From assembly GCA_030041735.1 (NCBI GenBank), contig JASIBA010000040.1, positions 1-40,693 on the forward strand: a stretch of DNA of 40,693 nucleotides, in the 5' to 3' direction. This document shows, piece by piece, positions 1 to 40,693 of this stretch (its first letter is position 1; the number at the start of each line of letters is the position of its first letter). The position numbers were made by a program, and so were the translations under genes. The stretch is from Thermoplasmata archaeon. GTDB lineage: Archaea > Thermoplasmatota > Thermoplasmata > Lutacidiplasmatales > UBA184. Under the pieces are notes generated by a model. The model worked only from the letters and a program-made list of their open reading frames with translations, did no database searches and was not told the DNA's origin.

Positions 1-521
1 GCCTTCGGGCGAAGATCCGTCGCGGCAGTGTACCCCGGTGGACCTCTGGACTCAACGAGGCGGGTAGGGCGAACAATGGTCCAAGGCGCCGGACCGGAAC
101 GCACAACATTCTCCATGGCGCTTGAATCCAGCTGCACCCGATGGTAGATTAGACGGATGAGGAGGACCAGAGGATTTCGCGTCGGGAAGAGCAGAGCCTG
201 AGAGATGACCAGATACCGCAGGTTTGGGTTCGAGCGGGAGATAGCGGCTTCGGTGGCGACTGCGGCGTCACGAAGCAAGTACGGAGCCACGCCGGATGTC
301 TGACCCAAGCACGATACCACCACATCTTGCCCAGCGAGAAGTGGCACCAGGTCACTCTCGGAGAGCGGATTGGCCACGACCACCCGCAATCCGGGCTGGC
401 CCCCTTCGGCAACTCTCCCAGGCTGGCGCACGACTGCCGTCACCGAGTGGCCGCGCTCGAGGGCGCGGTCCAAGAACACTCTCCCGGTTCGGCCGCTGGC
501 CCCGAGCAACAGAATCTTCAT
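1..521 (-). CDS. NAD(P)H-binding NmrA-like/atypical SDR oxidoreductase, partial (C-terminus lies beyond the left window edge)
   Basis: Absent from the supplied ORF track because it has no stop in the window. Reverse complement from the ATG at 521-519 reads MKILLLGASGRTGRVFLDRALERGHSVTAVVRQPG...SESDLVPLLAGQDVVVSCLGQ...NVVRSGPAPWTIVRPTRL with no stop down to position 1. It has a GxxGxxG Rossmann motif and the WTIVRP motif typical of this family. Confidence 0.7.
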   Translation of the reverse strand, partial: MKILLLGASGRTGRVFLDRALERGHSVTAVVRQPGRVAEGGQPGLRVVVANPLSESDLVPLLAGQDVVVSCLGQTSGVAPYLLRDAAVATEAAISRSNPNLRYLVISQALLFPTRNPLVLLIRLIYHRVQLDSSAMENVVRSGPAPWTIVRPTRLVESRGPPGYTAATDLRPK

Positions 522-768
522 GGAGCCACGCAGGCAGCGCAGAAGCGCGACTCTTGCAAAGGTGCTTACCGGGGTGGACGCAGCGTGGGGGGCTTATAAG
601 AAGTCGAGGAAGAACTCTGACACGAAATGGGGTGCCAGCAGGATCGTGGGCTCGGACGAGCGCAAGCTCCGGGTGGGGGATTATCGCCTATTCGCGGTGC
701 TCCCGCCGGCAGCGCGGACGATCACGGTGGAGGGGGTTGATCACCCCTGCAGAGTCTACCGACGATAG
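520..768 (+). CDS. RelE/ParE-family toxin-like ORF, possibly a remnant
   Basis: The C-terminus KLRVGDYRLFAVLPPAARTITVEGVDHPCRVYRR matches the RelE/ParE signature (lRvGdYRiiY...i.v..v.hR..vY). GC3 is lower than in neighbouring genes. The start is uncertain: the ATG at 520 shares the CATG tetranucleotide with the start of the divergent gene. No antitoxin ORF was seen. Confidence 0.35.
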   Translation: MEPRRQRRSATLAKVLTGVDAAWGAYKKSRKNSDTKWGASRIVGSDERKLRVGDYRLFAVLPPAARTITVEGVDHPCRVYRR

Positions 769-945
769 CGCACGACGGGCCGGTTCTTGGTTGGATTTGA
801 GTCGCCGGAGGGCTCGGATCCCCGCCCCGGGCGCCGATCCCGACCCCCGCGAGCGCCCTCCGTCTTTGTGTCCACTCCAGATCCGGCCCGGAGGGCCCCG
901 ATTTGGCGTCCCGGACGACGACTCCCACGTCTCGAGTTGAGCCGA

Positions 946-1560
946 TCACCGAACGTCCTTGCGGACGAGCACGTTGCTTTGCCCGAACGGTCGAACGACT
1001 CGGAACCCTTCTCGCTCGAACATCCCGACCGAGCCGAACCATGTCGCGACCGCCTTTCCGTGCGTGGCCGGATAGGCTTCCACGAGCCCTCCTCCGTGTC
1101 GGTGTATCGCTGCCAACGCTGCCTGAAGGGCAAAGTTCGCCACTCCCAACCGGCGGCTCGGTCGATCCACGAAGAAGCAGGTGATCCTCCATTCCGCGGG
1201 CTCGGCCAGCTGGCTGACCATCGACCGGTACTTCCGCCCTCGATCAATCCGGGGCAAATCCTGTCGCCGGCCGAACTGGCACCACCCGACGGGCCGACCG
1301 GCGCGATACACCAGTATGCCGTGTGCGTGGCCGCTCCACAGGAGCGCCCGATGGTCGCGTCGATTGGCCGCCTGGCGACTTCGGCTTCCCAAGGGCCCCG
1401 TGGGTCCCTCCCGATGGTAGAACATGCACCAGCACCCCGCCTGAACCCCGTGATACTTCTGGAAGAGCGTCACGAAATCCTTCCAGTTGGCGGGAGAAAG
1501 TTCGCGCGCTCGCAGCGAGGGAGGTCCCGGTCCCGACGCGCGCTGGACGTCCGCCATCAT
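946..1560 (-). CDS. GNAT-family N-acetyltransferase
   Basis: This is the C-terminal 204 aa of the 600-aa track ORF, starting at MMADVQ. It reads ...LSPANWKDFVTLFQ...GCWCMFY...ITCFFVDRPSRRLGVANFALQAAL...GMFEREGF, an acetyl-CoA-binding-like core. It lies 29 nt downstream of the MarR gene on the same strand. Confidence 0.75.
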   Translation of the reverse strand: MMADVQRASGPGPPSLRARELSPANWKDFVTLFQKYHGVQAGCWCMFYHREGPTGPLGSRSRQAANRRDHRALLWSGHAHGILVYRAGRPVGWCQFGRRQDLPRIDRGRKYRSMVSQLAEPAEWRITCFFVDRPSRRLGVANFALQAALAAIHRHGGGLVEAYPATHGKAVATWFGSVGMFEREGFRVVRPFGQSNVLVRKDVR

Positions 1561-1589
1561 CGCGGGGCCCGGCATCCCGGAGGCCGCCC

Positions 1590-2081
1590 TCAGGCCGGGG
1601 CCTGGTCCATGAATTTCAACAGTTTCTCGAAACTTCGGAGCAGAGCCCGGATCTCGTCGGGCTCCAGCGAGGATACGAATCGGGCGACGATCTCCTTGTG
1701 TCGCTTTCGGGCCACTGCAAACAGCTTCCGGCCGGCCGGAGTCAGCTGTACATTCACCACCCTCCGGTCCGAGGAATCTCTCACCCTCCGCACCAGACCC
1801 TTCCCTTCCATTACGTCGATGATCGCGGTCACCGCGGCCTTGGTCACGAGGTTCTCGTCGCTCAACCGGACCATGGGAGTCGGGCCGGAGTCCGACAACT
1901 GCTCGAGGACGGCGAACTCGGTGAGTCTCAAGTCGGCCTTCCCGAAGGCCTTCTCGAAGTAGTGGGGCAGCCTCCGGCTGGCCAGGTTCATGGCACGGAA
2001 GACCACCGCAGGACTGGGGGTCGGCTCCCGCATCGGTGCCTTGTCCCTGGTGGATGAGGTGTCCGGTCGGCGGGTTGGCAT
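1590..2081 (-). CDS. MarR-family transcriptional regulator
   Basis: LTEFAVLEQLSDSGPTPMVRLSDENLVTKAAVTAIIDVMEGKGLVRRVRDSSDRRVVNVQLTPAGRKLF is a canonical MarR winged helix-turn-helix. Confidence 0.85.
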   Translation of the reverse strand: MPTRRPDTSSTRDKAPMREPTPSPAVVFRAMNLASRRLPHYFEKAFGKADLRLTEFAVLEQLSDSGPTPMVRLSDENLVTKAAVTAIIDVMEGKGLVRRVRDSSDRRVVNVQLTPAGRKLFAVARKRHKEIVARFVSSLEPDEIRALLRSFEKLLKFMDQAPA

Positions 2082-2147
2082 CGTGACGTCTCTCGACAGA
2101 CGGTTCGTCTGCCACTGCCAGACGGCCGACCCTTAAGGCAATTGCTG

Positions 2148-2184
2148 TATGGTAAGGTGTTAAGTAGTTCACCACTTTACCATA
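2148..2184. promoter_or_regulatory. Imperfect inverted repeat in an AT-rich island; candidate MarR operator and divergent promoter
   Basis: TATGGTAAGGTG-N10-CACCACTTTACCATA sits in the 290-nt gap between the MarR gene (minus strand) and the oxidoreductase gene (plus strand). It is the only AT-rich stretch in that gap. Confidence 0.45.
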
Positions 2185-2371
2185 TTGCCATGCGCCTCGA
2201 GACCGTGGGCACGAACGGCCCCCCGAGACCCACCCCGATCGGCGCGCTCGAGGCACGAGGTCGCGCCGGGGCTCATCCGGGATACGCCATCGCTGGGACG
2301 CTCGGTCGCGTCGACCGGCGCGGACGCCCCGCGTTCGTGGGACCGGTCGCCTCCGGCGGCGGGAGCCCTCC

Positions 2372-3328
2372 ATGAAGGCGATCGTCCAAGACCGATACGG
2401 ACACGCCGACTCGCTGAAGCTCGCCGATGTGGAGACGCCGGTTCCGGACGCGACCAGCGTGCTCCTCCGAGTTCGTTCCGCGTCGGTGAACAGCCTGGAC
2501 TGGCGTATCATGTCGGGCCGGCCGCTCGTCGGTCGCCTCCTGGGATTTGGCCTGCGGCGGCCCAAGCGGAGGATCCGCGGGGTCGACGTGGCAGGCGAGG
2601 TCCTCGCGGTGCGGAAGTCCGACTCGCGGTTCAGGGTGGGCGACGCCGTGTACGGCCTGGGCAGCGGATCGTTCGCCGAGTACGTGTCCGCGGACGAACG
2701 CGAGCTTTCGAAGAAGCCGGACGGGGTCACCTTCGACGACGCGGCCACTCTCGGAATCGCCGCGTTTACGGCGCTCCAGGCCCTACGGGATCGGGGTCAC
2801 GTTCGGTCGGGCCAGTCCGTGGCCATCACGGGGGCAGGCAGTGGCGTCGGCACGTTCGCCGTCCAGCTCGCCAAGTGGATGGGAGCGCGGGTGACCGCGG
2901 TTACGCGGTCCGAGAACGTCGAGTTGCTGCGTGCCGTCGGGGCCGACGTGGTCGTGGACTACGACAAATCGGACTTCACTCGGGGACCCGATCGCTACGA
3001 CGTCATCGTGGACATCTCGGGTCTGAGTGGGATGGGGGCCCTGCTGCGGACCCTGACACCGGAGGGTACCTTGGTGTGTGTCGGAGGCCGGGGTGGTTTC
3101 GGTCGGTTCATCCAGGCCGGACTTCGTCGCCGATTGCTCCGGCAGCGGGTCTGGGGCCTCTTGTCGAAGCCCAACGCGGACGACATGGCGCGACTGGGCG
3201 ACCTCGTGGTCCAAGGGCGCCTGAAGCCCGTCGTCGACCACGTCTACTCTCTTCCGGAAGCGCCGGAAGCGATGGCCCAAGCCGAGCTCCGGCAGGCGCG
3301 AGGGAAACTTGTCATTCACGTTTCCTGA
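2372..3328 (+). CDS. NADPH:quinone oxidoreductase / zinc-type alcohol-dehydrogenase-like protein (MDR superfamily)
   Basis: MKAIVQDRYG...LLRVRSASVNSLDWRIMSG...VAITGAGSGVGTFAVQLAK...GKLVIHV shows the typical MDR N-terminal GroES-like domain and a Rossmann GxGxxG. Confidence 0.85.
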   Translation: MKAIVQDRYGHADSLKLADVETPVPDATSVLLRVRSASVNSLDWRIMSGRPLVGRLLGFGLRRPKRRIRGVDVAGEVLAVRKSDSRFRVGDAVYGLGSGSFAEYVSADERELSKKPDGVTFDDAATLGIAAFTALQALRDRGHVRSGQSVAITGAGSGVGTFAVQLAKWMGARVTAVTRSENVELLRAVGADVVVDYDKSDFTRGPDRYDVIVDISGLSGMGALLRTLTPEGTLVCVGGRGGFGRFIQAGLRRRLLRQRVWGLLSKPNADDMARLGDLVVQGRLKPVVDHVYSLPEAPEAMAQAELRQARGKLVIHVS

Positions 3329-3506
3329 GCCCCCGACGTCGGCCGCGGCGTTCCCGAGCGACCCGGATCCGAGGTCGAGCGGGGGTGAGACGCGCTTGCG
3401 GACACACCCCGCGGTTCCGTCGACGGCAGCGCCCGCCGGTGCGGCCGTGGGCGGCGTTTCGGCCACCCTCTTGCAGCCCCGAACCGTGGAGCCCTAAGAG
3501 CAGCGC

Positions 3507-3998
3507 ATGCGACCGCGGTTCATCGGAGCCATGGGTCTGATCACCAGCAGCCTGGCGAAAGGACGTGCGCTGTACGTCGACGCCCTGGGTCTACCGCTTC
3601 GACAGGCCGAAGGAGCCGGCTTCCTGCACAGCACGAGATTGGGTGGGGGCCGCTACTTCGGCGTATGGCCCCTTTCCGAAGCCGCGCGGACCTGCTTCAG
3701 GACCGACCGCTGGCCGACGGATCGCCCGGTCCCGCAGATGTTCATCGAGTTCGAGATGGCCAACCCCGCCGCCGTCTCCGCGGCCGCCTCGGAATTCGAG
3801 TCCAAGGGCTACACCCCCCTGCACCGCCCACGGACCGATCCCTGGGGTCAGACCGTCGCCCGGTTTCAAACGGAGGATGGGGTCATCGTCGGGATTTCGT
3901 ACGTTCCCTGGATGCACCGACCTGCCGGGCCGAAGGCGAAGCGCGCCCGCGCTTCGAGGAGGGCGAGGCGGGTGCCCCTGGCCCGAGCCGGACGGTGA
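3507..3998 (+). CDS. VOC (glyoxalase/bleomycin-resistance/dioxygenase) family protein
   Basis: The N-terminus IGAMGLITSSLAKGRALYVDALGLPL and ...DPWGQTVARFQTEDGVIVGISY resemble the paired beta-alpha-beta-beta-beta modules of VOC proteins. The basic C-terminal tail is of uncertain reality. Confidence 0.6.
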   Translation: MRPRFIGAMGLITSSLAKGRALYVDALGLPLRQAEGAGFLHSTRLGGGRYFGVWPLSEAARTCFRTDRWPTDRPVPQMFIEFEMANPAAVSAAASEFESKGYTPLHRPRTDPWGQTVARFQTEDGVIVGISYVPWMHRPAGPKAKRARASRRARRVPLARAGR

Positions 3999-4162
3999 AC
4001 TGAGCGTCCCGTCGGGGTACGAGCCGCCGCAGAGGACGGATTTCTCGGTGGGCGTGGCGCTCGCGCGACGCGCGCTCATCGGCGCGCGCCCGGGGACTCG
4101 GTCGATGGGGGCGCTCCGCCATCGCCTTAGTCCGGGCGGGCTTCCCCCCCGACGCGAGGCCC

Positions 4163-5230
4163 ATGGCCGTCGTGAAACCCGTCGTTCTGCGCAGCATGAA
4201 GCGGGCGCTGCGCAACCTCGGCGGCGAGAAGGCTCCGGTGATCGCCGGGCACAAGCTGCTCTATCGGTGCAACCTCGAGTGTCAGATGTGCCCGTTCTGG
4301 CGCCGCGAGGACGAAGAGCTCCTCGGGCTGGCCGACGAGATCCGCATCATGGAGGCCCTGGCCCGCGCCGGGGTCTCGTTCCTCGGCTTCGAGGGCGGGG
4401 AACCGCTCCTCCGCCGGGACGTCGGCGACATTCTGCGGGAGGCCCACGCGCGGTTCCACACTTCGCTCGTCACCAACGGCTGGCTCCTCGAGCATCGACT
4501 GCCCGAGATCGCGGCCCACCTCGACCTGCTGTTCGTCTCGATCGACGGCATCGGTGCGACGCACGACCGGCTGCGGGGGATCCCGCGTTCGTTCGAGCGG
4601 GCCGTGCAGGGCATGCGAGCCTCGCGCGAGGAGGTCCCCACGGTCATCAGCCACACGATGACCCGCGAGAACCTCGACCACGCGGAGCGCGTGGTCGAGC
4701 TGGCGGAGCAGCTGGACATCTCGCTGACGGTCCAGGTCGCCTACGACTACCGGACGGCGAGCCCCATGTCCCCCGAACGGGACCCCTTGCGCCGCGCGAT
4801 CGAGCGGCTGCGCGACCTGCGCAAGAGCGGAGCACCGCTCCTCGAGTCGGTGGAGTACTTCGACACCATCCTCGGCTCGTGGTACGAAGGGCGACCGTGG
4901 CGGTGCAAGCCGTGGCTCACGATCAACATCGACCCGTCCGGGCGGATCGTCCTCCCCTGCTACGTCCTCCAGGAGTACCACGGGAGCCTGCCCGTCTGGG
5001 ATACCGACATCCGCGAGCTCTGGAACTCGTTCGCCTGGACTCCCTACGAGTCGTGCAACAAATGCGCCCTGGCCTGCTACCTGGAGCCGTCCTTGTTCCG
5101 CTGGACCGACTTCACGAACGTCCGGGAACGCGTGATCGACGGCGCCGTGCACTACGTGCAGCGGACGGCGCGCACCTCGTCCCGCGCGACCGCCGGCCAG
5201 CTGATCCAGATCGAGAGCCCGACCGCGTGA
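4163..5230 (+). CDS. Radical SAM enzyme with a C-terminal SPASM/twitch-like cysteine cluster
   Basis: CNLECQMC is a CxxxCxxC motif near the N-terminus, and GGEPLL is present. The C-terminus reads C-x11-G-x5-C (CKPWLTINIDPSGRIVLPC) followed by CNKCALAC. Confidence 0.8.
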   Translation: MAVVKPVVLRSMKRALRNLGGEKAPVIAGHKLLYRCNLECQMCPFWRREDEELLGLADEIRIMEALARAGVSFLGFEGGEPLLRRDVGDILREAHARFHTSLVTNGWLLEHRLPEIAAHLDLLFVSIDGIGATHDRLRGIPRSFERAVQGMRASREEVPTVISHTMTRENLDHAERVVELAEQLDISLTVQVAYDYRTASPMSPERDPLRRAIERLRDLRKSGAPLLESVEYFDTILGSWYEGRPWRCKPWLTINIDPSGRIVLPCYVLQEYHGSLPVWDTDIRELWNSFAWTPYESCNKCALACYLEPSLFRWTDFTNVRERVIDGAVHYVQRTARTSSRATAGQLIQIESPTA

Positions 5231-5312
5231 CGCACGCCGGCGGCGGACCGCCGGAGGCGTCGACCCCGGCGGGACCGTCGGTGGGACCGGCCCGGGCGAA
5301 GCTCGGCGCGGA

Positions 5313-5468
5313 CTACCCGATGAAGACCACGACCACCAGGAGCAGGATGATGACGATGATCCCGGCGCGGACCCAGTGGTAGGTCTGCGTGGTCTGCTGG
5401 TCGATCCGGCGCAGCAGCTCGTTCGGGTCGCTCGGTATCGGTGCGGGGGCAGGCCTTTGGCCGAACAT
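5313..5468 (-). CDS. Small tail-anchored membrane protein (51 aa), hypothetical
   Basis: MFGQRPAPAPIPSDPNELLRRIDQQTTQTYHWVRAGIIVIILLLVVVVFIG has high GC3 with host-like codons and a single C-terminal TM helix. It is the 3' part of a longer track ORF. Confidence 0.4.
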   Translation of the reverse strand: MFGQRPAPAPIPSDPNELLRRIDQQTTQTYHWVRAGIIVIILLLVVVVFIG

Positions 5469-5742
5469 GGCGCCGGCAATCCGGCGACGGTCTTGAGCTG
5501 ACCCGAAGCCGCGACTCGCTATCGCACGCCCGACCCCGGGGTCGGCTCCGCCCCCCACTTCGGGCGACGCGTCGGAGCGGGACCCGAGGCACGTCATATC
5601 CCGGGCGGGCTTGGCGCGCTCGAGTCCCGATGTCGGTCCTGCAGAGTCCTTCGGGCGCGACGACCGGGCACGGAACGGGGGAGCGGGAGGCCGGGCCGAC
5701 GCGCGGAGGATCGGCCCGTCGTGCCCCCCGGAGCGGATCGCG

Positions 5743-7485
5743 ATGACGGCGACTGCCGACTCCGGCGTCCTGGTCCTGCACAATGCGAAGATCGCAACCG
5801 TGGACGCGCGCGACTCGTTCGTTGACGCGCTGGCGATCCAGAACGGCAAGGTGGCCGCCGTCGGGTCGGACGCGGAGGAACTCGGACGGCGGAGCGGCGC
5901 CCGCGCCATCGATCTGGGCGGCCGCACGGTCGTGCCCGGCCTCAGCGACGATCACATGCATTTCATCCGCGAGGGACGCCACTACCTCGCGGAGCTCCGG
6001 TGGGACGGAGTTCCCACGCTCGCCGAGGCGATGGAGCGGCTCCGCCAGCAGGCGGCCCGCACGCCGCCCGGACAGTGGACCCGGGTCGTCGGCGGGTGGT
6101 CGGCGTACCAGTTCGCGGAGCGACGGGTCCCCACCCCCGCGGAGATCGCGGCCGCCGGCGGCACCACCCCGGTGCTCGTGCTGCACCTCTACCAGGACGC
6201 CACGCTGAACCCGCCCGGACTGGCGGCCCAGAAGATCGGACCGGGCACCGCCCCTCCGCCCGGAGGCACGATCGAGCACGATCCGAACGGGGCGCTCTCC
6301 GGGCGCGTCCTGGCGACCCCGTCGGCGCCCATCCTGTACGCGGCGGTCGCCGCGATCCCGACCCTGACGCCGGACCAGCAGGTCGTCTCGACCCTCCACT
6401 TCGCGCGCGAGCTCAACCGACTCGGGCTCACGAGCGTCGTCGACGCCGGCGGAGGCCAGCAGTTCTTCCCGGAGGACTACGGCGCGATCCGCGGCATCGT
6501 GGAGCGCGGCGAGCTCACGGTGCGGGTGGCGTACAACCTGTTCACCCAGCGGCCCGGCCACGAGCTGGAGGATTTCCAGCTGTGGGCGCGCCAGCACCGC
6601 CCGAACGAGGGCGACGCGATGTACCACATCAACGGCGCCGGCGAGATGCTCGTCTTCTCCGGCGCGGACTACGAGAACTTCGCCCGTCCCCGGCCCGAAC
6701 TCGAGCCCCGGATGGAGGGCGAGCTCCGGGACGTCGTCCGGTTCCTCGTCCAGCAGCGGTGGCCGTTCCGCCTGCATGCCACCTACGGCGAGACCATCGA
6801 GCGGTTCCTCAACGCGTTCGAGGAGGTGAACGACCACGACCCGCTGAGCTCGGTGCGGTGGTTCTTCGACCACGCCGAGACCGTCGCGGACAAGGATCTC
6901 GACCGGGTCCACCGGCTCGGCGGAGGGATCGCGATCCAGGACCGGATGGCGTTCCAGGGCGAGGACTGCCTGAAGATGTATGGGGAGGCCCGGGCGCGCG
7001 ACGCCCCGCCGATCGCGAAGATGCTCGCGAAGGGCATCCCGATCGCGGGGGGGACCGACGCGACCCGGGTCGCCAGCTACAACCCATGGGTCAACCTCGA
7101 GTGGTTGGTCAGCGGTCGCACGGTCGGGGGAACGGAGCTCTCACGCACCGAGAACCGGCTCTCGCGCGCCCGGGCGCTCCGGCTCATCACGGCCGATGCC
7201 GCGTGGTTCTCGTCCGAGGACGGGCAGAAGGGCTCGCTCGAGGTCGGCCGATGGGCCGATCTCGCGGTGCTCTCCGCCGACTACTTCTCGGTGCCCGACA
7301 CCGAGATCCATCGGATCGAGTCCTTGCTGACCCTCGTGGGAGGCCGCGTGGTGTACGCCGCCGGTCCGTTCCAGTCGCTCGCCCCGCCCCCGCTCCCCGC
7401 GATCGTTCCGACGTGGTCCCCGATCGCCGTCTACGGCGGCTACCCACCGGCGGCCACCCCATCGCCCTCGGTCCGGCCGGGGTAA
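5743..7485 (+). CDS. Amidohydrolase-3 family metal-dependent hydrolase (YtcJ-like)
   Basis: Starts at an internal ATG (MTATADSGVLVLHNAKI...). PGLSDDHMHF carries the HxH metal motif, and ...GTDATRVASYNPW is present. The upstream part of the track ORF has junk composition. Confidence 0.85.
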   Translation: MTATADSGVLVLHNAKIATVDARDSFVDALAIQNGKVAAVGSDAEELGRRSGARAIDLGGRTVVPGLSDDHMHFIREGRHYLAELRWDGVPTLAEAMERLRQQAARTPPGQWTRVVGGWSAYQFAERRVPTPAEIAAAGGTTPVLVLHLYQDATLNPPGLAAQKIGPGTAPPPGGTIEHDPNGALSGRVLATPSAPILYAAVAAIPTLTPDQQVVSTLHFARELNRLGLTSVVDAGGGQQFFPEDYGAIRGIVERGELTVRVAYNLFTQRPGHELEDFQLWARQHRPNEGDAMYHINGAGEMLVFSGADYENFARPRPELEPRMEGELRDVVRFLVQQRWPFRLHATYGETIERFLNAFEEVNDHDPLSSVRWFFDHAETVADKDLDRVHRLGGGIAIQDRMAFQGEDCLKMYGEARARDAPPIAKMLAKGIPIAGGTDATRVASYNPWVNLEWLVSGRTVGGTELSRTENRLSRARALRLITADAAWFSSEDGQKGSLEVGRWADLAVLSADYFSVPDTEIHRIESLLTLVGGRVVYAAGPFQSLAPPPLPAIVPTWSPIAVYGGYPPAATPSPSVRPG

Positions 7486-7491
7486 CGGGGA

Positions 7492-8823
7492 GTGCCCGTG
7501 ACCTCGGACCGTCCGTCGCCTGCCACGATCCCGACGGCACCCGCCGCCGCGGGGAAGGCCCCGGCGCCGACCGCCTTCGAGGCCCCGTCCGCGGCGGACT
7601 TCGGTCTCACCGCCTTCGCGTTCTTCGTCATCGTGACCGGCGGCGGTCTCCCGACCCCGCTCTACGTGATCTACCAGCACGAGTGGGGCTTCTCGCCGGC
7701 GATCCTCACGGTGATCTTCGCGGCGTACGCCGCCGGGCTCGTCGCCATGCTGCTTCTCTTCGGGCGGCTCTCGGACCGGTTCGGCCGGCGACCGGTCCTG
7801 CTGCTCGCGATCGGGGTCGCGCTCGTGAGCACGGTCGTGTTCCTCCTCGCGACCAACGTGGAGTGGCTGCTCCTGGGCCGGGTGCTCTCGGGGATGTCGG
7901 TCGGGCTCTGCGCGAACACCGCGACCGCGGCGCTCACCGAGTTCGAGCCCCGCGGCGACCGGAACCGCGCCGCGCTCGTCGTCGCGGTGCTGACGGGGCT
8001 GGGCGTCGGGATCGGCCCGCTCTACGCGGGCGTGCTGGCGCAGTACGCGCCCGACCCGCTGACCCTCTCGTTCTGGGTGCTGCTCGGCCTACTGATCGCT
8101 TCGCTCGGCGCCGTGCTCGCGATCCGCGAGCGGGCGCGACCGCGCGCTCCGTCGAGCGGCGCGCTCCGCCACCTCATCCGGGTCCCCGCCGACCTGCGCC
8201 CGATCTTCGCGCTCTCGGGACTGGCCGCGTTCCTCGGCTTCTCGCTCGCGGGGATCTTCAGCGGGCTTTCTCCGTCGTTCCTGGCGGACGACCTCAAGAT
8301 CACGAACCACGCGATCAGCGGTCTCGTCGTGATCCTGATGTTCGGCGTCGGCTCGGTCGCCCCGATCCTCCTGCACCGAGTCCCGCATCACCGCATGATG
8401 CGGGTCGGCGCCGCCTGCGTGCCCCTCGGGCTCCTCGGGATCACCTATGCCGTGTGGACCGCGTCCGCGACCGCGTTCCTGCTGGGCACGGTCGTCTGCG
8501 GAATCGGGTTCGGCCTGGCGCTCCGGGGCGGGATCGGCCTGCTCAACCGGGCCGCCCCGCCGGAGGAGCGGGCCGGGGTGCTCTCGGCGTTCTACGTGGC
8601 CGCGTACCTCGGGCTGAGCGTCCCGGTCATCGGCATCGGGGTCCTGGCGAACGTCGTCGGCCTGCCGACCGCCGCGCTGGTCCTCGCCGTGATCATCTCG
8701 CTGCTCTCCGTCCGGCTCCTCCTGTCGCAGCGGCTCCCGTCGGCCGTTGAGGCGGCGCCGCCAGCGAGCCTCCCGGAGCCCGCGGAACGGCCGGAGGGAA
8801 AGGCCCCGAGGGGACTCTCCTGA
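7492..8823 (+). CDS. MFS transporter
   Basis: Multiple TM helices plus the MFS loop motif GRLSDRFGRRPVLL. It starts at a GTG 7 nt after the amidohydrolase stop. Confidence 0.85.
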   Translation: MPVTSDRPSPATIPTAPAAAGKAPAPTAFEAPSAADFGLTAFAFFVIVTGGGLPTPLYVIYQHEWGFSPAILTVIFAAYAAGLVAMLLLFGRLSDRFGRRPVLLLAIGVALVSTVVFLLATNVEWLLLGRVLSGMSVGLCANTATAALTEFEPRGDRNRAALVVAVLTGLGVGIGPLYAGVLAQYAPDPLTLSFWVLLGLLIASLGAVLAIRERARPRAPSSGALRHLIRVPADLRPIFALSGLAAFLGFSLAGIFSGLSPSFLADDLKITNHAISGLVVILMFGVGSVAPILLHRVPHHRMMRVGAACVPLGLLGITYAVWTASATAFLLGTVVCGIGFGLALRGGIGLLNRAAPPEERAGVLSAFYVAAYLGLSVPVIGIGVLANVVGLPTAALVLAVIISLLSVRLLLSQRLPSAVEAAPPASLPEPAERPEGKAPRGLS

Positions 8824-8897
8824 CGCCCGTCGAGATCGCGGGGTACGTCCTGCGCATCATCCTCGGCGCGAGCTTCCTCTGGTACGGCTACTTCGAC

Positions 8898-9209
8898 GTG
8901 CGGCCGAGCCCCGCGCGGAAGGACGAGTTCCGCCGATGGGGGTTTCGCCCGTACGTCCAGCCGGCCGGAGGGGTCCTCCAGCTGATCGCGGTCGCGCTCC
9001 TGATCCCGACCGAGACGGTCGCCTACGGGGCCGGGCTGCTCCTCGGCATGATGATCTTCTCCCTCTACGTCCACACGGCGATCGACTACCAGCCCCGCCA
9101 GCTGCCGTCGCCCGTGCTGCTCGCCGTGCTCGCGGTCGTCACGGCGTTCCTCTACGGGGGGGCGGCTGCGGGGCCCGTGGGGGAGGTCTTCCGGGCGTGG
9201 TTCGGCTGA
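8898..9209 (+). CDS. DoxX-family membrane protein (called from the first canonical start; the true N-terminus is probably near 8820)
   Basis: It has hydrophobic helices. The in-frame upstream 75 nt encode TPVEIAGYVLRIILGASFLWYGYFD, which looks like the conserved DoxX first helix but has no ATG/GTG/TTG. Confidence 0.6.
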   Translation: MRPSPARKDEFRRWGFRPYVQPAGGVLQLIAVALLIPTETVAYGAGLLLGMMIFSLYVHTAIDYQPRQLPSPVLLAVLAVVTAFLYGGAAAGPVGEVFRAWFG

Positions 9210-9300
9210 CGGCGCGCGACCCGGCGGGATCCGTTGAGTTCGACGCGTCCCCGGGCCCGCCCGCGGGAACGGGGTCGAGGCGGCGCTCCGGAGGCAGCTT

Positions 9301-10761
9301 GTGGGTTCGACCCTGAGCCCCGGGACCGCTCCGTTGGGCGGGGTCCCCCACCGCGCGGCGGTCGTCTCCGTCCTGGCCCTGGTCTGCGCGGCGCAGTTCG
9401 TGCTGCAGCTCGACTTCAGCATCGTCAACGTCGCGCTGCCGACCATCCAGCGCGAGCTCGGGTTCGCCCCGGCCGAGCTGCAGTGGATCGTCACCGGCTA
9501 CGCGCTCACGTTCGGCTCGCTGCTGCTCCTCGGAGGGCGGATCGGCGACCTCCTCGGCCGCCGCCGCCTGCTCGCGATCGGCCTGGTCGTCTTCGGGCTC
9601 GCGTCGCTCGCGGCCGGCCTCTCGATCTCGGCGGGGATGCTCATCGGAGCCCGACTGGTGCAGGGCGGCGCCGCGGCGATGGTCTCGCCCTCCGCGCTCG
9701 CGCTGCTGGCCGCCGGGACCGCCGAGGGGCCGGCGCGGAACCGGGCCCTGAGCCTCTTCCAGGCCGCGACCGCCGCGGGGGCCTCGGCGGGCGTGCTCGC
9801 CGGCGGCGTCCTCGTCAGCCTCGTGGGCTGGCGCTCGATCTTTTTCGTGAACGTGCCGATCGTGGCCGTGCTGCTCGTGCTGGTCCCGGGCACGATCCCC
9901 CGCGACGCGACCGCCGGGCACCCGAAGCTGGACCTGGTGGGGGCCGCCCTGGTGACCGGGAGCGGCGCTGCGCTGATCTTCGGGCTGAGCCACGGGGAGG
10001 AGAGCGGGTTCGGCAGCCTCCCGACCCTGCTCGCGATCGCGGGCGCGGCGGTCCTCGCGGTGGCCTTCGTGCTCGTCGAGCGGCGGGTGGCCGCGCCGAT
10101 GCTGCCGTTTTCCTACTTCCGGAACGCCACGCACCGGGCGGCGGTCGGGGCGATGGTGCTCGTCGGCGCCGTCATCGTGTCGTACGTCTACTTCGTCTCG
10201 CTCTACCTGCAGCGGGTCCTCGGGTTCACCCCGCTGCTCACCGGGCTCGCGCTGATCCCGTCGACCGCGACGATCGTGCTCATGACCACGCTCGTGACCC
10301 GACGCGTGATCGATCGGCTCGGCGTCAAGCGCGTCCTCCTGCTCGGGCTGGGACTCATCGCGGCGGGCCAGCTGTGGCTCGCGACCGTCCACGCGGGCGG
10401 ATCGTACCTCGACAACGTGCTCCCGGGCCAGATCGTGGCGTCCGTCGGGATGGCCCTCGCCCTCCCCACGGCCGCGATCGGCGCGACGAGCGGGATGGCC
10501 GCGTCCGAGCAGGGGCTCGCGAGCGGCCTCCTGAACACGGCGCAGCAGATGGGCGCGGCGGTGGGCCTGGCCGTGCTGGCGACCATCGCCGCCGCGCGCA
10601 CCGCCCAGACCTCCTCGCTCTCGGCCGGCTACTCGCTCGCCTTCGTCGTCGCGACGGGGCTCGCGCTGGTCGCGGTGATCGGGGTCGCCCACCGCCTCAA
10701 CCACGCGGCCTGCCAGGCCGAGCTCGCGCGGCAGCGAGCCGCCGGGCTCACGTCGCGCTGA
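9301..10761 (+). CDS. MFS transporter, DHA2/EmrB-like (14-TMS type) drug:H+ antiporter
   Basis: QLDFSIVNVALPTIQRELGF...LQWIVTGYALTFGSLLLLGGRIGDLLGRRR is a DHA2-family signature. Confidence 0.85.
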   Translation: MGSTLSPGTAPLGGVPHRAAVVSVLALVCAAQFVLQLDFSIVNVALPTIQRELGFAPAELQWIVTGYALTFGSLLLLGGRIGDLLGRRRLLAIGLVVFGLASLAAGLSISAGMLIGARLVQGGAAAMVSPSALALLAAGTAEGPARNRALSLFQAATAAGASAGVLAGGVLVSLVGWRSIFFVNVPIVAVLLVLVPGTIPRDATAGHPKLDLVGAALVTGSGAALIFGLSHGEESGFGSLPTLLAIAGAAVLAVAFVLVERRVAAPMLPFSYFRNATHRAAVGAMVLVGAVIVSYVYFVSLYLQRVLGFTPLLTGLALIPSTATIVLMTTLVTRRVIDRLGVKRVLLLGLGLIAAGQLWLATVHAGGSYLDNVLPGQIVASVGMALALPTAAIGATSGMAASEQGLASGLLNTAQQMGAAVGLAVLATIAAARTAQTSSLSAGYSLAFVVATGLALVAVIGVAHRLNHAACQAELARQRAAGLTSR

Positions 10762-10787
10762 GCGGCCGAGGGCCGGTCCGGCGCGGG

Positions 10788-11348
10788 CTACTTCGAGCCC
10801 TTCTCCGCCGCCCGCAGGGCTGCGACCATCGGGGCGAAGTCCGGGTAGCCGTCGTACCGGACCCCGTTGATGAAGAAGGTCGGGGTGCCGTTGACGCCGC
10901 TGCGCACCCCGCTCGCGAAGTCCTCCTCGATCCGCGCGGCGTAGGCGCGCGCGGCGACCTCGCGGGCGATCCGGGCGGCGTCCAGTTTCAGCCGGGTCTC
11001 CTCGCGGGCGAAGAGCGCCTCGTCGCCGAGCGAGCGCTGGTTCTCGTAGAGGAGGTCGTGCATCTCCCAGAACTTCCCTTGGGCGGCGGCTGCCTCGGCC
11101 GTCTCCGCGGCCCATTCGGCCATCGGGTGGGCGTTGGTGATCGGGAAGTTCCGGAAGACGAAGCGGAGCCGGTGGCCAAACTCCTTCTGGACCCGCTTGA
11201 CGATCGGGTAGGCCGCGCCGCAGTAGGGGCACTGGTAGTCCCCGTACTGCACGAGGACGAGGGGTGCGTCGGCCGGCCCGTCCGAGTGGTCCCGCTCGCC
11301 GACGGGGAGCGTGAGGTGCGGGGGTTCGTACGATCGCGCCATGGTCAC
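10788..11348 (-). CDS. DsbA-family thiol:disulfide oxidoreductase
   Basis: YGDYQCPYCG carries the CPYC active site, and GVNGTPTFFING is present. No signal peptide is evident. Confidence 0.85.
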   Translation of the reverse strand: MTMARSYEPPHLTLPVGERDHSDGPADAPLVLVQYGDYQCPYCGAAYPIVKRVQKEFGHRLRFVFRNFPITNAHPMAEWAAETAEAAAAQGKFWEMHDLLYENQRSLGDEALFAREETRLKLDAARIAREVAARAYAARIEEDFASGVRSGVNGTPTFFINGVRYDGYPDFAPMVAALRAAEKGSK

Positions 11349-11349
11349 C

Positions 11350-11862
11350 TCACTCGAGGGCCTCCAACGCCGCGAGGATGCCGTCCGCGCCCGGGTTGAC
11401 GCCCTCGGGCGAGAGGTAGCTCCAGCGGATGACGCCCTTCTTGTCGATCACGAAGAGCGCGCGCGCGGACTCGCCGGCCCGAACGTCGAACGCGCCGTAC
11501 TGCCGCGAGACCTCGCCCTTCGGCTCGAAGTCGGCGAGGAGCGGGAAGTTCAGCTTCCGGTCCTTGGAGAACGCGAGGTGCGACCAGATCCCGTCCACGG
11601 AGATCCCCAGCACCTCGGCCTCGAACTTCTTGAACTCGGGCATCACCTGGGCATAGAGGCCCATCTGGTCGGAGCAGACGGGGCTCCAGTCGGCTGGATA
11701 GAAGGCGAGGACGACCGGCTTCCCGGCGAACTCCCGGAGGGAGACCGTCTGGTCCGGCGTGCTCTTCAGCGTGAAGTTCGGCGCGTGCACCCCCGGACCG
11801 AGCAACGGGGACTTGGCAGTCGCGGTTTTCGCCATTGCGGCGGAACGGGCGAAGTGGGGCAT
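11350..11862 (-). CDS. Peroxiredoxin (AhpC/TSA, Bcp-like)
   Basis: FAGKPVVLAFYPADWSPVCSDQ carries the peroxidatic Cys motif. An alternative start lies at 11835 (MAKTATAK). It ends 2 nt before the DsbA-like gene. Confidence 0.85.
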   Translation of the reverse strand: MPHFARSAAMAKTATAKSPLLGPGVHAPNFTLKSTPDQTVSLREFAGKPVVLAFYPADWSPVCSDQMGLYAQVMPEFKKFEAEVLGISVDGIWSHLAFSKDRKLNFPLLADFEPKGEVSRQYGAFDVRAGESARALFVIDKKGVIRWSYLSPEGVNPGADGILAALEALE

Positions 11863-11929
11863 AAGGATTCCAGCACCCCGGAGGCGCCGGCGCTCCGCGC
11901 GGTCGGACTACCCTCGTCCCGGGGAGCTT

Positions 11930-11967
11930 ATACGGCCGCGCCGTATCCCATCCCCCCCGAGGGGATA
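11930..11967. promoter_or_regulatory. Two overlapping palindromes plus a TATA-like element; candidate CsoR/RcnR-type operator abutting the start codon
   Basis: ATACGGC-CGC-GCCGTAT lies at 11930-11946, with CTTATAC just upstream. TATCCC-ATCCCCCCCGAG-GGGATA lies at 11944-11967 and contains a C7 tract. Its right arm overlaps the first base (A at 11967) of the ATG at 11967-11969. Confidence 0.5.
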
Positions 11968-12230
11968 TGGTCGAGGACGAGCGGCACGCGATCGAGGCCC
12001 GGCTGGCGCGGATCGAGGGGCACATCCACGGCGTCCACCGCATGGCGCACGAGGGCCGCCCGTACCCCGAGCTGGTGCACCAGATCACGGCCGTGCGCTC
12101 CGCGCTCGACTCCGTCCTGCAGGCGATCGTGGAGGACCTCGTCTCCGAGTGCGTCGCCACCGCCTCGAACAGGGGCAAGGTGACGAGCCTCGTCGAGGAG
12201 CTCCGCGAGGTCGTGGCGAGCGCGCTCTGA
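11967..12230 (+). CDS. CsoR/RcnR/FrmR (DUF156) family repressor-like protein
   Basis: RLARIEGHIHGVHRMAHEGRPYPELVHQITAVRSALDSVLQAIVEDLVSECV follows the family template (L.RI.GQ..G..RM.....YC.D...Q..A...AL......L...L..CV), and the protein is 87 aa. Confidence 0.8.
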   Translation: MVEDERHAIEARLARIEGHIHGVHRMAHEGRPYPELVHQITAVRSALDSVLQAIVEDLVSECVATASNRGKVTSLVEELREVVASAL

Positions 12231-12258
12231 CGGGCCTGCGAGGCCGACGACCGGGACC

Positions 12259-13182
12259 ATGCCCGAGCTCCACCACGGCGAAGGGGAGGCCGAGCAGCGC
12301 GTGCTGCGCGGGCTCCGCCTTGGCGTCGGGCTCTCGGCCGTCATCCTTGCCCTCGAGGCGGTCGGCGCCTACTTCTCGCACTCGCTCTCCCTGACGGTCG
12401 ACGCGGTCCACAACGTCCCCGACCTCCTCGCCTTCGGGATCTCCTGGTTCGCGCTCCGCGAGACGCGGGCCGGCTCGACCTCGGAGTTCACCTTCGGCAA
12501 GCACCGGCTCGAGGTGTTCGCCGGACTGTTCAACGGCCTCCTGATCCTCGCGGTCGGTCTCGTCTTCGGATACGAGGCCCTGGACGCGCTCCTCCGCGCG
12601 GTGCCGTTCGCCGGCCCGGTCGACGCCGTCTGGCTGCTCGCGGCCGCCGTGCCCACGCTGCTGCTGCGCGCGGTCAACCTGCGCGTGCTCGGGCGCCTCC
12701 CCGGTCGCGTCCGGGACCTGAACCTCCGCTCGGTGATCGTGCACCTCGCGAGCGACGTCGCGATCACGGTCGCGCTCCTGGCCGCGGGCGTGACCCTGCT
12801 GCTGCGCCCCGCGCTCGTCTGGACCGATGCGCTCGCGGCGATCGCCATCGCCGCGATCCTGGTCTACGAGAGCCTGCCGCTGCTGCGCGGGGGCTGGGAG
12901 GTCCTCACCGAGCGAACCCCCCACGGGCTCTCCGTCGCCTCGATCACCGAGGCCGCGCAGTCGGAGCGTGGCGTGACGGGGGTCCACGATGTCCACGTCT
13001 GGGCGGTCTGCGACACGCTGGTCTGCCTGACCGCGCACGTCGGGGTCGAGGAGATGACGATGGCCGAGGGGATGGACGTGATCCGGCGCCTGCGCGAGCG
13101 GATGGAGCGGGAGTTCGGGATCGTCCACGCCACGTTCGAGATCGAGGCCGCGCCGCGAGGCGCCGCGGCGCCCTCCCGATAA
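12259..13182 (+). CDS. Cation diffusion facilitator (CDF) divalent-metal efflux transporter
   Basis: SLSLTVDAVHNVPDLLA (TM2 HxxxD-like site), HLASDV (TM5) and a C-terminal GVTGVHDVHVWAV...AHV cytoplasmic domain are all present. Confidence 0.85.
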   Translation: MPELHHGEGEAEQRVLRGLRLGVGLSAVILALEAVGAYFSHSLSLTVDAVHNVPDLLAFGISWFALRETRAGSTSEFTFGKHRLEVFAGLFNGLLILAVGLVFGYEALDALLRAVPFAGPVDAVWLLAAAVPTLLLRAVNLRVLGRLPGRVRDLNLRSVIVHLASDVAITVALLAAGVTLLLRPALVWTDALAAIAIAAILVYESLPLLRGGWEVLTERTPHGLSVASITEAAQSERGVTGVHDVHVWAVCDTLVCLTAHVGVEEMTMAEGMDVIRRLRERMEREFGIVHATFEIEAAPRGAAAPSR

Positions 13183-13208
13183 ATAGTTCCTCGGGCGCTG
13201 GCTCCGCG

Positions 13209-13685
13209 ATGATCCGGCTCGAGCCGATGGCCGAGGCCCGCTTTCGCGAGTTCTGGGAGGCGACGATCGCCCGCTACGCCGACGAGAACGTGGCCGCGGG
13301 TCGGTGGGAGCAGCCGGGCGCCCTCGCGAGGTCCCGGGCGGAGCACGAGCGGCTCCTCCCAAAGGGCCTCGCCACCCCGGACGAGTACCTGCGCGACATC
13401 CTCGACGCGGCCTCCGGCGAGCGCGTGGGCGAGGTGTGGTACTCGCACCGGAGCGAGGACGGCCCGAAGCAGATCTGGATCTTCTGGCTCGGGATCGATC
13501 CGACGCATCGGCGGCACGGGTATGCCGAGGCCGCCCTCGCGGCCGTCGAGGGCGAGGCGCGACGGCTCGGGAGCGACCGGGTCGGGTTGCACGTGTTTGC
13601 GGCCAACACCGGGGCGCGGGCGCTCTACGAGAAGGTCGGGTTCGTGACCACGAACCTCGTCATGTGGAAGGAGGCTCGGCGGTAG
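13209..13685 (+). CDS. GNAT-family N-acetyltransferase
   Basis: IWIFWLGIDPTHRRHGYAEAALAAVEGEARRLGSDRVGLHVFAANTGARALYEKVGF contains the R-x-x-G-x-A acetyl-CoA motif. Confidence 0.8.
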   Translation: MIRLEPMAEARFREFWEATIARYADENVAAGRWEQPGALARSRAEHERLLPKGLATPDEYLRDILDAASGERVGEVWYSHRSEDGPKQIWIFWLGIDPTHRRHGYAEAALAAVEGEARRLGSDRVGLHVFAANTGARALYEKVGFVTTNLVMWKEARR

Positions 13686-13727
13686 CCCGAGCGCAGCCTC
13701 TTAGGCCGGGATCCCCCTCGGGGCGGC

Positions 13728-14195
13728 ATGGCCGGCCTCGACCTGGGAGACCTCCTGACCCTGGTGCAGACGATCGCGATCATCGTGGCGCTCCTGACCA
13801 CGCTCTACTTCTCACGTCGGCAGGTCCAGGCGTTCGCGGTGGATCTAGAGACGCGCGCGCTGAACGACATCGACGACAAGTTCCAGCGCTTGACCGAGCT
13901 CTTTGCCGAGCGTCCGCAGCTCGTGGACGTCATCGCGAAGGGCGAGGGGCGGGGCGCGGAGGAGCCCGTCGCCTACTACATCCTGTCCTTCTGCGCGCAC
14001 ATCTTTCGCCTGAGGAGCCGCGGCATCCTCGGCGACAACGAGTGGACGGGCTGGCGCGCGTGGATGCAGAACGCGTTCCGGCTGGGGTCGATCGGGCGTC
14101 TCTGGAAGGCGGAGCAGATCGGGCGCTGGTTCGACCCGGCGTTCCGGTCGTTCGTGGAGCGCGAGCTGCTCCCGGTCGCCCCCGCGGCCTCGTAG
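13728..14195 (+). CDS. Hypothetical protein with an N-terminal membrane anchor
   Basis: High GC3 with natural codon usage. It has the N-terminal TM LLTLVQTIAIIVALLTTLYF. I recognise no family. Confidence 0.55.
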   Translation: MAGLDLGDLLTLVQTIAIIVALLTTLYFSRRQVQAFAVDLETRALNDIDDKFQRLTELFAERPQLVDVIAKGEGRGAEEPVAYYILSFCAHIFRLRSRGILGDNEWTGWRAWMQNAFRLGSIGRLWKAEQIGRWFDPAFRSFVERELLPVAPAAS

Positions 14196-14233
14196 GGATC
14201 CGGCTCGCCTCCGAGGCTCTATCAGGCCGGGGC

Positions 14234-15097
14234 GTGTGGCCCCGGCGGGGTCCGGGCCGCGCGCTCGGGACCCCGGAGCGGATCCCCACGAGAGGCGCGG
14301 CGTTCCGCGTGCGCCCGGGCGCGCGCGTCCGGCTCGACCGGAGCGACCCGGACGACACGCGCGCGGTCCACGGATCGAAGCGGCGGGCGGAGGCGGAGAG
14401 CGACCGGCTGGCGCGCCGGCTGAAGCACCTCCAGGAGCTCCTCTACGCCGACCACCGGCGCTCGGTGCTGATCGTGCTGACCGCGATCGACGCGGGCGGG
14501 AAGGACGGCACGGTCCAGCACGTGTTCGAGGGCGTGAACCCGCAGGGGGTCGCCGTCGCGCACTTCCGGGTGCCGACCGCCGAGGAAGCCGCCCACGACT
14601 TCCTCTGGCGGATCCATCCGCACACGCCCGCGAAGGGCGGGATCGCGATCTTCAACCGCAGCCACTACGAGGACGTCTTCGTCCCGCGCGTGCAGGGGCT
14701 CGTGCCGCGCCACGTCTGGCACCGCCGCTACCGCATGATCAACGAGTTCGAGCGCACCCTGGTCCTCGAGGGAACGACCGTGCTCAAGTTCTTCCTCCAC
14801 ATCAGCGAGGACGAGCAGAAGGCTCGGCTCCGCGCGCGACTGCGCGATCCGACCAAGCACTGGAAGTTCAGCGCGGACGACGTGCCGACCCGGCGTCTCT
14901 GGCCGGAGTACCAGGAGGCGTTCGAGGAGATGCTCACCCGCACCAGCACGCGCTGGGCCCCGTGGTACCTCGTGCCGGCGAACAAGAAGTGGTTCCGGGA
15001 CTGGGTCGTCTCGACCGTCCTGGTCGAGACGCTCGAGGCGATGGACCTCCGCTGGCCGGCGCTCCCGGCCGCCTGGAAAGGGGTGGAGATCCGATGA
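14234..15097 (+). CDS. ppk2: Polyphosphate kinase 2 (PPK2) family, polyphosphate:nucleotide phosphotransferase
   Basis: VLIVLTAIDAGGKDGT is the Walker A, and FNRSHYEDV and ...KHWKFSADD...WAPWYLVPANKKWFRDW are present. The GTG start at 14234 was chosen as the first start after the upstream stop. The remainder of the 597-aa track ORF is read-through of other genes. Confidence 0.85.
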   Translation: MWPRRGPGRALGTPERIPTRGAAFRVRPGARVRLDRSDPDDTRAVHGSKRRAEAESDRLARRLKHLQELLYADHRRSVLIVLTAIDAGGKDGTVQHVFEGVNPQGVAVAHFRVPTAEEAAHDFLWRIHPHTPAKGGIAIFNRSHYEDVFVPRVQGLVPRHVWHRRYRMINEFERTLVLEGTTVLKFFLHISEDEQKARLRARLRDPTKHWKFSADDVPTRRLWPEYQEAFEEMLTRTSTRWAPWYLVPANKKWFRDWVVSTVLVETLEAMDLRWPALPAAWKGVEIR

Positions 15098-15134
15098 CCG
15101 GCCACGCCCCGCCCGATCCCGCACGGACGTCCCC

Positions 15135-16382
15135 GTGACCGGGTCCGCGGGCTCGCCCGCGCCCCGTGAGCTGCCCCCGCCGCGGGTCCGGGGCCCGTTC
15201 CGATGGGCGGCGTACGCGCTCGCGGTCACGGCCTTCGGCGCGGGGGTTCCGACCCCGCTCTACGCGCTCTACGAGGCCAAGTTCAGCTTCGGGGAAGCCG
15301 ACGTCGGGCTCGTCTTCGCCGCGTACACGATCGGCGTCGTCGCGACGACCTTCCTCGTCGCGCCGCGATCCGACCAGCTGGGGTGCCGGCCGGTCCTGAT
15401 GATCGGGATGATGCTCACCGCCGCGAGCGGGGCCGTCTTCCTCGTCGCGGACGGCGTGCTCGTCCTCGCGCTCGCGCGCGTCGTCTCGGGGCTCGCGGTC
15501 GGCGCGACGACGAGCACGGCGACGGCCGCGATGGCCCGCCTCGAACCGAACGGCGACCAGCACCACGTCGCGCGCGTGTCGGTCGCGGCGAACTTCGGCG
15601 GCGTCGCGTCGGGGGTGCTCGCGAGCGGCCTCCTCGCCCAATTCGCGCCCCTCCCGACGGTCCTGCCGTTCCTGGTCCTGATCGGTCTCAGCGTCGTGGG
15701 GCTCGGTGCGGCGCGCGCCCTGCCCGAGACGTTCGTCCCGAGCGCCGGTCCCCGGCGCCTCGAGCCGGAGCCGATCCGGATCCCCCGCTCGATCCGGAGC
15801 GCGTTCGGGATCGCGTGCCTCGCGCTCGCGTCCTGCTACTCGATCTACGGGTTCTTCGGCGCGCTGGCTCCGACGTTCGTCCGCGTCGGGCTCGGATACG
15901 GCGGGGCCGCCGCGACCGGGCTCGTGGTCGCGACGATGTTCGGGAGCGCGGCGATCGCGCAGCTGTTCCTCTCGGAGGTCCGGGACCGCCGCGCGCTCCT
16001 CCTGGGCTTCCCGTTCCTGGTGGTCGCGCTCTCGGTGTTCGCGCTCGCGATCCTGGTCGCGTCCCTGCCGCTCCTCGTGCTCGCGGCCGTGCTGCTCGGC
16101 GCCGCGATCGGCTGCGCCTACATGGGCGCCGTGACCCTCATCGATCGGGTCGCGCCGGATCGCTGGCGCGGGGAGATCCTGGCCGGGTTCTATCTGAGCG
16201 GCTACCTCGCGCTCGCCGTCCCGACCATCGGGGTCGCGTTCGCGGGCCAGGCGATCGGCCTCGGGCTCGCGGCCGCCGCGTTCGGGATCACGCTGGTCGG
16301 CTTCGCGCTGCTCGGCCTGATCTGGACCGCGCGGACCCCCACGCCCCCCGGCGGGGAAGGTCGGCCGCGGGCGGCGGCGTGA
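15135..16382 (+). CDS. MFS transporter (paralogue of 7492-8823)
   Basis: GVPTPLYALYEAKFSFGEADVGLVFAAYTIG here compares with GLPTPLYVIYQHEWGFSPAILTVIFAAYAAG in the other copy. It has about 12 TM helices. Confidence 0.85.
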   Translation: MTGSAGSPAPRELPPPRVRGPFRWAAYALAVTAFGAGVPTPLYALYEAKFSFGEADVGLVFAAYTIGVVATTFLVAPRSDQLGCRPVLMIGMMLTAASGAVFLVADGVLVLALARVVSGLAVGATTSTATAAMARLEPNGDQHHVARVSVAANFGGVASGVLASGLLAQFAPLPTVLPFLVLIGLSVVGLGAARALPETFVPSAGPRRLEPEPIRIPRSIRSAFGIACLALASCYSIYGFFGALAPTFVRVGLGYGGAAATGLVVATMFGSAAIAQLFLSEVRDRRALLLGFPFLVVALSVFALAILVASLPLLVLAAVLLGAAIGCAYMGAVTLIDRVAPDRWRGEILAGFYLSGYLALAVPTIGVAFAGQAIGLGLAAAAFGITLVGFALLGLIWTARTPTPPGGEGRPRAAA

Positions 16383-16397
16383 CCTCCCGCGTCTCCC

Positions 16398-16859
16398 TCA
16401 GACGGGCTTCTCGAAGTGCAGGAAGACGTCGTCGCGGACCCAGCCTTCGGCGGCGTAGAGGCGCTGCGCCGGATTGTCCTTCGCGGTCTCGAGGCTGACG
16501 AAGGCGGCCCCGGACTCCCGCGCGAACGTAACGGCCCGTCGCAGGAGCGCGGCGCCCACGCCGCGCGCGCGGTGCTCGGGCACCACGTAGAGGTCGTTCA
16601 GGATCCATCCGGGCTTCAAGCGCTCGGAGGAGAACACCGGGTAGAGCAGGGTGAAGCCGATCGCCACGCCGCCGGCTTCGGCGAGGAAGACCACGGCTTC
16701 CTCTGCGGCGAGCCGGTCGTCGAGGAACCGCCGCTCCGCGGCCGGGTCCGTCCGTTGGCGGTAGAACTCCCGGTAGGCGCCGAACAGCGGGACGAGGCGG
16801 TCGACGTCGGGGGGCGAGGCCCGGCGGATCGCCACCGGCTCGTCCGCCCCGGGGCTCAT
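16398..16859 (-). CDS. GNAT-family N-acetyltransferase
   Basis: LYVVPEHRARGVGAALLRRAVTFARESGAAFVSLETAKDNPAQRLYAAEGW is present. Its start overlaps the SDR stop in an ATGA. Confidence 0.8.
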   Translation of the reverse strand: MSPGADEPVAIRRASPPDVDRLVPLFGAYREFYRQRTDPAAERRFLDDRLAAEEAVVFLAEAGGVAIGFTLLYPVFSSERLKPGWILNDLYVVPEHRARGVGAALLRRAVTFARESGAAFVSLETAKDNPAQRLYAAEGWVRDDVFLHFEKPV

Positions 16860-17626
16860 CCGTGCCCGCCCAGCTCGGCCCCGCCGGTCGAGGCGCCGCC
16901 GTCGACGGTCAGGAGCGCGCCCGTCACCCAGCGGCTCTCGTCCGAGACGAAGTAGCGGATCGCGCGGGCGATCTCCCAGGGGCTCGTGGGCAGCCGGTCC
17001 GTGAGCGGCACCGCGCCCCCCGCCCCGGTCGGGTCCTTGCTCTCGGCCCGCCCCGCGATCGAGCCGGGCAGTACGGCGTTGAACCGGATCCCGAGCGGCC
17101 GGTAGTCGCGAGCGAGCTTGGGGACGAGGTCGACCAGCCCGCCCTTCGCGGCGCAGTAGGAGGCGCTGCCCGACCACCGGACCGCGAGCGCGGCCGAGAT
17201 CAGCACGATGCTTCCGTGCCGGCGGTCGACCATCCCCGGCAGTACGGCGTGCCCGAGCTGGTAGACCGCATCGAGATTGTCCCGGATCCCGGCCGACCAC
17301 TCCGCGGGCGACATCCGATGGAGCAACGTCTCGCCGGGGACCCAGTGCCCGACGTGGATCGATACGGCATCGATGGCTCCGACCTCCGCCTCCACGGACC
17401 GGACCAGGCGCTCGGCGTCCTGGGCGTCGGTCACGTCGGCGACGCGCCCCTCCGCCGACCCCCCACCCGCACGGGCGTGCTCGACGGCGGCGGCGAACCC
17501 GTCCGGCTTCCGGGCGACCGCGACCACGCGGGCCCCTTCGGACGCGAGCAGCTCCACGGTCGCGGTCCCGAGCCCGCTCCCGACTCCGGCGATGAGCACG
17601 ACCTTCCCGTGCAACGATCCGGCCAT
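16856..17626 (-). CDS. SDR-family oxidoreductase
   Basis: GKVVLIAGVGSGLGTATV is a TGxxxGxG-like motif, and YCAAKGG is the YxxxK motif. Confidence 0.85.
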   Translation of the reverse strand: MAGSLHGKVVLIAGVGSGLGTATVELLASEGARVVAVARKPDGFAAAVEHARAGGGSAEGRVADVTDAQDAERLVRSVEAEVGAIDAVSIHVGHWVPGETLLHRMSPAEWSAGIRDNLDAVYQLGHAVLPGMVDRRHGSIVLISAALAVRWSGSASYCAAKGGLVDLVPKLARDYRPLGIRFNAVLPGSIAGRAESKDPTGAGGAVPLTDRLPTSPWEIARAIRYFVSDESRWVTGALLTVDGGASTGGAELGGHG

Positions 17627-17709
17627 GGTCGCGGGACGGCCTTCCCGTTCATCCCTCTGTCGTCGGGGCGACCGCTCCGGGTCAAGTAGGGCGCCGAGCT
17701 CCTCGGAGC

Positions 17710-18144
17710 ATGTCGCCGGACGCCACGGATGCCGAGCTGAGCCAAGTCGAGCGGTTCGAGTTCCAAGCGCGATTCCCGGGGGCCCCGTACGCCGGCTTCG
17801 AGGTCGACGAGCCGGCGCCCACCGGCCACGACGCGGGACCAGGCCCGGTGCGGACCCTCGCGCTCGCCGTCGGCCACTGCATGAGCTCGACCCTTGTCAG
17901 CACCTGCGAGCGCGCCCACGTCCCGATCCGCCCCGTCCGCACGATCGTGCGCGCCACGGTCGGGCGGAACGAGCGCGGCCGCCTGCGCGTCACGAACCTC
18001 GAGGTCGAGATCGCGACCGCACCGCTCGACGAGGGGGACCGGGCCCGCTTCGACCACTGCGTCGAGATCTTTCCCGACTTCTGCACGGTCTCGGGCGCGG
18101 TCCGCGCCGGGATCCCGATCGCGCACCGGGTGGCGCCGCCCTAG
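17710..18144 (+). CDS. OsmC-family peroxiredoxin-like protein
   Basis: LALAVGHCMSSTL and FDHCVEIFPDFCTVSGAV supply the two conserved Cys regions of OsmC/Ohr. Confidence 0.8.
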   Translation: MSPDATDAELSQVERFEFQARFPGAPYAGFEVDEPAPTGHDAGPGPVRTLALAVGHCMSSTLVSTCERAHVPIRPVRTIVRATVGRNERGRLRVTNLEVEIATAPLDEGDRARFDHCVEIFPDFCTVSGAVRAGIPIAHRVAPP

Positions 18145-19796
18145 CCGGGGCGCGCGGCGCCGCCCCCAGGGCCCGAGGTCAGCAGGGCGTCGAGCAGCCC
18201 GACCGGCGGGCAGCCGGAGCCGAGGAGCGCGTCGTGGAAGGCGCGCAGGCTCCCGTGGAACTGGCGGTCGAGCAGCCGACGCCGGGCGTCGAGGATCGCC
18301 AGCTTCCCGAGCGTGTAGCAGAAGTACTCGGGGTTGAACGTTCCGCGGATCGCCTCGCGCTCCGCCGGCAGGCGCTCGAAGTGCGCCTCCTTCTGAAAGA
18401 GCTGCGTCGCCGTCTCGAGCGTCATCCCCTGCGTGTGCAGGCCGATCGACGCGAGCAGTCGGCAGTCGCGCAGCAGCGCGTCGTGGATCTCCGCGACCTC
18501 CGCGTCGAAGCCGCCCCGCCCGAGACCCTGCTCGATCGCGAGCTGTTCGGTGTAGTGGGCCCACCCCTCGACGAACGACGGCGAGAGGTAGACCTTCCGC
18601 GCGAGGCTGCCGCCCGACCGGTGGAAGTGCAGGAACTGCAGGTAGTGGCCGGGGTACACCTCGTGCACCGTGATGTTCCGGAGGAGGGCGCGATTGAACG
18701 ACCGCAGCCACTCCTCGGCCTGCGTCGGCGACCACTTCGGGTCGACGGGCGTGACGTAGTAGATCCCGTCCGTCGGGCCGGTGTCGAACGGACCGGGCGG
18801 GTTCATGCTCGCGGTCGAGAGGGCCCGGCCCCAGATCGGGGTCTCCTCGACACGACAGACCGCGGGCTCCGGGATCGTCGCGAGATCGTGCTCCGTGACG
18901 AACCTCTTGGTCTCCTCGACGAACTGGCGGGCGAGGGGAAGGACGTCGGGCGCGGGCGGATGGTCCTGGCTGATGCGGTCGAGCATCGCCGGGATCGTCG
19001 TGCGCTGCTGGGCCGCGATCTCGGTCAGGCGCGCTTGGTTGCGGGCGAGGTCCGCCGCGCCCGCGGCCCGGAGCTCTTCGATCGGTGCCTCGATGCCCTC
19101 GCGCACCCACAGCAGCCGCTGGTACCGGTGGGCCCCCAGCGCGAACTCCGGCGTGGACCGCGGCAGGCAGTCGTCGCGAAGCCACGACAGGAACGCGACG
19201 ACCGCGGTCTCCGCGGGCGCGCGCGCCGCCGCGACCCGACCGCCGAGACCGGCGCGCGTCGCGAACTCCTCGGCCTCCCCGAAGTGCGTCGGGAGGCCGC
19301 CCCCGATCGCCAGCGAGAGGTCGACGAACGGCTTGGGCAGGGGTCCGTGGAGCCGGCGGCGGCCCTCCTCGAGGATCCGGGGGACCGCCCCGAGGGTCGC
19401 GACGATCGCGTCGATCCGCTGGGCCGCGGGCGCGTAATCCCGGACCAGGTACGACGTCAGCGAGGCGACGCCGAGGTACGTCATCGGGTTCCGGTCGTAG
19501 TCGCGCGCCTCGCGCAGATCGAACAGCGGGCTCTCGAGCAGCAACTGCAGGAGGAGGCGATCCACGGCGCGATCGGCGGGGAGGTCCGCGTCGGCGAAGC
19601 GGTGGAGCCGCACCAGCAGGGCGTCCGCCCCGGTCGCCCATGCCTCGGTCGCGCCGCTGCTCAGGTCCGGGACCTTCCCATCGTACCCGTGGAGGCCGAG
19701 GCCCACCGCGTAGGACGGCTGCAGTCGGAACAGGTGGTCGATGATCTCTTGCTCGAGCGCGCCGAACTCGGACGGGTCACGTGGCTCCGGAACCAT
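18141..19796 (-). CDS. DUF885-family protein (metallopeptidase-like HExxPGH motif)
   Basis: ITVHEVYPGHYLQF is present, and the length (551 aa) and overall pattern are typical of DUF885. Confidence 0.8.
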   Translation of the reverse strand: MVPEPRDPSEFGALEQEIIDHLFRLQPSYAVGLGLHGYDGKVPDLSSGATEAWATGADALLVRLHRFADADLPADRAVDRLLLQLLLESPLFDLREARDYDRNPMTYLGVASLTSYLVRDYAPAAQRIDAIVATLGAVPRILEEGRRRLHGPLPKPFVDLSLAIGGGLPTHFGEAEEFATRAGLGGRVAAARAPAETAVVAFLSWLRDDCLPRSTPEFALGAHRYQRLLWVREGIEAPIEELRAAGAADLARNQARLTEIAAQQRTTIPAMLDRISQDHPPAPDVLPLARQFVEETKRFVTEHDLATIPEPAVCRVEETPIWGRALSTASMNPPGPFDTGPTDGIYYVTPVDPKWSPTQAEEWLRSFNRALLRNITVHEVYPGHYLQFLHFHRSGGSLARKVYLSPSFVEGWAHYTEQLAIEQGLGRGGFDAEVAEIHDALLRDCRLLASIGLHTQGMTLETATQLFQKEAHFERLPAEREAIRGTFNPEYFCYTLGKLAILDARRRLLDRQFHGSLRAFHDALLGSGCPPVGLLDALLTSGPGGGAARPG

Positions 19797-19936
19797 TAGA
19801 ATCGCCGTCGGGAGGGGGAGGGGTTCAAAACCTTACTTGCTCGAGTTGACGCAGGCGACGCGCGACTCAAGCGGTCGATAGGTCCGTTTCGCGCAACGCG
19901 CTCGCGCGGTCCGCGGTCGCCTCCGGGAAGCGCGGA

Positions 19937-20347
19937 TCACTCGACCCACTTCATCCCGCACTTCTCGCAGGACCCTTCGTGCAGCTCCGAGCCGCACACG
20001 AAGCAGTACGAGCTCGGATGCGGCTGGATCGGGGCCGGACCCTGCGGTACGGGTGCCGGATCCGGCAGCGGCGGGGGGGGCCGGGGGGCGGCCGGAGTCG
20101 CGGGGGCCGCGGGAGAGGGCACGGACGGGGTCGCCGGGGGGGCCGCCAGCGGCGCGCTCCCCCCGACGACCGGAGCCGGCGTGGGCGGAGCGCGCGAGGG
20201 TGCCGGGGCGGGCTTCGCGGGCGCGCTCGCGGGTCCCGGAGGGCCGGTGGGTCGGGCCGGGGCCGCCGCGCTCTTCGGGGCCGACGCCGGGGCGGCGGGC
20301 TTCTTGGGCGGCTCCTCCTCGCGCTTCCTCCGGCGAAAGAACGACAT
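19937..20347 (-). CDS. Pro/Ala-rich low-complexity protein with a C-terminal zinc ribbon
   Basis: MSFFRRRKREEEPPKK is followed by about 100 aa of P/A/S-rich sequence, then YCFVCGSELHEGSCEKCGMKWVE (CxxC-x8-CxxC). It is the 3' portion of a longer track ORF. Confidence 0.5.
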   Translation of the reverse strand: MSFFRRRKREEEPPKKPAAPASAPKSAAAPARPTGPPGPASAPAKPAPAPSRAPPTPAPVVGGSAPLAAPPATPSVPSPAAPATPAAPRPPPPLPDPAPVPQGPAPIQPHPSSYCFVCGSELHEGSCEKCGMKWVE

Positions 20348-20433
20348 GCGACCGTTACGACCCGGCGACGGAAGATAGGGATGTCGGCGCAGTCGAGCGC
20401 ACCGTTTTCCGCCGCGGGGGATACGGAGCCCCC

Positions 20434-20898
20434 GTGCCCACGACCCCCAGCGAGCGGCTGAAGGCCGCCGGGATCGAGCTCCCGCCGCCCCCGGCCCCGG
20501 CGGGCGCCTACAGCCCGGTGGTGGTGCACGACCGCCTCGGCTTCGTCTCGGGGCAGATCGTGCTCGAGGCCGGCGCGGTCGCTCGGCCCGGACTCGTGGA
20601 CCGGGACGTGCCGGCCGACGTTGCAAAGGACCTCGCGCGCCGGGCCACGCTGCAGGCCCTGAGCGCGATCCAGGCGGCCCTGGGCTCGATCGACCGGGTC
20701 CGGCGGTTCTACCGGGTCGCGGTCTACGTGGCCACCTCGCCGGGGTTCGAGAATCCGCATCAGGTCGCCAACGGCGCCACCGAGCTCCTCATCGAGCTCT
20801 TCGGGAACGAGGGACGACCGGCCCGGATCGCGATCGGAGTCCACAGCCTTCCGCTGAACGCCCCGATCGAGGTCGAGTACTGCTTCGCGACGTGGTAG
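20434..20898 (+). CDS. RidA/YjgF/TdcF family protein
   Basis: Starts at a GTG (MPTTPSERLKAAGIELP...AGAYSPVVVHDRLGFVSGQI...RIAIGVHSLPLNAPIEVEYCF). The upstream part of the track ORF is antisense to the Pro-rich gene. Confidence 0.8.
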   Translation: MPTTPSERLKAAGIELPPPPAPAGAYSPVVVHDRLGFVSGQIVLEAGAVARPGLVDRDVPADVAKDLARRATLQALSAIQAALGSIDRVRRFYRVAVYVATSPGFENPHQVANGATELLIELFGNEGRPARIAIGVHSLPLNAPIEVEYCFATW

Positions 20899-21587
20899 GG
20901 TTCGCGATGGAGCCCGCCGCGTGGCCCGGGGTGTTCCGGGAGGGTCGGGACCTGTACACGCGGAACGCTCGGCCCGGCGAGAGCGTGTACGGGGAACGCC
21001 GCGTCGCCCGGGACGGGGTCGAGTACCGCCTCTGGGATCCGTTCCGCTCGAAGCTCGCGGCGCTGTTCGCCCGGGGCGCGGTGCCGGCGTTGCCTCCCCG
21101 CGTCGAGCGGGTCCTCTACCTCGGCGCGGCGCACGGGACCACCGCCAGCCACCTCTCGGACGTGTGGCCGGAGGCCGCCCTCTTTGTGGTCGAGAAGAGC
21201 CCGACCTCGTTCGCGCCTCTGCTGGCGCTCGCGCGCCGTCGCGCGAACCTCTACCCGCTCCTCGCGGACGCCCAGCTCCCCGAGCGCTACCGGGCGGACG
21301 TCGGACTCGCCGATGTCCTCTACCAGGACGTGGCCCAGCGCGGACAGGCGGCGATCTTCGCCGAGAACGCGCGCGCCTGCCTCGCGCCGGGCGGGCTCGG
21401 GGTCCTCATGTTGAAGATCCGCTCGGTCACGCAGCGGCTGCCGGCGGCCCAGGTCGTCCGCGAGGCCCGCCGCGAGCTCGGGGTGGCCGGCCTCCCGGTC
21501 CGATCGGAGACGCCGCTCGCCCCGTTCTCGCGAGAGCATGCCGCCCTCGTCACCGGTGGCCCGTCCGCATCTTCCAGCGACCATTGA
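20892..21587 (+). CDS. flpA: Fibrillarin-like rRNA/tRNA 2'-O-methyltransferase
   Basis: LYTRNARPGESVYGERRV..GVEYRLWDPFRSKLAA...VLYLGAAHGTTASHLSD...LYQDVAQRGQAAIF matches the archaeal fibrillarin template. An alternative start lies at the ATG at 20907. Confidence 0.85.
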   Translation: MVGFAMEPAAWPGVFREGRDLYTRNARPGESVYGERRVARDGVEYRLWDPFRSKLAALFARGAVPALPPRVERVLYLGAAHGTTASHLSDVWPEAALFVVEKSPTSFAPLLALARRRANLYPLLADAQLPERYRADVGLADVLYQDVAQRGQAAIFAENARACLAPGGLGVLMLKIRSVTQRLPAAQVVREARRELGVAGLPVRSETPLAPFSREHAALVTGGPSASSSDH

Positions 21588-21638
21588 TCCGCCCCGCGGC
21601 AAATACCGCGCCCGAGTCCCCGGCCCCGGTGGGAATGC

Positions 21639-23798
21639 GTGGGCGCGACCGTCGGGTTCGTGAGCCTCTTCCTCATCGTCGTGGGCGGGCTGGCGTCCGG
21701 CGCATCGCCGGCCCCGGTCTCCGCCTCCGCCGGGCCGCTCGCCACGCTCCTGCCCGGGAGCAACGGCTCTTCGGCGACCCCGGTGCTCTCTCTCGACCCC
21801 GAGTCGTGGCAGATGCCGACCGGGAATGTCACTCCGGTCGTGGCGACCTGGGGCGGTGTCGCGCCGGGGTGCGTACTCGCCCCCCAGTGGTTCCGGTGGG
21901 CGATCGCGAGCGCGACGCCCTCGGGCTTCCTCAACCGGAGCTCGGGGCCAGCGGTGCTGTTCGAGAGCGAGGGGGCGTCGCCCGGCCCCTCGATGCTCCG
22001 GGCCAACTCGGCCGCGGTCCTGCGGTGCGGCCTCTCGCAGAGGCTCGTGCAGGCCGTCGCGTTCGGCAACGTGACCGTGGTCGCCTCGCTCTCGATCGAC
22101 GATCTCACGCTGCTGCCGGCGCCCTTGCTCCCTTCCGAGACCGCCCGGTTCTCCGGCACCATCCTTGGAGGCACCCCGCCGTACAGCCTGCGGATCAACT
22201 GGACGGACGGATCGGACGCGTACCTCTTGGTGGCCGCGCCGGGTAACTTCTCGGCGTCGCACGCCTTCGTCGCGGGCACCTACGAACCGGTCGTGACCGT
22301 CACGGACGCGAGCGGGCTCGTGGCGCAGGCCGCGGTGCCCGAGTCGGTCGTGGTCAGCGCCGGCACGGCCGTTGCCCTCTTTCCGGCGCGGGCGCGCGTC
22401 GACGTCGGCGAACCGCTCGGATGGAACGCGACGATCGTCCGGACGAGCGCGCCCTGGCTCTCGTACTCCCAGTGCGACGGCCGCATCGTGCCCCCCGCGA
22501 CGCGCGGCTCGGCCGCGACCGCGGGCAACTGCACTTTCCCCGCTCCGGGACCGGCGACGGTCTCCGTCGAGGTCGACGCGGTAGCGTCCGGGGGTCTCGC
22601 CAGCGCCACGGCAGCCGTCTCGGTGGTGCCGGACCCGGTGGTCTCCCCGGATCTCCCCCCGACCCCGCTCGAGGTGGGGGTCGCGACGGACCTGGTCGTC
22701 ACGATCGCGGGCGGCGTCCCCCCGTTCTCGCTCGCCGCCGCGGGTCCGGCGTTCGGGGGACCGACCGTGGTCCCCGTGCGGGGCGACGGCGCGGTCGCGA
22801 TCTCGCTGGAGCCCGATGTCGCCGGGACCCTGCCCTGCACGCTCGAGGTCGTCGATGCGGCCGGGGTTGCGAGCCCGCTGTGGGCAGGCACGCTCACCGT
22901 CCAACCCGCGATGTCCGCCTCCGTCGCGTTCGACGGGGTGGCCGGCCCTTCCGGAGCCTCCCTCGAGGCGACCGGAAGCGTCACCGCCGGGCCACCTCCC
23001 TTCGCCTGGATCGTTGTGCCCTCCGAGGTCTCCGCGAACGCGTCCGCGGAGAACGGGTCGCTGTCCGGGGACGGCTCGTTCGTCTGGACGGGACTGTACC
23101 GCGTCGAGGTGGCCATCGTCGTCGACGTGCTCGTTCTGGACGCGGCCGGTGCGATCGAGACGACCCACGGCACGGTGCCGACCCTGCCGCCGCTCGTAGT
23201 CTCGGGAGGCTTCCAGGGCAACGGCTCGACCCCGCCGGGTTCGATCGGCCTGTCGCTCGTCATCGCGGGCGGCTTGCCGCCCTTCAACATCTCGGTCACC
23301 GCGGGCGACGGCGCCTCGTGGAACTTCTCCCGGGAGGCGGACGGGCCGGCGGACTGGCAGTTGCGCGCCCCGCGCGCGGGCACGATCGCGCTGGTCGCGG
23401 TGGTGCGCGACGCGATCGGGGCGACGGGCGAAGAGAACGGCTCGGTCTTCGTCGCGACGCCGGCGTCGACGTCGGCCCCCAGCTCCTCGCTCGGGCCCGC
23501 GCTCGGCGGGCTCCTCGCGACCGGACTGCTCGCCGGGCTCCTGCTCGCCTGGCGCCGTCGGCGGGGTCGGGCGCCCGAGCGCGCGACGATCGATCCGGTC
23601 GCGGTGCTCCGGCAGATCATCGCGCCCGCTGACGGGGCGGACCGAGCCACCGTGGAGCTGCTGGCGGAGGAGGCCGGCGTTCCCCTCCTCGAGGCCCGCG
23701 CGAGCCTCGATCGGCTGGTGCGGGACGGCACGGTGCGCTCGGAGGTCGACGCGGACGGAACGGAGGTGCTGGCGTGGGAGCTCGACGCCCGCCGCTGA
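21639..23798 (+). CDS. Surface protein with tandem PKD/Ig-like repeats, one C-terminal TM helix and a cytoplasmic winged-helix-like tail
   Basis: The N-terminal hydrophobic segment is FVSLFLIVVGGLASGASPA. A GG(T/V/L)PP(Y/F) module recurs (GGTPPYSLRINWTDGS...HAFVAGTYEPVVTVTDASG; GGVPPFSL; AGPPPFAW; GGLPPFNISV). There are many N-x-S/T sequons. The TM LGPALGGLLATGLLAGLLLAW (23490-23552) is followed by RRRRGR and a 75-aa tail. Confidence 0.75.
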   Translation: MGATVGFVSLFLIVVGGLASGASPAPVSASAGPLATLLPGSNGSSATPVLSLDPESWQMPTGNVTPVVATWGGVAPGCVLAPQWFRWAIASATPSGFLNRSSGPAVLFESEGASPGPSMLRANSAAVLRCGLSQRLVQAVAFGNVTVVASLSIDDLTLLPAPLLPSETARFSGTILGGTPPYSLRINWTDGSDAYLLVAAPGNFSASHAFVAGTYEPVVTVTDASGLVAQAAVPESVVVSAGTAVALFPARARVDVGEPLGWNATIVRTSAPWLSYSQCDGRIVPPATRGSAATAGNCTFPAPGPATVSVEVDAVASGGLASATAAVSVVPDPVVSPDLPPTPLEVGVATDLVVTIAGGVPPFSLAAAGPAFGGPTVVPVRGDGAVAISLEPDVAGTLPCTLEVVDAAGVASPLWAGTLTVQPAMSASVAFDGVAGPSGASLEATGSVTAGPPPFAWIVVPSEVSANASAENGSLSGDGSFVWTGLYRVEVAIVVDVLVLDAAGAIETTHGTVPTLPPLVVSGGFQGNGSTPPGSIGLSLVIAGGLPPFNISVTAGDGASWNFSREADGPADWQLRAPRAGTIALVAVVRDAIGATGEENGSVFVATPASTSAPSSSLGPALGGLLATGLLAGLLLAWRRRRGRAPERATIDPVAVLRQIIAPADGADRATVELLAEEAGVPLLEARASLDRLVRDGTVRSEVDADGTEVLAWELDARR

Positions 23799-24187
23799 CC
23801 GCCGCGGTCCGTCGGGTCGTCGCGACCGGCCTGGTGCTCGGGATCCTGGGCGGGATCGCCCTCGTGGGTCCCGCGGCGCCGGCGCGCGCTCTTCCGACCC
23901 CCACGAGTGCCGTGTCGGAGGAACTTCGTGCCCAGACCAACGACTCTGCCGTAGCGAACTTCTCCGCGGCGATCACGCGACTGGTGGAGCTGGTCGGCGT
24001 GGCGGGCAGCGGATTGCTCGCCCTGGTCTGGGCCCGGGTCGCGCTGAGCTGGTTCTCCCACGACGTCACGAAGAAGGTGCAGGCGAAGGACCGGGCGCGC
24101 GACGCGCTGATCGGCACGCTGCTCTTCGTCGCCGCGCTCTCGGGCCTCATCTGGGGCCTCGCGCACTGGGTGCTCACCGGCACCTGA
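23774..24187 (+). CDS. VirB2/TrbC-like conjugative-pilin candidate (small two-helix membrane protein with a long signal peptide)
   Basis: A 39-aa leader ends in PARA before LPTPTS. The mature part is a hydrophobic helix (ITRLVELVGVAGSGLLALVWARVALSWF), a basic loop (SHDVTKKVQAKDRARD) and a second hydrophobic helix (ALIGTLLFVAALSGLIWGLAHWVL). It is positioned directly upstream of the VirB6-like and VirB4-like genes. Confidence 0.5.
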   Translation: MGARRPPLTAAVRRVVATGLVLGILGGIALVGPAAPARALPTPTSAVSEELRAQTNDSAVANFSAAITRLVELVGVAGSGLLALVWARVALSWFSHDVTKKVQAKDRARDALIGTLLFVAALSGLIWGLAHWVLTGT

Positions 24188-24200
24188 CGGAGCGCGGACC

Positions 24201-25334
24201 ATGTGGGCCGTCAGCCTCAGCGCGCTGATCCAAGAGATCCTGTTCCTCATCTTCGGCGGGCTCACCGCCCTGGCCGCGGCGGTCGTGGGCCCGACCTACG
24301 ACAACCTGCTCGTACCGGAGCTCGCGCCATCCGCCCTCTACCCCTCGCTCGTCGGGGCGAACGGCGGATCGTCGAACTATCTCGAGATCGCCTCCCGGTT
24401 CTCCGAGTTCACGTTGGGCGCGATCGTCGACCCGGCGATCGCGCTCGTCGCGCTCGGCGTGGCCGCGATCTACCTCGCCCGGGCGCTCAGCGACCGGTGG
24501 AGGGATCGGCTCGGCGGTTTCCTCCCGCGCCTCCTGATCGCGGTCGTCGCCGCGAACTTCACGGTGCCGATCGCCGGCCTCCTCGTCGGGCTGGGAGGCG
24601 GCCTCTACCCCGTCCTCGTGGGCTGGGACGGCGGTCGCTGGCAGCACTGGATCAACCTCGCCGGTTACGGCGAGGTCCAGTTCTCGTGGGACAACGGAGC
24701 GGTCGCGTTCGTCTTCACCATCGCCGAGTTCTTCCTCGTCTTCGGCCTCATCGTCGCGGTCGCGCTCCGCGACGCGCTGCTGGCGGTCCTCCTCGTCCTC
24801 CTGCCGATCTTCACCCTCCTCTGGCCGTTCGGGGTGCTCGCGCCCCTCGCCCGTAGGGCCTGGCTCCTGTTCGTCGAGCTCGTCTTCCTGCCCTGTGTGC
24901 TCGTCGTACCGCTCGAGCTCGCCGTCGGCAGCCCCTCGGTCGAGATGCTCCTCGCCTACCTCATCTGCGCCCTGGGTTCGCCGTTCCTCCTGTCCACGGC
25001 CGGGAGCCACCTCGCGGCGATCGGATTCCCGGTCGGCGGGGCGACTTCGGCCGGGGGGCTCCAGCAGGGCCTGCAGGCGACCTCGGGCGGAGCGGCGGGC
25101 TACCTGAGCCCCGCGAGCACCCCCGCCGGCGGTCGTTCCTCTCCCCTGGGGCCGGCGCTCGGCAGCGTGGCGCGTGCCGCGGGCAGCGCCAGCGCTCCGT
25201 CCGCGGCCCCGCTCGCCGCCGCCCACCTCGTCGGTCAGGCCGGGGTGCACCTCGTGCGGCACATCGGACCCGGCGCCGGTCGAGCGCCCGGGCCCGGCGC
25301 CTGGCCGCCGGTGCGGGGCGGAGGGCCGGGATGA
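24201..25334 (+). CDS. Polytopic membrane protein, VirB6/TrbL/CedA-like candidate
   Basis: It has about 6-7 predicted TM helices and a Gly/Ala/Ser-rich C-terminal tail. The assignment rests on topology and context, not on a recognised motif. Confidence 0.45.
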   Translation: MWAVSLSALIQEILFLIFGGLTALAAAVVGPTYDNLLVPELAPSALYPSLVGANGGSSNYLEIASRFSEFTLGAIVDPAIALVALGVAAIYLARALSDRWRDRLGGFLPRLLIAVVAANFTVPIAGLLVGLGGGLYPVLVGWDGGRWQHWINLAGYGEVQFSWDNGAVAFVFTIAEFFLVFGLIVAVALRDALLAVLLVLLPIFTLLWPFGVLAPLARRAWLLFVELVFLPCVLVVPLELAVGSPSVEMLLAYLICALGSPFLLSTAGSHLAAIGFPVGGATSAGGLQQGLQATSGGAAGYLSPASTPAGGRSSPLGPALGSVARAAGSASAPSAAPLAAAHLVGQAGVHLVRHIGPGAGRAPGPGAWPPVRGGGPG

Positions 25335-25335
25335 C

Positions 25336-26121
25336 ATGGCCTCGGCGGACGACGGCCCCCCGATCGTCCCGCTTCCGGAACGGGTCGATCGCCCCCTCCG
25401 GCTCGGCCCGTTCCCCTCGGCGCGGGATGCGCTCAAATTCCTCGCCTACGCGGCCGCCGGCGCGCTCCTCGCGGTGGTCGTATCGCCCTGGCTGGGCCTC
25501 GGCGCCGTCGCGCTCGGGTTCGGCCTCGCGGTCGCCCGGATCGACGGCACCCCGCTCGACCGGCGCGCGCTCGCGATCCTTCGCTTCCACCTCGCCGCCC
25601 CTCCGAAGAGGATGCCCGTGAATCGGGGGCCGGCCTCGGCCCTGGCGCGGCGCGGGATCGTGACGGCCGAGGACGGGAGGTACGTCGCGGTGGTGCGGGC
25701 GGGCGGGGCCCCCGTCGCCTACCTGCCTCCCGCGGAGCTGGCACGACGGTTCGACCGGTTTCGAGAGCTGCTCCGCGCCGGTCCGGGCGAGCTGGTCTTC
25801 CGTGCCTCCTTCGCACCGATGCGCGCCGGACCAGTCCTACCGGAGGATATCCCACCGGACCGGGTCGACCGCGCCGCCCGCGACGGCTACGCGGATCTCC
25901 TGCGCCTGATATGCGGCCGCCGGAGCGTTCGGCAGGTCGATCTGGCCGTCGCCGCGTCGCGGCCGGGCGCGAACGGCATCGACGAGCTGGAGATCCGGAT
26001 CGAGGGGTTGCTCGAGCGGCTGGCGACCCTCGACGTGCCCGCCCGACGACTGCGCGGAGCGCGGCTTCGGGAAGCGGTCCCTCGCGTGTACGCGCCCCTT
26101 CGCGAGGAATCCTTAGGATGA
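25336..26121 (+). CDS. VirB3/PrgI-like membrane hairpin fused to a VirB4 N-terminal-segment-like domain
   Basis: VPLPERVDRPLRLGPFPSARDALKFLAYAAAGALLAVVV...ARIDGTPLDRRALAILRFHL resembles PrgI/VirB3. It is followed by IVTAEDGRYVAVVRAGGAPVAYLPPAELARRFDRFRELLRAGPGELVFRAS, which resembles the extreme N-terminal segment of Gram-positive-type VirB4 proteins. Confidence 0.5.
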   Translation: MASADDGPPIVPLPERVDRPLRLGPFPSARDALKFLAYAAAGALLAVVVSPWLGLGAVALGFGLAVARIDGTPLDRRALAILRFHLAAPPKRMPVNRGPASALARRGIVTAEDGRYVAVVRAGGAPVAYLPPAELARRFDRFRELLRAGPGELVFRASFAPMRAGPVLPEDIPPDRVDRAARDGYADLLRLICGRRSVRQVDLAVAASRPGANGIDELEIRIEGLLERLATLDVPARRLRGARLREAVPRVYAPLREESLG

Positions 26122-26492
26122 CCGCGTCGGAAGGACCCCCGGCCCCGGAGTTCGACGCGTTCCGCGTGGCGGTCGGTTTCGGCGTGCTCTCGGGCGCGGC
26201 CGCCCTCGTCCTCCCGTTCCTCGATTCGTTGACCCTCGCTCTTGCCGCCATCGCCCTCGCGGCGTGGGTCTGGCGACGCTCGCCCCGGCCGTTGGGGGTT
26301 CGCCATCGCCCGTGGCTCCGCGCGGCCGGGGGCTGGGCATGCGCGGCCCTCGGCTTCGGGGCGTTCTGGGGACTCTCGGCCCCGCTCTCCTCGATCCGGG
26401 GCCTCGTCCTCGGACTCTCGCTGGTTCCCTTGTGGTGGCTCGATCGCGGGGGGCCGTCGGTCCCGCCCACGGGAGGGAGGGACCCGGGATGA
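26118..26492 (+). CDS. Small multi-pass membrane protein (124 aa), hypothetical
   Basis: It has three or four hydrophobic helices (VAVGFGVLSGAAALVLPFL, LTLALAAIALAAWVW, GGWACAALGFGAFWGL, GLVLGLSLVPLWW). ATGA overlaps occur at both ends. Confidence 0.55.
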   Translation: MTASEGPPAPEFDAFRVAVGFGVLSGAAALVLPFLDSLTLALAAIALAAWVWRRSPRPLGVRHRPWLRAAGGWACAALGFGAFWGLSAPLSSIRGLVLGLSLVPLWWLDRGGPSVPPTGGRDPG

Positions 26493-28171
26493 CGGGGCGC
26501 GTCGAGGCTCCGCCGGAGGAGCACCCCCACTGGATCCGGATCGGCCAGAGGTTCGTGGCCCCTCTCCTCGTTCGGCAGTTTCCGCCCGAGCTCCCGTTCG
26601 GGTTCCTGGGCCGCGTGCTGCCGACCACCGAGCCGGTGGAGTTCGCGATCGAGGCGCACCGTCTCCCCTCGGAGCGGGCGCTCGAGATCCTGCATCGGGC
26701 GCGGACCGTCGCCGACGCCGAGCTCGCGACGGGCGGCCGAGGGACTCCCCACGCGGAGCTCGAGGTCGAGCGCGACGCGGCCGAGGAGTTCGGCCGGGCG
26801 GTCGCCCGTCGCTCGCAGGAACTGTGGCGGGTGGGGATCCGCTTCGCGGCCGAAGCGGACTCGCGGCCGCGGGCGGAGGCGGTCCGGGTCCGGCTGGCCG
26901 AGCGGCTCACCGCCCTGGGGTTCCGGTGCCGGGTCCCGCGACACGAAGTCGGGGCGGCCCTGCGATCGCCCGGCGACCGCTCGTCGTCCCATCGGCCCGA
27001 GGGCTACTGGCAGACCCTCCCGACCGATGGCCTGGCGGCGCTGTTCCCGTTCGTGGACGAGGCGATCGTCGAGCCCCGGGGGATCCTCGTCGGTCTCGCG
27101 CTCGCCGACGCGAGTCCGGTGTTCCTCGACCGCTGGGGACGGACGAGCCACTCCTGGGGGATCTTCGGGACGACCGGCGCCGGCAAGTCCTACACGGCCG
27201 CGCTCGCGGTCCTGCGCTCCCGATGGGCCCGGCCGACCGCAGGGATCACCCTGCTCGATCCCCTGGGGGAATTCGCGCCGTTCGTCCGCGCGCTCGGAGG
27301 CGACGTGGTACGGGTCGGCGCCGGAGAGGGGCGGATCAATCCGCTCGACCCCGCGACCACCCGGGGCGACCGGTCGGAGAAGGCGGCGCGGATCGGAGCG
27401 ATGCTCCGCGCGGTGTTCCCCACGCTCACCGACGACGAGGCCGCGCGGCTCGACTCAGCGGTGACGCGCCTCTACACCGGGCGGGACGACGTGCCGACGT
27501 TCTCCGATCTTCGGGCCGAGGTGGCACGCGACCGCGACCCGCCCGACCGCCTGCTGGGCCTGCTCGAGGTGTTCCGGTCGGGTTCGCTCCGCGCGGTCAA
27601 CGGCGCGTCGCAGGTCCTGCCGGACTCCTCGCTGGTCGACGTCGATCTCCACGGGATCCCCGACGACCAGCTCCCGTTCCACCTGACCTACCTCCTCGAC
27701 TGGGTCTACGGCCGCATCCGGGACCGCCCCGGCCCGAAGCTCGTCGTGGTGGACGAGGTCCATCTGCTCCTGCGGCACCGCGCCACGGCGGAGTTCCTCG
27801 ACCGGGTGGTCCGCCACGTGCGCCATTTCGAAGCCGGCTTCTTGCTGCTCAGCCAGCGACCCGACGACTTCCTCGACCTTCCGAGCGGTCGGGGGGTGCT
27901 CCAGAACCTCGACGCGGTCGGACTGCTGCGGCTCCCGGGCGTGTCGGCCGCGACGCGGGAGTTCTTCGGCCTCACCGGCCCCGAGGCGGAGTGGCTGCCC
28001 AAAGCCCGGCTCCCCCGCGAGATCGGGTATGCCGAGTCGCTCTGGCGGATCGGCGAGCTCCACCTGCCGCTCGCGATCGTCGCCTCGACCCCCGAGCACA
28101 CCCTGCTCGCGGGCACGCTCGGGCAAGGGACCGGGGCCGTGGAACCTGCCTCTGGAAACGGGTCTTTATGA
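26489..28171 (+). CDS. VirB4/TrbE/CedB-type conjugation ATPase
   Basis: IRIGQRFVAPLLVRQFPPELPFGFLGRV matches the Y.r.l.i..yP..v..gWl motif. GIFGTTGAGKSY is the Walker A (about 27166-27192). LLDPLGEF and INPLD are present. KLVVVDEVHLLL is the Walker B (about 27736-27770). The motif LLLSQRPDDF is also present. Confidence 0.85.
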   Translation: MTGRVEAPPEEHPHWIRIGQRFVAPLLVRQFPPELPFGFLGRVLPTTEPVEFAIEAHRLPSERALEILHRARTVADAELATGGRGTPHAELEVERDAAEEFGRAVARRSQELWRVGIRFAAEADSRPRAEAVRVRLAERLTALGFRCRVPRHEVGAALRSPGDRSSSHRPEGYWQTLPTDGLAALFPFVDEAIVEPRGILVGLALADASPVFLDRWGRTSHSWGIFGTTGAGKSYTAALAVLRSRWARPTAGITLLDPLGEFAPFVRALGGDVVRVGAGEGRINPLDPATTRGDRSEKAARIGAMLRAVFPTLTDDEAARLDSAVTRLYTGRDDVPTFSDLRAEVARDRDPPDRLLGLLEVFRSGSLRAVNGASQVLPDSSLVDVDLHGIPDDQLPFHLTYLLDWVYGRIRDRPGPKLVVVDEVHLLLRHRATAEFLDRVVRHVRHFEAGFLLLSQRPDDFLDLPSGRGVLQNLDAVGLLRLPGVSAATREFFGLTGPEAEWLPKARLPREIGYAESLWRIGELHLPLAIVASTPEHTLLAGTLGQGTGAVEPASGNGSL

Positions 28172-28193
28172 GGGTAGAGGACGAGCCCCGGAC

Positions 28194-28697
28194 GTGGACG
28201 CCGAGGCGACGGCCGCGGGCCCCCCGCGCCGGCGCGCGAGCTGGAGCCTGAAGTCAATCGTCGAGGACGTGGCCGGCCGACCGATCGGCGAGCTCCAGGA
28301 TCCGGGGAAGCCGGTCCACCCGTATCTCGAGGGCAAGGGCGTCGCCGCGGCGCCTCCGACCGCGAGGGTCGCTTCCGGCGAGGCCCCGTACGATCCGGTG
28401 GGGCACGTCTACCCTCCGCTCGTGGGTCCGCTCGGCCGGGACTACCACGGGGCCGAGCACGAGCACCACGCGGAGACCCTCCAGCACCACCCGCCGCACA
28501 CCGATTCCTCGCCCGGGAACCCCGCGCGCCCGGGCGGCCCCATGCACCGGCCCGAGCGAATCTACCTGCACTATCTTCTGCTGCACATGGATCGGCTGAG
28601 CCCGTCCGCGCTCCAGTACCTCAGGACCGCGGTCGAGGAGGAGCTCGCGCACCGCGCGCGGCCGCCCCTCCCGCCGACGCCCGCCGCGACGGAGTGA
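28194..28697 (+). CDS. Hypothetical His-rich protein (start uncertain: GTG at 28194 or 28269)
   Basis: The plus frame has very high GC3 throughout. It contains HGAEHEHHAETLQHHPPHTD and a C-terminal helix-like RIYLHYLLLHMDRLSPSALQYLRTAVEEELAHR. The antisense 132-aa ORF has junk composition. Confidence 0.45.
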   Translation: MDAEATAAGPPRRRASWSLKSIVEDVAGRPIGELQDPGKPVHPYLEGKGVAAAPPTARVASGEAPYDPVGHVYPPLVGPLGRDYHGAEHEHHAETLQHHPPHTDSSPGNPARPGGPMHRPERIYLHYLLLHMDRLSPSALQYLRTAVEEELAHRARPPLPPTPAATE

Positions 28698-29508
28698 CGA
28701 CCTCCCAGCCGAGGGCCCGGCCCCGTTCGGCGAGCTCGGCGAAGACGGTCGGGTCGCGTTCGACCCCGATCGCGTTCCGGCCCCACCGTTGCGCGGCCGC
28801 GAGCGTCGTGCCGGTGCCCGCGAACGGATCCAGGACGGTCTCCCCGAGCAGCGAGAACATGCGGACCAGCCGTCCCGGGACCTCGTCGGGGAACGCCGCG
28901 CTCCGGCGGCCCCCGGCGTCCTGCCGCGCGCCGCGGATGTCGTCCCAGATCTGGCTGAACCAGCGGTCCCGCTCGGCCCGGGAGTACCGGCTCGCCGCGC
29001 GCGCCGGGTCGTGGCGGGGCAGGCGCCGCAGCGGGCCCTTCCGGAACAGCAGCACGAACTCGCAGTCGAGCGTCACGTAGGCGTTCGGAGGCTCGAAGCC
29101 GGAACCGAGGAACGCGTTCGGCCGGTTCGTCGGCTTCTTCCAGAGGACGTAGGGCAGCGACCGGAAGCCCGCCCGCTCGGCCCCCACGATCACGCGGGCG
29201 TGGTTCGGCCAGAGACGGAACTCCCCGTCGGTCGTGCGCAGCGCGTCGCCGACGTTCACGGCGAGGAGACCCCCCGGCACCAGGACCCGGTGGGCGGCCT
29301 GCCACGCCGGGTCGAGCAGCCGGTGCATCGCCTCGAAGTCGCGCGCCCCGAGCCGCGCGAACGGCGCGTCCCACTGGGGGATCATCGGGTACGGCGGCGA
29401 CGTGACGATGAGGTGGACCGATCCGTCCTCGATCCCCGCGAGTCGCCGCGCGTCGCCCCGGAGCAGGCGGACCCGTCCCGCCGCGGGCTCCGGCACGGGC
29501 CGGGGCAC
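28621..29508 (-). CDS. DNA methyltransferase, N4/N6 (beta-class motif order), SPPY catalytic motif
   Basis: DGSVHLIVTSPPYPM is motif IV (about 29386-29403) and lies N-terminal to VLDPFAGTGTTLAAAQRWGRNAIGVE, motif I (about 28806-28832). The start was taken at an in-frame GTG (29508 or 29496). The upstream part of the track ORF is antisense to the HPS gene. Confidence 0.8.
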   Translation of the reverse strand: MPRPVPEPAAGRVRLLRGDARRLAGIEDGSVHLIVTSPPYPMIPQWDAPFARLGARDFEAMHRLLDPAWQAAHRVLVPGGLLAVNVGDALRTTDGEFRLWPNHARVIVGAERAGFRSLPYVLWKKPTNRPNAFLGSGFEPPNAYVTLDCEFVLLFRKGPLRRLPRHDPARAASRYSRAERDRWFSQIWDDIRGARQDAGGRRSAAFPDEVPGRLVRMFSLLGETVLDPFAGTGTTLAAAQRWGRNAIGVERDPTVFAELAERGRALGWEVVTPSRRASAGGAAARGARAPPRPRS

Positions 29509-29551
29509 TCGGCCACCCCTTATACCGAGCCTCCTCCTCCTCGAGGCGGCG

Positions 29552-30856
29552 ATGCGGCTCGACCACCCCGTCCTGCAGGTCGCGCTCGACTTCGAGAACC
29601 TGTCGCGCGCGATGCTCGCGGCCAAGGAGGCGGTGGAAGGGGGCGCCGACTGGGTCGAGGCGGGCACCCCGCTCTTGAAGAGCGAGGGGCTCGACGCGGT
29701 CCGAGAGCTGAAGAAGGCGTTCCCGGATCGGCGGATCGTCGCCGACATGAAGGTCATGGACACCGGCGCGTTCGAGGTCGAGATCGCCGCCAAGGCGGGG
29801 GCCGACATCGTCACGATCCTCGGGGCTGCGGACGACGACACGATCGCCGACGGCGTCCGGGGCGGCGAGCTCTACGGCGCCGAGGTGATGGTCGACCTGC
29901 TCAATGTTCCGGATCCGGTGGCCCGGGCCCGCCGGGTCGCCGAGCTCGGGGCCGGCGCGGTCTGCTGGCACGTCGGGATCGACATGCAGATGCAGGCCCG
30001 GACGCCGTTCGAGGTGCTCCAGGAGATCGCGGCGGCCTCGCCGATCCCGGTCGCGGTCGCCGGCGGCCTCAACTCCGAGTCGGTGGCGGCCGCGGTGGGA
30101 GCGGGCGCCCAGATCCTGATCGTCGGGGGGGCGATCACGAAGAGCCCGCAGATGGTCGAAGCGACCCGGCGGATCCGCCGCGCGATCGACACCGGCGAGG
30201 CCCAGGCGACCGAGCTGTTCCGCCGGTACTCCGGCGCCGGGATCCGGGAAGCGTTCCTCAAGGTCTCGAGCCCCAACGTGTCCGATGCGCTGCAGCGCCA
30301 AGGCGCGATGCACGGGATCGTCGCGCACCTCAAGGACCCGACCGTGCGGATGGCCGGACCCGCCGTCACGGTCGTGACCCGGGACGGGGACTGGGCGAAG
30401 CCGGTCGAGGCGATCGACCACGCGGGCCCCGGCGACGTCATCGTGGTCGACGCGGGCGGGGGGACGACCGCGATCTGGGGGGAACTCGCGAGCTGGAGCG
30501 CGCACGGCCGGCACGTCGCGGGCGTCGTCATCGACGGCGCCGCCCGGGACGTGGACGCCATCCTCGAGCTCGGGTTCCCGGTCTTCAGCCGCTTCGTCAG
30601 CCCGAACGCCGGCGAGCCGAAGGGCCTCGGGGAGATCGGGGTCGAGGTGGTCGTGGGCGGCCAGCGGGTCCGACCGGGCGACTGGATCGTCGGCGATCTC
30701 TCGGGCGTGGTGGTCGTCCCCCGCGAGCGGGCGCAGGAGATCGCGAACCGGGCGCTGGACGTCCTGGAGCACGAGAACCGGGTCCGCGAGGAGATCCAGC
30801 GCGGCTCGACGCTCGGAACCGTCCAGAAGCTCGAGCGCTGGGAGCGGGTCGGCTAG
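29552..30856 (+). CDS. Bifunctional 3-hexulose-6-phosphate synthase / RraA-like (ribonuclease regulator/aldolase fold) fusion protein
   Basis: The N-terminal half, LQVALDFENLSRAMLAAKEAVEGGADWVEAGTPLLKSEG...IVADMKVMDTG...VAGGL, is the HPS/OMPDC fold. The C-terminal half, VSDALQRQGAMHG...GDVIVVDAGG...AIWGELASWSAHGRHVAGVVIDGAARD, is RraA-like. Confidence 0.8.
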   Translation: MRLDHPVLQVALDFENLSRAMLAAKEAVEGGADWVEAGTPLLKSEGLDAVRELKKAFPDRRIVADMKVMDTGAFEVEIAAKAGADIVTILGAADDDTIADGVRGGELYGAEVMVDLLNVPDPVARARRVAELGAGAVCWHVGIDMQMQARTPFEVLQEIAAASPIPVAVAGGLNSESVAAAVGAGAQILIVGGAITKSPQMVEATRRIRRAIDTGEAQATELFRRYSGAGIREAFLKVSSPNVSDALQRQGAMHGIVAHLKDPTVRMAGPAVTVVTRDGDWAKPVEAIDHAGPGDVIVVDAGGGTTAIWGELASWSAHGRHVAGVVIDGAARDVDAILELGFPVFSRFVSPNAGEPKGLGEIGVEVVVGGQRVRPGDWIVGDLSGVVVVPRERAQEIANRALDVLEHENRVREEIQRGSTLGTVQKLERWERVG

Positions 30857-30874
30857 CCCGGTCGCAGGCTCCGC

Positions 30875-31273
30875 TCACCGTTCGGCGAGGATGCGGCGCA
30901 CCGGGTCGTTGTCCGCGTACACCTGCCACTCCGCGACCCGTCCGCGGACGACCCGGCACCTCCAGGCGGCCGGGATCCTCCACCGTCGCTCGGGAAGGGG
31001 CTTGCGGCCGGCGGCGAGGGTTCCGCTCGCGAAGCCCGTCAAGAGGACCGTAGCGCCGTCGGTCGCGACCCCGCGGATCTCGATCCGGTAGTCCGGAAAC
31101 ATCCCGAAGTACGCCTCCCAGCCCTGGCGCATCGCCTCCCGGCCCACGACGGCCGTTCCGAGCGAGTCGACAAACCGATGGCGGACCGGCATGAGGTCGG
31201 CCAACGCGTCCAGATCGTGACGATTGATCGCCGCCACGTATCGCCGGGCGATTCGCACGGGTGCCTTCGTCAT
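30875..31273 (-). CDS. SnoaL-like / NTF2-fold protein
   Basis: IARRYVAAINRHDLDALADLM...GREAMRQGWEAYFGMFPDYRIEI is typical of SnoaL-like domains. It is the 3' portion of a longer track ORF. Confidence 0.65.
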   Translation of the reverse strand: MTKAPVRIARRYVAAINRHDLDALADLMPVRHRFVDSLGTAVVGREAMRQGWEAYFGMFPDYRIEIRGVATDGATVLLTGFASGTLAAGRKPLPERRWRIPAAWRCRVVRGRVAEWQVYADNDPVRRILAER

Positions 31274-31442
31274 CCTTCCGGGCGCGCCCCCTAGGCCCCA
31301 ACCCGCCGGATAGGAAAACTCTCCGCGGGCCTCCCGACCGCGCCGGTCTCCTCCGCGACTTCGGTGGGGCTTCGTAGAAAGGGTCGAGTATCGCCTCCGC
31401 GTTCCGGGTCCCGCGCGGCCAGAGACGCGCCGGGGGGAATCC

Positions 31443-33050
31443 ATGGACGGACTCATGATGGACGATTTTCCGCTGACGCTCACGCACGTGGTGCAGCGGA
31501 CGGAGCGGCTGTTCCCCCGCGTCGCGATCTCGAGCCGCTCGCCCGACGGGACGATCCGTCGGACCGACTACGCCGGCGTCATCCGCCGGGCGCGCCGCCT
31601 TGCCCGCGTGCTCCGGGAGGGCGGTATCGAGCCCGGCGACCGCGTCGGAACGCTGATGTGGAACCACTCCCGGCATCTCGAAGCGTATCTCGGCGTTCCC
31701 GCGTCGGGCGCCGTCGTCCACACGCTGAACCTCCGGCTCTCCCCGGAGCAGCTGGCCTACGTCATCCATCACGGCGGCGACAAGTGGATCCTCGTCGACG
31801 ACAACCTCCTGCCACTGCTCGCCCGCATCCGGGACCGGATCAACCCGAAGCGCATCGTCGTCGTCCCGTCCGCCGGAGGACTGGTCCCCACCGGCTACGA
31901 TGACTACGAGTACCTGCTCTCGCAACACGAGCCGCTGGACCCTCTCCCGGCGCTCTCCGAACGCCAGGCGGCGGGGCTCTGCTACACGTCCGGCACGACC
32001 GGGCGGCTCAAGGGCGTGCTCTACTCGCATCGCTCGATCGTCCTGCATTCGTTGGTGGGGGCTTCCACGCTCGACCTCCGCCAGTCCGACGCAGCCCTCG
32101 TGGTCGTGCCGATGTTCCACGCCAACGCGTGGGGCCTGCCGTACATCCTGACGACGCTCGGGAGCCGGATCGTCCTGCCCGGCCGGCAGCTGGATCCCGA
32201 AAGCCTGCTCGACCTGATGGAGCAGGAGCGGGTCACCTACGCCGCCGGCGTTCCCTCGATCTGGACCGGCCTCCTCGAGACCCTCGAACGGGACCCCCGG
32301 CGATGGACCCTCACGCCCGGTCTCCGGATGCTGGTCGGCGGATCGGCCGTCCCGGAGGCGATGATCCGCCGGTTCGCAGCGCTCGGGATCGACGTGATCC
32401 ACGGCTACGGCATGACGGAGTCCTCGCCGCTCGTGGCCGTGAACATCCCGAAGGAGGGCATGCGCGACTGGGAGCCCGACCGACTCTTCCCGCTCCGCGC
32501 GCGCCAGGGGCTCGGGGGAGCGTTCGTCGAGCTGCGGCTGCGGGCCGAGGAACGCGAGCAGCCGTGGGACGGGAAGTCCGTCGGAGAGCTCGAGCTGCGT
32601 GGGCCGTGGATCGCCCGCGCCTACTTCCAGGACAATGATCCCGAGAAGTGGACCTTGGACGGCTGGATGCGGACCGGCGACATCGCAACGATCGACCCGG
32701 AAGGGTACGTCCAGATCGTCGATCGCTCGAAAGACCTGGTGAAGAGCGGCGGCGAGTGGATCAGCTCCGTGGCGCTGGAGAACGCGCTGGTCGCCCACCC
32801 GGCGGTCCGAGAGGCGGCGGTCGTCGCCAAGCCGGATCCCAAGTGGTCCGAGCGGCCGATCGCCTTCGTCGTACTGCGAGACGGCTCGGTCGCGACCCCC
32901 GACGAACTCCGGGGCTTCCTGGCCCCGCAGTTCCCCAAGTGGTGGCTCCCGGACGAGGTCCGATTCGTGGCCGAACTCCCCAAGACGTCGACGGGAAAGG
33001 TCTCGAAGCTCACCCTGCGCCAGGGGCTCGGACCATCCGGCCCGACCTAA
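31443..33050 (+). CDS. AMP-dependent synthetase/ligase (fatty-acid--CoA ligase-like)
   Basis: CYTSGTTGRLKGVLYSH is the AMP-binding motif, and GYGMTE, ...TGDIATIDPEGY and a C-terminal PKTSTGKV are present. Confidence 0.9.
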   Translation: MDGLMMDDFPLTLTHVVQRTERLFPRVAISSRSPDGTIRRTDYAGVIRRARRLARVLREGGIEPGDRVGTLMWNHSRHLEAYLGVPASGAVVHTLNLRLSPEQLAYVIHHGGDKWILVDDNLLPLLARIRDRINPKRIVVVPSAGGLVPTGYDDYEYLLSQHEPLDPLPALSERQAAGLCYTSGTTGRLKGVLYSHRSIVLHSLVGASTLDLRQSDAALVVVPMFHANAWGLPYILTTLGSRIVLPGRQLDPESLLDLMEQERVTYAAGVPSIWTGLLETLERDPRRWTLTPGLRMLVGGSAVPEAMIRRFAALGIDVIHGYGMTESSPLVAVNIPKEGMRDWEPDRLFPLRARQGLGGAFVELRLRAEEREQPWDGKSVGELELRGPWIARAYFQDNDPEKWTLDGWMRTGDIATIDPEGYVQIVDRSKDLVKSGGEWISSVALENALVAHPAVREAAVVAKPDPKWSERPIAFVVLRDGSVATPDELRGFLAPQFPKWWLPDEVRFVAELPKTSTGKVSKLTLRQGLGPSGPT

Positions 33051-33894
33051 GCACCGCGTCGAGCACGTGCCGGCGGGTCCAGAGGGAGGTCGTCTCTCCG
33101 GCCCAGTGCCTCGCTTGATGGCGGTTGGGGCCCTGCCACGCGAGCTCCCATCGGATCGGGTACGACACGTCCCAGAGCACGAGTGGTTCGGGCTCCGCGA
33201 GAGGGAGCGTCAGGCGGAGCCGTCCCTCGGCGGCGGCCCGGAGCTGGTCGACCGAGATCCCGCCGGTGTCGACCAGGCGCAGCGCCGCCACGATCTTTCG
33301 GACCATGCCCCAGGCGAACGACGGGGCCGCCACTTCGATCACCGTCCCGCCGCGGATAGATCGACTGGAGATCGAGTCGATGGTCCGCCAGCAGGGCTGG
33401 CCCGGCGGAAGTCCGCGCCCGAAGGACCGGGCATCGATCCGACCGCGGAGCGCTCGCATCGCATCCGCTCGGACCGCGCCGACCAACACGGGATGGGGGT
33501 CGAAGTACCGGTAGGTCCGGCCCAGGGCCGAGCGGACGCGGAACGTCTCGGCGACGGGGGTGAGATGGGTGAAGCAGAGCTCGGGCAAGATTCCGTTGAG
33601 CGCACGAAGGAGGGCCGCGCCCGGTAGGTCGGCCCGAAGGACGAGAGCGTTTCCCCGCGCGCTGACCCCCCGGTCGGTGCGGCTGGCGACCTCGAGGGAG
33701 GGGCGCCCGTCCGGCGACCGGAGCCCTCGTCTCTCGAGTCCGCGGAGGATCTCGCCCTCCACGGTGCGCCGTCCGGGCTGGCTCGCCCAGCCGTAGAATC
33801 CCCGACCGTCGTAGCCGAAGCGGACCAGCCACCGGGTCACGGAAGTCCGATGCGGTACTCCGGGTAGATGACGTCTACCTCCGGAACGGTCCAT
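33010..33894 (-). CDS. truA: tRNA pseudouridine synthase A
   Basis: VRFGYDGRGFYGWASQPGRRTVEGEI...VASRTDRGVSARGN carries the catalytic RTDxGV motif. Its 3' end overlaps the convergent ligase gene by 41 nt. Confidence 0.8.
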   Translation of the reverse strand: MDRSGGRRHLPGVPHRTSVTRWLVRFGYDGRGFYGWASQPGRRTVEGEILRGLERRGLRSPDGRPSLEVASRTDRGVSARGNALVLRADLPGAALLRALNGILPELCFTHLTPVAETFRVRSALGRTYRYFDPHPVLVGAVRADAMRALRGRIDARSFGRGLPPGQPCWRTIDSISSRSIRGGTVIEVAAPSFAWGMVRKIVAALRLVDTGGISVDQLRAAAEGRLRLTLPLAEPEPLVLWDVSYPIRWELAWQGPNRHQARHWAGETTSLWTRRHVLDAVLRSGRMVRAPGAG

Positions 33895-33929
33895 AGACCG
33901 GTCCTACCCGCGTCGTACGTTGAACTATT

Positions 33930-33966
33930 GTGAGATATACAGTCTAAAGTGATTTCCTATATATCC
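33930..33966. promoter_or_regulatory. AT-rich divergent promoter region (TATA-like boxes) between truA and pstS
   Basis: GAGATATACAG and TTCCTATATATCC are the only AT-rich elements in the 182-nt gap. A GGTGA-type ribosome-binding site (AGGTGA, 34064-34069) lies 7 nt before the pstS ATG. Confidence 0.5.
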
Positions 33967-34076
33967 GAACTCGGGAGTCCCCGGCCGATGACGACCCGCG
34001 GTCACGGGTGGGTTGCGCGACGCCTCGCCGCGCGGCCGCGGGTCGTCTAACCTCACGCGCACCAGGTGAACCAAGA

Positions 34077-35372
34077 ATGAGCGCACCATCGACCGGAGAA
34101 ACGACGCCGCCGCAGACCGAACAGCTCTCGAGCCCGGCTCGCAAGCGATCGAGCACCGTGGGCGTGGGCGTGGCGATCGCCCTCGCCGTGGTCCTGCTGA
34201 TCGTGGGCATCGCCGTGGGCTACGTGATCTACCCTGCGGCCAACCCCAGCAAGTCGACCACGACCACGAAGGCCTCCCTGACCGAGACCGGCTCCAGCCT
34301 GTTCTACCCTCTGATGACCCGCTGGGCCGCCAACTACACCGCGGCGACGATCTCCGCGGCGTCGACCGGTAGCGGTACCGGTCAGGCGAGCGCCATCCTG
34401 AACCTCGTGAACATGGGGGCCTCGGACGGCTACCTCACGAACGCGAGCTCGGACAACGTGGCGAACTTCCCCGCCGCCATCAGCGCCCAGCTGATCTTCT
34501 ACAACATCCCCGGCTTCACGGGGCACCTCAACCTGAACGGGACCCTGCTCGCCGAGATCTACACCGGCGCCATCACGACGTGGAACGACCCGGCCATCGC
34601 GGCCGCGAACCCGGGCGTGACGCTCCCCTCGAACGCGATCGTGCCCTACGCGCGCGCGGACTCGAGCGGCGACACGTTCCTGTTCAAGTCGTATCTGTAC
34701 ATGTCGTCGAGTGCCACGATCTGGCCCTACGGCGCGCCGTCCACGGCGTCCTTCGTGACGGAGGATAAGTACGTGACGGGCGCGACCGGCAACTCGGGCA
34801 TGGTCTCGGGGATCGCCGCGACGAAGTACTCGATCGGGTACGTCGGGATCAGCTACATGGCGACCGCGGTCGCGGACGGCCTGCAGTACGCGGCGCTCGG
34901 CGACAACGCGTCGATCGCGAACGGAGTGCCCGCGGGCAGCTACAACCCGTACATCCTGCCCACCGGCGGCGCCTCGGGGACGATCGCGCAGGACGCGAAC
35001 CTCGGCCTGGCGCAGCTCGACTACGCGACCTACGGGATGGCGGTCAGCCTGATCCTCGGCGGCAGCTGGGCGGGCGCGGTCAACCTGATCCAGGGCGGCG
35101 GCGGGTCGAACCCGACCGCGACCAGCGCCACGCCCTACCCGCTGGTCAACCTGGAGTACCTGATCATCAAGCTCGCCCCGACGTCGGGCACCCAGGTCAG
35201 CGCGTCGAACCTCGCGGCGACCGTGACGTTCCTCCAGTGGGCGATCACGACCGGGAACTGGGCCGCCGGCAGCACCCCCTCGGCGTGGATCAGCCAGGTC
35301 GGCTTCCTACCGATCACCGCCGCGGTCGCGGGCTATGACACCCAGATCCTCGCGTCGGTGTCGACGTCGTAG
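34077..35372 (+). CDS. pstS: Phosphate ABC transporter substrate-binding protein, membrane-anchored
   Basis: It has an N-terminal TM (VGVGVAIALAVVLLIVGIAVGYVIY) and a Thr-rich linker. TGSSLFYPLM...STGSGTGQ...GASDGYL matches PstS motifs. It is the first gene of pstSCAB-phoU. Confidence 0.9.
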   Translation: MSAPSTGETTPPQTEQLSSPARKRSSTVGVGVAIALAVVLLIVGIAVGYVIYPAANPSKSTTTTKASLTETGSSLFYPLMTRWAANYTAATISAASTGSGTGQASAILNLVNMGASDGYLTNASSDNVANFPAAISAQLIFYNIPGFTGHLNLNGTLLAEIYTGAITTWNDPAIAAANPGVTLPSNAIVPYARADSSGDTFLFKSYLYMSSSATIWPYGAPSTASFVTEDKYVTGATGNSGMVSGIAATKYSIGYVGISYMATAVADGLQYAALGDNASIANGVPAGSYNPYILPTGGASGTIAQDANLGLAQLDYATYGMAVSLILGGSWAGAVNLIQGGGGSNPTATSATPYPLVNLEYLIIKLAPTSGTQVSASNLAATVTFLQWAITTGNWAAGSTPSAWISQVGFLPITAAVAGYDTQILASVSTS

Positions 35373-35399
35373 GCGAGGAAATCGAGTCGAAGGTACCCC

Positions 35400-36410
35400 G
35401 TGAGCCCGACCCCGGCCGATTCGGACACCGGCCGGGAACCCCTTCCAGCTCCCGCCCCGGTAGCGGCGGATGAGAGTCCGGGCGGGACCCCGACCAAGAC
35501 GTGGATCGGCCGGATCGTCCCCTTCATCCCAGCGCTGATCCCCGCCGCGATCATCGCGGCGATCGCCTGGACCCTGCTCAATGCGAGCGGCTTCTACAAC
35601 TTCGGTTGGGGGTTCTGGCTGCCCGCGAGCGCGACCAACCAGTACGGCGTCCTCGTCGAGATCGTCGGTTCGTTCCTGACCGCGGTGCCGGCGCTCTTCC
35701 TCTCGATGGTGTTGGGGCTCGGGATCGCGATCGCCTCGACCGTCTACCTGCCGCGCTTCATCACCCGCTTCCTCGACCCGTTCGTCGACCTCCTCGCGGG
35801 GATCCCCAGCGTCGTCTACGGGATCTGGGCCTTCGTCGTCATCGCGCCGATCTTCGGGACGATCATCAACCCCTGGGCCGTCGCCCACCTCTCGTTCATC
35901 CCCGGATTCGCGCCCAGCACCATTCCCCCCTCGCCCACGACCGCGGGCACCGGACTCCCGCTCGCCATCATGGTCCTCACGTTGATGGCGCTCCCGATCA
36001 CGACCCTCCTGATCCGGGACGCGCTCCGATCGATCCCCCGGGACCTGTGGGAGAGCGGCCTCGCTCTCGGCGCGACCCGCTGGGAGGTCATGCGCCGCGT
36101 GGGTCTTCGGCACGGCAGTCGCGGCATCCTCAGCGCGGCATTCCTGGGATTCGGACGAGCCATCGGTGAGACCGTGGCGGTCGCGATGGTCATCGGCCTC
36201 GACGGTCGGTTCCCCGTGAACGTGTACGACGTCACCGACACGATGGCGGCCTACATGTTCGAGAGCCTCGACGCCGCCTTCTCGCACCCGATCCTGCTGA
36301 AGAATCTCGCCGAACTGGCCCTCGTCCTCCTCGCCATCACGTTCGTCGTCAACTTGGTCGGGCGCCGGCTGGTGTCGCACATCTACGCCGAGGAGGTGCC
36401 GGGCATCTAG
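35400..36410 (+). CDS. pstC: Phosphate ABC transporter permease PstC
   Basis: It has six TM segments. ALGATRWEVMRRV is the EAA-like loop. Operon position supports the call. Confidence 0.9.
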   Translation: MSPTPADSDTGREPLPAPAPVAADESPGGTPTKTWIGRIVPFIPALIPAAIIAAIAWTLLNASGFYNFGWGFWLPASATNQYGVLVEIVGSFLTAVPALFLSMVLGLGIAIASTVYLPRFITRFLDPFVDLLAGIPSVVYGIWAFVVIAPIFGTIINPWAVAHLSFIPGFAPSTIPPSPTTAGTGLPLAIMVLTLMALPITTLLIRDALRSIPRDLWESGLALGATRWEVMRRVGLRHGSRGILSAAFLGFGRAIGETVAVAMVIGLDGRFPVNVYDVTDTMAAYMFESLDAAFSHPILLKNLAELALVLLAITFVVNLVGRRLVSHIYAEEVPGI

Positions 36411-36418
36411 CCCCGATC

Positions 36419-37348
36419 ATGGCAACCGCGAACGCCACGCTCCCCTCGGATGCGCTGCTCGACCCGGCAGACGACCTCCGGCGGGGGAACACCGCTCGGC
36501 TGCGCTGGCGCACCGGGTTCGATCGTTGGGTCGGCTACCTGCTTCCGTTCCTGTTCCTGGTGGCGCTGATCCCGATCGCGGACGTGATCTATTTCGTCGG
36601 CTCGAAGGCCCTCCCGACCCTCACCTTCGGGGTGCTGCTCAGCCAGAACAACTACCAGAGCTACAACGCGCTCGGAGTCCCGCTCATCTCCACGTTCGAG
36701 ATCCTCGCGCTGGCCACCGCGATCGCGCTCGCCCTGGGGCTCTTCGGTGGGATTGCCACGGCCGAGTTCCTCTCCGACGAGGCCGCCGGCTGGGTCCGGA
36801 TGAGCGCCAACCTCCTCGCGGGGATGCCGTCGGTGATCGTCGGGTACTTCGGCTACTTCGCGTTCGTCCTCTACTTCGGCTGGGGGCTCGCGGTGATCGC
36901 GGGCGCCTTCACCCTATCGTTCTTCATGATCCCCTACATCTTCCGCACGGTGGACCTCGCGTTCTCTTCGGTCCCCCGTCCGATCCGCGAGGCGGCCTAC
37001 GGATCGGGGGCCGGGCCCGCCCAGTACATCGTTCGGGTCGGTACTCCCATCGCGTTCCCGCAGATTCTCACGGGCGTCTTCCTCGCGATGGCGATCGGCC
37101 TCGGCGAGACGGCGCCGATCATCCTGACGGTCGCCGCGAACGTCGCGGTGCCGGCGAACCTCTTCCAGGGCGCGACCTACCTGACCTACCTCATCTGGAC
37201 CGGCTACCAGTTCCCGGCGGGCTCCGTGGCGCTCACGCTGGCATTCGAGTCGGCGTTCCTCATCGTCATCATCGTGATCGGTCTGAACATCGTCGTACGC
37301 ATTATCTCCGCGCGCTATCGGAAGCGGCTGGAGGGCCTCTACCAATGA
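36419..37348 (+). CDS. pstA: Phosphate ABC transporter permease PstA
   Basis: PIREAAYGSGAGPAQYIVRV is the EAA loop. It is polytopic, and operon position supports the call. Confidence 0.9.
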   Translation: MATANATLPSDALLDPADDLRRGNTARLRWRTGFDRWVGYLLPFLFLVALIPIADVIYFVGSKALPTLTFGVLLSQNNYQSYNALGVPLISTFEILALATAIALALGLFGGIATAEFLSDEAAGWVRMSANLLAGMPSVIVGYFGYFAFVLYFGWGLAVIAGAFTLSFFMIPYIFRTVDLAFSSVPRPIREAAYGSGAGPAQYIVRVGTPIAFPQILTGVFLAMAIGLGETAPIILTVAANVAVPANLFQGATYLTYLIWTGYQFPAGSVALTLAFESAFLIVIIVIGLNIVVRIISARYRKRLEGLYQ

Positions 37349-38151
37349 CCGCGACCCCGATCCTCGCCTCGGCGGCGCCTCCCGACGGCGCGCCGGTGAT
37401 CCAGGTCCAGAAGCTGTCGGTCCTGGCCAAGAAGCGGAAGCAGGAGAAGAAGATCCTCGACGGCGTCCAGCTGGACTTCGCGCCGCGCAGCCTCACCGCC
37501 GTGATTGGGGCCTCCGGGTGCGGCAAGACGACGTTCGTGCGCACGCTCAACCGGATGGTGGAGCTGACGCCCGGCCTCCGCGTCTCAGGGCAGGTCCTCT
37601 ACCTCGGCCAGAACATCTACGACCGCTCGATCAATCCGGTCCTCGTCCGGCGCCGCATCGGCATGGTCTTCCAGCGGCCGACCGTGTTCCCCATGTCGGT
37701 CTTCGAGAACGCGGCGTTCGGGCTTCGCCTGCTGCACGAGCCGGACGACGAGATCGACTCCGCGGTCCAGGAGGCCCTCACACGGTCCGGGCTCTGGGAC
37801 GAGGTCAAGGACGATCTGGACCGTTCGGCGTTCGGCCTCTCGGGTGGCCAGCAGCAGCGCCTGTGCATCGCGCGGGCCCTCGCGGTGCGTCCCCGCGTCC
37901 TCCTGATGGACGAGCCGACGAGCGCCCTCGACCCCATGGCGACGCAGCGGGTCGAGGCGACCATGCGCCGCCTCAAGGAGGAGATCGTGCTCATCCTGGT
38001 CACGCACAATGTGGGCCAGGCAGCGCGGGTCTCCGATCGGGTCGCTTTCCTTCACCAGGGCCATCTCATCGAGACCGGCCCCACCGCCGAGATCCTCGAG
38101 CGACCGCGCGAGACCTTGACGCAGCAATTCGTCTCCGGACACTTCGCATGA
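37345..38151 (+). CDS. pstB: Phosphate ABC transporter ATP-binding protein PstB
   Basis: GASGCGKTT is the Walker A, LSGGQQQRLCIARAL the ABC signature and VLLMDEPTSALD the Walker B. An ATGA overlap links it to pstA. Confidence 0.92.
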   Translation: MTATPILASAAPPDGAPVIQVQKLSVLAKKRKQEKKILDGVQLDFAPRSLTAVIGASGCGKTTFVRTLNRMVELTPGLRVSGQVLYLGQNIYDRSINPVLVRRRIGMVFQRPTVFPMSVFENAAFGLRLLHEPDDEIDSAVQEALTRSGLWDEVKDDLDRSAFGLSGGQQQRLCIARALAVRPRVLLMDEPTSALDPMATQRVEATMRRLKEEIVLILVTHNVGQAARVSDRVAFLHQGHLIETGPTAEILERPRETLTQQFVSGHFA

Positions 38152-38885
38152 ACGCAGGAAACTCTGAACCGAAGGTGCGCACGCCGGATCCGACCGACCC
38201 GACCGACACCCTGAAGCAACATGTCGCTGGGATGTCCGACCTCGCAGTCGGGATGGTGCAGGACGGCACACGCGCCCTGCTCACGAACGACAAGGCGCTC
38301 GCCGACAGCGTCGTCTCGCGCGACGTGCCCCTCGACCGCTTCGACGTCGCCATCGAGACCGAGTCGATGCGCCTCATCGCAACGATGCAGCCCGAGGCCG
38401 AGGATCTCCGCACGATCGGCGCGGTGATCAAGATCGCGAACTGCATCGACCGGGTAGGTCGACTCGGCTTCGACCTCGCGAAGAACCTCACATCGGCGCC
38501 CGAGACCGCGGACGGAACACCCTCCGACGTCCTCCGGAAGATGGAGGAGAAGGGCCGGGCGATGGTGCGTCAGTCGATCGAGGCGTTCCTCACCGACAAC
38601 GCGCCGTTGGCGAAGGAGGTCTTCGCCCTGGACGATGACGTCGACGACCTCTATGAGTCCCTGGAAACGAGCATCTTCAAGCAGCTGCAGAAGGGCGGCC
38701 CGTCCTCCGAGCGATTGGCCCATTATCTGCTCGCGGGCCGCCATCTCGAACGCGTCGCGGACAATGCCTGCAAGATTGCCGAGAAGGCCGTCTACGCGAT
38801 CACCGGAGAACGGCGGCCGGAGTATTTCCCGGCGCTTGCCCACCGGGCGACGACCGGCGTCCGGCCCGCGGGGCACACGCACTGA
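38148..38885 (+). CDS. phoU: Phosphate transport system regulator PhoU
   Basis: Two PhoU repeats are present (...IANCIDRVGRLGFDLAK... and ...AGRHLERVADNACKIAEKAVY). An ATGA overlap links it to pstB. Confidence 0.88.
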   Translation: MNAGNSEPKVRTPDPTDPTDTLKQHVAGMSDLAVGMVQDGTRALLTNDKALADSVVSRDVPLDRFDVAIETESMRLIATMQPEAEDLRTIGAVIKIANCIDRVGRLGFDLAKNLTSAPETADGTPSDVLRKMEEKGRAMVRQSIEAFLTDNAPLAKEVFALDDDVDDLYESLETSIFKQLQKGGPSSERLAHYLLAGRHLERVADNACKIAEKAVYAITGERRPEYFPALAHRATTGVRPAGHTH

Positions 38886-38942
38886 TCGTCCCCCCGCGCC
38901 CGAACCTTCATTACTGACCTAGGGCCGTCGGGAGTCCACCGC

Positions 38943-39017
38943 GCTCCCGTAGTCTAGTCCGGTCAAGGATTCGGCGCCTTCGACGCCGTAACGTGGGTTC
39001 AAATCCCGCCGGGAGCA
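38943..39017 (+). tRNA. tRNA-Glu (anticodon UUC), no encoded CCA
   Basis: The cloverleaf was folded by hand. The acceptor is GCTCCCG/CGGGAGC, the D stem GTCT/GGAT, the anticodon stem CGGCG/CGCCG with loop CCTTCGA, the T arm GTGGG-TTCAAAT-CCCGC, and the discriminator is A. The overall sequence resembles archaeal tRNA-Glu. Confidence 0.8.
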
Positions 39018-39232
39018 CCCACTTCCCTCGTCCTGTCAGGGGGCGTCGGGTCTGGCGCACTTCGCCTCTCGGGCGGGTGGGTGCAATAGCGATTTCGACT
39101 CCGGTGCCACGCATCCGGAGACGCCGTGGGCCGGAGCGTGGTGCTTGCAGGCCGAGCCGGAATTGGGCACTCGGTCGAGGCCAGCCGAAGTCGGCTGCGG
39201 GATGGAGTGTCAGAAGCCGGAATCGAGGGCGC

Positions 39233-39793
39233 TCAGCCCACCAGCTCGATGTTCGTGACGTAGGCGAGGTAAGAGGTCAGTTCCGTCACGATCGTGTTGG
39301 GATTCAGGAACACCACGTCCCAGGAATCCGGAGTCACCGGGATGGACAGTTGAAACTCGGCATAGTTGCCCAGATTCGAGGATGTCCACGCGTAACCGGA
39401 AATGTTGCCGTAGATCGCGAGGTGCTGGAGCTCTTCGGGGGTCATGAGATAGATCACAAGTCCCCCCGCCTCGTAGATCGTCCCGTTGACCGACCCGTCC
39501 GACTTGGTAACGAACGTAATCGCATTGTACTGACCCGGGCTAATCGTGTAATTCGCGCCAGAGGGCTCGAGCAGTGTGCCCGACCCCCCTCCCGACGTAT
39601 GGGACGCGTTGTGGATCGCGTACACCGCCACGCCTGCGACCACGACCACGATGACGATCCCCACGATGAGGAACGGCCACCCGCGTCGCCGGCTCGCGGG
39701 AGGACTTGTCGGAGCCGGCTCGGCGGCGTGTGGAGGAGGAGTATCGTCCTGCGACGATCCAGTTTCCACTCCGAGAGACCCGGCCCCCGACAT
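39233..39793 (-). CDS. Hypothetical membrane-anchored extracellular protein
   Basis: An N-terminal Pro-rich segment is followed by the TM WPFLIVGIVIVVVVAGVAVYAI and a beta-rich ectodomain with N-x-S/T sequons. G+C is visibly lower than in the rest of the window. Confidence 0.6.
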   Translation of the reverse strand: MSGAGSLGVETGSSQDDTPPPHAAEPAPTSPPASRRRGWPFLIVGIVIVVVVAGVAVYAIHNASHTSGGGSGTLLEPSGANYTISPGQYNAITFVTKSDGSVNGTIYEAGGLVIYLMTPEELQHLAIYGNISGYAWTSSNLGNYAEFQLSIPVTPDSWDVVFLNPNTIVTELTSYLAYVTNIELVG

Positions 39794-39921
39794 CCGTGGG
39801 TTTGCACAGCCCGCTGCTAATCAACGTTGCCGAACAATTTCTCGGGAGACCATAGAGTCAGACGAAGTCATTCGTAGAGTCTTGAGTCAACGGAAACTTC
39901 GTAGCATAGGCCTACGGTTTC

Positions 39922-39950
39922 TATTTATTTTGTCTTTAAGGTTACATAAT
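39922..39950. promoter_or_regulatory. AT-rich TATA-like promoter region upstream of the AbrB-PhoU gene
   Basis: TATTTATTTTGTCTTTAAGGTTACATAAT lies 24-52 nt upstream of the GTG at 39974. It sits in a 180-nt AT-rich divergent intergenic region. Confidence 0.4.
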
Positions 39951-39973
39951 GCCTCGGAATCCCGGTGCAAGTG

Positions 39974-40693
39974 GTGGAAGGACGGAAGCTTCAGTTGGCC
40001 GGCGGCTCGACGTATCTCGTGTCGCTGCCGAAGCGTTGGGTGCTAGATGCCGGGCTGAAACCCGGTGACACCCTCTTTGTCGACTCGGAAGCCGACGGCT
40101 CGGTTTCGGTGCGTCACAAGCAGGAGGATCGACCGCCCGCACGGAAGAAGGTCTTCGAGGAGAAGGGGGAGGAAGCGCGCGAGCACCTCTTGCGCAAGCT
40201 GATCGGGGCGTACATCTCGGGATTCGGCCTGATCGAGATCCACTTCGCGGCCGACAAGGGACCCTTCGTCCGCCGCGTCGCTCGCGACTTCTGCCGTCTC
40301 GTCATCGGGCCCGAGGTTATCGAGGAGAACCGCAACTCCCTGCTGATTCAGGACCTGTCGGACCCGTCTGAGTTGAGCGCGGAGAAGTGTCTCCGCCGGA
40401 TGCACCTCATCGTTCGAGCGATGCTCGAAGACTCGATCCTCGCTCTCCAGAACGGGAACTCCGCTCTCGCGCACGACGTCGAGCTGCGAGACCAGGATGT
40501 GGACCGCCTCTACTGGATGGTCGCGAAGCGTTACATCGCTCCCGGGCAGGCGCCGCCCAGCGCCAACGGGCACCCTCCGGCCGCGATTCACGCGCACCAG
40601 CTCGTGGCGAAGCTGCTCGAACGCATCGGGGACCACGCGGTCCGCATCGCCGGGACATACGAGGTGCTGTGTCAGAAGAAAGCGATCGATCCC
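39974..40693 (+). CDS. AbrB/SpoVT-domain plus PhoU-domain regulator (archaeal PhoU-like phosphate uptake regulator), partial at the right edge
   Basis: Absent from the ORF track because it has no stop in the window. From the GTG it reads M-EGRKLQLAGGSTYLVSLPKRWVLDAGLKPGDTLFV (AbrB swapped-hairpin motif). It continues ...EKCLRRMHLIVRAMLEDS...DQDVDRLYWMV...LLERIGDHAVRIA (PhoU repeat). Confidence 0.8.
   Translation, partial: MEGRKLQLAGGSTYLVSLPKRWVLDAGLKPGDTLFVDSEADGSVSVRHKQEDRPPARKKVFEEKGEEAREHLLRKLIGAYISGFGLIEIHFAADKGPFVRRVARDFCRLVIGPEVIEENRNSLLIQDLSDPSELSAEKCLRRMHLIVRAMLEDSILALQNGNSALAHDVELRDQDVDRLYWMVAKRYIAPGQAPPSANGHPPAAIHAHQLVAKLLERIGDHAVRIAGTYEVLCQKKAIDP

Follow-up and report, generated by a model that had tools for sequence, protein, structure and literature searches.

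A probable minimal conjugation-type secretion operon fixed in the chromosomes of Lutacidiplasmatales

Related systems and layout of the locus

Two archaeal systems, Ced (Sulfolobales, Desulfurococcales) and Ted (Thermoproteales), derive from the conjugative type IV secretion system (T4SS) and are inherited vertically on the chromosome. Both retain only a VirB4-like ATPase, a polytopic protein like VirB6 and one or more VirB2-like pilins, and have no relaxase; Ced imports DNA and is the sole experimentally characterised case (PMC9905601). The Patescibacteria (CPR) carry a lineage-wide, MPF-FATA-like chromosomal system of VirB4, a separate VirB4-N-terminus homologue (TrsD), PrgI/VirB3, VirB6 and VirB2-like pilins, usually without a relaxase; epibiotic growth requires it, which suggests a role in that lifestyle, and a DNA role is not proven for it (PMC12102498). 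The MPF-FATA systems of Firmicutes, Actinobacteria and haloarchaeal plasmids include plasmid systems on mobile replicons, with a T4CP, a relaxase or replication-relaxation protein, and a cell-wall hydrolase.

We analysed a window of 40,693 nucleotides from a Thermoplasmata archaeon (UBA184). Seven co-directional genes (g1-g7) occupy positions 21639-28697 on the plus strand, preceded by one upstream element:

21601..21608, +, promoter-like A/T element CAAATACC, ~30 nt 5' of the g1 start
21639..23798, +, g1, 719-aa PKD-repeat surface protein
23774..24187, +, g2, 137-aa candidate pilin of the VirB2 type (T4SS_pilin-like)
24201..25334, +, g3, 377-aa polytopic membrane protein, at least six TM helices, low-complexity C-terminal tail
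25336..26121, +, g4, 261-aa PrgI/VirB3-like protein fused to a VirB4 N-terminal part
26118..26492, +, g5, 124-aa small hydrophobic membrane protein, between the two VirB4 parts
26489..28171, +, g6, 560-aa VirB4-family ATPase
28194..28697, +, g7, 167-aa soluble His-rich protein (7.8% His)

Neighbouring genes either overlap or lie no more than 22 nt apart. The GTG of g2 (23774) and the TGA of g1 (23796-98) delimit a 25-nt overlap, a 13-nt gap separates g2 from g3, g3 and g4 meet at TGAcATG, and ATGA joins both g4 to g5 and g5 to g6. The original prediction had given these ORFs and junctions, and an independent gene caller returned the same seven genes and lengths on the identical public contigs. 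The GC3 ranged from 0.85 to 0.95, and the codon-position GC pattern favoured plus-strand coding across all of the operon. As each gene is kept in dozens of genomes and all seven are under purifying selection (dN/dS 0.07-0.40), the operon lies far beyond chance.

The module resembles Ced and Ted in its chromosomal setting, its reduced core and the missing relaxase, and g2, like TedC, has a cleavable-looking signal peptide. However, its phylum is Thermoplasmatota, its habitat is soil and peat metagenomes, and its genes all stand in one tight operon. No sequence similarity to Ced or Ted was detected, the NCBIfam CedD model matching g6 at just 4.5e-7 against 7e-33 for VirB4 CD1110. For Ced and Ted, the available text of PMC9905601 names no PrgI/VirB3 element, split VirB4, PKD adhesin with a winged-helix tail, small membrane protein or His-rich protein, all of which the module has; the ParA/VirC1, Rad50 and HerA neighbours given for Ted are missing from the module. 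The layout differs, as the original prediction had claimed, the detectable sequence differs too, and no description of this module was found in the literature searched.

Alongside Ced and Ted, the closest analogue is the Patescibacteria system, and by component set it is the most similar chromosomal one (PMC12102498). The module differs from it in its archaeal host, in the fusion of the TrsD-like domain to PrgI in one protein, in a single pilin gene instead of a pilin cluster, and in its additional PKD adhesin, g5 and g7; VirB1, VirB8 and T4CP were not detected. The likeness to MPF-FATA lies in the top VirB4 models of g6 (CD1110 and Mycoplasma ICE) and in the core of an Embleya (actinomycete) plasmid, where a PrgI-long gene, a small gene and a short VirB4 are followed by a T4CP, a replication-relaxation protein and NlpC/P60. 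In contrast, the module has none of the mobile-replicon functions, and the plasmid relatives of its ATPase are at most ~30% identical. The module looks like a third, undescribed case, after Ced and Ted, in which archaea have retained conjugation machinery for a function of their own.

Components of the predicted machine

The g6 protein was assigned to the VirB4 family, as had been held before. NCBIfam aligned it to positions 203-692 of 752 of the VirB4 CD1110 profile (7e-33), with further scores for Mycoplasma ICE VirB4 (2.5e-23), VirB4_CagE (5e-13) and HerA (3e-4 or weaker). The best PDB sequence match was the VirB4 C-terminal domain 4ag5 (9.5e-13), and Pfam returned DUF87. The full motif set quoted in the original prediction (Walker A GTTGAGKS, DPLGEF, INPLD, VVVDEVH, SQRPDD) is present; Walker A G227/T229/G230/G232/K233 and Walker B D422/E423 are invariant in 22 family members, and dN/dS is ~0.1. 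The protein is without the first ~200-235 residues of full-length VirB4, its match starting at residue 236 in Blautia VirB4 (823 aa) and at residue 276 in P0490 (782 aa).

In g4, a PrgI/VirB3-like TM hairpin (~29-66) precedes the first part of the VirB4 N-terminal domain (TrsD/TraC-like, ~100-261). The g4 profile, searched against 1.84 billion representatives, reached 294-297 aa proteins with above-threshold PrgI (38-48 bits), in line with the earlier PrgI/VirB3-like assignment, and 782-802 aa proteins including P0490. The latter comprises PrgI (5-81), a g4-like region (83-253) and then the VirB4 ATPase, and g4 and g6 tile it colinearly. The g4 homologue of another related cassette (L094) consists of PrgI and a PF26593 TraC-like domain. 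With an AF2 model of pLDDT 87, Foldseek matched g4 to TrwK/VirB4 chains at probabilities of 0.90-0.98 (rmsd 4.6-5.2 A, 137-155 columns; E just 0.05-0.1), R388 TrwK/VirB4 ranking first by probability. A split VirB3-VirB4 motor, already suspected as a "split VirB4", is therefore well supported: g4 carries the PrgI-like hairpin along with the initial half of the VirB4 N-terminal domain, and g6 the remainder of VirB4 including the ATPase, the predicted motor itself.

Homologous cassettes are also present in other lineages, where they occupy different places on the chromosome; the flanking genes mark one of these lineages as archaeal. Two cassettes repeat the gene order with families above threshold: L092 carries T4SS_pilin, TrbL_3, PrgI, a small gene and the ATPase, and L094 has T4SS_pilin, an unassigned 318-aa gene, PrgI and the ATPase. 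The presence of T4SS_pilin and TrbL_3 at the g2 and g3 positions of L092 supports the assignments of these two genes. A Patescibacteria-type layout occurs in a low-GC bacterial MAG (L067). The short VirB4 of this MAG ranks with the top outgroup matches of g6 (E ~5e-32); identity to the module is only ~24%.

In g2, a signal peptide (ARA|L site) and a variable N-terminal stretch precede two hydrophobic helices, seen by hydropathy and joined by the basic loop KKVQAKDRARD; the core of the protein is strongly conserved. T4SS_pilin (PF18895) was the only recurrent Pfam family; 17 of 51 orthologues matched it, none reaching the gathering score (best E 0.0027). Alignment by hhalign to the bona fide PF18895 pilin at the matching L092 position gave E 0.005-0.011, and profile searches detected no sequence similarity to solved pilin chains in the PDB. 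Sub-threshold matches, topology and synteny make g2 a candidate pilin of the VirB2/T4SS_pilin type.

For g3, TrbL_3 (PF19590) was present in the precomputed Pfam annotation of 13 of 120 close homologues and weakly in sister homologues, while direct Pfam scans of 49 orthologues were negative. A three-lineage g3 profile aligned to the TrbL_3 protein at the equivalent L092 position with an hhalign probability of 79.9% (E 1.4e-5, 130 columns). The AF2 model was poor (pLDDT 62) and Foldseek uninformative. From moderate profile matches below curated thresholds, together with synteny, g3 is a candidate VirB6/TrbL-like channel subunit. The small g5 evolves fast (dN/dS 0.22-0.40) and matched no family beyond chance; a gene of 70-125 aa occupies its position in the sister, low-GC and L092 cassettes and is absent from L094.

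An adhesin with a winged-helix tail had been predicted for g1, and Pfam matched both repeats and tail in orthologues. An N-terminal signal/anchor is followed by about five PKD/Ig-like repeats (GGxPPF/Y...W.DG motif) and, towards the C-terminus, by a TM helix predicted at 618-636. The cytoplasmic winged-helix tail (~640-719) is the best conserved stretch of the protein, whose dN/dS is ~0.3. Among 37 orthologues, PKD was found in 12 (best 2.6e-8), with SprB, Big_13 and PKD_4 as well; the tail matched only winged-helix families, chiefly DUF5817_CT (16) and Rrf2 (14), with fewer matches to GntR, EutK_C, MarR_2 and TrmB. Against the PDB, the tail profile reached wHTH regulators at E 0.04-0.5. Sister-lineage counterparts are 1804-1816 aa long with strong PKD matches. 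We consider g1 a candidate adhesin for contact between cells or with a surface.

The last gene, g7, is His-rich as first described. Its conserved motifs PPRRRxSWSLKTIVEDVAGRPI, YDPV..YPPLVG..GR..HG and PERLYLHYLLLHMDRL are separated by variable linkers. It lies 3' of the ATPase in every Lutacidiplasmatales locus of sufficient length (41-96% identity; dN/dS 0.07-0.38), had no match in Pfam, NCBIfam or PHROG, and lacks a detected counterpart in the sister cassettes and the others. By its distribution, g7 appears to be a clade-specific accessory.

Fixation at one chromosomal site

One Thermoplasmata clade, to which UBA184 and Ca. Lutacidiplasma belong, carries the module in 62 species-level genomes, an outcome that bears out the earlier guess of a Thermoplasmatota-like host. 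Every sufficiently long locus has identical gene order, place and orientation. All of these loci have DUF885, YjgF and fibrillarin upstream, and all except three have a DNA methylase and HPS downstream. The flanks are about as divergent as the module (fibrillarin 56-75% and HPS 77-89% identity; ATPase 49-89%), and its base composition is that of the host, so the housekeeping flanks and host-like composition noted at first both stand. The adjacent methylase, in contrast, had been counted as an accessory part, and nothing ties it to the system.

No integrase, relaxase, coupling ATPase (T4CP) or replication gene was found within the 40 kb window, and its sole tRNA gene, 10 kb from the operon, adjoins no integrase; in the genomes of the clade, the sequence covered extends 10 kb to each side. 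The operon itself contains no HerA/NurA, Rad50, ParA/VirC1 or nuclease gene. On this genomic evidence, the module is not mobile and is fixed at a single chromosomal site across the order Lutacidiplasmatales. A fixed site in the whole order, combined with machine parts without plasmid genes, looks like domesticated conjugation machinery.

Proposed role, alternatives and upstream region

Adhesins are encoded upstream of T4SS genes in Gram-positive systems, e.g. pCF10, and g1 may likewise provide cell-cell or surface contact. The motor (g4 and g6) would dock on the g3 channel via the g4 hairpin; driven by it, g2 would be extracted and would polymerise to a short pilus or conduit, and the machine would transfer a macromolecule between cells. 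Chromosomal DNA would be the likeliest cargo, by uptake or exchange in the manner of Ced and Ted. Candidate cytoplasmic handling or regulatory parts are g7 and the g1 winged helix; the latter could be a regulatory or protein-binding module instead of a DNA handler. Taken jointly, from the parts shown to the presumed mechanism and cargo, we consider it probable that 21639-28697 is a single operon for a minimal conjugation-type T4SS of the monoderm kind, kept as a fixed, vertically inherited chromosomal trait.

The same T4SS-derived machine might have a role other than DNA transfer, as an adhesive pilus or contact organelle, or in moving proteins or small molecules between cells. We hold this possible, though less to be expected. 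It fits the large PKD adhesin as first gene and the lack of relaxase, T4CP and DNA-processing genes. The set of PrgI, TrsD-like domain, short VirB4, VirB6-like and pilin-like proteins is also closest to the epibiosis-linked Patescibacteria system, for which such non-DNA transfer is proposed, and the giant Ig-repeat proteins of Nanohaloarchaea, associated with VirB4, are proposed mediators of host interaction. However, Lutacidiplasmatales are described as free-living soil archaea (PMC9287336) with assemblies reaching 1.8-2.3 Mb contigs or chromosomes, and no effector-like gene is linked to the operon. DNA transfer is further favoured by Ced, which imports DNA (PMC9905601), and a part in nucleic-acid handling would at least suit the g1 winged helix.

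The transfer module of an ICE or of a decaying integrated plasmid, its mobility genes lying outside the region, would agree with the usual reports of archaeal VirB4 clusters from plasmids or integrated elements, and with the distant relatives on haloarchaeal and actinomycete plasmids. Such an origin, disfavoured in the original prediction too, is very improbable and already contradicted by the constancy of position, orientation and flanks over the 62 genomes, the host-like composition, dN/dS below 0.4 in all genes, the lack of mobility genes in the window and the low identity of the nearest plasmid relative. Even less credible is a HerA/FtsK-type DNA pump or helicase of a non-T4SS membrane complex: DUF87 ("Helicase HerA central domain") is the only above-threshold Pfam match of g6 and several source annotations read HerA-like, but the VirB4 model scores, the 4ag5 match, the homology of its partner g4 to PrgI and the VirB4 N-terminal domain, and T4SS_pilin and TrbL_3 at the g2 and g3 positions of related cassettes contradict this identity.

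Upstream of the operon, the A/T element is followed by a Shine-Dalgarno-like GGTGG motif immediately 5' of the g1 start codon. A sigma-70 scan of the region gave no match, that model being irrelevant to archaea. We infer that the A/T element is a TATA box; an AAATA(c/g)c-type element recurs at similar spacing to the g1 start in most of 34 orthologous upstream regions, in genomes of 72% GC.

Operon structure and chromosomal setting

The module consists of seven plus-strand genes, here g1 to g7, encoding a PKD surface protein (g1), a candidate pilin (g2), a candidate VirB6/TrbL-like channel protein (g3), a PrgI protein with a VirB4 N-terminal part (g4), a small membrane protein (g5), a VirB4-type ATPase (g6) and a His-rich protein (g7). 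The archaeal origin of the window is indicated by a fibrillarin gene at 20892-21587. The features referred to below are as follows.

Features of the module and of the window around it
21639-28697, plus strand: seven genes, g1 to g7, filling the stretch
g1/g2 junction: 25-nt overlap
g2/g3 junction: 13-nt gap ahead of g3
g3/g4 junction: TGAcATG
g4/g5 and g5/g6 junctions: ATGA at each
g6/g7 junction: 22-nt gap, g7 starting with GTG at 28194
28621-29508, minus strand: N6_N4 DNA methyltransferase, 295 aa by the public gene call, convergent with g7
38943-39019: tRNA-Glu, the single tRNA gene of the window, without an adjoining integrase
Upstream of the module: MarR, ADH, glyoxalase, radical SAM, amidohydrolase, MFS transporters, thioredoxin, peroxiredoxin, CDF, GNAT, PPK2, SDR and OsmC genes
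Downstream of the module: SnoaL, acyl-CoA synthetase, TruA, Pst transporter and PhoU genes

On re-inspection of the sequence, the gene junctions matched the original prediction exactly. An independent gene caller returned the same genes on identical public contigs, with products of 719, 137, 377, 261, 124, 560 and 167 aa, and codon-position GC backed plus-strand coding across the module. The g1 start is preceded, about 30-40 nt upstream, by a conserved AAATA(c/g)c element and, immediately 5' of the start codon, by GGTGG, which suggests a promoter belonging to the operon itself. The sigma-70 promoter and terminator scan was uninformative, as the method is unsuited to archaea, and comparison with PHROGs added nothing.

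The g6 protein has hundreds of close homologues. The 120 listed share 62-89% identity and are each about 560 aa long, and all organism-named sequences among them are 'Thermoplasmata archaeon'. A species scan with one genome per GTDB species recovered 62 species-level genomes of the clade, the order Lutacidiplasmatales, UBA184 and Ca. Lutacidiplasma silvani among them. Inside the clade, g6 identity is 49-89%; outside, it falls abruptly to 22-27%, in matches from haloarchaeal replicons, Firmicutes, an unclassified bacterial MAG and Thermoproteota.

The window proteins were compared with all loci by tblastn, and every locus of sufficient length shared one order and orientation: DUF885 (minus strand), YjgF, fibrillarin, g1-g7, DNA methylase (minus strand) and HPS-RraA. 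The exceptions are three loci without the methylase or HPS within 10 kb, including that of Ca. Lutacidiplasma silvani. Within the clade, identities are 49-89% for g6, 54-87% for g2, 45-62% for g3, 41-96% for g7, 35-89% for g4 and 26-58% for g1, and the module proteins fall within the range of the housekeeping flanks (fibrillarin 56-75%, HPS 77-89%). Pairwise dN/dS was 0.07-0.40 for all seven genes, which are under purifying selection. Base composition is not atypical: the window has a GC content of 65-77% and the module about 74%, ranging over 70-77% as in its flanks.

As originally predicted, no relaxase, coupling protein (T4CP, VirD4/TraG), integrase or replication gene was found among the scanned called genes of the 40 kb window, in which Pfam matched nothing in a few of the short ORFs. 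The Pfam-annotated orthologous loci likewise carry none within 10 kb of the operon on either side, and the remaining genes of the window have ordinary functions. The variable presence or position of an integrative and conjugative element (ICE) was not seen, as the module occupies one site, in one order, in the 62 species-level genomes. Given the same place and order, flank-like identities, dN/dS values and the absence of mobility genes from the window, the module is a chromosomally fixed, vertically inherited trait and not an ICE.

Some further features of the neighbourhood were recorded. A Pro/Ala-rich ORF (19937-20626, minus strand) lies between DUF885 and YjgF and ends in a CxxC...CxxC zinc ribbon with a weak DZR match; two orthologous loci (L003, L004) have a 100-aa gene in its place. 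At 29552-30856 (plus strand), hexulose-6-phosphate synthase (HPS; OMPdecase/HUMPS family) is fused to an RraA-like aldolase domain, and this fusion, at 77-89% identity across the clade, is the most conserved gene of the neighbourhood. Beyond the tRNA-Glu gene, a lower-GC stretch (53-60%) reaches to about 40100 with ORFs lacking a Pfam match. An integrase hidden at 39.2-40.1 kb was considered and rejected, as nothing there matched Pfam. An AbrB/MazE-PhoU gene starts at 39965 and runs off the window end.

The predicted motor, channel and pilin

Comparison with NCBIfam models placed g6 closest to VirB4 of the CD1110 type (7e-33), followed by the VirB4 of Mycoplasma ICEs (VirB4_plasma, 2.5e-23) and VirB4_CagE (4.8e-13). 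Weaker matches were obtained with TraC (5e-11), CedD (4.5e-7, partial) and HerA models (3e-4 or weaker). All scores lie under the 'equivalog' cut-offs, so g6 is a divergent VirB4 member. Among PDB sequences it best matches 4ag5, the C-terminal domain of VirB4 (9.5e-13), and the Walker A and Walker B residues are intact and invariant in the family. By sequence homology, g6 is thus classified as a VirB4-family ATPase of the kind found in type IV secretion systems (T4SS). In four long-read MAGs (L052, L061, L063, L064) the ATPase has a disrupted or truncated frame (398 aa in L064, for instance), which may reflect either indel errors of assembly or genuine pseudogenes.

The alignment of g6 begins at position 203 of the CD1110 profile and at residue 236 of an 823-aa Blautia VirB4, which indicates that g6 is without the first 200 or so VirB4 residues. 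These residues are carried by g4, whose family has no annotation of its own and is about 260 aa throughout. Pfam PrgI matched directly in three of the 57 g4 orthologues. The confident AF2 model of g4 (pLDDT 87) shows two TM helices (29-48 and 51-66) forming a hairpin ahead of an alpha/beta domain. In Foldseek against the PDB, R388 TrwK/VirB4 chains came first by probability (0.90-0.98) and superposed most closely (rmsd 4.6-5.2 A over 137-155 columns), with E values of only 0.05-0.1.

For g4, the decisive evidence came from searching 1.84 billion representative proteins with its profile. Outside its own family, the profile reached relatives of 225-300 aa and two long proteins, P0490 (782 aa) and P0502 (802 aa). 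Residues 83-253 of P0490 pair with g4 83-247, and residues 48-249 of P0502 with g4 50-252. By Pfam, P0490 consists of PrgI at 5-81, above the gathering score, and then a VirB4-type ATPase at 474-762; PrgI is also present, at 38-48 bits, in three of the shorter proteins (P0496, P0498 and P0500, of 294-297 aa). Since g6 aligns with P0490 residues 276-777, a VirB3-VirB4 fusion protein is covered colinearly by g4 and g6 in turn. In L094, a distant related cassette, the g4 homologue has precomputed PrgI and PF26593 'TraC-like' assignments. The module therefore includes a VirB3/PrgI-like partner of VirB4 in g4, and both the 'PrgI/VirB3-like' protein and the 'split VirB4' of the original prediction are borne out, the first by the PrgI proteins and the PrgI-VirB4 fusion that the profile reached, the second by colinearity with P0490. 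Aligned by hhalign with single sequences, g4 gave nothing significant, either with the N-terminus of the Blautia VirB4 or with the PrgI-like and TrsD-like proteins from L067 (a low-GC bacterial MAG, unclassified), and the g4 profile matched no PDB sequence at E up to 10.

At least six TM segments are present in g3, and a direct Pfam scan of 49 g3 orthologues gave no relevant VirB6/TrbL match. TrbL_3 (PF19590) is precomputed for 13 of 120 close g3 homologues and, weakly, for homologues from a sister lineage. A g3 profile built from three lineages aligned with the TrbL_3 protein that another distant cassette, L092, has at the matching place in its operon (hhalign probability 79.9%, E 1.4e-5, 130 columns). 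The AF2 model of g3 was of low confidence (pLDDT 62), making Foldseek on that model meaningless, and the g3 profile found nothing among PDB sequences at E up to 10.

The g2 protein has a basic n-region, a hydrophobic signal segment, an ARA|L site and then two hydrophobic helices linked by the invariant basic loop KKVQAKDRARD, a topology in keeping with a VirB2-type pilin. Its sole recurring family is T4SS_pilin (PF18895), found in 17 of 51 orthologues, always sub-threshold (best E 0.0027). The PF18895 pilin of L092 aligned with g2 by hhalign at E 0.005-0.011, and no PDB chain matched the g2 profile at E up to 10. Neither g2 nor g3 aligned significantly by hhalign with the pilin and 318-aa protein of L094. 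Because of the gene order in L092 and L094, g3 is probably VirB6-like and g2 is probably a VirB2-type pilin.

Residues 108-127 of g2, ARDALIGTLLF..A..GL.W, resemble RDALLAVLLVLLPIFTLLW at g3 residues 189-208. The likeness recalls the VirB2/VirB6 similarity noted for CedA1/CedA, but the 40% identity over 20 columns is not significant here (hhalign E 0.034, probability 1.5%).

Accessory genes and related cassettes

The PKD/Ig-repeat protein g1 showed PKD matches in 12 of 37 orthologues (best 2.6e-8), in addition to SprB, Big_13 and PKD_4. It ends in a TM helix and an 80-residue cytoplasmic tail, the best conserved region of the protein. The tail matched winged-helix families only, mainly DUF5817_CT (16/37) and Rrf2 (14/37), with fewer GntR, EutK_C, MarR and TrmB matches; against the PDB, its profile retrieved wHTH regulators at E 0.04-0.5. 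The small hydrophobic protein g5 has a 70-125 aa counterpart at the equal position in most related cassettes. The soluble protein g7 contains 7.8% His and has short conserved motifs with variable linkers between them. No family, PDB relative or relative outside the clade was found for g7, and it showed no similarity to the 169-aa gene after the L092 ATPase. The adhesin with a cytoplasmic winged helix and g7 are two accessory parts without known relatives or precedent.

The 3' ends of the DNA methyltransferase and g7 overlap by 77 nt (28621-28697), and no restriction enzyme gene adjoins the methyltransferase. It is kept downstream of the operon in most Lutacidiplasmatales loci, and none was found within 10 kb in L053, L056 and L059. 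Its membership of the system was rejected, as no evidence supported it: it lies on the opposite strand, is set apart from g7 by insertions in some genomes and is missing near three loci. In one sublineage (L003, L004, L006 and L007, at about 12364-13172), a toxin-antitoxin pair of a nucleotidyltransferase (NTP_transf_2) and HepT sits between g7 and the methylase. Three species (L012, at 11650-12970, L020 and L049) carry an insert of about 1.2 kb between the ATPase and g7, which in L012 encodes a TrmB-family winged-helix protein, and in L094 a TrmB gene (12673-13041) directly follows the ATPase. Together with the g1 tail, these genes suggest a winged-helix partner recurring in different forms.

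Related cassettes were found in other lineages. In a sister lineage (ATPase identity 43-44%), a PKD protein of 1804-1816 aa is followed by genes of 159-160, 394-422, 248-255, 125 and 576-600 aa; the cassette adjoins DnaJ on two contigs, one of which, 124 kb long, has a tRNA synthetase gene as well. In a low-GC lineage the genes are of 1131, 118, 436, 263, 116 and 541 aa, with an ATPase match at E 4e-87 and hhalign probabilities of 98.9% for the pilin gene and 99.9% for the channel gene. Upstream of this low-GC cassette, a Cas12f1-like/TnpB fragment (L090, 818-1210) is the only mobile-element-like gene seen beside any related cassette. L092 and L094 are more distant four-gene cores. The order in L092 is T4SS_pilin, TrbL_3, PrgI-long, a small gene and a short VirB4; in L094, which adjoins an archaeal RNA polymerase operon, it is T4SS_pilin, the 318-aa protein, PrgI+TraC-like and a short VirB4.

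The best plasmid relatives share at most about 30% identity. An Embleya linear plasmid has a 349-aa gene of the PrgI family, then a small gene and an ATPase of 643 aa; next come a type IV coupling protein, a replication-relaxation protein and an NlpC/P60 hydrolase. This plasmid is a mobile version, with exactly the parts absent from the Lutacidiplasmatales module.

Comparison with known systems and proposed function

The sequence evidence confirms the original observation and supports its reading as a domesticated, minimal T4SS. The module would belong with the monoderm, MPF-FATA-like T4SSs built on VirB4. Described domesticated archaeal T4SS derivatives are Ced and Ted, and these systems of hyperthermophilic crenarchaea were reported to be unique in having conjugation machinery domesticated to serve the cell itself (PMC9905601). 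Orthology of the module to either was not found. For Ced, orthology to CedA, CedA1/A2 and CedB was judged by NCBIfam models: only CedD matched g6, and none matched g2-g5. For Ted, neither orthology to TedA, TedB and TedC nor linkage to ParA/VirC1, Rad50 and HerA was found, with no ParA, Rad50 or HerA gene near the operon. VirB4-like proteins of Thermoproteota and Methanomethylicales (L083, L084) align only with g6 185-458, at 26% identity.

In its set of components, the chromosomal T4SS of Patescibacteria comes closest. It comprises VirB4, PrgI, VirB6, VirB2-like pilins and TrsD, which is remotely homologous to the VirB4 N-terminus, and a relaxase is usually lacking (PMC12102498). L067 is laid out in this way, and its VirB4 ranks among the best outgroup matches to g6. 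The architecture is analogous and includes a TrsD-like domain, but in the module this domain is fused to PrgI; the archaeal host, the winged-helix-tailed adhesin, g5 and g7 are further differences.

In the machine that we envisage, a g6 hexamer would be anchored to the g3 channel via g4, g2 would polymerise into a pilus or conduit, and g1 would make the contact. More speculatively, and by analogy with Ced and Ted, the cargo would be chromosomal DNA, which the g1 tail or g7 may help to handle. The main rival keeps the same machine and gives it a non-DNA role in adhesion or in protein or metabolite exchange, as discussed for the Patescibacteria, whose system the module most resembles in its parts. 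We put forward the widest form of the DNA-exchange reading tentatively, at rather less than even confidence: the Lutacidiplasmatales module and the cassettes of other lineages would be a third, independently domesticated conjugation machine, the first outside hyperthermophilic Thermoproteota, by which mesophilic soil archaea would exchange chromosomal DNA between cells or take it up. Specificity for the partner would come from the PKD adhesin, and the winged-helix tail or g7 would pass DNA to or from the split VirB3-VirB4 motor, replacing relaxase and coupling protein.

A T4SS operon that is fixed and strongly conserved across a whole order of abundant mesophilic soil Thermoplasmatota would alter the picture of Ced and Ted as the only cases. 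The homologous cassettes that other lineages carry at different chromosomal sites point in the same direction, so that capture of conjugation machinery would be recurrent, and contact-dependent exchange of DNA or other macromolecules could be common in uncultured archaea. The seven genes form a compact set for study, and the naturally split VirB3-VirB4 would be useful for probing the role of the VirB4 N-terminal domain. To our knowledge, there is no cultured host.

The paper on Lutacidiplasmatales does not mention secretion, pili or conjugation, and no account of the present system was found in the literature searched on Thermoplasmatota VirB4, archaeal chromosomal T4SS and recent Ced/Ted work. 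Some g6-family ATPases are already named 'VirB4 family type IV secretion system protein' by the NCBI pipeline.
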